DNA of 59,804 bases, taken from NCBI GenBank assembly GCA_964479405.1, contig CAYZMA010000001.1, positions 1 to 59,804 of the forward strand. Direction: 5' to 3'. Position numbers and translations under genes: made by a program. Positions 1 to 59,804 of this stretch are shown here, one piece after another. This DNA comes from an uncultured Candidatus Saccharibacteria bacterium. GTDB taxonomy: Bacteria > Patescibacteriota > UBA1384 > UBA12157 > JAENIV01. The stretch's first letter is position 1. Each line of letters begins with the position of its first letter. The notes under the pieces are model-generated. The model was not told the origin of the DNA, did not search any database, and was given only the letters and a program-made list of their open reading frames with translations.

Positions 1-127
1 GGAAATATCTAAATAAATATAACATTCTTATAAAATCATTATCATGATTAAATATACAAAAATTAGCAATACTCCTGTTAAATATATGATATGTTTGGTT
101 TTCGGTTAATATACATTTTCTTTTCAT
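1..127 (-). CDS. HUH/Y1 (IS200/RAYT-like) transposase-like protein; N-terminal fragment, gene runs off the left edge
   Basis: Hand translation of the minus strand from ATG at 127 gives MKRKCILTENQTYHIFNRSIANFCIFNHDNDFIRMLYLFRYF. This aligns with the N-terminus of the 44243..44881 protein (Q.Y.H...R.....F...ND....L.L..RY). Confidence 0.5.
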   Translation of the reverse strand, partial: MKRKCILTENQTYHIFNRSIANFCIFNHDNDFIRMLYLFRYF

Positions 128-243
128 AATATTATTTTACCACAAATCCAACACCCCAGAGGTGTCGGAAATGGTTTTAGGAATTAAAAGTTATCCACAG
201 GCCAAACACCTGTGGATTTTGTTATACCTGTAATACTAGGGTG

Positions 244-273
244 TTGACAGATAAAACAGAAGTGGCTTATACT
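244..273 (+). promoter_or_regulatory. Sigma70-type promoter of the dcw cluster (Pmra-like)
   Basis: TTGACA (244-249), 18-nt spacer, TATACT (268-273). It lies about 65 nt upstream of mraZ. Confidence 0.5.
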
Positions 274-283
274 GTGATGGATG

Positions 284-308
284 TGGATAAACATGGGTAA
301 AAGTGGGG
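284..308 (+). promoter_or_regulatory. Putative MraZ operator: three direct TGGNN repeats with 10-nt phasing
   Basis: TGGAT (284-288), TGGGT (294-298) and TGGGG (304-308), separated by 5-nt A-rich spacers. This is the same layout as the E. coli MraZ binding repeats. Confidence 0.5.
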
Positions 309-336
309 AAAACTAAGAATAACTGTGGATAAGTAT

Positions 337-768
337 ATGTTTATAGGTGAATATACACACTCAATTGATGAAAAAGGACGGATGGCTGTTCCTTCTAAAA
401 TGCGAAGGGATATTTCCAGTGGCGCTGTGGTCACTCGTGGGATTGACAATTGTCTTTGGCTCTTTCCCAAGAAAGAATGGCAAACCTTAGCCGAGAAACT
501 GGCTTCTCTACCGCTGACAGACGCTAATTCACGAGCTTTTTCTCGTTTAATGCTTGCCGGCGCAATGGAAGTAGAATTTGACACCCAAGGTAGAATTCTT
601 TTGCCGGGGTATCTACGAACATTTGCCGGTTTAAAGAAAAATGCAATTGTAGCCGGTTTGTATAATCGCTTGGAAATCTGGGATTTGCAGAAATGGAATA
701 GTTACAAAGAAAAGACTGAAAAAGAAACCGACCAAATTGCCAAACATATGGCCGATTTGGGCATTTAA
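337..768 (+). CDS. mraZ: Transcriptional regulator MraZ
   Basis: MFIGEYTHSIDEKGRMAVPSKMR plus a second SpoVT/AbrB-like half (FDTQGRILLPGYLR). First gene of the dcw cluster. ATG at 337 preferred over GTG at 325. Confidence 0.9.
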   Translation: MFIGEYTHSIDEKGRMAVPSKMRRDISSGAVVTRGIDNCLWLFPKKEWQTLAEKLASLPLTDANSRAFSRLMLAGAMEVEFDTQGRILLPGYLRTFAGLKKNAIVAGLYNRLEIWDLQKWNSYKEKTEKETDQIAKHMADLGI

Positions 769-921
769 ATTAAAAACTAGCAGCCGGGCAAAAACAAAAA
801 GTGGCTGCACGAGGATATATTTTTTTAGACCCTACCCGTCCCATACTGGGCCGTGGCGGGGCAAAACAAAATTGGGCAACTTAAGGAGGGGCACTGGCTG
901 CTAGTTCAAAACAAAAAAACT

Positions 922-1806
922 ATGATCAAACACATTCCTGTTTTACCAGATGAAACAATTCAATATCTTGCCCCTTCAAAAAACCAAAATTTCATTGATG
1001 CCACTTGCGGTTTTGGTGGACATTCAGGGTTAATTTTAAAAAAGAATGGTCCAAAAGGTCGTCTGCTGGCAATTGATCAAGATAAAGTGGCGCTTTATGT
1101 TGCGCAAAAGAATCTTAAAAATTTTTCTAGTAGAGTAGATTTTGTCCAGAGTAATTTTACTAAATTGGGCTTAATTATTCGTTCTTGGCATGTCCCTCGC
1201 ATTGACGGCATTCTCTTTGATCTGGGGGTTTCAACTTATCAACTAAAAAGCCCTGGTAGAGGTTTCTCATTTTCTGAAGATTCAGAACTTGATATGCGAA
1301 TGGCGCCAGAAGCGCAAACCTTGTCAGCCAAAGAAATTGTTAACTCTTGGAGCGAAAAAAAACTTAAAGAAATTTTTCAAAAATACGGTGAAGAACAATA
1401 TGCGGGGAAAATCGCCCAAGTGATTGTCAAGACTCGGACGCAAAAACCAATTTCTACTACCAGTGAGTTAGTTGAAATAATTAAAAAAGCAACCCCGCCA
1501 AAGTATCGGACAGAGATGGATAAGCATTTTGCCACTAAGATTTTTCAGGCATTAAGAATTGCAGTAAATGATGAGTTAAAAGCTCTGGAAAGTGGTTTAA
1601 AACAAGCTTTGCAAATTTTATCACATGGTGGACGATTGGTTGTTATTTCCTTTCATTCGCTTGAAGACAGAATTGTTAAAAATTTCTTTCGGGAAAACAA
1701 CTTAGAAATTTTAACACCAAAACCAATCGTAGCATCACAAAAAGAAATTATTCAAAATCCATCGGCGCGTTCAGCAAAATTACGCGTTGCTATAAAAAAT
1801 ATTTAA
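922..1806 (+). CDS. rsmH: 16S rRNA (cytosine1402-N4)-methyltransferase RsmH
   Basis: HIPVLPDE, DATCGFGGHS, DLGVSTYQL and SFHSLEDRIVK motifs. The MIKHIPVL start matches homologue N-termini; the ORF-track start at 853 is probably too long. Confidence 0.9.
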   Translation: MIKHIPVLPDETIQYLAPSKNQNFIDATCGFGGHSGLILKKNGPKGRLLAIDQDKVALYVAQKNLKNFSSRVDFVQSNFTKLGLIIRSWHVPRIDGILFDLGVSTYQLKSPGRGFSFSEDSELDMRMAPEAQTLSAKEIVNSWSEKKLKEIFQKYGEEQYAGKIAQVIVKTRTQKPISTTSELVEIIKKATPPKYRTEMDKHFATKIFQALRIAVNDELKALESGLKQALQILSHGGRLVVISFHSLEDRIVKNFFRENNLEILTPKPIVASQKEIIQNPSARSAKLRVAIKNI

Positions 1807-1816
1807 GGAGGATTTT

Positions 1817-2122
1817 ATGCTTATCCCTCGTAATAATTCATGGGAACAAGGGTTTCGTAAAAAAACAATCAAAAGCGAATTTAAAGTTGGTCCGGTTTCG
1901 TTGAAATTTATTACAGTTGCCTTATTGGCAATTGCTGCTCTTTTTTATTTAGCTCAAAGTGCGCAAAGTTCAACTTTTAAATATAAAATTATGGAGCTGG
2001 AGGATCAAAAATCAAAAGTTCAAACCGATGTTAACCAATTAGAAGTTGAATCAGCTCGACTCAAATCTCTAAACGAAATTAAAAACAGCGCCCAAGCAAT
2101 GAATCTTGAATCGGCGCAGTAA
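1817..2122 (+). CDS. ftsL: Cell division protein FtsL-like (single TM helix plus coiled coil)
   Basis: AAGGAGG Shine-Dalgarno (SD) site upstream. One TM helix (ITVALLAIAALFYLA) followed by a heptad-like region. Sits in the canonical slot between rsmH and ftsI. Confidence 0.6.
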   Translation: MLIPRNNSWEQGFRKKTIKSEFKVGPVSLKFITVALLAIAALFYLAQSAQSSTFKYKIMELEDQKSKVQTDVNQLEVESARLKSLNEIKNSAQAMNLESAQ

Positions 2123-2127
2123 AAATT

Positions 2128-3816
2128 ATGTCACACAATACATGGGTTTCAAGACTAAATATTGTTGTTATATTTATAGTTATTTTGGCTTCTTGCCTTT
2201 TGTTTCGTTTATTTCAAAAACAAGTTCTTGAACATGAAACTTATCTGGCCCAAGCCGAAGGTCAATATATTGTAAAAAAAGCACTCATAGCGGAACGAGG
2301 TAAAATTTATACCTCCGATATGTTTCCAGTTGCCACAAATCGTCAGTATTATCAAGCTTTGGCGGTGCCGAGAAATATTAAAAATCCAGATGAAACGGCT
2401 GTACAATTGGCGACAATTCTAGGAATGGGAAAGAATGAAATTTTTTCTTTAATTAACAATGATAAAAGCTATGTTCCGCCTTTAAAACATGGTTTAACTG
2501 AAGAAGAAGGTGACAAAATTGCTAATTTAAAGATTAGGGGGGTAATTGTTCTGCCTGAATCAAAAAGATTTTATCCGGAAGGAGAGCTTGGTAGTCAAGT
2601 CCTTGGTTTTACTAATAATTTAGGCGAGGGCCAGTATGGAATTGAGGGTTATTTTAATGAGCAATTGAAGGGTTTTGGGGGAGAAATTTCCGCCGAAAAG
2701 GACACTAAAGGTCGTTTTTTTAGTATTGGTGAAAAAGTGGACGCCAAAAATGGCTCGGACTATGTTTTGACCCTAGATCACAGTATTCAGTACGAAGCAG
2801 AACAGGTTTTGCAAGAAGCAATTAAAACTTATCAAGCAGACTCTGGTTTTATTGGGGTAATGGATCCTAAAACCGGTGCCGTTTTGGCAATGGCGGGTTC
2901 GCCTTCTTATGATCCGAATAAATATAACGAAGTGCCTCAAGATCAGCAAGATGTTTTTAATAATATAGGAATCACGGGCGCATACGAACCGGGTTCGGTT
3001 TTTAAGCCCTTGATTATGGCCGCCGCCATCAATGAAGGCAAAGTTCAGCCGGATACCGAAGAAGTTTTTTCTAATCAAGTGACGGTTGACAGCTACGAAA
3101 TTCACACCTCTACCGATGAAGCTTATGGTAAGGAAACAATGAAACAGGTTTTGGAAAATTCCGACAATGTGGCAATGGTTTGGATTTCAGAACTAATGGG
3201 TAAAGATTTGGAATATAAGTATGTTAAAGATTTTGGTTTTGGCCGAAAATCGGGAATTGAACTTGATATCGAAGCAACAGGTTCGGTTTTAGATGTGAAA
3301 AAATGGTCCAATACTCAACGAGCGACTATTTCTTTTGGTCAGGGTATTTCCATGACTCCGATTCAACTGATGACGGCTTATTCGGCGCTGGCAAATGGCG
3401 GTAAATTAATGAAACCATATATTGTTGGCGAGATTCGCAGTCCCGATGGTCGCATTGACAAAACTCAATCCCAAGAAATTAAAAGGGTAATTAATACTGA
3501 TACGGCAGATAAATTAAAAGATATGTTGGTAGGGGTGGTGGATTTTGGTCATGGTAAAAAAGCCGGCGTTTCTGGCTACAAAGTGGCTGGGAAAACCGGC
3601 ACGGCTCAAATTCCCAAACCTTCCGGTGGTTATTACGATGACCGTCATATTGGTTCGTTTGCCGGTTTTGCCCCGGCCAAAGATCCAAAATTTGTAATGT
3701 TGGTCAGATTAGATCAGCCTAAAAATGTCAAATGGGCCGAAGAATCAGCGGCGCCAACTTTTGGCACCATGGCAAAATGGCTTCTGGACTATTATCGTAT
3801 CCCACCATCGGAATAA
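2128..3816 (+). CDS. ftsI: Class B penicillin-binding protein / peptidoglycan D,D-transpeptidase (FtsI-type)
   Basis: N-terminal TM helix; SxxK (GSVFKP), SxN (NSDN) and KTG (GKTGTA) motifs; dcw context. Confidence 0.85.
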   Translation: MSHNTWVSRLNIVVIFIVILASCLLFRLFQKQVLEHETYLAQAEGQYIVKKALIAERGKIYTSDMFPVATNRQYYQALAVPRNIKNPDETAVQLATILGMGKNEIFSLINNDKSYVPPLKHGLTEEEGDKIANLKIRGVIVLPESKRFYPEGELGSQVLGFTNNLGEGQYGIEGYFNEQLKGFGGEISAEKDTKGRFFSIGEKVDAKNGSDYVLTLDHSIQYEAEQVLQEAIKTYQADSGFIGVMDPKTGAVLAMAGSPSYDPNKYNEVPQDQQDVFNNIGITGAYEPGSVFKPLIMAAAINEGKVQPDTEEVFSNQVTVDSYEIHTSTDEAYGKETMKQVLENSDNVAMVWISELMGKDLEYKYVKDFGFGRKSGIELDIEATGSVLDVKKWSNTQRATISFGQGISMTPIQLMTAYSALANGGKLMKPYIVGEIRSPDGRIDKTQSQEIKRVINTDTADKLKDMLVGVVDFGHGKKAGVSGYKVAGKTGTAQIPKPSGGYYDDRHIGSFAGFAPAKDPKFVMLVRLDQPKNVKWAEESAAPTFGTMAKWLLDYYRIPPSE

Positions 3817-3828
3817 AGTTGTACTAAT

Positions 3829-5703
3829 TTATTTTAGACAGTCAATGAGAGCAATGTTTAAATTTTTAATATTTAAACTGACAGAAAAATTATCATAAAT
3901 ATCACCGTGAATTTGAAAATCCAATTTTTTCTTGGCTATTTTTTGTAAAGCTTTATTTAGGGGAATAAAAATTTTACTTTGCAAATCATAGCGATTTTGA
4001 CCGTAAGAATGATTATTAAAAGATTTGTTTTTAATGGTAAGTTGAGGGTTTTCAATAATTTTCATAATAATTTCAATTGTTGCTTTAGCCGAGGGAATTT
4101 CTTTAGATGAAAGCACTTTTCCTTTAATATAGATTTTATGTTCCGAAATAAGAAAAGCTAGGTCGCTTTCTTTTATAATTTTCTTTAAATTTTCCGGTTC
4201 AATTAATTTAGTCTGGCAATTACCATTTTTGTAGAAACTAAGATGGCAACATTGAGGCGAAATAAATGACGAATACTTCCGTTCGGGCAAGAATTGATCT
4301 ACTTTTAGACCACTCTCGCCAAAACCGTCCGACCACGAAGCCCAATCCAAAAAAATATCTTTCTTTGCCTCTTCCGATAACTTTTCAGTTTCCTTAGTGA
4401 ATTTATCGGTCATAGTACCGTTTGGACCAATGATTAAAACATGACCACCTTTACCGATGCCCTCAATTTTGGCGCCGGCGACATTTAGTTCGTTTTCTTT
4501 AGCAATGACATCAACATATTGCCGACATATTTTATCTAAAAGCGGAGTAGAGTGTCCCAGGAAATGATTAAAATCTTGTTTCTGGTTAATGACATTAATA
4601 AATTGACGAAGTAATTCTTCACTTGAACCGACAGTGAACAGATTTTTCAAAGCAAGCAATAATTTAACGGTTGTCACATTCATAATATCCAGATAATGAT
4701 GATAAGAAAATTTTTGATTGTGTTCATTTTCCAAGTCAAGCAGATTTTTTAAACTCAAATCTTTATTTTTGATTTGCAAGACCAGTTCTTTATTAATTGT
4801 TTCTTCCAGTTTTTCAATATCGGTATTGAGCTTGGAGAGCGATTTGAAAATATGTTCCGTGTTAATTAAGTTGCCCGAATAAATACGGGCAATATCAATT
4901 GGCCAAGGTTGAGGTGTTCTAAAAGGGAAGATTTCTTCCAATGTACTGCCCCAAAAAGGAATTTCTTCAATTATTTGACAATTTTCTAGATTTTCGCGAG
5001 GAGAACGGATGGTCGGGTGATTGAGAAAATTATTGATATTTTTTGAAAAAAAGATAATCGGATAAGAACTATGCATTAAAGCGCCAAAACTGGTAGCGCC
5101 GGAAGAGTTGCCGTCACGGCAAATTGCTGTTAAGCGCCAACCGAGGCGGAAAACTTTTTTAAAATCCAGATAATCATCATTGTGGAGTAAATCGTCAACT
5201 GTAGCTGTTTCCCATTTTTCAATTTCATCGGTGGATATTTTTCCGGCTAATACTAGTAAAGTTGCGGCTAAGCAAGCCATTACCACACCGGTGCTACCCA
5301 AACCGCCGCCGCAATGAGACTCACTTAAAATATGAATACGCAAACCTTTAATTTTACCTGTCGGATCTAAAGTCGGCCAAAAATCTTTTAAAAAATTAAT
5401 CAAACGAATTTCTTTAGCCGGTTCGTAAGGAATTTTTTCAAAAGAATCGTTTGAAGGGTTGTAGCCCAATAAAGTATTATTAAAACAAAATTTTTTTTCA
5501 TCCAACACTTCTAAACCAACAAAATTTTTAGTCGGTAATTTTTGAAAAATAGTTAAACCGCCAAAAAATCTGGCGTATTCACCAGCCCAAAAGAAACTGT
5601 CGGCAGAGGAAATTACAATTTGACAACTTGAAAATAAGTCCTGATAAATTTCGGGAAATTTTTGTCTAAGGTTAGTTGAATTAACAATATCTCGTTGAAT
5701 CAT
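3829..5703 (-). CDS. Large GHMP-kinase-like protein with an extra C-terminal domain; function unknown
   Basis: GHMP motif II-like ILSESHCGGGLGSTGVVMACLAA and an N-terminal SFFWAGEYARFFGG segment. At 624 aa it is about twice the normal GHMP kinase length. Confidence 0.6.
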   Translation of the reverse strand: MIQRDIVNSTNLRQKFPEIYQDLFSSCQIVISSADSFFWAGEYARFFGGLTIFQKLPTKNFVGLEVLDEKKFCFNNTLLGYNPSNDSFEKIPYEPAKEIRLINFLKDFWPTLDPTGKIKGLRIHILSESHCGGGLGSTGVVMACLAATLLVLAGKISTDEIEKWETATVDDLLHNDDYLDFKKVFRLGWRLTAICRDGNSSGATSFGALMHSSYPIIFFSKNINNFLNHPTIRSPRENLENCQIIEEIPFWGSTLEEIFPFRTPQPWPIDIARIYSGNLINTEHIFKSLSKLNTDIEKLEETINKELVLQIKNKDLSLKNLLDLENEHNQKFSYHHYLDIMNVTTVKLLLALKNLFTVGSSEELLRQFINVINQKQDFNHFLGHSTPLLDKICRQYVDVIAKENELNVAGAKIEGIGKGGHVLIIGPNGTMTDKFTKETEKLSEEAKKDIFLDWASWSDGFGESGLKVDQFLPERKYSSFISPQCCHLSFYKNGNCQTKLIEPENLKKIIKESDLAFLISEHKIYIKGKVLSSKEIPSAKATIEIIMKIIENPQLTIKNKSFNNHSYGQNRYDLQSKIFIPLNKALQKIAKKKLDFQIHGDIYDNFSVSLNIKNLNIALIDCLK

Positions 5704-5776
5704 CTTGCACCTTTAAAGTATCACTTATTTTAATACATTTATATAAAAATAACAAGTCTTTGGTTGAATTGGTGAA

Positions 5777-6839
5777 TTCTAGACCCAGAGCAACACTTAA
5801 GATAAAATATCCAGTTAGATAGAAAGGTGTTGCCAATGTCAAATTTAACTTTGTATGATCGTCAAAGAATTGAATTTTATGTTAATTTCAAACGATTAAG
5901 TCTGCGCGATATTGCTAAGATAGTGAATCGAAATGTCTCGATTATTTCGCGAGAGATTAGACGGAACAAACCACAGTTAGGTTCATATAATGCTGAACTA
6001 GCCCAAAAGGCAGCTGAACGAAAAGGAAGATTTACTAACACTAAAAAGTTAGAAAAATGTGAACCGTTAAAGAATTATGTCCGCGAGAAATTAAAAGAAG
6101 ATTGGAGCCCAGAACAGATCGCTGGCAGACTAAAAACTAACGCGCCACCAGAGCTTAAAAGAAACAATGTTAGAACTGTTTGTATGGAAACCATCTACCA
6201 GCATATTTACAGTCAAAACGATGCCGAAGATCGCTTATATCACCACTTGAGAAGAAATAAACCCAAAAGACAAAAGCAGGGTCAAAGAAAAGAACAAAGA
6301 GTTTTTATACCTGATAGAACACCGATAATTCAAAGAGATGAACTGATTAACCAGAAAAAAAGATATGGCGATTTGGAAACTGACTTATTCTTTGGTAAGC
6401 GCTCTAAAGAAGCTGTTTCCGTTTCCTACGAGCGAAAATCAATGTATGCTATTTTACAAAAACTTGCTTCTAAAAAAGCTGATGTTGCCAAAGATGCGCT
6501 GGTAAAAACCATTGAAACTTTTCCGCCAGAATTTGTCAAATCATTTACTTATGATAACGGCTCGGAAAACTTTAAACACTACGAATTAAAGCGAGATTAC
6601 AAGTTGGAAACATTTTTCTGTGATACTTATTCTGCTTGGCAAAAAGGCGGTGTGGAAAATCTAAATGGGCTTATCCGCCAATATTTACCAAAGAAAATTG
6701 ATCTTCAAATTGATGAAGAGCGATTAAAATTCATCGAACAAAGACTCAATAATCGCCCCAGAAAATCACTTAATTATTTGACACCCCAAGAGGTTATGAG
6801 TAATGTATTAAATACAGAGTGTTGCTCTAAATTCTAGAA
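5777..6839 (+). mobile_element. IS30-family insertion sequence (about 1.06 kb) with imperfect terminal inverted repeats
   Basis: Left repeat TTCTAGACCCAGAGCAACACT (5777-5797) against right repeat AGTGTTGCTCTAAATTCTAGAA (6818-6839). They enclose a single IS30-type transposase gene. Confidence 0.8.
5836..6837 (+). CDS. IS30 family transposase
   Basis: N-terminal HTH (LSLRDIAKIVNRNVSIISREIRRN). DDE-type core: LETDL, YDNGSEN, AWQKGGVENLNGLIRQYLPK, RLNNRPRK. Confidence 0.85.
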   Translation: MSNLTLYDRQRIEFYVNFKRLSLRDIAKIVNRNVSIISREIRRNKPQLGSYNAELAQKAAERKGRFTNTKKLEKCEPLKNYVREKLKEDWSPEQIAGRLKTNAPPELKRNNVRTVCMETIYQHIYSQNDAEDRLYHHLRRNKPKRQKQGQRKEQRVFIPDRTPIIQRDELINQKKRYGDLETDLFFGKRSKEAVSVSYERKSMYAILQKLASKKADVAKDALVKTIETFPPEFVKSFTYDNGSENFKHYELKRDYKLETFFCDTYSAWQKGGVENLNGLIRQYLPKKIDLQIDEERLKFIEQRLNNRPRKSLNYLTPQEVMSNVLNTECCSKF

Positions 6840-6946
6840 CTTACTGTTTTTCCAAGTTTTTCTATTTTTTTCAAATACCAATTTGTTTAAATTAAAGATG
6901 TTATTATTGAACCTTGAAAATTGATATGTGCTGGGAGGGTACTTCA

Positions 6947-8461
6947 ATGAGGCTAAATTCAAAAAGTTGGCTAGGCGGTTTAACTTACGAGAAGCTTTGG
7001 GGAGTCAAAAAACCCGACACTCCAAAACCCGTAGAAACTTCTTCTGAACGAAAGCGTCGTTTAGGCGACGAACATCGTGCGCGTGAACGCGAGAGACGAG
7101 AGCGCGAAAGGGCAGAAGTAATTGCTCAAAGAACAAGTCGTATTCGTGAGTACACTGATTTGACAAGATCGCATGTTCAAGCAACCCTTGATAGATTTTT
7201 AAGTACTGCTCGTATTTCTCATCAAGAAAGCGATGAAAGCGATCAAGTGGCAACAAGTTTGCCGAGCGATGTCCAGATCAAGGAAAACATTAGCGACGAT
7301 TTTCGCATTAGGCGTCTGCCGGAAGCTTTGCAACCTTATGCTACAGACTGCGTCTTCAATATTGTTAAACAATCAATTGACAGATGCCAAAGCAAATTAC
7401 AACTCGCCCGCTTTCGTTTTAGCGCGGCTGTAAGTGATTTAGACAGTATTGTCAAATCATCAATCCATTTAAATAAAGAAACCAGACCAAGAATGTTCCG
7501 GGCTTTGGAAAAAATATCACAACCGCCTCCTGTAAGCGTATCACCAACCTTAGTTATTGACCAGAAAGTACAAGAAGCTTTTGCTTTACAAGCAGAAGTT
7601 AGTGTTGGTTGTGATCAAGCCAAAACCGAATTCAATGGTCTTAAATGCAGGCTGACTTGGTATTTTGTCTGCGGTGTCTTTGCTGCTTTTCTTGACTTGC
7701 CAATTGTTTATCTTTCGGTTTATCCGCGTTACGAAGGAACTTCTATGGATATTCCGGGTTTGATTCCGCTTTTGGCAATGACAATTACTATTATGGCTGT
7801 TTTCTTGGCTCACTTGGTCTTAAATAAGCATTGGTGGGCTATGCCACTCCTTGCTGTTGGTTCTTTATTCATTGGTGCTTTAAGAATGCCAGACATTAAG
7901 GAAGCATTTTCTGGAGATCTTGGTGTCGCTATTACTAACACCGCTTTGATTTCTGTTAATATCTTGGCAATTCCAATGATGGCAATTGTTGCAGGAATTT
8001 GTTTTCACAAGACTCAAGAAATTAACCAACGTTACAAAAAAGTCGGTAGGTGTTTAAAAATCTTGAGTCGTAAAAGAGATATTTCTGTGCAGACTCAAAA
8101 CCTAATCAACAGTGCTTTAGCCAATGTTCGCAATACTTTTGAACAGGCGAGTCGCCGTTATCGCGAAATGACAGAAACATATCGTAGCCAGTTGCAAATA
8201 ACAATCAATGAAATTTATGAAATGATTGATGTTCAGCTTGAGCAAAATAATGCTGAGATGGAAGCTATTTTCACCGGTATTAGAAGGCAAGTTCTTGACG
8301 AAATGGGACCAGTCATTGAATCTTGTGGTCGGGAATTGACTGTTCTGAGTGGGTTAAAAATTGAAAAAACAAGCCTGAAAATCAAACCCCAGGGGTTTGA
8401 TTTTGATGGTTTAGGAGGAGGTAATGGCGAAGAAAACAGAAGTCATGACTCGTTGGTTTAG
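6947..8461 (+). CDS. Hypothetical membrane protein: Arg/Glu-rich N-terminus, four predicted TM helices, coiled-coil C-terminus
   Basis: GGGAGGG SD site 8 nt before ATG 6947. RERERRERER tract and hydrophobic segments (WYFVCGVFAAFLDLPIVYL, LIPLLAMTITIMAVFLAHLVL and others). Higher G+C than its surroundings. Confidence 0.6.
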   Translation: MRLNSKSWLGGLTYEKLWGVKKPDTPKPVETSSERKRRLGDEHRARERERRERERAEVIAQRTSRIREYTDLTRSHVQATLDRFLSTARISHQESDESDQVATSLPSDVQIKENISDDFRIRRLPEALQPYATDCVFNIVKQSIDRCQSKLQLARFRFSAAVSDLDSIVKSSIHLNKETRPRMFRALEKISQPPPVSVSPTLVIDQKVQEAFALQAEVSVGCDQAKTEFNGLKCRLTWYFVCGVFAAFLDLPIVYLSVYPRYEGTSMDIPGLIPLLAMTITIMAVFLAHLVLNKHWWAMPLLAVGSLFIGALRMPDIKEAFSGDLGVAITNTALISVNILAIPMMAIVAGICFHKTQEINQRYKKVGRCLKILSRKRDISVQTQNLINSALANVRNTFEQASRRYREMTETYRSQLQITINEIYEMIDVQLEQNNAEMEAIFTGIRRQVLDEMGPVIESCGRELTVLSGLKIEKTSLKIKPQGFDFDGLGGGNGEENRSHDSLV

Positions 8462-8491
8462 GAGCAAAATAAAAACAAGGAGGATACGAAA

Positions 8492-9478
8492 ATGGCTGCT
8501 ACGGGATTAGTCTATGCGGAGTATGGCGCCAATCGTGGTGGTAGAGCCAATCTTGAGGCGATCAAGGAGAAACCAGGACTTGTGGAAAATTTATCCTTGG
8601 TCCATATTATTGATCCGGAGCCAGGGAGAGCCTTTGCCTTGGCTAAAGAGTACGAAAAGCTGGGGATTCAGGCTGAACCACATCAGTGCCTGGCTTTGGA
8701 TGCTCTTGATCTTACGGCAACGGTTCGGACAATGGCGATTGATGATTCGGCAACTTTGGGCAAAATTATGGGCAACGGTTCAAAGCAGGCGGTACTTCAA
8801 GGAGCTATTATGTTGTCGTCTGGTCAGTCGGGGTTTGGTGGTGGTGTTCTTGGTTTTGGCAGTAGCGTGCTGGAAGGGGACACTGAAATCAAGCGAGATG
8901 CTGCCGCTCTCTTTGGTCAAGTAGCTGACTTAGCGCCAGAGAGAACTACCAGCAGGATCATTAGATCCAAGCCAATAGAGGCTTCTCAGTTAGCCAACAC
9001 CCGTGATGCTGCCCATCATCACTTGGTAGAAACAATGGATCATTTTCTTGAGGGAGAAAAAGTGTATTCGGATGTTTTTGTGACAGAAACAATTAATCCT
9101 GATTCACCTTTTATCTACCCGGCTGTAATGATGCCATACGAGGGCGAAACCAGTCGCAAGCGTGCTTTGAAGGATTTAGCCATGGATTTGGCAAAGACTT
9201 CTGGCTACGACGAACTGGCGGTTGTTTTCTACCAGCCTGGAAAACCGTGGCTTTACACTACTTTCTTAATTAAGAGAGGACGGCAGTGGAATCTTCAACC
9301 GATTGATGTTGAAATACCAATGCCGACCGAAACCAAGGAAGTGTTCCGCGAAGCCGAGATTAGAAAGGCTAAGAAAATTGCTGATGCTGAAGCGCAAGCC
9401 GCCGCCATAGCCGCCGCCATAGCCGCGGCCGCTGCCGCGGCCGCCCAGCGAAACAATGACGCTTACGCAACAGACTAG
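8492..9478 (+). CDS. Hypothetical protein with a Gly-rich patch and a poly-Ala C-terminal tail
   Basis: AAGGAGG SD site. 328-aa ORF with no motif I recognise; contains GFGGGVLGFG and AAIAAAIAAAAAAAAQ. GC-rich. Confidence 0.55.
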   Translation: MAATGLVYAEYGANRGGRANLEAIKEKPGLVENLSLVHIIDPEPGRAFALAKEYEKLGIQAEPHQCLALDALDLTATVRTMAIDDSATLGKIMGNGSKQAVLQGAIMLSSGQSGFGGGVLGFGSSVLEGDTEIKRDAAALFGQVADLAPERTTSRIIRSKPIEASQLANTRDAAHHHLVETMDHFLEGEKVYSDVFVTETINPDSPFIYPAVMMPYEGETSRKRALKDLAMDLAKTSGYDELAVVFYQPGKPWLYTTFLIKRGRQWNLQPIDVEIPMPTETKEVFREAEIRKAKKIADAEAQAAAIAAAIAAAAAAAAQRNNDAYATD

Positions 9479-9496
9479 CTAGATTCCTTCCTTCGT

Positions 9497-9527
9497 CCCC
9501 GACGCAATCATGCGTCGGGGTTTTTTT
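9497..9527 (+). terminator. Intrinsic terminator
   Basis: Perfect 10-bp stem CCCCGACGCA / TGCGTCGGGG, 4-nt loop, then T7. Confidence 0.75.
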
Positions 9528-9615
9528 CTAAAATTTTCCATTTTCTTCAAGAGCTGTAAAGTTTAAAATAAATTAAGAAAGTTCAGGAATTCATTGCAGA
9601 AGGGAGCTGATTTGG

Positions 9616-10323
9616 ATGCACGGGAAAATATTGATGTGCTGTTTGACTGTTTTTCTTCTGACTGGTTGTAGCAAAAAAATTCCCGAAAATTGGTTGATTA
9701 TTGCTGACAACTCAAAAAGTCTGAAGTCACAGACGAACCTTATCAAAAAAGGAATTGACAAAGTCGGCGAGAGCTTTGTCAGAAGAGCTTGTACGGGGTC
9801 AAATTTAAAACTGGTTGGCTTTAGTCAGGTTGACTCAGCTTATAGACATCTTGTTCTAGCCAAACATAATTTTATTTTGACAGTGCCAGCCGATATCAGT
9901 CGTAAGGAGCAAGCAACCAAAATTGTCAATGAATTTGGTCAGGCTGTTAGCAATGTTCCTTTAGTTGACAATTCTTCTTTGCTGGAAGTTATTAGGATTC
10001 AATCGGAATTAATGCCCAATGATTGCCAATGGCGTTTAATTATTATTTCCGATTTTATTCAAAGCACTTCAGCTTTGCTCTTTACGCCGAAATATCTTGT
10101 AAGTAGAGGAAACAGAGAAATTGTTAAGGACATGCTGGCAATTTCTCCCAAACCGGCTAATCCGCCAATAAGTGTTACGCTTTATTGGTATCCGGGTCTT
10201 TGGGACAAAAATCAGGCTATTGATCCAAAAACCCATGCTCGTGTCCGCCGAATTTTTAAGCAGTTCTTCCAAAGTTGGGCTGGCAAAGATTGTCCAATTG
10301 AAATTGAGCCTTTGCAGGAATAA
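9616..10323 (+). CDS. Putative lipoprotein with a vWA-like (MIDAS) domain
   Basis: Lipobox LLTGC near the N-terminus. DNSKS (DxSxS) motif and a later LIIISDF strand. Confidence 0.5.
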   Translation: MHGKILMCCLTVFLLTGCSKKIPENWLIIADNSKSLKSQTNLIKKGIDKVGESFVRRACTGSNLKLVGFSQVDSAYRHLVLAKHNFILTVPADISRKEQATKIVNEFGQAVSNVPLVDNSSLLEVIRIQSELMPNDCQWRLIIISDFIQSTSALLFTPKYLVSRGNREIVKDMLAISPKPANPPISVTLYWYPGLWDKNQAIDPKTHARVRRIFKQFFQSWAGKDCPIEIEPLQE

Positions 10324-10349
10324 AGAAACTAATTTACTACTATTTTTAT

Positions 10350-10380
10350 GAGGTCGGAAATCTTTTTCCGACCTCTTTTT
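10350..10380 (+). terminator. Intrinsic terminator
   Basis: GAGGTCGGAAA / TTTCCGACCTC stem with a 4-nt loop, followed by a T-run. Confidence 0.7.
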
Positions 10381-10413
10381 ATTTTAACCAACAAAAGATA
10401 TACTTAAATTAAG

Positions 10414-11601
10414 ATGTCTAAATTATTGCAAATTTACTTGCGTTTTTGGGTGAAATTTTATTTAAAACGCACGAAACCTAAAATTGTTGCTATCACCGGT
10501 TCAATTAGCAAGACCTCAACCAAAGAGGCGATTTTTGAAGTTTTGAAAATTAAGTTTGGTAAGGATTTAAGAAAATCAGAAGGCAATTTAAATAATGAAA
10601 CAGGCGTGCCTTTGGCAATTTTCGGGTTTAAAAAATCGCCGACAAAATCTTGGCAGTGGTTACCAATTATTATTGGTGTCAAATGGAGAGCCTTATTTGG
10701 CCAAAAATTTAAAGTCTTGGTCTTAGAAATGGCCGCTGACAAACCGGGGGATATTAAATATTTAACTGATTTTATTAAACCCGATATTTCCTGCATCACC
10801 AGCATTGCGCCGGCGCATTTATCTGCTTTTGGGAGTATTGAAAAAATTGTCCAAGAAAAAACCGATCTTATCAGGGCTTTACCTTGTGGCGGTTGGACTG
10901 TTTTGAATTATGACGACGAAAATTTAAGAAAATTATCTTCTACGGACCCGCAGACATTAACTTATGCTATAGAAGAAAAAGCCGATATTACGGCTAAAAA
11001 TATTACCACCGAAATTATCAATTTTAAACCTAAAACACTTTTCCAAGTTTCAAGCGAAAATTTAAAGTTTAGAGCAACGGTGCCGACTTTGGGTAGAGTT
11101 TGGAATGTTTATTCCGCTTTGGCGGCGGTGGCGGTCGGGAGTATTTTTGAAATGTCGTCAGCCGATATTATTAAAGGTCTGGAAAATATCAGATCAGAGG
11201 CACACAGAATGTCAGTTTTAAAAGGTAAAAACAATACTTTACTCATTGACGATTCTTACAACGCAAATCCGCTTTCAATGAAAGTGGCGTTGGATGTTTT
11301 AAAATTTTTACCTCAGCCGTCACAAGGCGCAAGAAAAATTGCTGTTTTAGGCGACATGTTAGAAATTGGGCAAATTTCAGCCGAAGCCCACCGGCTTATT
11401 GGTCAATCTGCAAAAGAAATTGCCGATCTTGTAATTTCAGTAGGTAAAGAGGCGCGAAAATATAATGGTCAAGTTCATTTTGAAACGGCACAGGAAGCAG
11501 GCGACTTCCTTTTGGCTAACTTACAGAAAAATGATATAATTTTAGTAAAGGCTTCCCGAGCGATTGGCTTGGATAAAGTTGTTGAAAGATTGAAAGAATA
11601 A
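10414..11601 (+). CDS. murF: UDP-N-acetylmuramoyl-tripeptide--D-alanyl-D-alanine ligase
   Basis: Mur ligase P-loop ITGSISKTSTKE and DDSYNANPLSM motif. Lies immediately upstream of mraY. Confidence 0.85.
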   Translation: MSKLLQIYLRFWVKFYLKRTKPKIVAITGSISKTSTKEAIFEVLKIKFGKDLRKSEGNLNNETGVPLAIFGFKKSPTKSWQWLPIIIGVKWRALFGQKFKVLVLEMAADKPGDIKYLTDFIKPDISCITSIAPAHLSAFGSIEKIVQEKTDLIRALPCGGWTVLNYDDENLRKLSSTDPQTLTYAIEEKADITAKNITTEIINFKPKTLFQVSSENLKFRATVPTLGRVWNVYSALAAVAVGSIFEMSSADIIKGLENIRSEAHRMSVLKGKNNTLLIDDSYNANPLSMKVALDVLKFLPQPSQGARKIAVLGDMLEIGQISAEAHRLIGQSAKEIADLVISVGKEARKYNGQVHFETAQEAGDFLLANLQKNDIILVKASRAIGLDKVVERLKE

Positions 11602-12626
11602 TGGAACAAATTCAAATTTATTTACCCAATTTGGTCAAGATTTTTTGGCTAACTGGCATTTCTTTTATTATTGCCATTATTTGGACGCCAATTTTTACCG
11701 ATTTTTTGTATCGCAATCGTTTTGGCAAAAGAATTCGCAAAACCGGTTATGACGAACAAAAGGCGCCTATTTTTTATGCCTTGCATAAACATAAAGCCGA
11801 TACGCCGACAATGGGAGGACTGGTTGTTTGGGTCACAACAGCCGTAATTACCGTTCTTTTTAATTTTTCGCGATCTGGCACTTGGTTGCCACTCTTTGCT
11901 TTAGTTGCCTCTGGTATTATTGGGGCGATTGATGACATTTACAATATCCGAGGCATTGGACCGCATGGCGGGGGACTTCGTTTTAGGTTTAAACTTTTAA
12001 TTTATTTGGCGATCGCCACCGTCGGCGCTTGGTGGTTTTATTTTAAACTTGGCTGGGATATTTTTCACATTCCGGGAGTGGGTGATTTGTCTTTAGGTTT
12101 TTGGTATGTGCCCTTATTTATTTTGGTTATTGTTGCCGTTGCTTTTGCTGTCAATGAAACCGATGGACTCGATGGTTTAGCTGGTGGTACTTTGGCAATT
12201 TCCTACGGCGCATATTGTATTATTGCTTTAGTTGAAGGAAAATCGGCACTGGCGGCATTTTGTGGCACAATTATGGGCGCGCTCTTAGCTTTTTTGTGGT
12301 TTAATATTTATCCGGCAAGATTTATTATGGGCGATACTGGTTCTATGGCATTGGGGGCGACTTTAGGAGTGATTGCCTTTTTGACTAATACCGTGGCAGT
12401 TTTGCCAATTATCGGTTTTATTTTTTTACTTGAAGCTTTGTCAGTTATGATTCAAATTGCTTCAAAGAAATTATTTAAACGGAAGGTTTTTCTTTCGGCT
12501 CCTATTCATCATCACCTTGAAGCGTTGGGTTGGCCCGAGCCGAAAGTAGTGATGCGTTTTTGGGTCATTTCGGCGGTAATGGCTATTATTGGGGTGATGA
12601 TTGCCTTAGTTGGTCGGGGAATCTAA
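11601..12626 (+). CDS. mraY: Phospho-N-acetylmuramoyl-pentapeptide transferase
   Basis: NETDGLDGLAGG, MGDTGSMALG and APIHHHLE motifs; polytopic membrane protein. Confidence 0.95.
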   Translation: MEQIQIYLPNLVKIFWLTGISFIIAIIWTPIFTDFLYRNRFGKRIRKTGYDEQKAPIFYALHKHKADTPTMGGLVVWVTTAVITVLFNFSRSGTWLPLFALVASGIIGAIDDIYNIRGIGPHGGGLRFRFKLLIYLAIATVGAWWFYFKLGWDIFHIPGVGDLSLGFWYVPLFILVIVAVAFAVNETDGLDGLAGGTLAISYGAYCIIALVEGKSALAAFCGTIMGALLAFLWFNIYPARFIMGDTGSMALGATLGVIAFLTNTVAVLPIIGFIFLLEALSVMIQIASKKLFKRKVFLSAPIHHHLEALGWPEPKVVMRFWVISAVMAIIGVMIALVGRGI

Positions 12627-12646
12627 AATTTCAGGAGGGATATAAA

Positions 12647-15600
12647 GTGAATAAACGAAAAATAATTACAAGCGCGCTGGCGATAATTTTTGTTCTTGCT
12701 ATCAGTTTTTTTGTTTTTCGGGGGAGCATTTTTAAAGCCGACACCGGGCCGTATGTTCTTTCAGGTAGAATATTTGCGGAGGATTCAAAAGCACCCCTTT
12801 CTGATGTCAATATTATTCTTACTTCCACTGATACAAATATTCCACCGATAACAGCAAAATCCAATCTCGATGGTTCGTATTCCATTTCGGCGTCGGCAAA
12901 TACTTTTACTAGTATTAGCTTTCTCAAAGACGGTTATTGGGACTTAACTGGCAGTGTTATTAACTCTGGTAATCTTTCTAATATGAATTTAAGTCTGGCA
13001 ATGAAATCCGGTTTTGGTCAGGAAGATATTGAAATAGCGACAGTCAAGAAAGGTCGTCCTTGGGAGACAACTAGGTTCGGTCTATCAATTCAGCCAACCG
13101 ACAATTCTCCTAGCGGTCTCAAAACGATCGTGCCGGACGGAAGCACTTATCAAGAGCAATCTTTAGGAACATCATCATTTGAAGGTTACGATCTAGTAAA
13201 ACACGGCTTTGCTCCCATGCAAAGCACCGTCCTATTCGCTGGCGAGACTCTTAAAGTTGGTTCCTCTAAAGATCTAACCATTCTTTTTAGAGGCAAAGCA
13301 AAAACTGATAACTTCTCCTTCTTAAATAAAAAGATTGACGAAGGAAACTGGCAAAACTCTCCGCCGACCTATTTTGCCAACCCATACCTTAAAGAAATCC
13401 CGCTTTCCAGTATTGCCATCAGATACCAAGACAAAGACTATTCCGTAAAAGATGCGGTCAGCGCCAATATCATCAATTCCACTATCTTTATCAGTAATTA
13501 TCCTAATCAAAAACAACTGGATTTTAACAATCCCGACCTACCAATTCCGACTGGGGCATACTTTGCTTTTTGGAGTAAGAAAGATGGGGTAAGTATCGCA
13601 ATTTCTAGCAATACTAATAATAATACTGTTGAACTGCCAACCGATATTTCTTATGACGAATTTGTTCAAATTGCTCAACACGACCAGATTTTGCCGGCTG
13701 ACCAACAAGCTGATCTTGAAAATAAAGAAAATTATATTATTGCTAATACGTATGCCCAAATGGCAAAAAATAATATATCCATTACGGCCGATATGGATAT
13801 TTTGTTGACCAAAAATGAAAAGGTGATCAACCCCAATCAGCTCAACTCTCATTATATGGATTTGCTTCAACAACAATCAAATAAGGGTATAAATATCGCT
13901 CATGCAGACACAAACACAAAAGCCAGTATTGACTTTTTAATTAACCGAGCTAGTTTTGGAGCAGACATTGCAACTTACAATCAAGTTAACGATTTTAAAA
14001 ATACCCAGCTTAATAATATCAAAGCTATTATGGGTGAGCCGATTTTTTCAAGAACAGTTAAAGTCTACAATCTTGATAAGGTTTTAGTATGTAATAGTTT
14101 GCCAAGTTATGCATTCGGAGACTTATCTAAAGGTGCCATTTTTACGACTAAAAGTGAATGTTTGGAATATATGAATAGTTTTAAAGATAATGGTGCTTCA
14201 ATCTCAAATTTAAATGTCATTATAATTGATTTTAACGGTCAATCTATTTCTAAGTCCAGAGAAGAAACTCTGGAGCACGAGATGAGCCATAGCTGGAGAT
14301 CTGTATTCAAAATGGTTTATTCACATAGTTTTGAAGAAGGGCTGGCAGAAAGTCTGCCTTTTGTTATGAAACAGGTTTATAATCCAAACTATTCAGCTGT
14401 AGGAGATAAGGAAACCCCGGTTAATAATTTTGATTATTGGGCTAATAATGTTCCCGAGGCTTATAGAACTTATACTGGAGACAAATATCTTGGTTATTAT
14501 TATGATGGTTATGATTTCTTGAGTGAGTATGGTATTCAAGACGACTTTTTTTGGACACGCAAAATGCATGCCAGCGCGATCTTAAAATTTTTCATTCAAG
14601 ATTATGAACCAGGTTCCCCAACTTTTTATCAAAAATTTGACGATAATTTATTTTTAGAGGTGGTTAAAAACATGGGTTATCCAGTTAATCTTCAAATGTC
14701 TGATCAATATCAAATTAATATGTATAATTTAGTGTGGAAAAATGGAAAGCTTATGAGTGATATGGACCTTTATAACATTTTTTCTAACTCTGGTAATAAC
14801 GAAGATTTAAAGCAAGTTGAAAATATTGATCTAGCACAATGGTTTAAAACAAAATCAGTTTTTCATTTATCGGGTATTTACAATACTCCGGCTGTTGTAG
14901 CTAGCGCAGTTATTCAATATCCAGAAGCTCAAACTATCTGTACTAATAACGATCTTAAGTGTCTTGCTTATCAAAACAAAAGTATGATTTTTTATACCAA
15001 TTCATTTCAATCAAATGGTGGTCGCGGAGTAAGTTATTTAACTGGTACATTTAATAATAAGATTTATTATTTTACTCCTGAAGGTAATGCGTTAAGAATT
15101 GTTGACAGTACCGATACAACTGATGAACAAGGAGCTCTTGATATTACTCCAACAATCAGCTTGGCTAAAACTGTTAATAGTCAATATACTGGTTCATGGC
15201 ATTTTGTCTCTGTCGCTAAAGAAGACAATGGACATGGGTCTCGGGGGATTTATGCCGGTAATCTGTTCACTAAGGCGGGCAGTGGAGTAGGGAGTGGCAT
15301 TTATGGCACTGCAGATCTTCCTGATGGTACTGTGATTACCCTTAACCATGTAAAAGATGACGGTTCTCTTGAACAAGTTGCTCAAACAACTATTTCCAAT
15401 TATGCTTATGAATTTCCGCAAGTTAATGACAATTATGGTCAGTATGTTCTTAACACAACTGGCTACACAAAAAATATAGATAAATGGAAAGGTCATTATG
15501 AACAAGACATTAAAACCGATACCACCAATCCAATTATTACCTCCAAAGGCTCATCTGGTTCAAAGATTAATTATTCTTTAAGCGAACCGGCTTCTGCTTT

Positions 15601-17473
15601 TATAGAATACGGTCTGGAAAAAGATAAATATGACAATATCTCTTTTGGTAAAGCCATAGATGCCAGTAAATTTGAAGGCGATGAAATAAAAGACGGCGAT
15701 AGGGAATTAACTATTGAAAATTTAGACAAAACCAAAGAATATCACTATCGCATTTGGGCGATAGATAAATCCGGCAACATTTCGCATACCGACGACCAAG
15801 TTTTAAATCCAATTGACATTTCTAACATTCAAATCAAAGACATTACTGATACTTCAGCCACTATCACTTGGACCGCCGATCCGGCAACTCAAGCTGTCAT
15901 TGAATATGGCACAACAACTAATTATGGACAAACCAAAGCCGATACTGAAGTAAAAACCAATCATTCCGTCAATCTGACCGGTCTTACAAAAGGGACAACT
16001 TATCATTTTAGAATTAAAGCTTTTATAACTGACGCTAACAAATCAAACTACAGTTCCGACCAAACATTCCAAGCGATTACTTTTGCAATTAGCAATATTA
16101 CGACCGGTTACGGCACTGGTAATTTACCTAAAATTACTTGGAATACAAGTGTCTCCGCCTTTGGCTTGGTTGAATATGGCGAAACTGCCAGCTATGGTTC
16201 TACTTTAGCTTCTGGTAATCCTACTTTCAAAGAAACCACAAAAATCGCTCTCTTTCCCAATAATTTGCCAGTTGGCAAAACTTATCATTTCCGGATAAAA
16301 GCGTATGTAAGTGAGACGGCGCCGATTTACTCCAGCGACCAAACTATAACCTATAATCCTTGTTCGGAAATAAGAAATGCTTGGGTAGGCGAGACCGGGG
16401 CTCAAATCTATATGCCGTATTCGGACAAAACTTTAACCATCAGTGGTCAAACCTATCCTTATCAAACCGGTGGCTATATCGTTTTGTCTGGACTTACTCC
16501 AGCTACTCAATATAATTACGAAGTTTCCGGCTGTGGTGTTGGCAGAGGTTTTCAAACCGATATAATTCTTAAATATATCCAGCAACAAATGGCGCTTGGT
16601 CAAGCGACGGTTCAATGGGACACTAATTTTCCGGTTGACCAAAGTTTGCGTCTTGTTAAAGGCAGTTCGTCTATGGTGGTTGGGGTGACTAATGTCGGTA
16701 ATCATCATACGGCTGCTAATTTCACCGCCCCGACTGGTGTTTATGCTATGTATGTCAAAACAAATAATCTTGAAAAAAGCATTGGCACTATTAATTTTTC
16801 AGGTCTTTATGTTACGAGCAAGTATTTGGATAGTGGTTCATATCTTCTTCATTTTACCTATAACAAATCAGCTAATCTGACCGTAACAAGATGGTATTAT
16901 CGTAGTGGTTGGTACTCTAGTGTCTTGGAGGTTTCTAGTGGTTCTAGTTTCCAGTTTGATACCTTTGTCTGCAGTACTAGAACTGGTGAAGGTGGTGCTT
17001 ATTGCGCCTTTGATGCTAAAAGCCAAGATAACCCAACGGAAACAGCATACTTTAGTGCCAGTGGTACTTCTCCAGGAAGTGATAGTGCTAATGCTTACAA
17101 TATCCCCGCGGTTGCTCTTGAACTGCCGACCACTCTAGAGACTGATGCTTCTTCTTCCGGCTTAGTTCAAACTAATCTTCCCGCCGAAGTTTCTGACAGT
17201 AAGATGGTTCAATCAATCACCTTGCAATATGGCACTCAAAAAGGCATCTATGCCAATTCTCAAGAAATGAAATCACAAGATCGTTTCTATGCTTCTCAAA
17301 TTCCTAATTTAAAGAGTCGAACTTACTATTACCGTTTGGCCATTACTGATCCTGCCGGTCAAATAACCTATACTCCTGAACAAACTTTTCAATCTGGCAA
17401 TAAATATCTTCGTTTCTTTAACGATTTCTTTGGCAATGCTTGGAGTTGGGTTAAGGGAAAGTTCAGGAAATAA
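12647..17473 (+). CDS. Giant (about 1608 aa) membrane-anchored surface protein with CarboxypepD_reg-like N-domain, HExxH motif and FN3-like repeats
   Basis: AGGAGG (12633-12638) then GTG 12647. N-terminal anchor IITSALAIIFVLAISFFVF and HEMSH at 14276-14290. Repeated ..ITW....A.IEYG.T..YG......H...L.GL...T.YHFRIKA modules at about 15.5-16.4 kb. Confidence 0.75.
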   Translation: MNKRKIITSALAIIFVLAISFFVFRGSIFKADTGPYVLSGRIFAEDSKAPLSDVNIILTSTDTNIPPITAKSNLDGSYSISASANTFTSISFLKDGYWDLTGSVINSGNLSNMNLSLAMKSGFGQEDIEIATVKKGRPWETTRFGLSIQPTDNSPSGLKTIVPDGSTYQEQSLGTSSFEGYDLVKHGFAPMQSTVLFAGETLKVGSSKDLTILFRGKAKTDNFSFLNKKIDEGNWQNSPPTYFANPYLKEIPLSSIAIRYQDKDYSVKDAVSANIINSTIFISNYPNQKQLDFNNPDLPIPTGAYFAFWSKKDGVSIAISSNTNNNTVELPTDISYDEFVQIAQHDQILPADQQADLENKENYIIANTYAQMAKNNISITADMDILLTKNEKVINPNQLNSHYMDLLQQQSNKGINIAHADTNTKASIDFLINRASFGADIATYNQVNDFKNTQLNNIKAIMGEPIFSRTVKVYNLDKVLVCNSLPSYAFGDLSKGAIFTTKSECLEYMNSFKDNGASISNLNVIIIDFNGQSISKSREETLEHEMSHSWRSVFKMVYSHSFEEGLAESLPFVMKQVYNPNYSAVGDKETPVNNFDYWANNVPEAYRTYTGDKYLGYYYDGYDFLSEYGIQDDFFWTRKMHASAILKFFIQDYEPGSPTFYQKFDDNLFLEVVKNMGYPVNLQMSDQYQINMYNLVWKNGKLMSDMDLYNIFSNSGNNEDLKQVENIDLAQWFKTKSVFHLSGIYNTPAVVASAVIQYPEAQTICTNNDLKCLAYQNKSMIFYTNSFQSNGGRGVSYLTGTFNNKIYYFTPEGNALRIVDSTDTTDEQGALDITPTISLAKTVNSQYTGSWHFVSVAKEDNGHGSRGIYAGNLFTKAGSGVGSGIYGTADLPDGTVITLNHVKDDGSLEQVAQTTISNYAYEFPQVNDNYGQYVLNTTGYTKNIDKWKGHYEQDIKTDTTNPIITSKGSSGSKINYSLSEPASAFIEYGLEKDKYDNISFGKAIDASKFEGDEIKDGDRELTIENLDKTKEYHYRIWAIDKSGNISHTDDQVLNPIDISNIQIKDITDTSATITWTADPATQAVIEYGTTTNYGQTKADTEVKTNHSVNLTGLTKGTTYHFRIKAFITDANKSNYSSDQTFQAITFAISNITTGYGTGNLPKITWNTSVSAFGLVEYGETASYGSTLASGNPTFKETTKIALFPNNLPVGKTYHFRIKAYVSETAPIYSSDQTITYNPCSEIRNAWVGETGAQIYMPYSDKTLTISGQTYPYQTGGYIVLSGLTPATQYNYEVSGCGVGRGFQTDIILKYIQQQMALGQATVQWDTNFPVDQSLRLVKGSSSMVVGVTNVGNHHTAANFTAPTGVYAMYVKTNNLEKSIGTINFSGLYVTSKYLDSGSYLLHFTYNKSANLTVTRWYYRSGWYSSVLEVSSGSSFQFDTFVCSTRTGEGGAYCAFDAKSQDNPTETAYFSASGTSPGSDSANAYNIPAVALELPTTLETDASSSGLVQTNLPAEVSDSKMVQSITLQYGTQKGIYANSQEMKSQDRFYASQIPNLKSRTYYYRLAITDPAGQITYTPEQTFQSGNKYLRFFNDFFGNAWSWVKGKFRK

Positions 17474-17509
17474 TTTTTAAAATCATACAGTTTTTGCTAT
17501 AATATCTAT

Positions 17510-18262
17510 ATGGAAGAGCATTTCTTTAAATTTGCTATTTTTTCAGCTTTTTCAGAATTAACTTGCGGTATCTCAAATCGTAACTTCGGTGATATGAGAT
17601 TCGGTTACCAAAAACAAGCTGATATTGTTAAAAATAGGGCACAGTTTTTAGGGCAATTAAATATAAATATCTCTGATCTTGTTGTGCCGGTTTTGGCTCA
17701 TGGCGCTCAAATTGCAATTGTTGGTCAGCATGACAAAGGCAAAGGCGCTACTGATCATAAAACAGCCATAACGGCAACCGATGGACTAATCACTTGTGAA
17801 AGTGGCGTTTATTTAATGGTTACTGTTGCCGACTGTTTGCCCGTTTTAATTTATGATCCAATTCTAAAAATTACTGGTGTCATCCATGCTGGTTGGCGGG
17901 GGATTATTGCTCAAATTGTGCCTAAGGCAATTAATAAATTTAAAACTCTAGGAAGTGTTCCACAAAATTTAGTTGTTGGTGTTGGTCCCGGTATTTGTCA
18001 AAAACATTTTATTGTTAAAAAAGATGTTCTTGATTTATTTTTAAATCGATATCCTTCATCAACTTTTGTTAGAAATAATGATGGTTATGTTGATTTAAAA
18101 AAAGCTGTTTTAACAGATTTAAAAAATATGGGAGTGTTGTCATCAAATATTGAAATATCAAATATCTGTACTGTTTGTGAAAATGGTATTTATGGCAGTT
18201 ATCGTAAAGAAAATGATGCTGTCAAAGCTTCGGCGGCGGTTATTGGAATAAAAAATAAATGA
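17510..18262 (+). CDS. pgeF: Peptidoglycan editing factor PgeF / YfiH (DUF152 laccase-domain) family protein
   Basis: VTVADCLPVLIYDP and GVIHAGWRG motifs. Confidence 0.8.
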   Translation: MEEHFFKFAIFSAFSELTCGISNRNFGDMRFGYQKQADIVKNRAQFLGQLNINISDLVVPVLAHGAQIAIVGQHDKGKGATDHKTAITATDGLITCESGVYLMVTVADCLPVLIYDPILKITGVIHAGWRGIIAQIVPKAINKFKTLGSVPQNLVVGVGPGICQKHFIVKKDVLDLFLNRYPSSTFVRNNDGYVDLKKAVLTDLKNMGVLSSNIEISNICTVCENGIYGSYRKENDAVKASAAVIGIKNK

Positions 18263-19656
18263 AAAATCTAAAATTAAAAAATTTACAAAATCAAAAAGTT
18301 GGAATATTAGGATTAGGTGAGGAAAATATTGCTCTGGCTTATTTTTTGGTAGCTCAAGGGATTGATATTACTATTTGTGATCAAAAGAGTAGGGAAGAGT
18401 TGGGGCAGTATTATGAAAAAATGAAGAATTTATCCAGTCAAGTTCAGTTTCAGTTGGGAGCAAATTATCTTGAAAATTTAGAAAAATTTAATATTATTTT
18501 TCGCACACCCGGTCTCCCCTACCTAAATTCAAAAATTCAAAAAGCTAAGAACGTTGGGGTAATTATTTCTTCCGAAATAAAATTATTTTTTGATTTATGC
18601 CCCTGCCCTGTTGTGGGCGTTACGGGGACTAAAGGCAAAGGAACAACGACCACTTTAATTGCAGAGATATTAAAGTGGAAATCCGAAATCCGAAATCCGA
18701 AATCCGAAATTTATCTTGGGGGCAATATCGGCACGTCGCCGATTAGTTTTTTGGAAAAATTGACCAGTGATGATATTGTTGTTTTAGAACTTTCCAGTTT
18801 TCAACTGCAAGATATGGAAAGATCACCTCACATTGCTGTTGTTTTAGATATTAAAATTGATCACTTGGACTATCATCAAAGTCGGACTGAATATATTGAA
18901 TCTAAAATAAATATTGTCAAATATCAAACCAAAAATGATTTTACGGTAGTAAATGCCGATTATTTAACTAGCTTTGAATTTGGCGCGGAGTCGCTTTCTA
19001 AAACTTATTGGTTTTCGCGTCGAAAATCTGTAGACGAAGGTTGTTTTGTCAAAGAAAATCAAATTGTTTTAAGAATTAATAATGAAGATATTCCCATTTG
19101 TAAAACTGATGAAATAATTTTAAAAGGGGAGCATAATTTAGAAAATATTTGCGCTGCGGTTACGGCCTCAAAACTAGCGGGAGCAGATTCAGAGTCAATT
19201 AAAACTGTCGTCAAATCTTTTAAAGGATTGGAACATCGTTTGGAATTTGTCAGAAACTTTAATGAAATTAATTTTTATAATGATTCATTTTCAACGACAC
19301 CAGACACTACTATTGCGGCTATTAAATCTTTCAAGACGCCTATTATTCTTTTAGTGGGCGGATCAGAAAAAAATGCCGATTACAGCGAACTTGGACAAAC
19401 AATTAAAAATAGTACTGTTAAAAATATTATTAGTATTGGTCAGACAGCGCCAAAAATAATTAAAGCAATTGGTGAAAATCACGTTATCAAAATTACGGAC
19501 AATATCTTATCTATGGAAGAAGCGGTTAAGCTTGCATTAGAACTTGGTCAAAAAAATGATGTTGTTATTCTCTCGCCGGCTTCGGCCTCTTTTGATCGTT
19601 ATAAAAATTACAAAGAAAGAGGTGAAATCTTTAAAAAAGTAGTCTTGGATTTGTGA
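18259..19656 (+). CDS. murD: UDP-N-acetylmuramoylalanine--D-glutamate ligase
   Basis: GVTGTKGKGTTTTLI, GGNIG, SSFQL, HNLENICAA and GLEHRLE motifs. Carries an internal KSEIRNP repeat. Confidence 0.9.
   Translation: MKNLKLKNLQNQKVGILGLGEENIALAYFLVAQGIDITICDQKSREELGQYYEKMKNLSSQVQFQLGANYLENLEKFNIIFRTPGLPYLNSKIQKAKNVGVIISSEIKLFFDLCPCPVVGVTGTKGKGTTTTLIAEILKWKSEIRNPKSEIYLGGNIGTSPISFLEKLTSDDIVVLELSSFQLQDMERSPHIAVVLDIKIDHLDYHQSRTEYIESKINIVKYQTKNDFTVVNADYLTSFEFGAESLSKTYWFSRRKSVDEGCFVKENQIVLRINNEDIPICKTDEIILKGEHNLENICAAVTASKLAGADSESIKTVVKSFKGLEHRLEFVRNFNEINFYNDSFSTTPDTTIAAIKSFKTPIILLVGGSEKNADYSELGQTIKNSTVKNIISIGQTAPKIIKAIGENHVIKITDNILSMEEAVKLALELGQKNDVVILSPASASFDRYKNYKERGEIFKKVVLDL
18678..18710 (+). 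repeat. Heptanucleotide tandem repeat (GAAATCC), about 4.7 copies, inside murD
   Basis: GAAATCCGAAATCCGAAATCCGAAATCCGAAAT read directly from the sequence. It encodes KSEIRNPKSEIRNPKSEI between the P-loop and GGNIG. Confidence 0.9.
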
Positions 19657-19657
19657 T

Positions 19658-20770
19658 ATGAATAAAAGTCGCTCAAAACCAGATTTAGTTTTTGCTCTCG
19701 TAGTTTTTCTTTTATGTCTTTTTGGGGTGGTAATGATTTCTTCGGCGTCAATTGTGACTTCGCAAGAACGTTTTGGCACAAATTATTACTATGCCACTCA
19801 TCAACTTATTTCATTAATAGTCGGGTTAATCATGATGATTGGAGCTTATTTTATTGATTATCGTTTTTGGAAAAAAATTTCTTTAACCATGTTTTTAGCT
19901 ACCTTAGTTTTACTTATTGCTGTTTTTTTGCCGGGTATTGGTAAAGAGTTTGGCGGCGCTCACAGGTGGTTGGGAGTTGGCAGTGCTCTTTTTCAACCTT
20001 CAGAAATTGTAAAATTGACTTTTATTATTTATCTGGCTTCGTGGCTTGAAAAAAAAGGCAATCAAATTGGTAACTTTGCGACCGGTTTTGTCCCTTTTGC
20101 TTTTTTGATGTTGGTTTTAGGTTTTTTGATTATGAGTCAACCGGATTTAGGCACTTTCTCGGTTATCATTGGCACGGCCGTGGTAGTTTTTTTTGTCGCT
20201 GGCGCCCGTTGGACTCATTTGACTATTGGTGGTGTTTCACTTCTGATTTTAATTGGAATTCTAATTAGAATTGAGCCCTATCGGCTTCAACGTTTCTTGG
20301 TATTTTTAAATCCCAGCGCTCAATCTTTGGGTGCGGCTTACCACATTAATCAAGCTTTAATTGCTATAGGTTCGGGTGGACTTTGGGGTTTAGGTTTTGG
20401 TCAAAGTAAGCAAAAATATCTCTATTTGCCTCAAGCTTATTCCGATTCAATTTTTGCGATTATTGCCGAAGAGTTAGGTTTTATCCGATCATCTTTAGTT
20501 ATTGCTGTTTTTGTTTTTTTGGCTTTTCGTGGTCGACGGATTATTCAAAATGCGCCCGATACTTTTTCAAGATTATTGGCGACTGGTATTGTGGCATGGA
20601 TAATTTTACAAATGTTTATTAATATTGCTGCAATGTTAAGTTTAATACCTTTGACCGGCGTGCCTTTGCCATTTATCAGTTATGGCGGTTCGTCTTTAAT
20701 TGTGACATTAATGGCGGTCGGCATTTTACTTAATATCTCAAAATATTCAAATCATTCATCGAGGATTTAA
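19658..20770 (+). CDS. ftsW: SEDS-family peptidoglycan glycosyltransferase FtsW
   Basis: QPSEIVKL, QPDLGT, LPQAYSDSIFAIIAEELG and PLPFISYGGSS motifs. Confidence 0.9.
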   Translation: MNKSRSKPDLVFALVVFLLCLFGVVMISSASIVTSQERFGTNYYYATHQLISLIVGLIMMIGAYFIDYRFWKKISLTMFLATLVLLIAVFLPGIGKEFGGAHRWLGVGSALFQPSEIVKLTFIIYLASWLEKKGNQIGNFATGFVPFAFLMLVLGFLIMSQPDLGTFSVIIGTAVVVFFVAGARWTHLTIGGVSLLILIGILIRIEPYRLQRFLVFLNPSAQSLGAAYHINQALIAIGSGGLWGLGFGQSKQKYLYLPQAYSDSIFAIIAEELGFIRSSLVIAVFVFLAFRGRRIIQNAPDTFSRLLATGIVAWIILQMFINIAAMLSLIPLTGVPLPFISYGGSSLIVTLMAVGILLNISKYSNHSSRI

Positions 20771-20773
20771 ATT

Positions 20774-21829
20774 ATGAAAATACTTTTAACTGGCGGGGGT
20801 ACGGCTGGGCATACTTGGCCCGTCATTATGGTAGGGCAATCTCTCCAAAAAAATAAGCGAGTCAAGCTTTTGTATGTCGGTTCCAGACAAGGGATTGAAA
20901 GAAAACTTTCCAAAGATTTTCAAATTCCTTTTCAAGCCATTATTACTGGCAAAAGACGAAACTATTTTTCTTTATCAAATATTTGGGATATTTTTAAAAT
21001 CTTTTGTGGCATAATTCAGGCATTCTTTATTCTATTTTTCTTTAGACCAAATGTTGTTTTTGCCAAAGGTGGCTATGTGACAGTGCCAATTATATTTTGG
21101 TTAAAACTTTTTAAAATACCTTTAGTTATTCACGAATCGGATGTAATGGTGGGGCGAGCTAATCTATGGGCTTTAAAGTATGCGGAAAAAGTTTGTTTGG
21201 GTTTTCCTTTGGAATATTACTCTCAAAAATTACCCCTTGAAAAATTAATTTATACTGGTATTCCGGTAAGTCCAGAATTTAAGCAAACATCAATTAAAGA
21301 AGAGGGACGACCAAAAATATTAATCACAGGCGGGTCGCAAGGCTCGTCAAAAATAAATGATTTAATTTCCGAAATACTGCCGGAACTAATTAACCGTTTT
21401 GAAATTTATCATTTATCAGGGCATCGTGATTTTGAAAAACTTCAGAAATTTAAAAACCCTAATTATCACTTGTTTGATTTTTCTCTAGAGATGCCTAAAT
21501 TTATGCGCGATGCTGATTTAATTATTACTCGCGCTGGCGCTTCAACTTTGACCGAAATTGCTGCGGTAGGAAAACCATCAATTATTATTCCACTGGAAAC
21601 TGCAGCCAATGAACATCAGGTTGGAAATGCTCAAGTTTTTCAAAAAATAAATGCCGCGGTAGTTTGCTCGGAAAAAAACTTAACCGCTAATTCGTTAAAA
21701 ACAATCATTAATCATTTAATGGCTGACGAAAAAACTAGAGACTTGCTTGGCCATCATGCCAAAAGTTTCTTCCGTCCAGACGCTGCTGAAGAAATTATCA
21801 ATACTATATTTGAAGTAGTAAGAAAATGA
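20774..21829 (+). CDS. murG: UDP-N-acetylglucosamine--N-acetylmuramyl-(pentapeptide) pyrophosphoryl-undecaprenol GlcNAc transferase
   Basis: GGGTAGHTWP, TGGSQGS and RAGASTLTEIAAVGKPSIIIP motifs. Confidence 0.9.
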   Translation: MKILLTGGGTAGHTWPVIMVGQSLQKNKRVKLLYVGSRQGIERKLSKDFQIPFQAIITGKRRNYFSLSNIWDIFKIFCGIIQAFFILFFFRPNVVFAKGGYVTVPIIFWLKLFKIPLVIHESDVMVGRANLWALKYAEKVCLGFPLEYYSQKLPLEKLIYTGIPVSPEFKQTSIKEEGRPKILITGGSQGSSKINDLISEILPELINRFEIYHLSGHRDFEKLQKFKNPNYHLFDFSLEMPKFMRDADLIITRAGASTLTEIAAVGKPSIIIPLETAANEHQVGNAQVFQKINAAVVCSEKNLTANSLKTIINHLMADEKTRDLLGHHAKSFFRPDAAEEIINTIFEVVRK

Positions 21830-22197
21830 AAATAGTAATTGGTTCTAGTATGAAATTTAGATCGTTAGTTAAAGAAACTCTTAAAAAATTAAAAACAATA
21901 GGTGTAGATGCCGAATTTCCAAATATAGATTATAGTCACAAGTCCTCTGACGAAGCAAATACTATAGAAGAGAAAAAAAGATTAGCTTTAGAGCATTATG
22001 AATCAATTAAAAATGCTGATGCTATTTATTTTATAATGCCTGATGGTTATATGGGCACAAGCTGTAAAATTGAACTTGGTTATGCTCTTGCTTTGGGAAA
22101 ACTGATTTATTTTTCAGAACCAACAAATGATTTAGCTTTAGATTGTTATGTTAAAAAATTTATCCCACTTGATAAATTAATATTATTTAAAGAGTAA
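21826..22197 (+). CDS. Small nucleoside 2-deoxyribosyltransferase-like / DUF4406-like protein (tentative)
   Basis: Flavodoxin-like pattern: KIVIGSS...ADAIYFIMPDGYMGTSCKIELGYALALGK.IY. Start overlaps the murG stop. Confidence 0.4.
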   Translation: MKIVIGSSMKFRSLVKETLKKLKTIGVDAEFPNIDYSHKSSDEANTIEEKKRLALEHYESIKNADAIYFIMPDGYMGTSCKIELGYALALGKLIYFSEPTNDLALDCYVKKFIPLDKLILFKE

Positions 22198-22238
22198 AAA
22201 CATTGATCAATTGACAGGAGGAAATATTCGTGTATATT

Positions 22239-22265
22239 TCGCGATCGCGGAAAAGAGGGTATAAA
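22239..22265 (+). promoter_or_regulatory. Copy 1 of a repeated 26-nt motif containing the palindrome CGCGATCGCG
   Basis: TCGCGATCGCGGAAAAGAGGGTATAAA. It matches 22 of 26 nt with the copies at 37037 and 37651 and lies 75 nt upstream of the GT39 gene. Confidence 0.5.
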
Positions 22266-22339
22266 TAGAACCTGTAAATTGATTGATAATTTTATACTCT
22301 TATGTTTTTAACGGGGGAAATTTGATATACTAACATTAC

Positions 22340-23548
22340 ATGACTATTAAAACATTTTTCCAGAAATATTGGATAAATATTACCCTTACTTTCATCATTA
22401 TTGCCAGTTTATTGCTTCGTCTTTGGCATTTGGGTAGAATTGGCGATCAAATTTTTGATGAAGTCTATTTTGTTAAATTTGCTCAAAATTATCTGACCGG
22501 GACTTCTTTTTTTGATATTCATCCACCTTTGGGCAAATTGATTATTGCTTTTGGTCTTAAGCTATTTGGCGATACTTCCTTTACATGGCGGTTGATGCCG
22601 GCGATTTTTGGCACCTTGTTAATAATTTTGGGCTATTTTACCGGCAAGGAACTTTCTTCCAAAAGAGTTGGTCTTTTTACGGCTAGCATTATGGGTTTAG
22701 ACGGAATGTTATTGGTTTATTCACGAACGGGTTTAATTGACATATTTTTAGTCTTTTTTATTCTCTTTGCTTTCTATATATTTTTAAAATATATCAATAC
22801 TCAAAAACTAATTTATTTAATTCTTGCCGGTATTGCTGTTGGGCTAGCGGCTTCGGTTAAGTACATTGGGGCTTTAATTCTAATTGTATTTTTAGTAATG
22901 ATTTTTACTAGACATTTATCTTTGCGGAAAAACTTTTGGAAATATTTTATTTTTCTTATTTTAGTGCCACTTGGTATTTATTTAGCTTTCTTTCTTTTTA
23001 ATTTTGGGACAAATAATTTATTTGCTCAAGTCTGGGATTGGCAAATGCAGAGTTTAAATTATAATATTGGTCTTAAAGACACTCATCCATATGGTTCAAA
23101 ATGGTGGAGTTGGTTTTTACTTTTAAGACCTATTTGGCTTTATTTTAAAGAGACAAACGGACAAATTACTGGGGTTGACGGGATCGGGAATCCTTTATCT
23201 TGGTGGTCATCAATTATTGTTGTACCCTTATTAATTTGGGGAGTATCCCAAAAATACAAAAATCAGTTAATTGTTTTAGCAGGCTTTTTGGTTTTTCTGC
23301 TTTTTTGGGCGCCTTTTAATAGAGTTTTATTTTTCTATCACGCTATGCCGTCTTTTGTCTTTTTAACCTTGGGGACATCATTATGGCTTGAAAGACTTGT
23401 TTTAAAATATCCGTATGGTAAATATTATGTAGCCATATATTTTTGTATTTTGTTCTTACTTTTCGTTTATTTTCTACCAATTTGGATTGGTATGCCTTTT
23501 GGTTCAGAGCAATTTTATCAAAGAATGTGGCTCAAGGGCTGGATTTAA
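22340..23548 (+). CDS. GT39/PMT-family dolichyl-phosphate-mannose protein mannosyltransferase-like membrane protein
   Basis: DEVYFVKFAQNY....FFDIHPPLGKL signature and many TM helices. Confidence 0.75.
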   Translation: MTIKTFFQKYWINITLTFIIIASLLLRLWHLGRIGDQIFDEVYFVKFAQNYLTGTSFFDIHPPLGKLIIAFGLKLFGDTSFTWRLMPAIFGTLLIILGYFTGKELSSKRVGLFTASIMGLDGMLLVYSRTGLIDIFLVFFILFAFYIFLKYINTQKLIYLILAGIAVGLAASVKYIGALILIVFLVMIFTRHLSLRKNFWKYFIFLILVPLGIYLAFFLFNFGTNNLFAQVWDWQMQSLNYNIGLKDTHPYGSKWWSWFLLLRPIWLYFKETNGQITGVDGIGNPLSWWSSIIVVPLLIWGVSQKYKNQLIVLAGFLVFLLFWAPFNRVLFFYHAMPSFVFLTLGTSLWLERLVLKYPYGKYYVAIYFCILFLLFVYFLPIWIGMPFGSEQFYQRMWLKGWI

Positions 23549-23627
23549 GGGAAAAAATCATTTAAGATAACTGTAGAGTATAAATTTTATAGACAAGCAA
23601 GCTTGTCGCGGAATTTTTAAGAAAAAT

Positions 23628-25022
23628 ATGAATACACAAAAAATACATTTTATTGGTATTAAAGGTGTGGGAATGACCGCTTTGGCGATTTTAGCTTTAG
23701 AAAAAGGCTATGAAGTTACCGGTTCAGATGTTGAAGATACGTTTGTTACAGATATTGCTTTAGAAAAAACTGGAATTGTTGTTACCTCATTTGACGCAAA
23801 AAATCTTCAAAATAAACCGGATATAGTGGTGCTTTCAGCCGCCTACAATAAAGATAATATTGAAGTCAAAGAAGCTCGAAAAAAAAGATTAAACATTAAA
23901 GCTTACTCGGAAATATTAGCCCTTTTTTCTTCAGAGTCCCAAGTTATTGCTGTTTCGGGTATCCACGGCAAAACCACTACTACGGCATTGATAAGTTTTC
24001 TTTTAACTAAAGCTAATTTGAATCCAAGCTATGTTATTGGGTCAGGGGAGATTGCCGATTTACCAGCCTCTGGTCATTTGGGAAGTGGTGATTATTTTGT
24101 TTTAGAAGCAGATGAGTATAGAAAAAGTCCTGACGATAATAATTCTAAATTTTTTGATTTAAATCCTCAAATTGAAATAATTACCAGTATTGAAATGGAT
24201 CATCCGGATATGTTTTTGACTGACGAAAAAGTCTACGAAGCTTTTTACAAATTCGCTTGTCGCATTCCGCGTAAAGGTTTTATTGTTTTATGTCTAGACT
24301 ATCCAAAAGCTAAAAAGCTCCTTCGTTCTTTAGCCGATAGAAACTTTGAAACTTATGGTTTTAGTGAAGATGTTGCTTGGCAAATTATTGATTATTTGGA
24401 GTCAGTCGATTCAACAAGTTTTAGTCTAATAAATGAAGGAAAAAATATTGGACCTTTTGTAATTAAAATCCCGGGCGAAGGAAATGTCTTAAATGCCACT
24501 GCCGCCGTTATTGTTGCTTTGAAATTAGGCATTCAAGAAAAATCAATTATAAAATATCTAGCAGAATTTCAGGGTGTAAAAAGACGTTTTGAAAAGATTG
24601 GTCAATTTAATGACATTACTGTGATTGATGATTATGCTCATCACCCGCATTCAGTTGCTTTAACGCTTGAAGCGGTTAAAAAAAGATTTCCCGATGCAAA
24701 AATTTGGTGTATTTTTCAACCCCATACTTATTCAAGGACAAAAGAATTATTAAGCAGTTTTGCGACCGCTTTTAACTGCGCTGACAAAGTAATTATTACC
24801 GATATCTACGCTTCAGCTCGTGAAAAAGAAGCCACCATTACGGCCGAAGATTTAACTCAAGCAATACATATAAATCAAAAACAAGTTAAGTATGTTAGTT
24901 CTTGGGACAAAATTACACAAGAATTAATTGATAATGTCGGTGGAAAAACAGTTATTATTACCATGGGGGCGGGCGATATTTATAAACTTGGACAAAATAT
25001 TTTAAAAGAACTTAAAAAATGA
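23628..25022 (+). CDS. murC: UDP-N-acetylmuramate--L-alanine ligase
   Basis: IHFIGIKGVGMTALA, GIHGKTTTTALI and DDYAHHP motifs. Confidence 0.9.
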   Translation: MNTQKIHFIGIKGVGMTALAILALEKGYEVTGSDVEDTFVTDIALEKTGIVVTSFDAKNLQNKPDIVVLSAAYNKDNIEVKEARKKRLNIKAYSEILALFSSESQVIAVSGIHGKTTTTALISFLLTKANLNPSYVIGSGEIADLPASGHLGSGDYFVLEADEYRKSPDDNNSKFFDLNPQIEIITSIEMDHPDMFLTDEKVYEAFYKFACRIPRKGFIVLCLDYPKAKKLLRSLADRNFETYGFSEDVAWQIIDYLESVDSTSFSLINEGKNIGPFVIKIPGEGNVLNATAAVIVALKLGIQEKSIIKYLAEFQGVKRRFEKIGQFNDITVIDDYAHHPHSVALTLEAVKKRFPDAKIWCIFQPHTYSRTKELLSSFATAFNCADKVIITDIYASAREKEATITAEDLTQAIHINQKQVKYVSSWDKITQELIDNVGGKTVIITMGAGDIYKLGQNILKELKK

Positions 25023-25999
25023 AAAATAAAAAAATAACCGATATTTTAAAAGGGGTGCGTGAACATGTAGTTATGAGAGATTATACCACTTTGCATATTG
25101 GCGGTGTGGCTGATTACTTTTTTGAAGCCAAAACAATTGATGATCTTATTAAAGCGGTAAGAACAGCTGTTGATTTAAAAATACCTTATTTTATTTTAGG
25201 CAATGGCTCAAATATCTTATTTTCTGACTATGGTTTTGCTGGGTTAGTAATTAAAAATGCCACTACAAATATTTCTATTATGAAAGAAAAAAGTCAAGTA
25301 ATTGTTGACGCAGGAGTAATGTTACCAAGACTTATTATGGCACTCGCTTCCGATGATTTAGCCGGGCTTGAATTTCTTTACGGTGTGCCGGGAACAGTTG
25401 GTGGCGCATTGTATGGTAATGCCGGTGCTTGGGGTAATGCTATTAGCGATTATTTAAAAAACTTAACGGTACTTGAAAAAGATTCGGAAAGCGGTATTCC
25501 AAAAGTGAGTCAATATTCTGCGAGCTGGTTGGATTTTACTTACAGAAGCTCAAAATTAAAAAGATTAAAATCAAAAGAAAAACCAGTTATTCTAACGGCT
25601 CAATTTCAATTAGCCCGAAGCCAAAAAGAAGAAATTATCCGTCGTTTAAATGTTATTCAAAAAAAGCGTCAAGCGACACAGCCAATTGGATTGTCCGCTG
25701 GTTCTATTTTTCGTAATCCTATTCCTAAAGAATTGAAAAACATTTCCGGAACAGGCACAAAAAATATGCCTGAATTTGCAAAAGAAAGAACCGCTGGTTT
25801 TATGTTGGAGCAAGTGGGGGCAAAAAAACTTAAAGTTGGTTCAGCTGAAGTTTCCGGTCTTCATGCTAATTTTATTCTTAATAAAAATGGCGCTAAAGGA
25901 GCGGAAATAAGGTCTTTAATTGAAGAAATACGTGATAAAGTAAATGAAAAGTTTGGTATTGTTTTAGAAGAGGAAATTGAATACATTGGTCAGTGGTAA
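25019..25999 (+). CDS. murB: UDP-N-acetylenolpyruvoylglucosamine reductase
   Basis: LGNGSNILF, GVPGTVGGALYGNAGAWG and SAGSIFRNP motifs. Confidence 0.9.
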   Translation: MKNKKITDILKGVREHVVMRDYTTLHIGGVADYFFEAKTIDDLIKAVRTAVDLKIPYFILGNGSNILFSDYGFAGLVIKNATTNISIMKEKSQVIVDAGVMLPRLIMALASDDLAGLEFLYGVPGTVGGALYGNAGAWGNAISDYLKNLTVLEKDSESGIPKVSQYSASWLDFTYRSSKLKRLKSKEKPVILTAQFQLARSQKEEIIRRLNVIQKKRQATQPIGLSAGSIFRNPIPKELKNISGTGTKNMPEFAKERTAGFMLEQVGAKKLKVGSAEVSGLHANFILNKNGAKGAEIRSLIEEIRDKVNEKFGIVLEEEIEYIGQW

Positions 26000-26054
26000 A
26001 CATTGACCGCGGAAATTTCTGACGAAATTATAGGTCAATGGTAAGGAGGTTTTT

Positions 26055-26813
26055 TTGGAGTTTCGTAATCCAAAAGTCTATAATCCATCTTATACAGTAG
26101 AAAAAAAGAAGTTTTCTAAAATATATATCTATATATTATTTATTTTAATAATACTTTGTGGTCTTATATATTTTATATTTTATTCGTCCTTTTTTAAAAT
26201 AAAAAATATTATTATTGAAAATACAACTAATACAGAAATTGCTAAAATATTTCAGCAGTTAAATGGTCTTAATATATTTCGTTTTAGCACCTCTAAAACT
26301 CAAACTGAAATTACACAGAAATATCCAGAAATAAAAGGTGTTAAAATCACTAGAGGTTTGCCGGACACTTTAAAAATTCAATTTACACAGGAAACGGCCA
26401 AAGTGATTTGGCAAACAAATGGAAAAAATTATCTTGTTGATTCTGCTGGTGTAATATATCAGGAAAATGTGTTGATGGAAAATTTGCCACAGAATTTACT
26501 AACTATTAAAGATAATAATAATGTGACGGTGACTATTGGTCAGAAAATACTGTCGGAAAATTTTCTAAATTTTATTACCGAACTAAATTCTAAATTTAAT
26601 CAAGCCATTGGTTTTAAAATAAATCAATTTGAAATTGATGAAACACTTTTTCAAATGACAGCCGTAACCGATCAAAATTGGAAAGTGATTTTTGATACCA
26701 CTAGAAGTGTTTCCGATCAACTTTCTGATTTAACAAGATTCTTAGCCGATCATAAAAGTGAAGTTACCGATTATGTTGATGTAAGAATTGAAGGCAGAGT
26801 CTATTTTAAATAG
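26055..26813 (+). CDS. ftsQ: Cell division protein FtsQ/DivIB-like (TM helix plus POTRA)
   Basis: AAGGAGG SD site then TTG start. N-terminal TM helix and a POTRA-like I.I.N......I. segment. Canonical position after murB. Confidence 0.7.
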   Translation: MEFRNPKVYNPSYTVEKKKFSKIYIYILFILIILCGLIYFIFYSSFFKIKNIIIENTTNTEIAKIFQQLNGLNIFRFSTSKTQTEITQKYPEIKGVKITRGLPDTLKIQFTQETAKVIWQTNGKNYLVDSAGVIYQENVLMENLPQNLLTIKDNNNVTVTIGQKILSENFLNFITELNSKFNQAIGFKINQFEIDETLFQMTAVTDQNWKVIFDTTRSVSDQLSDLTRFLADHKSEVTDYVDVRIEGRVYFK

Positions 26814-26828
26814 TGGTTGGAAATTATT

Positions 26829-27869
26829 ATGAAGAAAAAAACTAAAATTATTAAAGAAAATAGTTTTACAGAGTTTCTGTTGTATACTACACCAAATGGA
26901 AAAATAAAAGTGGAGATATTTTTGCGTAATGAAAATATTTGGCTAACACAAGAAAAAATAGCTCTTTTGTTTGGCGTACAAAGACCGGCTATCACCAAGC
27001 ATCTCAAAAATATCTTTAAAAGTATGGAATTAAATGAAGATTCAGTTAGTTCCATTTTGGAACATACTGCAGACGATAGTAAATCATATAAGACAAGGTT
27101 TTACAATCTCGATGCGATTCTTTCTGTTGGCTATCGAGTAAATAGTATCCAAGCAACCCAATTTCGTATTTGGGCAACTGAAAGATTGAAAGAATATATT
27201 ATAAAAGGTTTTACGATGGATGACGAGCGGCTAAAAGATCCTTATAATATTTTTGGCAAAGATTATTTTGAAGAGCAACTGGCAAGGATCAGAAATATCC
27301 GCTCCAGTGAACGAAGGTTTTATCAAAAGATTACTGATATCTACGCTCAGTGCAGTGCTGATTATGATCCAAATGAAGAAATAACAAAACAATTTTTCGC
27401 GACTGTCCAAAATAAACTTCATTTTGCCATCAGTGGCCAAACTGCAGCGGAAATTATTCATCAAAGAGTCGGTAGTAAAAAACCGAATATGGGTTTGACT
27501 ACATGGAAAAACGCACCTAAAGGAGCAATTCGAAAAATCGATGTTAGTATCGCTAAAAACTATCTTAATGAAAAAGAGTTGGATGGACTAAACAGAATTG
27601 TCACAATGTATCTTGATTACGCCGAAACGCAAGCGCAAAAAGGCGTGTTGATGCGTATGGAAGACTGGGTGAAAAAATTAAATGCATTTTTGCAGTTTAA
27701 TGAAAGAGAGATTTTACAAGATAATGGCAAGATTAGTCACGAAGTCTCTTTAACTTTGGCGGAACGCGAGTATGAAAAATATCAGATTATTCAGGACAAA
27801 AGCTATATTTCCGATTTTGACCGCGAGGTCAAAAAACTTTTAGATGTTAAAAAGAAAAAGAAAAAATAA
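26829..27869 (+). CDS. RhuM-family (virulence-protein-like) DNA-binding protein
   Basis: IWLTQEKIALLFGVQRPAITKHLKNIF, YNLDAILSVGYRVNS.QATQFRIWAT and FTMDDERLK are characteristic of the RhuM family. Confidence 0.75.
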   Translation: MKKKTKIIKENSFTEFLLYTTPNGKIKVEIFLRNENIWLTQEKIALLFGVQRPAITKHLKNIFKSMELNEDSVSSILEHTADDSKSYKTRFYNLDAILSVGYRVNSIQATQFRIWATERLKEYIIKGFTMDDERLKDPYNIFGKDYFEEQLARIRNIRSSERRFYQKITDIYAQCSADYDPNEEITKQFFATVQNKLHFAISGQTAAEIIHQRVGSKKPNMGLTTWKNAPKGAIRKIDVSIAKNYLNEKELDGLNRIVTMYLDYAETQAQKGVLMRMEDWVKKLNAFLQFNEREILQDNGKISHEVSLTLAEREYEKYQIIQDKSYISDFDREVKKLLDVKKKKKK

Positions 27870-28210
27870 TTATGCTCGAAATTTTCTTTCAGGTAACCAA
27901 ATAGTAGTATCATCCAATCCCAGATCGGAATAGTTAGCACCATCGTCACTGAATTGAACATAAAGTCCGTACACAAGACCGCCAATGTACAATTTGTGCA
28001 CTCCGACTGACATGATAACCGATGAGGGGCTCCTTATCTGGGATCTAGATTCCCGATGTCGGATTAGCATTCAGCTCGAGAATGACAGTATAAACTACGT
28101 AAATCCTATAATTATCGATTGCCCATTTTCATGCTCGTATGATGATTGGAATATACTGCCAAGCTTTAAATTGGTCTCAACTTCAGAATTCTGATACAAT
28201 CCAAAGTAGA

Positions 28211-29845
28211 ATGAAAAAGTGGATTATAAGCCCAAAAAAAAGCAATGATATAATTGAGCAACTGCTCATTAATAGAAAAATTAAAAAGGAAGAATGGTCC
28301 TCTTTTTTAAATCCCGATTTTAGTAATCTTTTTGATCCGTTTAAAATCGGCGGCATGAAAGAGGCAGTTTTAAGAATAGAAAAAGCCTATTTAAAAAAAG
28401 AGGTGATTGGTATTTTTGGCGACTACGACGCTGATGGCATTCCGGGCTCGGCTTTACTATATCAATATTTAACTAAAATTGGTTTTAAAACTCATGTATA
28501 TATTCCGCGGCGCGAACAAGGCTACGGTTTAAATAAAGAGGGGATTGAAGTTCTAAAAAAAGAAGGCGTCAGTCTTTTAATCACCATTGATTTAGGTGTT
28601 AGAAATAGTGATGAAATTGAGTATGCTAAAAAAATTGGAATAAATGTCATTATTTTAGATCATCACGAAATGGCTAAAGAAAAACCAAATTGTATTGTTG
28701 TTGACTTAAAACAAGCTGGCGAGAAATATCCTTTTACAGAACTTGCCGCCACCGGTGTCGTCTTTAAATTTATCCAAGCAATTAATTTAAAATTAAAAAA
28801 AGTTCCTACTAATCATCTCAAATGGATGTTAGATTTGGTGGCAATCTCAACTATTTGTGATATGGTACCGCTTGTTTCTGAAAATCGGATATTTGCTAAA
28901 TTTGGTTTAATTGTTTTACAAAAAACTCGTAATTTGGGTCTTAAAGAACTTTATAAAAAAGCTGAAATTGTCGTAGAGAACATTGATACTTATACGGTTG
29001 GTTTTCAGATTGGTCCGCGGATCAATGCACCTGGCCGGATGGATCATACAAATGAAAGTTTTTATTTATTAATATCTGCTGATCAAAAAGAAGCCAGTGT
29101 TTTGGCTGAAAAACTTGATACTATTAATCGTCAGCGTCAAAAAGAACTCCAAAGAGTGTTGCTGGAAGCAAGAGAAAAAGTTGTCCGTAAAAAATTAGAT
29201 CAGAAAAAACTTATTTTAGTGGAGGGTGAAAATTGGCCGCAGGGAATTGTGGGATTAGTGGCAGGTAAATTAATGGAAGAATATTCTCGTCCGGTGATTG
29301 TTTGTGAAAGAAAAGAAGGAAAACTTAAAGGCTCGGCTCGTTCAATTTCTGCTTACAACATGGTGGAAGCTTTAGAGCAAGCTAAAGACTATTTGTTAAA
29401 ATACGGCGGACATAAAAAAGCGGCTGGGCTAAGTTTAGATTTAAAGCAATGGTCTAATCTATATAACAAATTATTAGAAGTAGCTGATGTAAAATTAAGC
29501 GACAAAGACTTAATGCCGAAAATAAAAATTGATTTGAAACTTAAAAAAGAAGATTTAAAATTAGCTTTATTTGATAAAATTAAAAAGCTTGAACCTTTTG
29601 GTTTAGGTAATAATCGTCCAATATTTCAATTAGAACAAGCGCAGATTACCGATGTCAAAACGGTTGGTAAAAAAAAGGAGCATCTTAAATTTAAAGCCGA
29701 CGACATTTCGGCGATTGGTTTTGGTATGGGCGATTTAGAAAAAACTTTGAAGAATGGCAAAGCAGATATTGTCTTTACTTTAGACGAAGATAATTGGTCA
29801 ATACGAAAATTACAATTAAAAGTTTTGGACTTAAAAGTTGCGTGA
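28211..29845 (+). CDS. recJ: Single-stranded-DNA-specific exonuclease RecJ
   Basis: DHH motifs (GDYDADGI, ILDHHE) and DHHA1 GGHKKAAG. ATG at 28211 preferred over the longer ORF-track start. Confidence 0.85.
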   Translation: MKKWIISPKKSNDIIEQLLINRKIKKEEWSSFLNPDFSNLFDPFKIGGMKEAVLRIEKAYLKKEVIGIFGDYDADGIPGSALLYQYLTKIGFKTHVYIPRREQGYGLNKEGIEVLKKEGVSLLITIDLGVRNSDEIEYAKKIGINVIILDHHEMAKEKPNCIVVDLKQAGEKYPFTELAATGVVFKFIQAINLKLKKVPTNHLKWMLDLVAISTICDMVPLVSENRIFAKFGLIVLQKTRNLGLKELYKKAEIVVENIDTYTVGFQIGPRINAPGRMDHTNESFYLLISADQKEASVLAEKLDTINRQRQKELQRVLLEAREKVVRKKLDQKKLILVEGENWPQGIVGLVAGKLMEEYSRPVIVCERKEGKLKGSARSISAYNMVEALEQAKDYLLKYGGHKKAAGLSLDLKQWSNLYNKLLEVADVKLSDKDLMPKIKIDLKLKKEDLKLALFDKIKKLEPFGLGNNRPIFQLEQAQITDVKTVGKKKEHLKFKADDISAIGFGMGDLEKTLKNGKADIVFTLDEDNWSIRKLQLKVLDLKVA

Positions 29846-29857
29846 AGGAGGATTAAT

Positions 29858-30427
29858 TTGACTGGAAAAACACATCAAATTTTAGGTCTCACCGCAGGGC
29901 TTACTTATTATTTCGCGAGCTCCGAGCCAACCTATGCCCCGGCCACTTTTGGAGCGGTTTTAGTTTTTTCTTATTTAGCTTCATTATTACCGGACATTGA
30001 TCAGCCAACTGGCAAACTTTGGCATATGCTACCTTTTGGTCACACTTTGGGTAAAATTTCCGATCCGTTTTTGGAACATCGCAACATTACACATTCTTTA
30101 TTGGGTATTGTGTTAGTGGGAGTGGGATTTTATTATTTATTTAAAACTTTTCCGCCATATTGGGGAATTGATACTCAAATAGTTTTTACCTCTAGTATTA
30201 TTGCTTATTTGAGTCATCTTTTAGCTGATATGTTCACGAATATTGGTATTCCTGTCTTTTTCCCTTATCATCGTTTTTTTGGAATTCCGCCTAAGCCATT
30301 TGATGGCGCAAGAGTAGCGACTGGTAAATGGTTTGAGAATATGATTATTTTTCCAATTGTGACTATCTTATTTTTAATTATTGTTTTTTCTAATATTAAT
30401 TTAATAAAAGTTATTTTGCTAAAATAG
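29858..30427 (+). CDS. Membrane-bound metal-dependent hydrolase, YdjM/DUF457 family
   Basis: GKTHQILG, LLPDIDQP, HRNITHS and SHLLADMFT motifs. AAGGAGG SD site then TTG start. Confidence 0.7.
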   Translation: MTGKTHQILGLTAGLTYYFASSEPTYAPATFGAVLVFSYLASLLPDIDQPTGKLWHMLPFGHTLGKISDPFLEHRNITHSLLGIVLVGVGFYYLFKTFPPYWGIDTQIVFTSSIIAYLSHLLADMFTNIGIPVFFPYHRFFGIPPKPFDGARVATGKWFENMIIFPIVTILFLIIVFSNINLIKVILLK

Positions 30428-30455
30428 ACATTGATTTCATATCCTTTAAGAACAA

Positions 30456-30485
30456 GGGCTTGGTTTTTTTAATCCGAGCCCTTTT
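30456..30485 (+). terminator. Intrinsic terminator
   Basis: GGGCTTGG / CCGAGCCC stem (one G-U pair) followed by TTTT. Confidence 0.55.
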
Positions 30486-30520
30486 AAATAAAGAAAACTT
30501 TAAGGTATAATAAAGATACT

Positions 30521-31828
30521 ATGTCAAGTGAACAAATTATTTTTAATTGTGCCGATTGTGGTCAAGAATATTTCAAATGGCAAGGTAGATGCGACAGATG
30601 CGGCGCTTGGAATACTTTAAAAGAAATGCGCTTTTCTAAAGAAAGTGTCAGAACTAATTTTTTGGGAGCAAATCAAACTGAACCAACTGAAATTTCAAAA
30701 ATTAATATTAAAAATATTACCAGAATTAAGACTGGTTTAAATGAATTTGATAGAGTTTTAGGCGGAGGAATTGTCCCGGGTTCTATTTTTATTTTGGGTG
30801 GCGATCCGGGTATTGGTAAGTCAACTTTGCTTTTACAAATTTCCGCGCTTGTAAAAAATGTTTTATATATTTCCGGCGAAGAATCATTAGAACAAATAAA
30901 GTTGCGTTTTGAACGGCTTGGTCTTCACTCGTCAGTTGGCGGAATAAAACTTAAGCTTTATAACGAAACAAATATTGATGTTATCGCTAAAAAAATACAA
31001 GCCGAAAAACCGGAGCTAGCAATTATTGATTCTATTCAAACCGTTTATTTAGAAAATATACCAGCTGCCGCCGGTTCAATTGCTCAAGTAAAAGAATGCG
31101 CTATGAAGTTGCAACAACTCGCCAAAAGTACCCAGACGGCCGTCGCGTTAGTAGGTCATGTGACAAAAGATGGCGCGGTGGCAGGACCTCGAACTTTGGA
31201 ACATTTAGTTGATGCCGTTTTATACTTAGAAGGGGAACGATTTCATGAGCATCGCATTTTACGCGGAGTTAAAAATAGATTTGGGACAACTGATGAAATT
31301 GGTATTTTTGAAATGACCGAAAAAGGATTGATGGAAGTTAAAAATCCTTCAAAACTTTTTTTGGCCGAACGTCTTTCTAATACAGCAGGCACGGTAGTCA
31401 CGGCGACAATTGAAGGTAGTCGGTCTTTATTAGTTGAAGTTCAAGCCTTGACGGCTACTACCGTTTTTGGTTATCCCCAACGGAGAACTTCCGGCTTTGA
31501 TTTAAATCGTTTGCAATTATTAGTGGCGGTACTACAAAAAAAAGCGGGGATTAATATTGCTAATCAAGATATTTTTGTAAATATTGTTGGTGGTGTTAAA
31601 ATTATTGAGCCGGCAGTTGATTTAGCCGTGGTTTTAGCTATAGCTAGCGCTTCTCGTGGTAAGGTCATTGATCCGAAACTTTGTGTTTTTGGTGAGTTGG
31701 GACTTTCAGGTGAAATACGAAGAGTTTCACGGGAGGAAAAACGAAAAGCTGAAGCCGAAAGATTAGGTTTTAATAAATTTATTAAGGAAAAAACAATTTT
31801 AGAAGCCGTTAGGAGGTATTGTGTTTAG
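30521..31828 (+). CDS. radA: DNA repair protein RadA/Sms
   Basis: Zinc finger CADCG..CDRCGAWNT, Walker A GDPGIGKSTLLLQ, KNRFG motif and a Lon-like C-terminus. Confidence 0.92.
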   Translation: MSSEQIIFNCADCGQEYFKWQGRCDRCGAWNTLKEMRFSKESVRTNFLGANQTEPTEISKINIKNITRIKTGLNEFDRVLGGGIVPGSIFILGGDPGIGKSTLLLQISALVKNVLYISGEESLEQIKLRFERLGLHSSVGGIKLKLYNETNIDVIAKKIQAEKPELAIIDSIQTVYLENIPAAAGSIAQVKECAMKLQQLAKSTQTAVALVGHVTKDGAVAGPRTLEHLVDAVLYLEGERFHEHRILRGVKNRFGTTDEIGIFEMTEKGLMEVKNPSKLFLAERLSNTAGTVVTATIEGSRSLLVEVQALTATTVFGYPQRRTSGFDLNRLQLLVAVLQKKAGINIANQDIFVNIVGGVKIIEPAVDLAVVLAIASASRGKVIDPKLCVFGELGLSGEIRRVSREEKRKAEAERLGFNKFIKEKTILEAVRRYCV

Positions 31829-32780
31829 TGTTAATAATGTTGAACAGACTAATGTAACAATTTTTTTAATCGTTTTAGTAGTGGCGATACTTTTGCTTTT
31901 TTTAACACGAAGATTGCTAAAAATTTCTTTTCCCTATTTTTTTATGGGATTACTTGGGATAATTATTGGACTACTAATTGGCTCTCAAGTAGCGATACCT
32001 TTATCAAAATTGCCCGGTCCGTATGGGACTTGGGTGCCAATGATTGTTGATGTTTTTATTACAGTGGCAACTTTAGATTTATTTATTGCTCAAGCTAAAC
32101 CGGCCGCCGATTTTTTTCATAAAATAATGTCAAAAATATTTGGCACAACTCAAGACATATGTGAAAATCAAATTGTTGTAGATACCTCGTCTTTAATTGA
32201 CGGCCGTTTGGAGCAAATTGCTCAAAGTGGTTTTATTTTGGGCAAAATCTTAATCCCCCAATTTGTATTAGCAGAACTTCAAAATATTGCTGATTCCGAT
32301 GATTCCATTCGTCGAGCCAAAGGTCGTCGCGGGATGGAGTCGCTTGACAAGATGCAGAACAGTTCAAAAATTACTGTAGAAATTATTGATGATTTTGAAG
32401 GTGGCAAAGAACCAGTTGACTTAAGATTAATTAAAGTCGCTAAAAAAAGGAAAGCCAAAATTATTACTGTTGATTACAATTTAAATCGTATTGCCAAAAT
32501 TCAAAATGTAGAAGTTTTAAATGTTAATGAACTAGCCGAAAGTTTAAAACCGTCTTTGATTCCCGGTGAGGAAATTTTAGTTAAAATTATTCAAAAAGGC
32601 AAAGAAGCAGGCCAAGGTGTTGGTTATTTGCCAGATGGCACAATGATTGTTGTTGAGGGCGGTGAAAATTTAGTTGGCAAAGAAATACGCTCCGAAGTCG
32701 TTCGTATTTATCATACAGTGGCGGGAAAAATGATTTTTGTTCAACCGCGACGTCCTTTAAGGCATCAACTAAAAAATTAA
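31821..32780 (+). CDS. PIN/TRAM domain protein (YacL-like) with N-terminal TM helices
   Basis: VVDTSSLIDGR....G.....ILIPQFVLAELQ.IADS (PIN) and a C-terminal TRAM-like GQGVGYLPDGTMIVVEGG. Commonly found after radA. Confidence 0.75.
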   Translation: MFSVNNVEQTNVTIFLIVLVVAILLLFLTRRLLKISFPYFFMGLLGIIIGLLIGSQVAIPLSKLPGPYGTWVPMIVDVFITVATLDLFIAQAKPAADFFHKIMSKIFGTTQDICENQIVVDTSSLIDGRLEQIAQSGFILGKILIPQFVLAELQNIADSDDSIRRAKGRRGMESLDKMQNSSKITVEIIDDFEGGKEPVDLRLIKVAKKRKAKIITVDYNLNRIAKIQNVEVLNVNELAESLKPSLIPGEEILVKIIQKGKEAGQGVGYLPDGTMIVVEGGENLVGKEIRSEVVRIYHTVAGKMIFVQPRRPLRHQLKN

Positions 32781-35323
32781 TGCGGACTAGATGTTGGCAG
32801 TGGAGTTGATTTTATTGGTACGGCTTCTTTGGAGATAGTTATTGAACTTGAAGAAGTAATATTGCTTTCGTCGGTTGCAATGACAGAAATGCGATGTTTT
32901 CCAACAGAAAGACTATCGGCACTGTAAGTTATTGAATAAGGTTTGCTTGTGTCTGTGTCAACTGTTACATCATCAATCAGAAAATCAACTTTTTTAATAT
33001 TAATATTTGAAGAGACATTGGCAGAAATAGTAAAAGTACCGGAAACAGATTTATTATTTGATGGACTAGTAATTTCAATTGATATTTTACTGTCAAGGGC
33101 GGCGCAAGTTTTATCTCCTTCGGGTATGGATCCGGAGAGTAAGCCCATTGAGGCGGCCCAAGCGCGCACCGGTCGTTCCCATGATGGATTATCTGGTTGT
33201 TCAGAATGGACATCGGCGACAATTTTTTCTTCAACAAATTGGTCGGGGCAATCGTCTGTAGCCAAGTGTCCTGTATATTTATCAATTCTAATTTTACCAA
33301 CACTGTTTGAATGTTCTGTTGGTATTTGCCAAGAAGCAAAAATATCGGTGATAGTTTCTCCGCCGGAAGGCAATTTATTTGTGTATTTATCAACTGTCAT
33401 TTCTTGAATGCCTTGAGGAACATTAAAATCTTCAGCTGGTTTATCGGCTAAAGCTTTAGCCATAAAATCATGCCAAATTGGCGCGGCTGCCATGGCGCCG
33501 GCGGCGCCTGCAGTCATTGGACTATTGTCGTTATTTCCAACCCAGACACCAGCAACAATCTGGGGAGTGTAACCAACTGTCCATGCATCGCGATATTCGG
33601 AGGTTGTCCCGGTTTTAACCGCTACCATTCTATCGCTGAAATTTAAAGCGGAGTTAGAACCAAAAACATACGAACGAGCGCTGTTGTCAGATAAAATTGA
33701 AGATATTTCATAAGCAATTTGGGGGTCTAGAACATTATTTTTTTCTTCTTTATATTCTTCCAGAACTTTGCCTTTTGAGTCAACAATTTTTAAAAATGGT
33801 GTAGTGGGAGCCAGCGTTCCTGAATTGGCAAAAACACTGTAAGCAGTTGTTAAATCTAAAAGTTTGACTTCACCACCACCTAAGACCAAAGAAAGACCAT
33901 AGCGATTTTTATCATTTAAAGTTGTAATACCCATTTGATGAGCCTGATCTAAAACATTATCCATACCGGCAAGATAGAGAGTTTTGACGGCTGGAATATT
34001 GAGTGAGCCAGCCAATGCTTTTCGCATAGTTACTGGACCATGAGTAGTGCCATCGTAGTTTTTAGGAGTGTAATTGCCAAAGTCAGTTGTTACATCCCAA
34101 ATAGGGTAGGCGGGATCATATTCTTTTTTGAAAGCGGTCGCATAAACTACTGGTTTAAAAGCAGAACCCGGTTGTCTTTCGGCAATGGCGACGTTGACTT
34201 GACCGTCAATGGAATTATTAAAATAGTCAACCGAACCAACCATTGCTAAAATTTGACCATTTTTTGGATCAATCGCTACAAGTGAGGCGTTAGAAGCATT
34301 AATAGAGTCAAATCGACGATCGGCGCCAGAGGCGACAGCTTCTTCGGCTTTTTTTTGAGTCTCGCCATCAAGAGTGGTAGTCACTTGAAAACCACCTTCT
34401 TCCACTGCTTGTTCACCGTATTTTTCAACCAATAAATCTTTAATATACATCACAAAATGGGGTGCGCTAATATCTTCTCTTTTGGGAACGAATTTAATTT
34501 CTTTAACATCTTTTTTGGCTTTATTAGCCTCGTCGCGAGAAATATAGCCAAGATCGGCCATAGAGTCTAATATCCAGCTTGCGCGAGCCTCGCGTTTGTC
34601 GGGATGAATACCATAAGGAGAATAATAGCTTGGTCTTTGTGGCAGTGCAGCCAAAGTTGCCGCTTCGGCTAAATTCAAATCTTTAGCATTTTTACCTAGA
34701 AAAGATTCGGAAGCGGCTTCAATGCCGTAAGCATTTGAACCATAAGGAATTTCATTAAGGTACATTGTCATAATTTCATCTTTATTATACATAATCTCAA
34801 TTTCAATCGTTAAAATTAATTCTTTAATTTTACGAGTGATGGTTTTTCGTGGATCAAGCAAAGCATTTTTGACATATTGTTGAGTAATAGTTGAACCACC
34901 GGAAAGGTAATTATTTTTATGGATAATATTATAGTACATTGCTCTGGCAATGCCTTTTATATTCAAACCATGATGAGAATAAAAAGTCCGGTCTTCAGCT
35001 GTAATAGTGGTTTGTTTAATTACGGTTGGTATATCGGCAGAACCAATAAGAATTCTTTTAGTGTCGCCGTGAATAGCGTATAATTGTTTGCCATTTCTGT
35101 CATAAATTTGAGTTGCCGCGGCGGATTGTCGTTGCTTAATTTTTCCCGGTGTGGGTAAATCTTTAGCGTACCAAGCAAAAAGAACCAAAATAAGTAAAAC
35201 AAAGCCTAAAGTAATTCTTAAAGACCAAATTTTAATTTTTTTCTTGGTAAATCGTTCTTTGTTAAAAATTTGTTTAATACGAAGCGGATTGTGGTGCAAT
35301 GTGAAAAATTGTTTTAAATTCAT
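32777..35323 (-). CDS. Class A penicillin-binding protein (glycosyltransferase GT51 plus transpeptidase) with a C-terminal Ig-like domain
   Basis: EDRTFYSHHG and GGSTITQQYVKN (GT51). SAFKP, SLN and KTGTT (transpeptidase). C-terminal beta-rich VDFLIDD..VDTDTSKPYS segment. Confidence 0.9.
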   Translation of the reverse strand: MNLKQFFTLHHNPLRIKQIFNKERFTKKKIKIWSLRITLGFVLLILVLFAWYAKDLPTPGKIKQRQSAAATQIYDRNGKQLYAIHGDTKRILIGSADIPTVIKQTTITAEDRTFYSHHGLNIKGIARAMYYNIIHKNNYLSGGSTITQQYVKNALLDPRKTITRKIKELILTIEIEIMYNKDEIMTMYLNEIPYGSNAYGIEAASESFLGKNAKDLNLAEAATLAALPQRPSYYSPYGIHPDKREARASWILDSMADLGYISRDEANKAKKDVKEIKFVPKREDISAPHFVMYIKDLLVEKYGEQAVEEGGFQVTTTLDGETQKKAEEAVASGADRRFDSINASNASLVAIDPKNGQILAMVGSVDYFNNSIDGQVNVAIAERQPGSAFKPVVYATAFKKEYDPAYPIWDVTTDFGNYTPKNYDGTTHGPVTMRKALAGSLNIPAVKTLYLAGMDNVLDQAHQMGITTLNDKNRYGLSLVLGGGEVKLLDLTTAYSVFANSGTLAPTTPFLKIVDSKGKVLEEYKEEKNNVLDPQIAYEISSILSDNSARSYVFGSNSALNFSDRMVAVKTGTTSEYRDAWTVGYTPQIVAGVWVGNNDNSPMTAGAAGAMAAAPIWHDFMAKALADKPAEDFNVPQGIQEMTVDKYTNKLPSGGETITDIFASWQIPTEHSNSVGKIRIDKYTGHLATDDCPDQFVEEKIVADVHSEQPDNPSWERPVRAWAASMGLLSGSIPEGDKTCAALDSKISIEITSPSNNKSVSGTFTISANVSSNINIKKVDFLIDDVTVDTDTSKPYSITYSADSLSVGKHRISVIATDESNITSSSSITISKEAVPIKSTPLPTSSPH

Positions 35324-35390
35324 AAAATCCTTTCTTATCCTTTACATTTTACCACTAAACAAGTTAGAATAGTAGATGTAAAGGAGAAAT

Positions 35391-36578
35391 ATGACTATTG
35401 ACGAACTATTATCACGGGGAGTAGAGGAAATTATTGTTGAATCTTCTCTTGAGTCTAGATTAAAATCAGGAAAACTAAGAATCAAGATGGGTTTTGATCC
35501 GACCAAACCAGATCTTCATTTGGGTCATGTGGTGGGACTTAAAATATTGAAACAACTCCAAGAAATGGGGCATAAGATTATATTTTTAATTGGTGATTAT
35601 ACTGTTAGAATTGGTGATCCTTCGGGTCGTAATGTCAGTCGGCCGATTATTAGTGAAGAAGAAATTAAGGAAAATACCAATACTTATTTTAAGCAAGTAA
35701 GTCTCATCCTTGATACTAAAAAGGTTGAAATACGTCGTAATTCTGAATGGTTTGAGAAAATAAATTTAGCTGAACTTATTAATCTTGCCGGCAAATTAAC
35801 AGTTGCCCAAATAATTGAAAGAGATGATTTCCAAAAACGGATGAAAAGTGGTCATGATATTGGTCTGCATGAAATGCTATATCCATTAATGCAGGCCTAT
35901 GATTCAGTCATTCTAAAAGCTGATGTTGAATTTGGTGGTACTGATCAAAAATTCAATATGCTTGCTGGTCGTGCTTTGCAAAAAAAGATGGATCAAAAAC
36001 CTCAAGATATTGTAATGGTGAAACTTCTCATTGGTCTTGATGGTAAAGACAAGATGTCCAAGTCGCTGGGTAATTATATTGCGATTTCTGATGCGCCTTC
36101 AGAAATGTATGGCAAAATAATGTCCATTCCTGATGATTTAATTTTGCATTATTATGAACTTTGTACCGATGTTTCAGTGGAGGCGATAAAAATTATCAAA
36201 AAAGAATTGAATCCGCCAGCTGGCGGAGGCAAAAACCCGCGTGATGTAAAAGCAGAATTGGCGAAAGTAATTGTGGAAACTTATTATACTGCCGATGACG
36301 CTGAAAAAGCATCTTTAGAATTTGATCAAGTTTTTTCCAAACGCGGAAAACCATCGGAAATTAAAACTAAAAAGATTACGAAGAATAATATCGCTTTGGA
36401 AGATTTACTTATGGATATTGAACTAGCTTCTTCAAAATCCGAAGCCAGACGTTTGATTGAGCAGGGTGGGGTAGAGCTTGACGAAGAAAAAATCACCGAT
36501 CCCAAAAAGACAATTGAAATTAAAGAGGGGATGGTGATAAAAGTTGGTAAAAGAAATTTTGTAAAATTAAAAAGATAA
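35391..36578 (+). CDS. tyrS: Tyrosine--tRNA ligase
   Basis: HLGH and KMSKS motifs, with a C-terminal S4-like SKSEARRLIEQGGV segment. Confidence 0.88.
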   Translation: MTIDELLSRGVEEIIVESSLESRLKSGKLRIKMGFDPTKPDLHLGHVVGLKILKQLQEMGHKIIFLIGDYTVRIGDPSGRNVSRPIISEEEIKENTNTYFKQVSLILDTKKVEIRRNSEWFEKINLAELINLAGKLTVAQIIERDDFQKRMKSGHDIGLHEMLYPLMQAYDSVILKADVEFGGTDQKFNMLAGRALQKKMDQKPQDIVMVKLLIGLDGKDKMSKSLGNYIAISDAPSEMYGKIMSIPDDLILHYYELCTDVSVEAIKIIKKELNPPAGGGKNPRDVKAELAKVIVETYYTADDAEKASLEFDQVFSKRGKPSEIKTKKITKNNIALEDLLMDIELASSKSEARRLIEQGGVELDEEKITDPKKTIEIKEGMVIKVGKRNFVKLKR

Positions 36579-36600
36579 AAAAACCGGCAATAAAGCCGGC
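36577..36600 (-). terminator. Short GC hairpin with flanking A/T runs in a convergent gap (best on the minus strand)
   Basis: CCGGC-AATAAA-GCCGG preceded by A7 on the plus strand, which is a T7 tail on the minus strand. Confidence 0.45.
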
Positions 36601-36628
36601 GAATAAATCCATTAGAGATGTGTAAGTT

Positions 36629-36883
36629 TTATACTCCTGCTAGTTTCTTGACTAGACATGAAAAACCGTAGCTTAGTAGAAGAAACAAATCTATTAACAA
36701 TGCTGGTAGCCAGAATAATACTAGCAGGCAAATCGCAATGTCTTCTTCGTTTAGAAATGGCGTATATGTAGCTGATCTTGAAAAAGTGAATAAGGTTGGC
36801 GGAGCATATTGCCCTTCTGACTCCGACAATGTTCCGAGTCGTAAAACTATGATGGTATAGATAACTCCTGCAACAAGATACAC
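36629..36883 (-). CDS. Small hypothetical membrane protein
   Basis: 84-aa ORF with two hydrophobic segments and a GTG start. No homology recognised. Confidence 0.35.
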   Translation of the reverse strand: MYLVAGVIYTIIVLRLGTLSESEGQYAPPTLFTFSRSATYTPFLNEEDIAICLLVLFWLPALLIDLFLLLSYGFSCLVKKLAGV

Positions 36884-37036
36884 TGCTAATCCTACCTAAA
36901 ACAACATTTCTCTTGACATTTTCTTTTCCTCCTCTATCTGAATTGACGATCTTTATCCGATTTAACTATATCCTACACAGGAAAACCTCTAATGTCAACA
37001 TTCTACTTGCTTAATATAATATCTATTACAACAATA

Positions 37037-37063
37037 TCGCGATCGCGGAAAAGTGGTAATAAA
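37037..37063 (+). promoter_or_regulatory. Copy 2 of the 26-nt CGCGATCGCG-containing motif
   Basis: TCGCGATCGCGGAAAAGTGGTAATAAA, 21 nt upstream of the PaaX-like ORF. Contains an extended -10-like TGGTAATAA. Confidence 0.5.
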
Positions 37064-37083
37064 AATAAGGAGAGAATTATTGA

Positions 37084-37599
37084 ATGCGCAGAAAGTCAAT
37101 GGCAGAGAAAATTTTAGGTGTTGTTGATGGTTTTATTAAGGAAAATGCGGCTATTTGGTATCCTTATAAAGGATTCGGGAAATCATTTAAGAAATACAGA
37201 GGCAGTTTTTATCGTTCATTAATAGAATTAAAAAATAGGGGATATCTTGAGGAAATTGAAATAAATGGTGAAAGATTTTTAAGAACAACTCCAAAAGGTA
37301 AATTAAAACTTATTAAAAAAAGAGTATTTAAAAAATGGGATGGTTTTTGGCGAATTATTGCTTTTGATATTTCAGAAACAAAGAAAAAAACAAGAGATTT
37401 ATTTAGAACAAAATTGCGATTATCAGGATGTAAGCCAATCCAAAAATCAGTTTGGATTACACCTAGTGATATTTCGGCCGACTTAGAAGAACTATTATCA
37501 ATTTTAAATATCAAAGAAAATGTAGATTATTTTATTTCTAAGGCGTTAACAAATGAAGAAAAATATCTTAAAATGTTTGACTTGAAATCTATCGATTAA
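37084..37599 (+). CDS. PaaX-like transcriptional regulator (winged helix plus PaaX_C-like WDG..R...FDI..........L...G......SVWI.P)
   Basis: RSLIELKNRGYLEE (wHTH) and WDGFWRIIAFDISETKKKTRDLFRTKLRLSGCKPIQKSVWITP. Confidence 0.6.
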   Translation: MRRKSMAEKILGVVDGFIKENAAIWYPYKGFGKSFKKYRGSFYRSLIELKNRGYLEEIEINGERFLRTTPKGKLKLIKKRVFKKWDGFWRIIAFDISETKKKTRDLFRTKLRLSGCKPIQKSVWITPSDISADLEELLSILNIKENVDYFISKALTNEEKYLKMFDLKSID

Positions 37600-37650
37600 A
37601 ACTATTTAATTTCATTATCAAATTAACAGATTTGTTTTGTTGTGATAATT

Positions 37651-37677
37651 CCGCGATCGCGGAAAAGTGGTAATAAA
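37651..37677 (+). promoter_or_regulatory. Copy 3 of the 26-nt CGCGATCGCG-containing motif
   Basis: CCGCGATCGCGGAAAAGTGGTAATAAA. Identical over 26 nt to copy 2 and 76 nt upstream of argS. Confidence 0.5.
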
Positions 37678-37752
37678 TTTTTATTTTAGCAATAAGGGAT
37701 GTATAATAAAAAAAGTCAGATAAAAATACCAAATAATTAAATTTTAAGCAAG

Positions 37753-39333
37753 ATGAATGAAATAAAAGAAATTATTCAAAAAGCGATAAGAGAGGCATAT
37801 CCAGATATTGAAATGCCGGATTTTGATATAGTAGAAGCGCCGGAGAAATTTGGTGATTTTTCTACCAATGTGGCGATGATTTTAGGAAAAAGGTTAGGGG
37901 AGAGTCCGGGGGAAATTGCTAATAAGATAGCTAAGATAGTTGAGCAAACTAAAGATAATCAGAAAGTTGAGAAAGTAGAAGTGGTTAAACCCGGTTTTAT
38001 TAATTTTAAAATGCAAATCCCCTACTGGACGGAAAAAATTTCAGAGATATTAGAAACTGACAATAAATATGGTCAAAATAATTTCGGGCAAAATCGTAAA
38101 GTAGATGTGGAGTTTATCTCGGCCAATCCCACTGGTCCTTTGACTGTTGGCAATGCCCGCGGGGGAGTTATTGGCGATTGTATTGCTTCTGTTTTGGAAA
38201 AAAGCGGTTGGCAAGTAACACGCGAGTACTATTTTAATGATGCCGGCGGGCAAATTGATATTTTAGGTCATTCAATTTTAGCTGACGACAAGGCAGAATA
38301 TAAAGGCGATTACATTGAAGAACTGCGCGGGCAAATTGAAACTAAAGATTACAAAGAAGCGGGGAAACTTGCCGCGAAGATTTTAATTGAAAAAATTAAA
38401 AAAACAGCCGAAGAAATGGGAATTAAATTTGATGTTTTCTTTGCTGAAGGAAAAGATCTTAGAGATAAAAATAAAGTGAAGGAAACAATTGAATGGTTAA
38501 AAAGTAAAGATTTAATTTACGAAAAAGACGGCGCGGTTTGGTTTTTGTCAACCAAGTTTGGCGATGATAAAGATAGAGTTTTAATCAAAACTTCTGGCGA
38601 GCCGACTTATTTTGGGGTTGATGCTAGCTATCACAGAAATAAATTTCAAGAGCGAAATTTTGATCGCGTTATTGACATTTGGGGCGCCGATCACCACGGC
38701 GATGTCAGCCGGATTAAAGGTTTTGTTAAAGCTTTGGGTTATGAAGATAAATTTGAAATCGTTTTACACCAATTTGTTCGAATTGTGGTTTCCGGTAAGG
38801 AAGTTCGAATGTCAAAAAGAACAGGCAATTTTATTGCCGTTGAAGACTTGCTTAAAGAAGTGGGCAAAGATGCCTATCGGTTTTTTATGCTGGCTTACGA
38901 TTTAAATAGTCACATGACTTTTGATTTGAATTTAGCCAAAGAACAATCGCAGAAAAATCCGGTCTATTATGTTCAATACGCCTACGCCAGAATCGCCTCA
39001 ATTCTTGCTAAAATCAAAAATCAAAATGCAAAAATAATATCAAATGATCAAATTACTAAATTACTAAAAGAACCAGAGGAAATTGCCTTAATCAAACAAC
39101 TAGCAAAACTTCCAAATTTAGTTGAAGAAATTGGACAAAGTTATCAAATTCAAAAATTGCCATTTTATGCCACAGAACTGGCTAACGCTTTTCATGGTTT
39201 TTACGAAAAATGCCCAGTTTTACAGGCAGAAGCAGAGGTAAAATTGGCTCGTTTGCAATTACTTAAAGCCACTCAAATAGTTCTCAAAAATACCTTAGAT
39301 ATAATGGGCATCTCTGCTCCTGAAAAAATGTAA
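37753..39333 (+). CDS. argS: Arginine--tRNA ligase
   Basis: SANPTGPLTVGNARG (HIGH region), RMSKRTG and a DALR anticodon-binding C-terminus. Confidence 0.92.
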   Translation: MNEIKEIIQKAIREAYPDIEMPDFDIVEAPEKFGDFSTNVAMILGKRLGESPGEIANKIAKIVEQTKDNQKVEKVEVVKPGFINFKMQIPYWTEKISEILETDNKYGQNNFGQNRKVDVEFISANPTGPLTVGNARGGVIGDCIASVLEKSGWQVTREYYFNDAGGQIDILGHSILADDKAEYKGDYIEELRGQIETKDYKEAGKLAAKILIEKIKKTAEEMGIKFDVFFAEGKDLRDKNKVKETIEWLKSKDLIYEKDGAVWFLSTKFGDDKDRVLIKTSGEPTYFGVDASYHRNKFQERNFDRVIDIWGADHHGDVSRIKGFVKALGYEDKFEIVLHQFVRIVVSGKEVRMSKRTGNFIAVEDLLKEVGKDAYRFFMLAYDLNSHMTFDLNLAKEQSQKNPVYYVQYAYARIASILAKIKNQNAKIISNDQITKLLKEPEEIALIKQLAKLPNLVEEIGQSYQIQKLPFYATELANAFHGFYEKCPVLQAEAEVKLARLQLLKATQIVLKNTLDIMGISAPEKM

Positions 39334-39372
39334 AGAAAACTCCGGTGTAACCCGGAGCTGATATTTATTAAA

Positions 39373-40668
39373 TTAAGATGGTGTAATGGCGCGCTGGCCG
39401 ATGTCGGAACGACATCGCATACCATTGAAGTGGATTTTGCCGACAGCTTTGTAAGCGTTGTCTATGGCAGTATGATAATCTTCTGCTACCGCTGTTATAC
39501 TAAGAACACGACCACCGGAAGTGACAAGGACGCCATCCTCTCTAAGCGCAGTGCCGGCGTGGAAGATATTAACTCCGGTTATTTTTTCGGCTTCAGCTAA
39601 ACCGTTAATGACTTTCTCTTTTTCGTATTTGCCCGGGTAGCCACCGGAGGCAAGAATAACACAGACGGAGCTTTTGTCTTGCCATTTAATTTTCATGTTA
39701 GTGAGAGAGCCATCGAGTGAAGCTTGAATAATATCTATCAGATCTGTCTCAAGCAGCGGAAGAGCTACTTGTGTTTCCGGATCACCAAAGCGACAATTGT
39801 ATTCTAGAACTTTTGGTCCATCATCGGTAAGCATAATTCCTGTATAAAGAACACCGGTGAATGGGCATCCTTCTATAAACATGGCGCGGAGAGTGGGCTC
39901 GATAATGGTATCCATTATTTGACCACATATTTCCGGTGTAATAATGGGAACTGGTGCGTAACCGCCCATACCACCGGTATTTGGACCCAGATCATTATCC
40001 CAAACCCGTTTGTAATCTTGGACCGGGATAAGCGGGACGATACTTCTACTGTCAGTGATGACGATAAACGAAGCTTCCGGTCCTTTTAATTCCTCCTCAA
40101 CAATGATTCTGTCCCCGGCTTTGGGGAAGGCGTGGTCAATCATGATGGTTTGAATGGCTTGCAATGCTTCCTCGAGGGTTTTGCAGATAAAAACGCCTTT
40201 ACCATAAGCTTCGCCGTCGGCTTTGATAACTAGATTAAACACGCGAGGGCCGGGGCTATAGATGATTTCGGCATACTCACGCGCCTCTACTGGATTATCA
40301 AAGACGCGAAAGAGAGCGTGTGGTATTTTGTATTTCCGAGTCAGAAGACGACCATATATTTTACTTCCCTCAATAGCGGCGGCTTTTCTACTAGGGCCGA
40401 AGGTTTGGATCCCAACGCTACGAAAAAAATCGGCTAAACCGTCGATCAGTGGTGCTTCAGGTCCTATAATCGCCAGATCAATGTTATAATCTTTAGCGAA
40501 GGCGGTTACCTCATAGCGATTAAATATTTCAATATCTACGCACTCTGCCACTTGAGCCATGCCCGGGTTTCCCGGGAAGCAGAAGATGTCAGTTACCAAG
40601 GGGCTTTGAGAAATTTTCCATGCCAGAGCATGTTCTCGGCCACCTTCTCCTACAATTAAGACACGCAT
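39373..40668 (-). CDS. purD: Phosphoribosylamine--glycine ligase
   Basis: MRVLIVGEGGREHALAWK, an ATP-grasp core and YNCRFGDPETQ. Noticeably higher G+C than its neighbours. Confidence 0.9.
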   Translation of the reverse strand: MRVLIVGEGGREHALAWKISQSPLVTDIFCFPGNPGMAQVAECVDIEIFNRYEVTAFAKDYNIDLAIIGPEAPLIDGLADFFRSVGIQTFGPSRKAAAIEGSKIYGRLLTRKYKIPHALFRVFDNPVEAREYAEIIYSPGPRVFNLVIKADGEAYGKGVFICKTLEEALQAIQTIMIDHAFPKAGDRIIVEEELKGPEASFIVITDSRSIVPLIPVQDYKRVWDNDLGPNTGGMGGYAPVPIITPEICGQIMDTIIEPTLRAMFIEGCPFTGVLYTGIMLTDDGPKVLEYNCRFGDPETQVALPLLETDLIDIIQASLDGSLTNMKIKWQDKSSVCVILASGGYPGKYEKEKVINGLAEAEKITGVNIFHAGTALREDGVLVTSGGRVLSITAVAEDYHTAIDNAYKAVGKIHFNGMRCRSDIGQRAITPS

Positions 40669-40707
40669 TTACCCGTTACCTCCTTTAAAGATTTGTGTCC
40701 ATTTGCA

Positions 40708-40735
40708 TTATACATTTTTTATATCTGATGTCAAG
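40708..40735 (-). promoter_or_regulatory. Near-consensus sigma70 promoter for purD
   Basis: On the minus strand: TTGACA, 16 nt, TG-TATAAT, followed by AAAGGAGG and ATG. Confidence 0.6.
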
Positions 40736-40756
40736 ATAGCCCAACCGAGTGTCCAC

Positions 40757-41416
40757 CTACGAGGTGGACATTTTGGTTAACCCATAAAAAATCAAACTTA
40801 CCAATAAGCATTCAAATAGTATAAAGATAACAATGTTTAAGATGGGTGATAATCCAATAAAAATAAAATTTAGATACGAAAAATTTATTGAAGTAAAAGA
40901 AATTAATAGATAAAAAAGAACTGATAAAAATATAATGGGAATAGTAATATTGAGCAAATCTTGGCGACTCGGTGTCATAGTAACGGCAATTGAAAGCAGG
41001 AGATAGACAACCAAAAGATTTTGCCAATGACTAAAGTTAACAACAGAAAAAATCATTTTAAAATTAGAAACGATCGCCGTTAAATTTAAAGAACTTTCCA
41101 GCTTAATGTACTGTGCTAAAAAATAAAAAATCAAAATACTTACAACCAGTGGGGCAATGGAAATAAAAATTGGTCCAAAAATGGGAATAATTGGTTTTTG
41201 ATGATGAACCGAACCGCCTTCTTTATCAAAAAACGAAATTTTCACAATTTTAGCGCCACAAATTAAACAGGCAAAAGCATGGGAAAGTTCGTGAATAATC
41301 ACTCCGGGGGCGACAAAAAAACGCCATTTATAACCAAAAAAAGAGCGAACTAAAAAATAGTTTATCAAATATGCCAAAACTAGAAGTATTAAGGTTAATA
41401 TTAAAAAATTAATCAT
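40757..41416 (-). CDS. Polytopic membrane protein with an HExxH motif (M50B/site-2-protease-like)
   Basis: GVIIHELSHAFACLICGAKI within a TM segment; about six hydrophobic helices. Confidence 0.5.
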   Translation of the reverse strand: MINFLILTLILLVLAYLINYFLVRSFFGYKWRFFVAPGVIIHELSHAFACLICGAKIVKISFFDKEGGSVHHQKPIIPIFGPIFISIAPLVVSILIFYFLAQYIKLESSLNLTAIVSNFKMIFSVVNFSHWQNLLVVYLLLSIAVTMTPSRQDLLNITIPIIFLSVLFYLLISFTSINFSYLNFIFIGLSPILNIVIFILFECLLVSLIFYGLTKMSTS

Positions 41417-41428
41417 TGTTTTAGAACT

Positions 41429-43663
41429 CTAAATGGTTATCTCATAGACATTATTGTTATTTAGGACCCAAATCTTTTTGGATTTAACCGAAACAATAAA
41501 ATCGGTAATTTTGTCAAAATTATCCGGCAGGGCATATTGTCTAATGAATACCCCATCTTTATCCAATTCTAAAATTCTCTTTTGACCGGTGTCTAAAATA
41601 TACAAGGAAGGAGTATCGGAATCAGTGTAAATTTTTCGAGGTTCAGTGATTTTATCCCAAGGCGTCGGAATATTTTTTAAAGAAAAATCTTGTAATTTTG
41701 ATCGTTGAAATTTTGAAACCGTGCCGTCGCCTTTAAGGACATAAACCGAACCATCAATTGTCAAAGAAAGAGATTGTTTTAAACCATTTGTGCTGGCGAT
41801 ATATTCTTCGCCTTTTTGAAAAATATCCTTACTAGAGGAATGCCGATAAATTTGACCAGAAACACCGTCTAAAAGGTAAAGACTGCCGACATAGTTGGAG
41901 ATAGCATTAGCTGTTTCCCATCTGCCATCATCGGCAATTTGAGTTTGAGTTAATTTATCTGTGCGGGGGTCAAATTCAAAGACATTTTGATTGCTGGTGT
42001 AAAAATACAAAATTGTGCCAAAATTTGTGCCAGAAACAAAATTACCCTTATTTTTTGGCAATGTTGCCACCTTCTGTGGTTTGCCACCCAAGAGGCTCGC
42101 TTTGTAAATATCGGTATCTGTTGTCAAGTAGGCTTCACCTGAAGAAATATATAAATTTTTAATATTATCCGAAACTGTAATAATTGGTTCTAGCGCACTA
42201 AATCTGGTGGTGGAGGTTAACTTATCAAGTTCCTGATATGAAATTACAATGACTGCTTGCGAATCTTTACTGACAAGAGAATTAGTTTTAATAGTCTCGG
42301 CTTTACTGATAGCGTTAATAAAATTTTGCTTGGCTTTTTCGGAATCGCCCAGACTTAAAGCATTTTTGCCATCTTTTTGGGCAGCAATGGCTTGGTCAAG
42401 AATTTTTTGACTATCTAAATTACCAAGACTGCTTTTACCTTTTCCCTTAAAACCAATCACTAGACCAATAATAATAATTAAAATGGCGGCTACAATAATA
42501 TAGAAAAATTTTCGTTTATCTTTGTTGGTGTAAAGTCCTAAAAACCAAGTGAAGGAATTTTTTAAAAAACTAAAAATGGATTTAAAAATAGTAATAAACT
42601 TTTTTCCGGATTTGTTTTCTTTGAGGGCTTTCTTTTCCTGATAATAATGGACATATAGTTCAGGCGAATAGTTAATTTCTTCATCTTTAAGAAGATGATC
42701 ATCACGAGAATCTTTACTCATAAATTCTTTTTGAAAATTGTCGGTAGTCGGTTTTTCTTCTGAATTTTCAGCAGGTAAAGTAGTTATTTTTTTTGGCTTT
42801 TTGACTTTATTTTTAAGCTTGCTAATTGATTTTACGGATTTTAATGCATTTGAGCTAATAGTTGCAATAATTTTTCCCAGTGGTGTCAGAATAGTTTGCC
42901 AAAATGATTTTATTTTTGTAAGAACAGACTCACTGGATTTATCAAGATAAAAAACATTTTCAAGACTCTCTTTTAGTGGTTTATCGGCTAAACTTTCTTT
43001 TGATAAGAGGTTAATAATAAAGAAATTAACATTTTTAACTTTAGCTTTCCGAAGCAATTTAGCAATTTGCGAAGCTGCCTCCGGCGGATCATTTAAAGTA
43101 ATAATTTGACGCAAAGATTCAAGGGAAATGTTTTCAAAAAGACTTTTATTGGTAATCAGAACCTTATCTTTTGTCTTTAAAGTGCCGGAGATGACATCGG
43201 AAAAAGTTTTTAAAGGGTGGACTTCAACCTTGTCTGTCATTCCTTCGGTTAGGTGATTTATTTTTCCGTCGCGAAAAAGATAAGCCTCGGTTTTGCCAGC
43301 GGTGGATAAAATTAAACTATCGCCAACAATGGTGGCTAAAATACCCGAAAGATTGCCAATCCATTCAGTTTCGCCATTTTGAGTGATTTGAGCTAAGTTT
43401 TCGTTAATTTTTTTTAAAGCCAGTTCAAAATTTTGAAGATCGGAAGTACTGCCACCGTCATAGTAAGTATTAGAGAAATTATTAATAATCATTTGACCAA
43501 TCTGAGCCGAGTTGTACCAAGGAGAAAGAATTTCTACCAATGAAAAAGTCTCACCCATAGGGGATTTAGTTAAATCGGGCGATTTGCTGTGTTGCGAACT
43601 TAAAAATCGGTCAGCGAGCTTTCCTGAACAAGTAACTTTGCTAAATTGAATTTCATAATTCAT
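41429..43663 (-). CDS. Hypothetical 744-aa protein: PP2C/SpoIIE-like N-domain, one TM helix, beta-propeller-like C-terminal region
   Basis: ILATIVGDSLILSTAGKTEAYLFRDGKINHLTEG resembles the PPM core. TM helix FFYIIVAAILIIIIGLVIGF. C-terminal Y/G/D-rich beta repeats. Confidence 0.55.
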   Translation of the reverse strand: MNYEIQFSKVTCSGKLADRFLSSQHSKSPDLTKSPMGETFSLVEILSPWYNSAQIGQMIINNFSNTYYDGGSTSDLQNFELALKKINENLAQITQNGETEWIGNLSGILATIVGDSLILSTAGKTEAYLFRDGKINHLTEGMTDKVEVHPLKTFSDVISGTLKTKDKVLITNKSLFENISLESLRQIITLNDPPEAASQIAKLLRKAKVKNVNFFIINLLSKESLADKPLKESLENVFYLDKSSESVLTKIKSFWQTILTPLGKIIATISSNALKSVKSISKLKNKVKKPKKITTLPAENSEEKPTTDNFQKEFMSKDSRDDHLLKDEEINYSPELYVHYYQEKKALKENKSGKKFITIFKSIFSFLKNSFTWFLGLYTNKDKRKFFYIIVAAILIIIIGLVIGFKGKGKSSLGNLDSQKILDQAIAAQKDGKNALSLGDSEKAKQNFINAISKAETIKTNSLVSKDSQAVIVISYQELDKLTSTTRFSALEPIITVSDNIKNLYISSGEAYLTTDTDIYKASLLGGKPQKVATLPKNKGNFVSGTNFGTILYFYTSNQNVFEFDPRTDKLTQTQIADDGRWETANAISNYVGSLYLLDGVSGQIYRHSSSKDIFQKGEEYIASTNGLKQSLSLTIDGSVYVLKGDGTVSKFQRSKLQDFSLKNIPTPWDKITEPRKIYTDSDTPSLYILDTGQKRILELDKDGVFIRQYALPDNFDKITDFIVSVKSKKIWVLNNNNVYEITI

Positions 43664-43730
43664 AATTTTAAAATTGAGCTTTAATTTATTGTAACAAAGT
43701 TAAAGTTTAAACTCCAGTGCCAGAAAAAGC

Positions 43731-43759
43731 TTGATTTTATAATGGTTAACTGGTAAAAT
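43731..43759 (+). promoter_or_regulatory. Promoter of the RNase P RNA candidate
   Basis: TTGATT (43731-36), 17 nt, TAAAAT (43754-59) preceded by TGG (extended -10). Confidence 0.55.
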
Positions 43760-43765
43760 ACATCT

Positions 43766-44126
43766 TGACTCTAAAAAGTCATTATCTTACGGCTATGAGA
43801 GAGGGGTGAGAGAGATAGCAGAGATAGTATTTTTAGTTAAACCTGCGGGAATGGAATTTTTGCAGATAATCGGTATGATGCTCAAGAGGACTTGTGAACG
43901 GAACGATAAGAGGGCTCTTTGCTGAAGGCGATATGGTTGAACTTGCTGTTCTGAAGTTGGTCGTCGACAACGGTGGGCATGGAACATCAAGACTAAAGGA
44001 TTCCAAGCGTGAAGTAAGAATCATAAAAGGGGCATTGGATAGATGGAGATCATCGGGCGACGCAGATGAACTATGGAGGTCTGGTCCACCATTGACACTA
44101 ATCGAACCTGTAGGTTGATAACACAT
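43766..44126 (+). ncRNA. rnpB: RNase P RNA (bacterial type A-like, divergent); ends approximate
   Basis: No convincing ORF and locally high G+C. Ordered matches to conserved M1 RNA blocks: GUGAACGG..GAUAAGAG (E. coli GUGAAAGG..GGUAAGAG), CAAGACUAAAGG (CAAGGCCAAAUAGG), AGAUGAA..UCCAC..GAACC. AACCUGCGGG (43849-58) can pair with CCUGUAGGUU (44107-16) as a P4-like helix. Confidence 0.6.
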
Positions 44127-44164
44127 GGGTTTGTGACTTATATATGGTCGCAAACCCCTTTTTT
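44127..44164 (+). terminator. Intrinsic terminator after the rnpB candidate
   Basis: GGGTTTGTGAC / GTCGCAAACCC stem (one G-U pair), 9-nt loop, then CTTTTTT. Confidence 0.75.
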
Positions 44165-44201
44165 ATTCAAAATATTTTAATAAAGGATATATTCCACCAA
44201 A

Positions 44202-44228
44202 TTAGGGGACGGTTCTCTTTTAACCTGA
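44202..44228 (+). repeat. REP-like repeat, copy 1
   Basis: TTAGGGGACGGTTCTCTTTTAACCTGA. The last 26 nt recur at 45517-45542. The 20-nt core occurs inverted at 44928-44947 with one end mismatch (19 of 20). Confidence 0.8.
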
Positions 44229-44242
44229 CGATTTGCTATTAT

Positions 44243-44881
44243 CTATTTATTGCTTAAGTTGTAACGAGTTTTTCTTGCTTCATGATATCTTTGATAATTT
44301 GATCCCCAGATAGGTTTTAGATAATTTTTAACCACTATTTCATCTATTATCATTTTTTGGTAATTCTGTTGACGAGTTAAGTCATTAAAACCGAATTCAT
44401 TGTAAAAAATATCCTCAGTGATTAAACTGTTTTTCTTTCCTTCGGTGTAATATTTGTAGCTTGAATAACTATACTCTTGAGGTTCACTGATAATATTTGC
44501 TCTAACGGGATTCAACTCTATATATTTACCGCATTGGATAAAATATGCGTCTTTGCCAACCGGCTGACTCTTGAATCTGCCTTGCCAAAAATGACCAACC
44601 CAATCATATTGCTGACGATAATGATGGAAGTAGGCTAGCTCTAACTTTTTCATAAATGTTGAGAAATCACTGGCTTTAAAGGTTTTTAAAAGCATGTGAA
44701 TATGGTTGGGCATTAGGCAGTAGTGGTACAGGTCAAAAGGGTGTTCTGTCTTATATCTTCCGATGAGTTCTAAAAAATAGAGATAATCGTTGTTTGACTT
44801 AAAAACCGAGTGGCGATTGTTGCCACGGATCATAACATGGTAATAGCTTTGTGATAAAAGTAGTCGTGGAGGTCTTGGCAT
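44243..44881 (-). CDS. REP-associated tyrosine transposase-like (HUH/Y1, IS200 superfamily) protein
   Basis: HUH motif in LMPNHIHMLL, YIELNPVRANII Tyr motif, and N-terminal YYHVMIRGNNR. Confidence 0.75.
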   Translation of the reverse strand: MPRPPRLLLSQSYYHVMIRGNNRHSVFKSNNDYLYFLELIGRYKTEHPFDLYHYCLMPNHIHMLLKTFKASDFSTFMKKLELAYFHHYRQQYDWVGHFWQGRFKSQPVGKDAYFIQCGKYIELNPVRANIISEPQEYSYSSYKYYTEGKKNSLITEDIFYNEFGFNDLTRQQNYQKMIIDEIVVKNYLKPIWGSNYQRYHEARKTRYNLSNK

Positions 44882-44927
44882 ACTTAAATTATATTATGCC
44901 AAAAATATTTTAGCAAATTTACTGGGC

Positions 44928-44947
44928 AAAAGAGAACCGTCCCCTAG
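44928..44947 (-). repeat. REP-like repeat, copy 2 (inverted core)
   Basis: AAAAGAGAACCGTCCCCTAG is the reverse complement of the core of copies 1 and 3. It is followed by TAGGTTC-type short tandem repeats at 44945-44975. Confidence 0.75.
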
Positions 44948-44980
44948 GTTCTAGGTTCCCTAGGTTCGTAGGTCTTCTTT

Positions 44981-45484
44981 TTATTTAAGTATCTGATTAT
45001 AAAATTCGTATTTTTGGCACTGGTATTCGCGATACGAGTCGTTTGCGACGGATTCTTTTAAGAGTTCGTACTTCTTTAAAAGATTTGGATTACTACTTAA
45101 TATTTTATGAACTCTTATTTGTCTGGCGGTACTTTCTTCTATTGGGTCGGCAAGATAAATTTCTATATCATGGCTATCTTCTTCAAAATGCCATTGTGTC
45201 AAACTAATTCCCGAGATAGGTTTGCCTAATTCTTTTATTAAACTTAACCTGTATTTAGAAAAACTGTTTCTCGGGCACAAAATAAATAAATCAATATCTC
45301 CTTGACCGGAAATTCCAAGGGCCGAAGCTCCAATATGGATTACTTCCAGATTCGGTTCGGCATTATTAATTTTTTTGACATATTTCTCTGTAATATTTGG
45401 AGTTTTTGGATCGTAGGGCTCAAGAATCACTTTTTTATCCGCTGGAATTTGTGCTAAATATTTTTCTTCATCTTCTGTAAGCAT
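44981..45484 (-). CDS. Nucleotidyltransferase-fold protein (GrpB-like, tentative)
   Basis: IHIGASALGISGQGDIDLFI resembles the GrpB / minimal NTase G[SA]..G......D.D motif. Confidence 0.4.
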   Translation of the reverse strand: MLTEDEEKYLAQIPADKKVILEPYDPKTPNITEKYVKKINNAEPNLEVIHIGASALGISGQGDIDLFILCPRNSFSKYRLSLIKELGKPISGISLTQWHFEEDSHDIEIYLADPIEESTARQIRVHKILSSNPNLLKKYELLKESVANDSYREYQCQKYEFYNQILK

Positions 45485-45515
45485 TGTTTACTCCTAAAAC
45501 TAACTAGAACACTAA

Positions 45516-45542
45516 CTAGGGGACGGTTCTCTTTTAACCTGA
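45516..45542 (+). repeat. REP-like repeat, copy 3
   Basis: CTAGGGGACGGTTCTCTTTTAACCTGA, 18 nt from the 3' end of tRNA-Pro. Confidence 0.8.
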
Positions 45543-45560
45543 TGTTTGATATTTTTAATT

Positions 45561-45636
45561 TGGTCGGGGCGACCTGACTCGGACAGGCGATCTCCAGACC
45601 CCCAGCCTGGCGCTTTACCAACTAAGCTACACCCCG
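45561..45636 (-). tRNA. tRNA-Pro (anticodon GGG), CCA encoded
   Basis: Hand-folded cloverleaf: acceptor CGGGGTG/CGCCCCG, D-arm GCTT-AGTTGGTA-AAGC, anticodon arm CCAGG-CTGGGGG-TCTGG, T-arm GCCTG-TCCGAGT-CAGGT. Confidence 0.85.
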
Positions 45637-45640
45637 AAGA

Positions 45641-46273
45641 TTAAATAAACAAAAGCATATTCAATAATGCCGGTTTATTGGTTAAAATGTTGAAAAAGTT
45701 AATAATGACTTTAGCTTCAATTAGTGGAATTAGACCGGTAAAAAAGACAACAAAAAGTAAAATAAACATTCCAAATTGTTGCAAAAACATAAATGTTTGC
45801 TCGGAAACAAATAAAGCCAAAATTTTAGAGCCGTCAAGCGGGGGAATTGGCAGGAAATTAAAAATCATTAAAATTAGGTTGAAGAAGACCAAAGCCGTCA
45901 CAAATAATCCGATCGGGTCGGGAAGAGGTAAAAATCTAAGAATCAGACCAAATACAATCGCCAATAGTAAATTACTCATCGGTCCTGCTAAGGAAACAGT
46001 CAAATTATCCAATTTCGGATTTTTAAAGTTACTGGAATTAACCATTACCGGTTTTCCCCAACCAAAACCAACCAAAACTAAGAAAATAGAACCATATAAA
46101 TCTAAGTGAGCCAAGGGATTAAGCGAAACCCTGCCCATTAATTTAGCTGTCGGATCGCCGTATAAATTAGCCACCCAAGCATGAGTAAATTCATGGAAAG
46201 TGATTGCCACTAACAATGCCAGAATTATTGCGACAAAATGTAATGGTGATTGGAAAAGAAGTAAAATAATCAT
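45641..46273 (-). CDS. Site-2 protease family (peptidase M50) membrane metalloprotease
   Basis: HEFTHAWVANLYGDPTAK..GR.SLNPLAHLD and a later PIPPLDGSK motif. Confidence 0.8.
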   Translation of the reverse strand: MIILLLFQSPLHFVAIILALLVAITFHEFTHAWVANLYGDPTAKLMGRVSLNPLAHLDLYGSIFLVLVGFGWGKPVMVNSSNFKNPKLDNLTVSLAGPMSNLLLAIVFGLILRFLPLPDPIGLFVTALVFFNLILMIFNFLPIPPLDGSKILALFVSEQTFMFLQQFGMFILLFVVFFTGLIPLIEAKVIINFFNILTNKPALLNMLLFI

Positions 46274-46346
46274 AATTTTATTGATTTAATTTCTTTTATA
46301 TGATAACATAAAACTTGAATCTTTTAAAGTCAAGAATAGGAGCAAA

Positions 46347-46502
46347 ATGAATATTTGTCAAATATGCGGTAAAAAACCAACCAGTGGTTTTAATAAACCT
46401 CACTCACTCCACAGAACCAAGAGAGTTGTCAAACCTAATTTACAAAAAAGCGAAGGCAAAATTATTTGCACTCGATGCATCAGGTCTAAACATAAGGTCT
46501 AA
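46347..46502 (+). CDS. rpmB: 50S ribosomal protein L28 (51 aa; below the ORF-track cutoff)
   Basis: Hand translation gives MNICQICGKKPTSGFNKPHSLHRTKRVVKPNLQKSEGKIICTRCIRSKHKV. It carries the L28 signature C..CGK....G...SHS...TKR...PNLQ. Confidence 0.85.
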   Translation: MNICQICGKKPTSGFNKPHSLHRTKRVVKPNLQKSEGKIICTRCIRSKHKV

Positions 46503-46519
46503 GTATAAGCGTTAATTAC

Positions 46520-46554
46520 AAAAAGAGAGCTTCCAAGGAAGCTTATCTCTTTTT
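46520..46554. terminator. Bidirectional intrinsic terminator between convergent genes
   Basis: AGAGAGCTTCC / GGAAGCT..TCTCT hairpin flanked by A4 upstream and T4 downstream. Confidence 0.6.
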
Positions 46555-46580
46555 GTAATAATTAATAATTAACTATTAAT

Positions 46581-46883
46581 TTACGATTCAATATTGTCTG
46601 AATCGTTACCTGCAGTTTTTGACTTTGCGAAGCAATCAGCACAAAGGACATCGTTAGCATTTCTTGGTTCAAACGGTACCTGTCCTTCTTTTCCACAGCT
46701 TTTACAAATGATTGAATACATTTGTCGGTTAGCTTTTTTGTCTTTCTGATTCTTACGACAATCAGGGCAACGCCCTGGAGGATTTTGGAGGCCTTTATCC
46801 TGATAGAATTTTTGTTCACCAGCTGACCAAACAAATTCCTTAGAGCAATCCTTGCAAGTCATGTTTTTGTCTTGAAAATCCAT
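46581..46883 (-). CDS. Zinc-ribbon protein (zf-trcl-like, two CxxC pairs per module)
   Basis: CKDCSKEFVWSAGEQKFYQDKGLQNPPGRCPDCR and CKSCGKE...CADCF. Confidence 0.7.
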   Translation of the reverse strand: MDFQDKNMTCKDCSKEFVWSAGEQKFYQDKGLQNPPGRCPDCRKNQKDKKANRQMYSIICKSCGKEGQVPFEPRNANDVLCADCFAKSKTAGNDSDNIES

Positions 46884-47001
46884 TTAATTTAATTTTTCCA
46901 TTAGTTAGATTGTTAGCTCGACCCATGCAATTATTATGCATACCACATACATCATATAAGAAAAACTTTCGTTTGTCAAGACTCTGTGGTAGTTTTAGAG
47001 T

Positions 47002-47670
47002 ATGGATTCATCTGAAGATAAATTTTCTAATCTCATCAAATCTCAAACAAAAACGGATGATTTGGGCCACGCCTATATAGTTTTTGGTGATTTGGACTTG
47101 ACGGTATTTCTTGAAACTTACGAAATAAAAACTCCCGATGTTTTAAAGTTAGATGAAAATCCTATTAAAATTGATCATGTTCGCGCTCTGATATCTTGGA
47201 TGTATTTAAAACCCCATAGTTCGGCTTTAAAATTGGCGGTTTTATCCGGCGTGGAAAATATGACCACCCAAGCGGCAAATTCGCTCCTGAAAATTTTGGA
47301 AGAACCGCCAACTTACGCGGTTTTAATTTTGCAAAGCGCCAGAAAAGAAAAAATTTTGCCCACGATTCTTTCTCGTTGTCAGGTTATTCGTCAAGTAAAT
47401 AATCAAAATAAAACAACTCCTTCAAATTTCCTTGAAAGCAGTAAAATTGCTCAACTTTCAATTAAAGAGCGTTTTGACTATGTGGCAAAAATCATCACTG
47501 ATGAAAATTTAGGCGAAATTATTAATCTTTGGGAAGAAGAAATTCGCTCCCAGCTTCTTTCCGGCGAAGATACGAGAGAGAAATTAAAAAGTATTATTAA
47601 GACCAGACATTTACTTTTTACCAATACTTCTGTAAAATTACTATTAGAAAATCTATTATTAGAAATGTAG
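47002..47670 (+). CDS. holB: DNA polymerase III subunit delta' (short form)
   Basis: HAYIVFG, ANSLLKILEEPP and ILPTILSRCQ motifs. Confidence 0.75.
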   Translation: MDSSEDKFSNLIKSQTKTDDLGHAYIVFGDLDLTVFLETYEIKTPDVLKLDENPIKIDHVRALISWMYLKPHSSALKLAVLSGVENMTTQAANSLLKILEEPPTYAVLILQSARKEKILPTILSRCQVIRQVNNQNKTTPSNFLESSKIAQLSIKERFDYVAKIITDENLGEIINLWEEEIRSQLLSGEDTREKLKSIIKTRHLLFTNTSVKLLLENLLLEM

Positions 47671-47671
47671 A

Positions 47672-48328
47672 ATGAAAAAAATAAATTTACGAATTAATTC
47701 AACCGGAAAAATATATTCCTACGAGGCTCAAGATATTAAGCCAAACGAGGCGGTTTTAGTTGAAACCGATCAAATTGTTGAAGAGGCAAGAGTATTAGAT
47801 AAACCCAGTTCCACTGCCGAGGCGGAGGAGGGGACTGGTAAAATTTTAAGAACCATTAATGCTGAAGATCGTCGTTGGTGTTGCACTCTTAAAAATCAAG
47901 CTCGCGAATATGTTGCTGAAGCGCAAAAGAAAGTCATCCGTCATGGTCTGGACATGAAAATTTTAGACGCTGATCTTTCTTTTGATCAAAAGAAATTAAC
48001 CTTTTATTTTAGCGCCAAGGGTCGGGTGGATTTTCGGGGACTTGTCTTAGACATGGCAAAAACTTTTTATAAACTTATACGCCTTCAGCAAGTAAGTAGT
48101 CGCGATGAAGCAAAATATTTTGGCGGCATTGGCAAATGTGGCCGGGAGCTTTGTTGTAGTAAGTTTTTACAAGATACGGAGGCAATTGCAACAGAAATAG
48201 CTCAATCTCCAGAATTAACAACAGGCAATATGAACAAATCAACTGGTTGTTGTGGCAAACCAATGTGCTGTCTTTCGTTTGAGGAAGGAAAAAGCGCCTG
48301 TCCTAAACGAGTTGAAAGGAAAAAATGA
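47672..48328 (+). CDS. ricT: PSP1-domain protein (RicT/YaaT-like)
   Basis: LTFYFSAKGRVDFRGLVLDMAK.....IRLQQV..RDEAK..GG.G.CGRELCC. Canonical position after holB. Confidence 0.8.
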   Translation: MKKINLRINSTGKIYSYEAQDIKPNEAVLVETDQIVEEARVLDKPSSTAEAEEGTGKILRTINAEDRRWCCTLKNQAREYVAEAQKKVIRHGLDMKILDADLSFDQKKLTFYFSAKGRVDFRGLVLDMAKTFYKLIRLQQVSSRDEAKYFGGIGKCGRELCCSKFLQDTEAIATEIAQSPELTTGNMNKSTGCCGKPMCCLSFEEGKSACPKRVERKK

Positions 48329-48828
48329 TTTGGAATTTATTAATTATTGCCGCCGTGGTGGTAGTTTTGGTCATTATTGCTCGCCGACTACCTGATGCCA
48401 GAAAAATTAAAAAAAAAGTTAGCAATACAACCGATGAAGAAATCAGTCTTTACGGTTTAATTGCGCAGGCAGATGACGCTTTTGAGTCAAAAAAATATGA
48501 AAAAGCAGAAAACTTATATATTAAAGCCGCCGCCTCTTCGCCGGACAATGCTAAAATCTATTCGCGACTGGGGGCAATTTATCTGGAACAAAAGAATTTT
48601 TACGATGCCAAAGACGCCTTTTCGCAAGCGGCCAAACTGGAGCCGGATTTAGCTTCCCGCTATATCAATTTAGGTTTGGCATATATGGGTCTTAAAGATT
48701 ATTTTAAAGCAACAGAATCATTTAAAAAAGCTTTAAATATTGACAGTAAAAATAGCAAGTACAAAAAACTTTTAGATCGGTCCTCAAAATTATACGAAAA
48801 AGAAAAAGGTAAAAGTACCCCAAAATAG
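48325..48828 (+). CDS. TPR-repeat protein with an N-terminal TM anchor
   Basis: Three or more TPR-like 34-mers (AENLYIKAA..., AKDAFSQAAKLEP..., ATESFKKALNID...). Confidence 0.7.
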   Translation: MIWNLLIIAAVVVVLVIIARRLPDARKIKKKVSNTTDEEISLYGLIAQADDAFESKKYEKAENLYIKAAASSPDNAKIYSRLGAIYLEQKNFYDAKDAFSQAAKLEPDLASRYINLGLAYMGLKDYFKATESFKKALNIDSKNSKYKKLLDRSSKLYEKEKGKSTPK

Positions 48829-48867
48829 GGTTGAGAAATTTTAAAAAAGATGATAAGATTAATTTAT

Positions 48868-48955
48868 GCCGGGATACGGGAAGTGGACAAACCCAGCGGT
48901 CTGTAAAACCGACGTCTTTAAGGCTTCGTAGGTTCGAATCCTACTCCCGGCACCA
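48868..48955 (+). tRNA. tRNA-Tyr (anticodon GTA), long variable arm, CCA encoded
   Basis: Acceptor GCCGGGA/TCCCGGC, anticodon loop CTGTAAA, variable arm CGTC..CTTCG, T-arm GTAGG-TTCGAAT-CCTAC. Confidence 0.85.
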
Positions 48956-48963
48956 CTTTTAGT

Positions 48964-49028
48964 GCCCAGGTAGCTCTCCGACGTTACCAGTCGGAGCTCC
49001 GACAGAATCGTCGGAGCAGTGGTTGTAT
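48964..49028 (+). pseudogene. Truncated duplicate of the tRNA-Thr 5' end (nt 1-19), split by two tandem CTCCGAC/GTCGGAG hairpins
   Basis: GCCCAGGTAGCTC (48964-76) and AGTGGT (49018-23) equal positions 1-13 and 14-19 of the downstream tRNA-Thr. Between them lie hairpins at 48976-96 and 48997-49016. Confidence 0.6.
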
Positions 49029-49103
49029 GCCCAGGTAGCTCAGTGGTAGAGCAATTCCATGGTAAGGAATAGGCCGTCGGTTCAAATCCGATCCTGGGCT
49101 CCA
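49029..49103 (+). tRNA. tRNA-Thr (anticodon GGT), CCA encoded
   Basis: Acceptor GCCCAGG/CCTGGGC, D-arm GCTC-AGTGGTA-GAGC, anticodon arm ATTCC-ATGGTAA-GGAAT, T-arm GTCGG-TTCAAAT-CCGAT. Confidence 0.9.
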
Positions 49104-49112
49104 GTGAGTTTT

Positions 49113-49186
49113 GCCCCCATAGCTTAGTGGCAGAGCAGTAGTTTTGTAAACTATAGACGCTGGTTCGATTCCTGCTGGGGGCTCCA
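49113..49186 (+). tRNA. tRNA-Thr (anticodon TGT), CCA encoded
   Basis: Acceptor GCCCCCA/TGGGGGC, anticodon arm GTAGT-TTTGTAA-ACTAT, T-loop TTCGATT. One U-U mismatch in the T-stem. Confidence 0.8.
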
Positions 49187-49202
49187 AAATAGAAAGGACA
49201 AA

Positions 49203-49382
49203 ATGGCCAAGACAAAATCAATTTTATTCCAATTAGAATGTACCGAGTGTAAAGAAAGAAATTACACTACTTCTAAAAATCCTCAAGAAAACAAAGAAAA
49301 AATGCAACTTTCCAAGTATTGCAAAGGTTGTCGCAAGCACACTGCTCACAAAGAAGTGAAAATTTCCAAAGCCAAGAAATAA
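49203..49382 (+). CDS. rpmG: 50S ribosomal protein L33 (59 aa; below the ORF-track cutoff)
   Basis: Hand translation gives MAKTKSILFQLECTECKERNYTTSKNPQENKEKMQLSKYCKGCRKHTAHKEVKISKAKK. It has the L33 CxxC...CxxC pattern. Confidence 0.9.
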   Translation: MAKTKSILFQLECTECKERNYTTSKNPQENKEKMQLSKYCKGCRKHTAHKEVKISKAKK

Positions 49383-49495
49383 TATTATAAATCCAAAATC
49401 CAAATATCAAATAACAAATGAAAATTTAAATGTCAAAATTAAAATGATAAAATTATTTAGACATTAGAAATTTGGATTTAGAAATTGGTTGTGAT

Positions 49496-49569
49496 GGGCC
49501 CTTAGTTAAGTGGCATAATAGCGGTCTCCAAAACCGCGGTCAGAGGTTCAACTCCTCTAGGGCCTGCCA
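49496..49569 (+). tRNA. tRNA-Trp (anticodon CCA), CCA encoded
   Basis: Acceptor GGGCCCT/AGGGCCT, anticodon arm GCGGT-CTCCAAA-ACCGC, T-arm AGAGG-TTCAACT-CCTCT. Confidence 0.9.
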
Positions 49570-49644
49570 AGATTAATGAATAATTAGGGTATAATACCCC
49601 GCAACGGCGGGGCAATTCCTACAGCTCCTGCCAAACCTGTTAAA

Positions 49645-49673
49645 TTGAATACATATCAATTTTGGAGTATAAT
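49645..49673 (+). promoter_or_regulatory. Consensus-like promoter implying a leaderless hicB-like mRNA
   Basis: TTGAAT, 17 nt, TATAAT. The -10 element ends 8 nt before ATG 49682 and there is no SD site. Confidence 0.55.
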
Positions 49674-49681
49674 ACAATCAA

Positions 49682-50020
49682 ATGAGAAATAGTTACAAAA
49701 AAGGTAATATTACTGTGTTTGTGTATCCAGAAAATAGCAAATTTATTGGTGTCTGTTTGGAGTTAGATATTGTCGAAGAGGGTAATAATTTAGAACAAGT
49801 AAAAAACATTCTTTCTGATGCAGTGAAAACTCATGTCGAGATAGTTATCAAAAATAAATTATCAAAAAATCTTCTTAATAGACCAGCACCAAAAGAATAC
49901 TGGGATAGATTTTTTAGTTATCTTGCAACCATTAAGCAAATGAAAAAGAATGTTATGCAACAGGAAGTTCAACCAACTTTAGTTTCTACTATACCTTTTG
50001 GATCATTAACCCCTTGTTAA
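49682..50020 (+). CDS. HicB-like antitoxin (UPF0150 fold), tentative
   Basis: ITVFVYPENSKFIGVCLELDIVEEGNNLEQVKNILSDAVKTHVE fits the HicB N-domain pattern. Paired with a HicA-like ORF. Confidence 0.5.
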   Translation: MRNSYKKGNITVFVYPENSKFIGVCLELDIVEEGNNLEQVKNILSDAVKTHVEIVIKNKLSKNLLNRPAPKEYWDRFFSYLATIKQMKKNVMQQEVQPTLVSTIPFGSLTPC

Positions 50021-50032
50021 AGATTTTATTTG

Positions 50033-50281
50033 ATGAGTAAAAAGTTACTTCCACATAAAAATAAAGAAATTGTTGCTAAATTAAAAAAGAATGGCTTTTT
50101 GCTTAAAATGGGTGCTAAAAATTGTAAGCACTTTTTTTGTTGGAAAAAGGACAAAAATGGTCAGGAATGGTCGGCTCTTGTTTCCAAAAATCCTTCTGCT
50201 TTAATGCCCAATGGAACGCTTGGAAATATTATAAGAACATCTGGTAAACCGAAGGAAGAATTTTGCAGAAGAAAAATTTGA
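50033..50281 (+). CDS. HicA-like mRNA interferase toxin, tentative
   Basis: KEIVAKLKKNGF....G..H.........V......MPNGTLGNIIRTSG...EEF pattern. Confidence 0.5.
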   Translation: MSKKLLPHKNKEIVAKLKKNGFLLKMGAKNCKHFFCWKKDKNGQEWSALVSKNPSALMPNGTLGNIIRTSGKPKEEFCRRKI

Positions 50282-50455
50282 AAGGAAATTACTCTTATTC
50301 TTTATAATTTTAACTACAATAATACTTATGGTAACAGATAAACTGACTTTATTAATGTAGCCGTGATTACATATTTTAGTACAACTTCAAAATTCTGATA
50401 TACTTTAAAATAGACAGGAAATAGGTTCTAACAACCTTCACGGTGTCCTGCCAAA

Positions 50456-50483
50456 TTGACAAAAAAACCATTATTGATATATT
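50456..50483 (+). promoter_or_regulatory. Sigma70-like promoter
   Basis: TTGACA, 16 nt, TATATT. It lies upstream of ATG 50500, which argues against the GTG 50443 start. Confidence 0.45.
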
Positions 50484-50499
50484 AAAAACAGGTAAAAAA

Positions 50500-50769
50500 A
50501 TGACTTTAGATAAAAATGATTTAAAACAAATTAGAGAAATTGTTCGCGAAGAAGTAAGAGAGGTTGTTCGTGAAGAAGTTCATGATCAAATAATTACTGA
50601 AGTTCCTCCAATTATTGAAGCAAAGATTTTACCGCTAAAACAAAAAATTGATCAAATTTGGGACAGTCTAAATGAAGATTTGATCAGTAATTTGACGATG
50701 ATTGAAAAGTTATCAAAGAAAGTTAAAGAAATGGATTCAAGAATTAAAAAACTAGAACTATCTAAATAA
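50500..50769 (+). CDS. Small coiled-coil hypothetical protein
   Basis: MTLDKNDLKQIREIVREEVREVVREEV... with heptad repeats. No family recognised. Confidence 0.45.
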   Translation: MTLDKNDLKQIREIVREEVREVVREEVHDQIITEVPPIIEAKILPLKQKIDQIWDSLNEDLISNLTMIEKLSKKVKEMDSRIKKLELSK

Positions 50770-50827
50770 AAAACACTTGACAATCAAAAATACTTTCTGC
50801 ATAATTAATACAGAGTATTAATTTTAT

Positions 50828-51067
50828 ATGGAGGTAAAAATGTCCAGAACTACAGAGGTGTTAAGTATTTCACTTTCACCAAAAGAATTTAATCTAATTT
50901 CAAAGTTAGCTCAAAAAGAAGGCAGGTCTCGAAGTCAATTAATTAGGGAAGCTCTGCGGCAATATCAAATCAGTTGTGATTGGCATTATCTTCAAGGAAT
51001 AGGCGAGCGGGTCGCGATCCGTTTAGGAATTGAAACGGAGGAAGATGTTGAAAGAATTGCCGGCTAA
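50828..51067 (+). CDS. Ribbon-helix-helix (CopG-like) antitoxin
   Basis: LSISLSPKEFNLISKLAQKEGRSRSQLIREALRQY. Overlaps the downstream PIN gene. Confidence 0.7.
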   Translation: MEVKMSRTTEVLSISLSPKEFNLISKLAQKEGRSRSQLIREALRQYQISCDWHYLQGIGERVAIRLGIETEEDVERIAG

Positions 51068-51488
51068 AAATGTTCTCAAAATTGTTTTTGACACCAATAT
51101 CTACATTTCAGCTTTTTTAAAAAGTGGTTTTTCTAGAGAACTTTTCAATTTAGCCATTGAAAAGAAAATTGAATTATTTAGTTCTGCCGATATTCTTTTA
51201 GAACTAGAAAATAAACTGCAAAAGAAATTTAAAGTTAAAGATAGTGATATTCAAGTTTTTACATCCACAATTTCTCAAGTTGCCAAGATTGTCAAATCAG
51301 AAGAAAAATTAAAAATTATCAAAACTGATCCAAAAGATAATATTATTTTAGAATGCGCAGTTGCATCCGGGGCGTATTTGATTATTACTTTTGATAACCA
51401 TCTTCTGAAATTAAAAAAATATCAAAAAATCGGAATTATTCATCCAAAAACTCTTCGTTGGATTATTCCGGGTATATTGGAAAAATGA
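51045..51488 (+). CDS. PIN-domain toxin (TIGR00305-like putative ribonuclease)
   Basis: IVFDTNIYISAF, D.ILECAVASGA.LIITFD.HLL. Confidence 0.7.
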   Translation: MLKELPAKNVLKIVFDTNIYISAFLKSGFSRELFNLAIEKKIELFSSADILLELENKLQKKFKVKDSDIQVFTSTISQVAKIVKSEEKLKIIKTDPKDNIILECAVASGAYLIITFDNHLLKLKKYQKIGIIHPKTLRWIIPGILEK

Positions 51489-51681
51489 TAAATTAATTTT
51501 ATACTGGTCTCAACTTTGGTTTTTTGATATAATTAATCTAAATAAACAGAAAGTTTAAATGATCGGGCTTTTAGCAAAAATTATTCCTTTGGATTTTGCC
51601 TCAACTTTAAATTGACACCGCTACTATTATTAATATATATTATAATAGGATTGCAATAACTAGTTTATATTAATTATTTAA

Positions 51682-51768
51682 TGTCATCCTGAACCGTCAG
51701 GTGAAGGATCTGTCGCGAATGCGACATCCGACATTCGTCGGAGATTCCTCACTGCGTTCGGAATGACA
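51682..51768. repeat. Composite palindromic element (TGTCATCC...GGAATGACA arms enclosing two mini-hairpins)
   Basis: Arms TGTCATCCTGAAC..GTGAAGGATCT and AGATTCCTCAC..GTTCGGAATGACA. Inner hairpins GTCGC-GAAT-GCGAC and TCCGAC-ATTC-GTCGGA. Confidence 0.7.
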
Positions 51769-51849
51769 ATCTTAAAAATTAGATATTGTTTCGGATTTAG
51801 AACTTAGAATTTCGGATTTCCCCGCCTACGGCGGGATAGGGAGGGAGTT

Positions 51850-54024
51850 TTGGCAGTAGCCGTTAAAAAACAACTAATTGATGTTCTGCTTCAGCAAGGA
51901 AAGATAAAAAACGAAACCGCTCAAAGTTTTCGTCATCTTTCCAATTTTGAGGTAGAAAATAAATTAATAACCGAAAATATGCTGGAGCCAACCGATATTG
52001 CTCGCGCTTATGCCGGACTTTACAATTTACCTTTTGTTAGTTTAGCTAATCGTCAAATTTCCAAAGAAACTTTAGAGTTAATTCCCGAAGGTCTTACTCG
52101 GCAGTACAATATTATTGCTTACGAGATTCAAAAAGAGCCGGTAAAAACTGTCCGGATTGCCATTGCCAAGCCAGCCAAATTAGCTGGTAATTTACAAGAG
52201 ACAATCGCCACCTTAGAAAAAGGAAAAGGTTTCAAAATTGAATTAGCAATCACAACACTGGCCGATTTTTTGACGGCTGTTTCTCAATATCAGGCATCAA
52301 CTCCTCCAGTTGAAAAAGTTAATTTTAAAACTTTAAATTTAGATCAAATCACTATTCCTTATGAAGTTATAACCAAATTTCCGGAAAATATTGCTTTAAA
52401 ATATCAAATGGTTGTCTTTTCAGCACCTCATTCGTCTTTTATCAAAGTAGCTGTTGCTGATCCAGATAGCAAAAAAGTCCGTGAAATTTTAGATTTTGTC
52501 AAAACTAAAAACAATATTGCCATTGAAGAATATCGGGTTACACCGGCAGAAATTGAGCGGGCAATCCGTTTTTATCATCCGGAAAAATTACCTCCAAAAC
52601 CGGTAACTGTTTCACCACCTCCACCTCCCCAGAAACAAGAAGAGCATAAAGTGGAAGAAAAGAAAGAAGAAAAGAAAGAAGAGCCAACGGCTCCTCTGCC
52701 ACCAGAAAAAGAAAAAGAAAAAGAAAAAGTGACTGAAGCGGTGCCGGAAATTAGTGGATCAATGAGCGCTCAACTGGTTATACCGGTTGAAAATGATCTG
52801 GACAAATTTGTCGGCAAACCAATTAAAGAAGTTTCCGACTTGCAAGCAGTGGTGGAAACCGGCAATGTCCCCAAAATTGTCGCCGCCTCGGTTATTTTAG
52901 CTGTCTCTAAAAAAGCTTCCGACATTCACATTGAAGCGGCTGAAAAAAATGTTAGAATTCGTTTTCGGGTTGATGGCCTTTTAAAAGATATTGTCAGACT
53001 GCCTCTGGAAGTCCAACCGGCAGTTGTTTCTCGGGTTAAAATTTTATCTAAATTAAAAATTGACGAAAGTCGTATTCCCCAAGACGGTCGGTTTGATTGT
53101 ATTGCCATGGGCCATGCGGTGGACCTTCGTATTTCCACTTTGCCCACTGTTCACGGCGAAAAAATTGCTATGCGGCTTTTGGACAAATCAGCCCATCTTT
53201 ATACTTTGGAAGAATTAGGTCTGGTGGACCGAAATTTAAAAGTTCTGTTAGAAAATATGAACAAACCTTATGGATTAATTCTTTCAACCGGGCCAACCGG
53301 TTCTGGTAAAACTACTACTTTATATGCAGTTTTAACTAGAATTTCCAATGCTTCAGTCAATATTGTTACTTTGGAGGATCCGGTTGAATACGAAATGGCG
53401 GGTGTTAACCAATGCCAAATTCGGCCAAAAATTGGTTTTACTTTTGCCAATGGTCTTCGGTCAATTCTACGTCAAGACCCTAATATTATTATGGTAGGGG
53501 AGATTCGAGACTCAGAAACTGCTTCCTTAGCCACTCAAGCCGCTTTAACTGGTCATTTGGTCCTTTCAACTCTCCACACCAACGATGCTTCCGGCACTTT
53601 GCCCAGATTGGCTGATATGGGGGTTGAACCATTTTTTATTACTTCGCTTATCAATGCCATTATTGGTCAAAGATTGGTCAGAAAACTTTGTCCCAAATGT
53701 AAAAGGCAAGCCCATATTCCGGCGCCGATTGCTAAAGAAATTGAAGCCGAGCTTGAAAAGTTTAATTTACCCAAACCTTATCAATTTTTTGAAGGCGCGG
53801 GTTGCGATGAGTGCGAATTGGGTTATAAGGGCAGAATTGGTATTTTTGAAGTTTTGACTATGTCGCATGAGCTTGAAAATTTAATTTTAGAGCGAAAACC
53901 GGCATCAGATATTAAAAGAGCGGCAATTAAAGAGGGGATGATCACCATGAAACAAGATGGTTTAGTAAAGGCTTTAAAGGGTTTAACTACTGTTAATGAA
54001 GTGATGAGAGTGATAACGGTATAA
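51850..54024 (+). CDS. pilB: Type IV pilus assembly ATPase PilB (GspE family) with N-terminal MshEN-like domains and a low-complexity linker
   Basis: Walker A GPTGSGKTTT, IMVGEIRD, GHLVLSTLHTN, and the CPKC...CDEC zinc site. Confidence 0.9.
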   Translation: MAVAVKKQLIDVLLQQGKIKNETAQSFRHLSNFEVENKLITENMLEPTDIARAYAGLYNLPFVSLANRQISKETLELIPEGLTRQYNIIAYEIQKEPVKTVRIAIAKPAKLAGNLQETIATLEKGKGFKIELAITTLADFLTAVSQYQASTPPVEKVNFKTLNLDQITIPYEVITKFPENIALKYQMVVFSAPHSSFIKVAVADPDSKKVREILDFVKTKNNIAIEEYRVTPAEIERAIRFYHPEKLPPKPVTVSPPPPPQKQEEHKVEEKKEEKKEEPTAPLPPEKEKEKEKVTEAVPEISGSMSAQLVIPVENDLDKFVGKPIKEVSDLQAVVETGNVPKIVAASVILAVSKKASDIHIEAAEKNVRIRFRVDGLLKDIVRLPLEVQPAVVSRVKILSKLKIDESRIPQDGRFDCIAMGHAVDLRISTLPTVHGEKIAMRLLDKSAHLYTLEELGLVDRNLKVLLENMNKPYGLILSTGPTGSGKTTTLYAVLTRISNASVNIVTLEDPVEYEMAGVNQCQIRPKIGFTFANGLRSILRQDPNIIMVGEIRDSETASLATQAALTGHLVLSTLHTNDASGTLPRLADMGVEPFFITSLINAIIGQRLVRKLCPKCKRQAHIPAPIAKEIEAELEKFNLPKPYQFFEGAGCDECELGYKGRIGIFEVLTMSHELENLILERKPASDIKRAAIKEGMITMKQDGLVKALKGLTTVNEVMRVITV

Positions 54025-54049
54025 AATAATGCAAAATTAAGGAGGTATT

Positions 54050-55117
54050 ATGCAACAAACTTTAGATCCTGGGATGAAGAAACTTTTAGATGTGGCAATT
54101 GAACACAAAGCGTCCGATCTCCATTTGACCATCGGTGTTCCGCCAATTCTACGAATTGACGGCCGGCTTTCACCAGTGCCGGGCGAAGGTCCTTTAACAG
54201 CTGAAAGTGTTACACGGCTCATTCAATCTTTTATGACCCCGGAACAACTGGAGCACATAAAAACTCAAAAAGAACTTGATTTTTCCTTTGGCTATCACGA
54301 TACTCGTTTTAGAACCAATGTCTATTTTCAAAAAGGCAATTACGCCGCTTCCTTACGTTTCATTCCTAAATTGATTAAAAGTCTGACCGAATTAAATTTG
54401 CCTCCAATTTTGGAAAAATTCACTGTCCCAAGCCAGGGATTTTTAATTATCACCGGTCCAACTGGGCACGGCAAGTCAACCACACTGGCGGCAATGGTTG
54501 ATTCTATCAACGAGTCAAGAAGCGAACATATTGTTACCATTGAAGACCCGATTGAATATGTTTTTGAACATAAAAAATCAATTATTTCTCAAAGAGAAGT
54601 TGGTTCGGACACGAATTCTTTTTCGCATGCTCTTCGCTCTGCCCTTCGTGAGGACCCCAATGTTATTCTGATCGGCGAAATGCGCGATCTGGAAACTATT
54701 GACGCCGCTTTGACTTTGGCGGAAACGGGGCATTTAGTTTTTACCACTTTGCATACCAATTCAGCGGCGCAAACGGCCGATAGAATTATTAATGTTTTTC
54801 CGCCTCATCAACAACAGCAAGTCAGAATGCAATTAGCCAATGTCTTGTTGGGGGTTGTTTCTCAAAGACTTCTTCCTAAAACTTCCGGTGGCAGAACCGT
54901 TGCTTGCGAAATTATGATTGCCAATTCGGCTGTCAGATCGGTAATTAGAGAAGGAAAAACCCACCAACTGCCGAACATTATCCAAACTTCGGCATCAGAA
55001 GGGATGATTTCCATGGATAAAGTTTTAGCCGAATTAGTTTCTAAAGGTGAAATTACGATTGACAATGCTTTAGCTTGGGCCATGGATCCTAAAGCGTTTA
55101 AAATGATGGTGTATTAA
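54050..55117 (+). CDS. pilT: Type IV pilus retraction ATPase PilT
   Basis: ASDLHL, GPTGHGKSTT, ILIGEMRD, GHLVFTTLHTN. Confidence 0.92.
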   Translation: MQQTLDPGMKKLLDVAIEHKASDLHLTIGVPPILRIDGRLSPVPGEGPLTAESVTRLIQSFMTPEQLEHIKTQKELDFSFGYHDTRFRTNVYFQKGNYAASLRFIPKLIKSLTELNLPPILEKFTVPSQGFLIITGPTGHGKSTTLAAMVDSINESRSEHIVTIEDPIEYVFEHKKSIISQREVGSDTNSFSHALRSALREDPNVILIGEMRDLETIDAALTLAETGHLVFTTLHTNSAAQTADRIINVFPPHQQQQVRMQLANVLLGVVSQRLLPKTSGGRTVACEIMIANSAVRSVIREGKTHQLPNIIQTSASEGMISMDKVLAELVSKGEITIDNALAWAMDPKAFKMMVY

Positions 55118-55126
55118 AAAATGACC

Positions 55127-55250
55127 AATTTCTAATTAACCTAATTTCTAAATAAATTCTAATTCATAAAATCCCAAATTTTTAGTCATTAGGTAATTAG
55201 ACATTATTTAGGTTAATTAGTATAATTAGAATAATTAGAAATTTATTTTA
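55127..55250. repeat. AT-rich repeat of about 125 nt upstream of pilin gene 1 (copy A)
   Basis: Shares the blocks AATTTCTAATT, AACCTAATTTCTAA, TTAGTCATTAG, TTAGACATTATTTAG and ATAATTAG, in the same order, with 57164-57295. Confidence 0.7.
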
Positions 55251-55293
55251 TATTGTGTTATTATTAAACTAAGCAATAATTTAAGGAGGATTT

Positions 55294-56055
55294 ATGACAA
55301 AAACTATTCGCAGGGGTTTTACTCTTATTGAACTTTTGGTCGTCATCGCCATCATTGGTATTTTAGCGGCAATGATCTTGGTTGCCTTAGGTAGCGCTCG
55401 TCAAAAGGCAAGGGCGGCTTCCGGCAAAGCTTCACTTTCCAGCGTCGCCGGCGCTTTAACTTTGTGCTTAAACGATGGGGGATTAGTCCAAATTCCTACT
55501 GGAGCAACAAGCTTTCCTCAATTGGGAACAGAAGGTGGCTCTATCTGTAGAAAAAATCTGGTGGATGGGACTGAAAGATATCCTAAATTACCTATTGGTA
55601 ATCCTGGTTGGGTTTGGACCGGGTTAGAAGGTGCAAATAATAGTGATTCCGTTGTTATTACGGCTTCGTGTTCAGATACATTCTGCGGGTCAAATATTTT
55701 TTCCTCTACTAAAGTTAGTGGTTCTACTTTTTCGTCTACTCAATCGTCTGCGCTATCTATGAATTATTTTTCACCAAATCGAAACATAAATAATGCTCCC
55801 GGTGGTAATGTTTCTCCAGTAACTTTTATTCTTAAGTTTAATACTACTCCTAATACACCACCGACCTGTCCAGCTAGTATTGGTAGTACTCCATTACCCA
55901 CGGTTACATTTTCTAAAGATCCTATGACGCCTACTTATACTTGTAGCTACGCTGCTGATTTTACTACTGTTCCTGATGGTGACTATACTGTTACAATGTC
56001 TGGCTCAACTGCTTCTTCAACTGCTTCCTATTCGTGGAATTTACATATTCAATAA
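55294..56055 (+). CDS. Type IV pilin (prepilin-type N-terminal cleavage/methylation domain)
   Basis: MTKTIRRG|[21 protein letters not shown] class III signal, followed by a Ser/Thr-rich globular part. Confidence 0.85.
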
Positions 56056-56081
56056 AACTAATCAAATCACAAGGAGAGGGA

Positions 56082-57149
56082 TTGAAAAATATTAACATTA
56101 CAATTTTTACAAAGGTTAAAAATAAAGAAAAAGTTTTCTTTACTCGTCAACTAGCCGTCATGATCTCGGCTGGGCTGGCTTTAGACAACTGTATCCGTTT
56201 GCTACGAATGCAGACCAAAAATCCGGTTTTTCAGAAAATTTTAGACAAAATTTATCAAGACATCTTGGCTGGCAAAACTCTCTCGGAATCTTTGGCGCAA
56301 TTTCCAAAAACTTTTGACAACTTTTTTGTTGCCGTTGTTCGCTCCGGTGAAACTTTAGGCAAACTTGATATGGTCCTAAACCATTTAGCCGAACAAATGG
56401 AGCTTTTTCAAAGTTTTTCCAGCAAAATAAAATCCGCTTTAGCTTATCCAATCTTTATTATTGTGGCGATGGTGGCAACGGTAGTGGTGATGATGGTCAA
56501 AGTTGTCCCGACTCTGAAGACTGTTTTTGCCGATGCCGGCGCCGAATTGCCATTTGCTACCCGGGTAGTAATGGCTTCTTCTGACTTTCTGGTTCTCTAT
56601 TGGTGGTTGCTTTTAATTATTTTGGTAGTTTTAAGTATGGGTATTTACTTATTTTTTCGTTATGTTGAGAAAGGTCGTCTTTGGTGGGACACCATTAGAC
56701 TTAAAACTCCTCTTGTTAATTTTGTTTCCTACGATGTCTATATGGCTCGTTTTTCCCGCACCATGGGCATGCTCATTCAATCCGGCGTGCCGGTTATTGA
56801 GTCCATCAGAATTACCATGGCGGTAATGAACAACCGTATTTACACAAAAATCTTGAAAAATGTTATACTGCAAGTAGAGCGGGGAATTCCCATGTCTGTG
56901 CCTCTGGAAAAGGAAAAAGATTTTACCATCTTGACCACTCAGATGATTATGATTGGCGAGCAAACCGGCAAACTGGAAATGCTTCTTAACAAAGTCGCCG
57001 AGTATTATGAACAAGAAACCGATATTAAAATTAAAACCATCGCCAGCCTTATAGAGCCTGTCACAATCGTCATAATCGGTATCGGCGTTGGCTTTATTCT
57101 GTATTCCATTCTGTATCCAATCTACAGTTTGACGAGTGTTATTAAATAG
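56082..57149 (+). CDS. pilC: Type IV pilus platform protein PilC (GspF family)
   Basis: Two GspF-like repeats (FTRQLAVMISAGLAL..., FSRTMGMLIQSGVP...). AAGGAG then TTG 56082 preferred over the overlapping ATG 56034. Confidence 0.88.
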   Translation: MKNINITIFTKVKNKEKVFFTRQLAVMISAGLALDNCIRLLRMQTKNPVFQKILDKIYQDILAGKTLSESLAQFPKTFDNFFVAVVRSGETLGKLDMVLNHLAEQMELFQSFSSKIKSALAYPIFIIVAMVATVVVMMVKVVPTLKTVFADAGAELPFATRVVMASSDFLVLYWWLLLIILVVLSMGIYLFFRYVEKGRLWWDTIRLKTPLVNFVSYDVYMARFSRTMGMLIQSGVPVIESIRITMAVMNNRIYTKILKNVILQVERGIPMSVPLEKEKDFTILTTQMIMIGEQTGKLEMLLNKVAEYYEQETDIKIKTIASLIEPVTIVIIGIGVGFILYSILYPIYSLTSVIK

Positions 57150-57163
57150 CAAAGCTATTTGAA

Positions 57164-57295
57164 AATTTCTAATTATACTAATTAACCTAATTTCTAATTA
57201 AGCACCAATTAAGAAAAATCCTAAAAATTAGTCATTAGAAGTTTAGACATTATTTAGATCAATTAGAGTAATTAGGATAATTAGGTTAATTTAAA
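57164..57295. repeat. AT-rich repeat upstream of pilin gene 2 (copy B)
   Basis: See copy A. Roughly four-fifths identity by eye. Confidence 0.7.
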
Positions 57296-57392
57296 AAATT
57301 ACTTCGTAATTTTGATAGGATTAGTCTTTCTTCCGTTCACGCGGAAGCGGTCGATCTAATCTAGAAATAATTATTTAAAAAAGGAGATTTTT

Positions 57393-57860
57393 ATGCGAAA
57401 TGAAATGAAGTCCACCGTAGCTTTACGCGAAGGTGGAAGAATGAAAAAAGGTTTCACCCTTATTGAGCTTTTGGTCGTCATCGCCATCATCGGTATTTTG
57501 GCAGCAATGATTTTGGTAGCCTTAGGTAGCGCGAGAATAAAAGCTCGTGACGCAGCTTTTAAGGGGTCAGTATCATCTGTCTCAGCGGGGTTTGCGATGT
57601 GTCTAGACGAAGATACCCCTTCAGTAAGCGTTCCAACGGCGGCAATTGGAGGCACTGCGATTTGTTCTACCCAAACCACTCTTTACCCAACATCAACATC
57701 AGCATCTATATGGTCATGGGCAACAACAGTTTGGGGTACTGCTGGTAATCCTGGGTCAGCCACTAATCCAAAAGTTATCGCAACCTGTCAAACAGGTCAG
57801 TGTGTTTCGGGGACCACACGGGTTGCAACTTGTGATTCGTCTGGATGTACCTTCCTGTAA
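57393..57860 (+). CDS. Type IV pilin, second copy; alternative start at 57441 gives a canonical MKKG|FTLIE leader
   Basis: [33 protein letters not shown] sites precede both ATG 57393 (AAGGAG) and ATG 57441 (GAAGGTGG). Confidence 0.85.
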
Positions 57861-57861
57861 T

Positions 57862-58023
57862 TTCAAGCAGATCACCTCTCGTGGAATTTTCAGTTCTGTA
57901 TGTTTGGATGGTTGACAAAGTGGCTGTGGCGTACGCCCCGCTTTGTCTAAGGTATCTCTGGTATCTCTAATTATCCATTCATCTATTCTTCTATTCATCA
58001 GATTCCGAGGGGTGATTCCTTGA
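57862..58023. repeat. Inverted-repeat element TTCAAGCAGATCACCTCTC ... GAGGGGTGATTCCTTGA enclosing about 125 nt
   Basis: The same arms form a compact hairpin at 59044-59100. Confidence 0.7.
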
Positions 58024-58064
58024 GGAAAATTGATTAAATTATCAAAATGAGGTATAATTAAGAT

Positions 58065-58343
58065 ATGAATACATTACCCGTATCATTAAAACCAATGTTT
58101 TGGTCTTATGATTTTACTAAATTGAATTCCGATAAGGACAAGCAAAGAATTATTATAAATATTATAAATTATGGCAAGTGGAAAGATTGGCAATGGCTGG
58201 TTGATTGTTATGGAAAAGATGAAGTCAAGAAAAACATAGAAACAATCCAAGCTACCGAATTCCGGCCGGAAGCATTAAAACTAATTTCCCTTTTGCTTGA
58301 CATTAGGAAATTTAATTATGCACTTAGAGGTTCTGGGCGATAA
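58065..58343 (+). CDS. Hypothetical small protein, possible cognate antitoxin of the downstream NTase
   Basis: 92-aa ORF overlapping the AbiEii-like gene by 26 nt. No family recognised. Confidence 0.4.
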   Translation: MNTLPVSLKPMFWSYDFTKLNSDKDKQRIIINIINYGKWKDWQWLVDCYGKDEVKKNIETIQATEFRPEALKLISLLLDIRKFNYALRGSGR

Positions 58344-58938
58344 AGCCAAAGAAATTTTTAAAAAACTGAAACATTTTCCGAATTTCTATTTAGTTGGAGG
58401 TACTGCTTTAGCGCTACAAATAGGTCATCGTATTTCAGTTGATTTTGATTTATTTAATAGTGAAAATATTCCAAGGAGTTTGTATCTCAAAGTAGAGAAA
58501 ATTTTTAAAGAAAATAAAATTGATATTATTGTTAATAATGCTGAAAATTTAACAATTTTAGTTGATGGTGTACAATTAACTTTTTTCAATTATCCATTTG
58601 AGGTAATTTCACCATTTATTATTTTCCAAGATGTGAAAATTTTACCGGTTGTGGAGCTTGGAGCTTTAAAAGTGTACGCTTTAGGTCGCCGGGCAACTTT
58701 TAAAGACTATGTTGATTTGTATTATATTTTAAATAAAAAACTAGTTTCTTTAGTTGAAATCACTGACTTAGCAGAAAGGAAATATAAAGATAAATTTGAT
58801 AAGCGTCTTTTTTTAGAGCAACTAATTTATTTAGAAGATATTAAAGACACTGAAATTAAATTTTTAGGAAGTACAATCACTAAAAAAGAAATGATAGAAT
58901 TTTTTACTGGGTTGGTAAAAGAAGTAAAGTTGTACTAA
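58318..58938 (+). CDS. Nucleotidyltransferase AbiEii/AbiGii-like toxin family protein
   Basis: FYLVGGTALALQIGHRISVDFDLF motif. Confidence 0.6.
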   Translation: MHLEVLGDKAKEIFKKLKHFPNFYLVGGTALALQIGHRISVDFDLFNSENIPRSLYLKVEKIFKENKIDIIVNNAENLTILVDGVQLTFFNYPFEVISPFIIFQDVKILPVVELGALKVYALGRRATFKDYVDLYYILNKKLVSLVEITDLAERKYKDKFDKRLFLEQLIYLEDIKDTEIKFLGSTITKKEMIEFFTGLVKEVKLY

Positions 58939-58957
58939 AATTAAAAAATTTCAAAAA

Positions 58958-59189
58958 GAAAACTTCAAGCAATCTGACACGAATGTCATTGCGAGCTCCG
59001 CCAGCTGGCGGAGAAGCAATCTTTCGTCCTGTAGACGGAAAACTTCAAGCAGATCACCTCTCTACACTAATGGCATATGCCTAGAGGGGTGATCCCTTGA
59101 TTATTTTTCTCTTATTTACTTGTCATTGCGAGTGTCAGCGAAGCAATCTTTCTAATAGATTGCCACGGCTACCCAGCCTCGCAATGACA
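58958..59189. repeat. Cluster of nested short palindromic repeats
   Basis: GAAAACTTCAAGCA occurs twice (58958, 59038). TGTCATTGCGAG occurs twice (58984, 59121), the second pairing with CTCGCAATGACA at 59178. Also CTCCGCCAGCTGGCGGAG and the hairpin at 59044-59100. Confidence 0.75.
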
Positions 59190-59239
59190 AACCCCTCTAA
59201 CCATCTACATCCCACTTCCAAGGTGGGCTTTTCTGCAGG

Positions 59240-59470
59240 TTAATTTCTTAAGAGTTCTATGAGTTCTTGATTGGTAATTCCCACCTTTTTTAAAATATTA
59301 TTTAAAGTTCCGGGACGAATAATTTTATGGTTTGGAATAATAATAGTTTGTTTTATGGGTGATAATTTCCTTAGTTTAATATGGCTACCTTTTTGACTAA
59401 TAAAAATAAATCCTCGTTTATTAAGGAATTTAATGAGGTCTTTAGCTGATACGCGAGGTATTTTAGTCAT
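59240..59470 (-). CDS. hicA: HicA-family mRNA interferase toxin
   Basis: SAKDLIKFLNKRGF.....KGSH.KL.........IIP.H..I.PGTLNNILKKVGI. Confidence 0.8.
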   Translation of the reverse strand: MTKIPRVSAKDLIKFLNKRGFIFISQKGSHIKLRKLSPIKQTIIIPNHKIIRPGTLNNILKKVGITNQELIELLRN

Positions 59471-59479
59471 TAAAATCTT

Positions 59480-59695
59480 TCATTTTCTTACTTCCATAGG
59501 AACAAAAAATTCTTTTACTGATTCATTAGGTAAATCCTCGTCTTCTAAATACAATTCAACGGCTTCATGAATGTTTTTTGAAGCTTCTTCAAAATTATCA
59601 CCTTGAGAGAAACAACCGGGAAGAGATGGCACAGAAACTGAATATCCGCCATCTTGCTCTTGTTCAAAGAGAACCGCTAAATTTTTGACTTTCAT
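59480..59695 (-). CDS. hicB: HicB-family antitoxin (UPF0150)
   Basis: GGYSVSVPSLPGCFSQGDNFEEASKNIHEAVELYLE. GGAG SD site before ATG at 59695. Confidence 0.8.
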   Translation of the reverse strand: MKVKNLAVLFEQEQDGGYSVSVPSLPGCFSQGDNFEEASKNIHEAVELYLEDEDLPNESVKEFFVPMEVRK

Positions 59696-59804
59696 ATTTT
59701 TCTCCAATCTATCTCTATTATATTCCAAAATTAATAAATGTCAAAACTCAGTCTGAGGCCGTTGAATAATAAGGCATTTTATTTGTCCTGATGACAAGGT
59801 ATAA

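Follow-up and report, generated by a model that had tools for sequence, protein, structure and literature searches.

The three genes found between ftsI and murF in an uncultured Candidatus Saccharibacteria bacterium most likely make up a trans-membrane module that is autonomous and owes its spread to mobile elements. They encode a four-pass membrane protein (ORF1), a cytoplasmic protein of an unnamed family (ORF2), and a predicted lipoprotein with a vWA-type fold (ORF3), and the same set is found in some dozen unrelated genomes, in several cases on mobile elements that integrate. Its function may be surface exclusion or defense, adhesion, or DNA transfer. We found no published description of this function, and our searches for families and systems agree with the initial annotation that the trio maps to no named system. 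In PADLOC-DB v2, ORF1 has matches at the coiled-coil level only (E>=1e-3), and there are none for ORF2, ORF3, and their homologs in locus L015; none of the three genes has a match among PHROG models.

In the analyzed window, a stretch of 59,804 nucleotides, the cassette is seen as three co-directional ORFs on the plus strand, each with a Shine-Dalgarno site, and the unit is punctuated by two intrinsic terminators, a hairpin with a T-run after ORF2 and another after ORF3, as had been described from the sequence before (Table 1). These hairpins are the two best terminator-like sites within positions 5600-10600. The start codon of ORF1 matches that of a 504-aa database protein (P0007) and of the ortholog in M1429, a sister Patescibacteria genome. 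The interval between ftsI and murF holds orf624 on the minus strand, an IS30 element, and the cassette. The cassette had been assigned to the slot of murE. It does lie in the ftsI-murF gap, and murE is absent from the window, where murC, murD, and murF were identified; however, displacement of murE by the cassette is not visible. The window and M1429 inherited this arrangement, orf624 included, from their common ancestor.

Table 1. Coordinates of the cassette, its signals, and the adjoining IS30 transposase in the window
Feature	Position	Strand	Description
IS30 transposase	5827-6837		match to NF033563, E 4e-73
Shine-Dalgarno of ORF1, GGAGG	6932..6936	+	direct sequence reading; 10 nt 5' of ATG 6947
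ORF1	6947..8461	+	504-aa membrane protein: N-domain, four TM helices, C-domain
ORF1 TM block (aa 236-358)	7652..8020	+	hydropathy scan and alignment of 10 ORF1-like proteins
Shine-Dalgarno of ORF2, AGGAGG	8477..8482	+	
ORF2	8492..9478	+	328-aa cytoplasmic protein, unnamed family
Codons for ORF2 family-invariant C-terminal Thr-Asp	9470..9475	+	
Terminator-like hairpin after ORF2	9497..9527	+	10-bp stem (8 GC pairs) 9497-9520, then TTTTTTT
Shine-Dalgarno-like site of ORF3, AAGGGAG	9601..9607	+	
ORF3	9616..10323	+	235-aa predicted exported lipoprotein, vWA-type fold
Terminator-like hairpin after ORF3	10350..10380	+	11-bp stem 10350-10375, then T-run; marks module end

The locus is not an assembly chimera. 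The gene order is identical in an independent MAG and a Logan contig, and the dS values of the three genes (1.1-1.26) are comparable to that of the flanking murF (1.20). In M1429 the cassette occupies the same site, and dN/dS against the M1429 orthologs is 0.114 for ORF1, 0.116 for ORF2, and 0.111 for ORF3. These values point to purifying selection on the cassette since the two lineages split.

The GC3 gradient across lineages indicates that the cassette entered the low-GC CPR lineage horizontally, before the split of the window and M1429 lineages, from a donor of about 50-55% GC, and the proposed horizontal origin is thus borne out. In the window, GC3 is 0.33 for ORF1, 0.46 for ORF2, and 0.36 for ORF3 vs a mean of 0.29; in M1429, the three genes have 0.38, 0.52, and 0.42 vs about 0.30 in the flanks; and in locus L005, ORF1 and ORF2 have 0.54 and 0.64 vs 0.22-0.36 in flanking genes. 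The earlier description of a GC-rich three-gene cassette holds for ORF2, which ranks first in the window in both GC and GC3, is an outlier against the 42 other genes (49.6% GC, z = 3.2; GC3 0.459, z = 3.1) and contains the peak 1-kb GC, but not for ORF1 (40.8%, z 1.1) and ORF3 (39.3%, z 0.8), which fall inside the ftsI/mraY range. The IS30 element, spanning about 5772-6844 with imperfect inverted repeats of 26-27 nt, does lie directly upstream of the cassette, but its adjacency does not serve as evidence of acquisition. Because the cassette occupies this site in M1429 as well, where IS30 is missing and about 166 bp of intergenic sequence run uninterrupted, the element is a later, unrelated insertion. 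A composite or passenger element bounded by IS30 was rejected: IS30 is present in one copy only, which has inverted repeats of its own, and the M1429 cassette lacks it.

The genomic position could be read as the sign of an accessory complex that works with the divisome or the peptidoglycan machinery of these CPR bacteria. The cassette is co-oriented with the dcw cluster between ftsI and murF and has kept this position in two genomes separated by a dS of about 1; in L005, genes for an M23 peptidase and PlsY are nearby. However, the cassette has its own terminators and a foreign composition, the triad is seen outside dcw, in a wholly different genomic context in every other lineage, and ORF2 shows no relationship to FtsZ, so we regard a role in cell division or cell wall synthesis as quite improbable. 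The dcw position in the window and M1429 also fits a housekeeping role in the cell envelope, which counts against a module of mobile elements.

ORF1 is upheld as a four-TM protein with helical cytoplasmic extensions; in the hydropathy scan, three of the TM helices pass a threshold of KD>=1.6 and the fourth is just under it. The positive-inside rule predicts an N-in/C-in topology, which would place in the cytoplasm both the N-domain of about 235 aa, carrying the RERERRERER stretch, and the helical, coiled-coil-like C-domain of about 145 aa. The stretch RARERERRERER was confirmed among the features of the cassette proteins. An acidic residue in TM1 (D250) is conserved as D or E in 10/10 homologs, TM2 ends in AH in eight of the ten, and R313 at the end of TM3 is present in all ten. 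Within the clade, strong conservation also marks both short outer loops, YPRYEGTSMDIPG and LRMPDIKEAFSGD. No Pfam, NCBIfam, PHROG, or PADLOC family matches ORF1 above threshold, and weak matches are of the coiled-coil type only. One of them is the PADLOC match to ZorA2 (E 1.4e-3), confined to the coiled-coil tail. ZorA of the Zorya system is a MotA-like TM protein with a long helical tail, and ORF1 likewise continues from its TM bundle into a long cytoplasmic tail of helical character, but it differs in topology, with four tightly spaced TMs and a 235-aa N-domain. Identification with ZorA was rejected, the match being at chance level for coiled-coil sequence and the partners ZorB, ZorC, and ZorD being absent.

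ORF3 was proposed to be a vWA lipoprotein, and both structure libraries agree. The AF2 model (pLDDT 75, pTM 0.78) has 41 Foldseek matches in PDB at E<=1e-3, all of them vWA domains (prob about 1.0), including integrin I-domains, CMG2, Ku, NorD, and ITIH1; in BFVD, the named top matches are mostly VWFA proteins. Because TM-scores are modest (0.33-0.54), ORF3 ranks as a divergent member of the vWA superfamily. With the cutoff relaxed to E<=10, the VWA models of Pfam and NCBIfam still match neither ORF3 nor the family consensus, so the membership of ORF3 is based on fold and motif. The motif is DxSxS (DNSKS at aa 31-35), retained in 10/10 homologs and representing a candidate metal site of the MIDAS type; the protein also carries IIISDF, and the 'IISD' strand ends with D146, which does not vary among the eight aligned homologs. 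A lipobox of the SPase II type (LTGC, C18, with Cys18 invariant in the window clade) marks ORF3 as a putative exported lipoprotein and would thus place it on the outer face of the cytoplasmic membrane. A signal peptide with a lipobox-type Cys is found in nine of the ten homologs, the L015 protein having a signal-like segment without Cys, and lipoboxes of the family are LTGC (window), LMGC, VTGC, ISSC, LQGC, IISC, AIAC, LTGC, and ILSC. Mature ORF3 would comprise little more than a vWA domain, about 215 aa long, and would be anchored at the membrane itself, without a stalk.

A vWA lipoprotein with an intact DxSxS might be a surface adhesin, as are CglB, pilus-tip adhesins, and integrin I-domains. 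An episymbiotic CPR cell, or a donor carrying the element, would then bind a partner cell or substratum, with ORF1 and ORF2 anchoring the adhesin and regulating its exposure. A lifestyle-linked function would be consistent with the long retention of the triad in reduced CPR genomes, where it is under purifying selection, and a vWA lipoprotein adhesin that is coupled to a trans-envelope machine has been documented in CglB, part of the Myxococcus Glt gliding machinery (Islam et al., 2023; PMC9946355). Like ORF3 with its candidate MIDAS, CglB is a lipoprotein that consists essentially of a vWA domain with such a site, and it works with a dedicated envelope-spanning complex (PMC9946355), as ORF3 probably does. 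Unlike ORF3, it sits in the outer membrane of a diderm, where beta-barrel Glt proteins and a TolQR-like motor recruit it (PMC9946355); these partners are absent from the cassette, and no sequence relationship was detected. We consider adhesion rather unlikely, since mature ORF3 has no stalk to cross a wall or S-layer, the triad also resides on integrative elements of very different, GC-rich bacteria, and adhesion alone leaves unexplained a conserved cytoplasmic partner with invariant polar residues.

This partner, ORF2, had been called an orphan with no motif that could be named, and it matches no Pfam, PDB, NCBIfam, PADLOC, or PHROG family. An exhaustive search of 1.84 billion proteins yielded 61 matches, which define a family of about 300 aa. 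The protein has no signal sequence. It carries the motifs GANRGG (aa 12-17), DPEPGRA (41-47), and AIDD (81-85), a Gly-rich loop (113-125), S154, and R171, followed by a poly-Ala linker and the C-terminal T327-D328. The family is characterized by a handful of invariant polar residues and, behind a variable linker, an extreme C-terminus of the form hydrophobic-x-hydrophobic-Thr-Asp-COOH. The TD ending is found in 57 of the 61 matches, with one ending in SD and one in GD; of the remaining two, one is a truncated fragment and the other a repeat protein that was matched spuriously. Walker A (G-x4-GK[ST]) is absent from all 61. The AF2 model built from two sequences has pLDDT 44, and the fold search with it was uninformative. 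Assignment to NAD(P)-binding Rossmann proteins (Gfo/Idh/MocA, SDR) was rejected: profile matches are sub-threshold and local, with PDB profile E values of 0.1-0.6 over residues 15-94 and E 0.0055 to PF01408 for one family member, and hhalign against a bona fide GFO protein gives a probability of 0.2%. A beta-alpha-beta pattern at the N-terminus is a lead only.

Among the nearest analogs around a vWA gene are the FtsZl1-vWA operons, predicted to act in membrane remodeling (Makarova and Koonin, 2010; PMC2875224). They resemble the cassette in a vWA protein, often secreted or membrane-bound and with an intact MIDAS where ORF3 has a candidate one, accompanied by uncharacterized TM proteins and a coiled-coil component, and in sporadic distribution and unknown function (PMC2875224). 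The cassette could be a divergent system of this type, with ORF2 as a cryptic FtsZ-like GTPase (GANRGG as T1 and GGGVLGFG as T4) and the coiled coil moved onto ORF1. The ORF2 motifs loosely resemble T1 and T4, its core, variable linker, and conserved C-terminal peptide recall FtsZ, and the known operons usually include a MIDAS-intact vWA gene and TM proteins (PMC2875224). However, when the ORF2 profile of 36 sequences was aligned by hhalign with an FtsZ profile, whose E. coli sequence was validated as FtsZ, the probability was 0.2-0.3%, both local and global, without co-alignment of T1 and T4; the Tubulin Pfam model matches 0/36 members; and the Gly-rich loop is not invariant across the family. 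At the sequence level, membership of ORF2 in the FtsZ/tubulin superfamily is effectively refuted. The cassette differs from these operons in having the unrelated TD-tail family of about 300 aa in place of the GTPase (hhalign 0.2%), and the other partners frequent in them, a protein kinase, a divergent P-loop GTPase, and an OmpA-family protein, were not recognized in it. A divergent FtsZl1 system is therefore a highly implausible explanation.

The vWA-MoxR ternary conflict systems (VMAP, iSTAND, and FtsH types; Kaur et al., 2020; PMC7159879) also have three components around a vWA protein, which is thought to capture a peptide via its metal site, and occur in conflict and mobile contexts. In contrast to the cassette, they are defined by a MoxR AAA+ ATPase (PMC7159879); no AAA/MoxR family is matched by ORF1 or ORF2, both are unrelated to VMAP or iSTAND, and the vWA protein of the cassette is a predicted exported lipoprotein.

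The treatment of the three genes as one unit is upheld by their distribution, the three families being adjacent in 11/11 independent loci, all found through ORF2, with GC of 36-65%. Family HMMs match adjacent ORFs in L001, L003/4, L005+L006, L009, L010, L011/12, L013, L014, L015, and L016. In L009, ORF1 and ORF3 form one ORF, possibly through a one-base assembly error; at the other loci the two genes lie in different frames and share 46-64 nt. The neighborhoods vary: in L014 the triad has a NACHT/STAND gene next to it, and in L015 genes for a methyltransferase and a Mu transposase. In 4/11 loci, all in GC-rich bacteria, the triad is part of an integrative element that encodes a HerA/FtsK-like ATPase, and an integrase is seen on three of these elements (L009, L010, L015); an excisionase is also found beside the triad on such elements, and tRNA-Glu and tRNA-Gly genes adjoin the integrases of L009 and L010. 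The homologous ATPase is common to L009, L010, L015, and partly L016 at only 23-47% identity, a homologous small TM protein to L009, L010, and L016, and HTH_17 to L009 and L015. Seven of the 11 loci have no nearby mobile-element genes, several of these contigs being short.

One explanation of the co-linear backbone (triad, small TM protein, ATPase, HTH_17, and integrase) is a minimal DNA-transfer apparatus of the integrative element, conjugation-like or uptake-like. ORF1 and the small TM protein would form the conduit, ORF3 the outer contact, the HerA/FtsK-like ATPase the motor, and ORF2 an accessory or substrate-recognition factor, and the CPR copies would be remnants or co-opted versions. 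Possible parallels to such an apparatus are Ced of archaea and TraB/Spd of actinomycete elements. The backbone recurs, in full in L009 and L015 and in part in L010 and L016, despite the divergence of the ATPase, and the L015 ATPase has DUF87 and matches HerA and mad8 models. This backbone fits DNA transfer as well as exclusion, an observation that counts against the reading we prefer. However, tblastn detected no homologs of the ATPase, small TM protein, or integrase in the window, L001, L003, L005, and L011-L014, the triad in the ATPase-less loci is intact and, where measurable, under purifying selection, and no relaxase, Rep, or T4SS component was recognized. DNA transfer is thus an unlikely function.

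Exclusion genes of conjugative elements offer another analogy. In the F plasmid, the surface and entry exclusion genes traS-traT adjoin the coupling ATPase gene traD. Similarly to the triad on integrative elements, an inner-membrane protein and a surface lipoprotein are encoded beside an FtsK/HerA-superfamily ATPase gene on a mobile element; the analogy is functional only, with no known sequence or fold relationship. TraT is not known to be a vWA protein, and nothing comparable to ORF2 is known from exclusion systems.

We tentatively favor, at somewhat less than even confidence, a self-contained mobile module that forms one membrane-spanning complex and acts in surface or entry exclusion or in defense. 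In this scenario ORF1, ORF2, and ORF3 would assemble across the cytoplasmic membrane. The candidate metal site of the ORF3 vWA domain would bind an acidic ligand outside the cell. This ligand may be an external surface, a structure of a pilus or phage, or ORF1 itself, whose conserved outer loops are acidic. Across the membrane, the signal would be relayed by ORF1 in an integrin-like manner, outside-in or inside-out, possibly coupled to ions via the acidic residue of TM1. ORF2, docked on the cytoplasmic domains of ORF1 by its C-terminal TD tail, would act as the cytoplasmic effector or regulator. The module would then provide an accessory envelope function of mobile elements, either surface or entry exclusion or defense against incoming DNA or phage.

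Over its first 19.5 kb, the window is 99.93% identical to LBSM01000001.1, a contig of Berkelbacteria bacterium GW2011_GWA1_36_9, which belongs to the candidate phyla radiation (CPR, Patescibacteria); one substitution and one 12-bp indel separate the two. The division and cell-wall (dcw) cluster is ordered mraZ, rsmH, ftsL, ftsI, orf624 (minus strand), an IS30 element, ORF1, ORF2, ORF3, murF, mraY, the gene for a 1647-aa surface protein, pgeF, murD, ftsW, murG, a PMT-family glycosyltransferase gene, murC, murB, and ftsQ. The cassette of three co-directional ORFs occupies 3.4 kb, and the start of ORF1 is consistent with database orthologues. Each ORF has a purine-rich Shine-Dalgarno sequence 8-10 nt upstream. 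Two hairpins with T-runs, one after ORF2 and one after ORF3, are the two best terminator-like sites in a 5-kb scan (9 sites vs. 4.7 ± 2.4 in shuffled sequences). Thus, the structural elements described in the initial annotation, including the upstream IS30 and the named protein motifs, were all recovered. An Rfam scan of positions 5600-10500 gave no match. Feature coordinates are collected in the table.

Coordinates of the cassette, of neighboring features in the window, and of the small membrane protein genes in other loci
Feature	Contig	Position	Strand	Description
orf624	window	3829-5703	minus	hypothetical protein
IS30-family element	window	~5772-6844		complete, ~1.07 kb, in the orf624-ORF1 spacer
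IS30 terminal inverted repeats	window	~5772-5797 (GTGAATTCTAGACCCAGAGCAACACT) and 6818-6844		imperfect, 26-27 nt
IS30 transposase	window	5827-6837		NF033563, E 4e-73
ORF1	window	6947-8461	plus	membrane protein
ORF2	window	8492-9478	plus	unnamed family
ORF2 tandem duplication	window	9385-9408		12 bp, GCCGCCATAGCC x2, encodes AAIA
Terminator	window	9497-9527		hairpin and T-run
ORF3	window	9616-10323	plus	vWA lipoprotein
Terminator	window	10350-10380		hairpin and T-run
murF	window	10414-11601		395 aa
1647-aa protein	window	12530-17473		between mraY and pgeF/murD
murD	window	18259-19656		present
murC	window	23628-25022		present
RhuM-family gene	window	26817-27869		PF13310, E 7e-110
purD	window	39373-40668		GARS domains
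Small single-TM protein	L009	11012-11188		directly after ORF2 homologue
Small single-TM protein	L010	4670-4846		directly after ORF2 homologue
Small single-TM protein	L016	9947-10072		directly after ORF2 homologue

The order ftsI, orf624 (minus), ORF1, ORF2, ORF3, murF, mraY is the same in a second MAG, the sister Patescibacteria genome GCA_023485405.1 (hereafter M1429; genes M1429_01150-01160), and in a Logan contig, with protein identities to the window of 77-79%. Both lack the IS30. Since the M1429 intergenic region aligns with the window sequence on either side of the IS30, this element is a later insertion into the orf624-ORF1 spacer, where it may cut ORF1 off from its earlier promoter. 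The presence of the cassette at the same site in M1429 without the IS30 rules out this element as the vehicle of the cassette, and its adjacency can no longer be read as a mark of acquisition. Between the window and M1429, dN/dS is 0.114 for ORF1, 0.116 for ORF2, and 0.111 for ORF3; the cassette dS (1.14-1.26) is near that of murF (1.20) and above that of ftsI and mraY (0.87). Taken together with the shared locus, these values indicate that the cassette predates the split of the two lineages and is under purifying selection. An assembly chimera, considered in the initial annotation, is ruled out by the independent assemblies and by dS values like those of the flanks; the cassette is genuine.

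Several neighboring genes have features of their own. No murE gene was found within the 59.8-kb window, which holds murF, mraY, murG, and murB as well as murC and murD. MurF matches TIGR01143 only from model position ~124 on (score 274.9 vs. a cutoff of 288.6), so that its N-terminal domain appears to be missing; its M1429 orthologue is equally long. The 624-aa product of orf624, a gene wedged between ftsI and the cassette, is 89% identical to its M1429 counterpart (dN/dS 0.05) and has a native-like GC content of 33.7%. Its sole match is a sub-threshold GHMP-kinase phosphate loop (HCGGGLGSTG; PF00288, E 0.004), and orf624 is absent from the triad in other genomes. The 1647-aa protein contains fn3 and purple-acid-phosphatase-N domains. 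In M1429 its place is taken by a 207-aa ORF and a radical-SAM gene on the opposite strand, and the interval between mraY and pgeF/murD is a second variable spot of the dcw cluster. Directly after ftsQ lies a gene for a "virulence protein" of the RhuM family, which is typical of genomic islands.

The description of the cassette as GC-rich holds for ORF2, whose GC (49.6%) and GC3 (45.9%) deviate with z of ~3.1-3.2 from the 42 other window genes (GC 35.8 ± 4.4%, GC3 28.9 ± 5.5%) and which contains the top 1-kb GC value of the entire window; it does not hold for ORF1 (40.8%) and ORF3 (39.3%), neither of which is an outlier. The second-highest GC peak of the window, ~46% at 39.2-39.9 kb, overlaps purD and probably reflects the compositional bias of a conserved gene, not foreign DNA.

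Homologues with 41-59% identity occur on three more contigs, L001, L005, and L006, the latter two derived from one sample. L001, with a background GC of 50%, holds the ORF1 C-terminus, ORF2, and ORF3. In L005, where the neighbors are plsY, M23 peptidase, HAD, HD, and GIY-YIG genes, the discontinuity is sharp: the flanking genes have GC of 28-40% and GC3 of 0.22-0.36, vs. GC3 of 0.54 for ORF1 and 0.64 for ORF2. M1429 is intermediate (GC3 of 0.38, 0.52, and 0.42 for ORF1, ORF2, and ORF3, vs. ~0.30 in the flanks), and amelioration has gone furthest in the window (0.33, 0.46, and 0.36, respectively). Such a gradient is expected for import from a donor of ~50-55% GC followed by slow amelioration, and thus supports the proposed horizontal acquisition on better grounds than IS adjacency does. 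The locus cleanly illustrates how genes can be captured horizontally into a dcw cluster, here that of a candidate-phyla bacterium.

Contigs were fetched for seven remote members of the ORF2 family, which share 23-38% identity with ORF2 and represent loci L009, L010, L011/L012, L013, L014, L015, and L016. In all seven, an ORF1-like and an ORF3-like gene lie directly upstream of the ORF2 homologue, giving the order ORF1-ORF3-ORF2, while the order in the window clade is ORF1-ORF2-ORF3. The ORF1 and ORF3 genes of the distant loci share 46-64 nt. L009 differs in having both in one continuous ORF, which could be a true fusion or the product of a frameshift in the metagenome sequence. L014-L016 were kept out of model building and still gave HMM E-values of 2e-5 to 5e-40 for ORF1 and 8e-53 to 2e-58 for ORF3. 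Counting the window clade, the three families are adjacent in 11 of 11 independent loci, from genomes of 36-65% GC. A scattered distribution of homologues, named earlier as an argument against a common module, is clearly contradicted.

ORF3 was not recognized by any sequence library searched. Its AlphaFold2 model, built with four homologues (pLDDT 75, pTM 0.78), has 41 PDB fold matches at E ≤ 1e-3, all of them vWA domains with probability about 1.0, including integrin I-domains, CMG2, Ku, and NorD (TM-scores 0.33-0.54); the majority of the named BFVD matches at the same threshold are VWFA proteins. All ten homologues, drawn from all loci, have the MIDAS-type DxSxS motif, and nine of them an N-terminal signal peptide that ends in a lipobox-type Cys; Asp146 does not vary among the eight homologues in the alignment. 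These observations bear out the assignment of ORF3 as a vWA lipoprotein, more precisely a divergent vWA domain that is exported, is tethered to the membrane, and carries a MIDAS-type site.

ORF1 consists of a cytoplasmic N-terminal domain of ~235 aa, four close TM helices (aa 236-358), and a helical C-terminal domain of ~145 aa. Lys/Arg clusters upstream of TM1, in the TM2-TM3 turn, and past TM4 imply an N-in/C-in topology, so that just two short loops, YPRYEGTSMDIPG and LRMPDIKEAFSGD, face outside; both are almost invariant in the window clade. Conserved charged residues are located in or beside the membrane. Thus, D250 inside TM1 is D or E in all ten ORF1-like proteins, the Arg ending TM3 is likewise present in all ten, and the Ala-His ending TM2 in eight. 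Database matches of ORF1 are weak and restricted to coiled-coil families; ZorA, MotA, and AriA were rejected as relatives, as they match at the coiled-coil level only.

A word-indexed search with ORF2 returned only itself and one homologue. An exhaustive HMMER search of 1.84 billion representatives yielded 61 proteins at E ≤ 1e-3, of which nine reach E ≤ 1e-30; with few exceptions, they are ~280-340 aa long and match end-to-end, and each of the 20 matches looked up is a singleton or belongs to a two-member cluster from metagenome or MAG assemblies. In a 36-sequence alignment, the invariant residues are G12 and G16 (GANRGG), D41 and R46 (DPxPGRA), D84 (AIDD), S154, R171, P276, and the final Thr-Asp. 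This invariant C-terminal -TD is an unusual family hallmark: it follows a hydrophobic-x-hydrophobic pattern in 57 of 61 matches, the exceptions being one -SD, one -GD, a spurious eukaryote-like repeat protein, and a truncated fragment. The tail sits behind a linker variable in length and composition, a poly-Ala tract in the window. The tandem duplication in this linker is the sole indel between the window and GCA_000991925.1 (ORF2 of 328 vs. 324 aa), and is a repeat-length polymorphism.

No Pfam family meaningfully matched any ORF2-family member or the family consensus, and no member contains a Walker A motif. PDB sequence searches gave no significant match for the ORF1, ORF2, and ORF3 families; the best matches of the ORF2 profile (E 0.1-0.6) are local and cover beta-alpha-beta segments of SDR and Gfo-type Rossmann proteins. 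We rejected a Gfo/Idh/MocA, SDR, or other Rossmann enzyme, a GHMP kinase, and a P-loop NTPase, because Pfam, PDB, and hhalign comparisons produced nothing significant and the Walker A motif is absent. An AlphaFold2 model from only two sequences was unusable (pLDDT 44), and Foldseek with it was uninformative. A cryptic FtsZ/tubulin-like protein was considered because of the G-rich motifs of ORF2 and because FtsZl1 operons typically hold a vWA gene and TM proteins (PMC2875224). It is rejected at the sequence level by hhalign probabilities of 0.2-0.3% against an FtsZ profile, whose E. coli sequence was confirmed to be FtsZ.

Downstream of the triad, L009, L010, L015, and, in part, L016 encode a small single-TM protein and a large P-loop ATPase. 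The small protein (~58 aa) is homologous across L009, L010, and L016, with a ...LDRTIFS.PW motif common to the first two; it is missing from the window clade and may be a fourth component in the integrative-element branch. The ATPases are 47% identical between L009 and L010, and 23-24% between L016 and both of these, whereas the L015 copy aligns with that of L010 alone, at 24%; those of L015 and L016 contain a DUF87 (HerA-type) domain, and the L015 copy matches the PADLOC mad8 and HerA models. A tyrosine integrase follows the ATPase in L009, L010, and L015 but not L016, and L009 and L015 carry an HTH_17 excisionase-like gene. The integrases abut tRNA-Glu and tRNA-Gly genes in L009 and L010, and loci of this type are integrative islands. 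Near the triad are also a 1485-aa NACHT/STAND gene in L014, and a DNA methyltransferase gene and Mu-like transposition genes in L015. By tblastn, no homologue of the ATPase, the small TM protein, or the integrase was found in the window, L001, L003, L005, or L011-L014; the triad is therefore autonomous there.

A phage or plasmid origin was rejected, as tblastn found no relative in 50,697 phage or 72,556 plasmid records and two IMG/VR scans found none. Two JGI metagenome contig scans also gave no relative, and M1429 was the sole match among 185,579 GTDB species representatives. The module is very rare, with ~60 sequence clusters among 1.84 billion representatives, yet its three genes strictly stay together across genomes of 36-65% GC. 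It is carried on tRNA-integrating elements, and in minimal CPR genomes it has become fixed under purifying selection.

The cassette is thus very probably a genuine, horizontally acquired three-component membrane module. It combines an exported MIDAS-type vWA lipoprotein, a 4-TM N-in/C-in protein with large cytoplasmic helical domains, and a cytoplasmic ORF2 product with an invariant tail, and these are obligately linked and mobile. We infer that the three proteins may assemble into one membrane-spanning complex. Outside the cell, the vWA metal site would bind a carboxylate ligand, either on an external structure or in the acidic outer loops of ORF1; ORF1 would pass the resulting state across the membrane; and the ORF2 tail would dock onto the ORF1 cytoplasmic domains, much as the acidic C-terminal tips of other proteins bind their partners. 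Direct contact between the ORF2 tail and the MIDAS is chemically attractive, but the topology speaks against it, since ORF3 is exported and ORF2 lacks a signal peptide.

Four roles can be ranked, each with low confidence. The first, suggested by analogy, is an envelope accessory of mobile elements acting in surface or entry exclusion or in defense; conjugative plasmids carry membrane-protein and lipoprotein exclusion gene pairs beside the coupling ATPase. The second, likewise analogical, would be adhesion, as for the vWA lipoprotein CglB (PMC9946355); if the module were a plain adhesin with helpers, its importance would be modest. Next comes a structural part of a minimal DNA-transfer apparatus with the HerA/FtsK-like ATPase, and last a dcw-linked cell-envelope function.

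Other vWA-centered multi-protein modules are already known, namely FtsZl1-vWA operons, vWA-MoxR ternary systems, and CglB/Glt. The triad has nothing but the vWA domain in common with them and lacks their defining features, as it contains no FtsZ-like protein and no MoxR. Neither the ORF1 nor the ORF2 family has a name in Pfam (2025), NCBIfam (2026), PHROGs, or PADLOC, or a solved relative detectable from sequence. We tentatively suggest that the triad could be a categorically new, autonomous trans-envelope system in which the exported vWA lipoprotein and ORF1, with its acidic residue within the membrane, link surface events to a new-fold cytoplasmic family via the Thr-Asp tail of the latter, the system being used and spread by mobile elements for exclusion, defense, or DNA transfer and domesticated in CPR bacteria.

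In summary, if the proposed assembly is right, these loci would encode an undescribed membrane-spanning module around a vWA metal-site domain, with two unnamed and unannotated partner families. It is a small, defined, and testable candidate for a new exclusion, defense, or DNA-transfer function, relevant to specialists in mobile elements, defense systems, and CPR biology.
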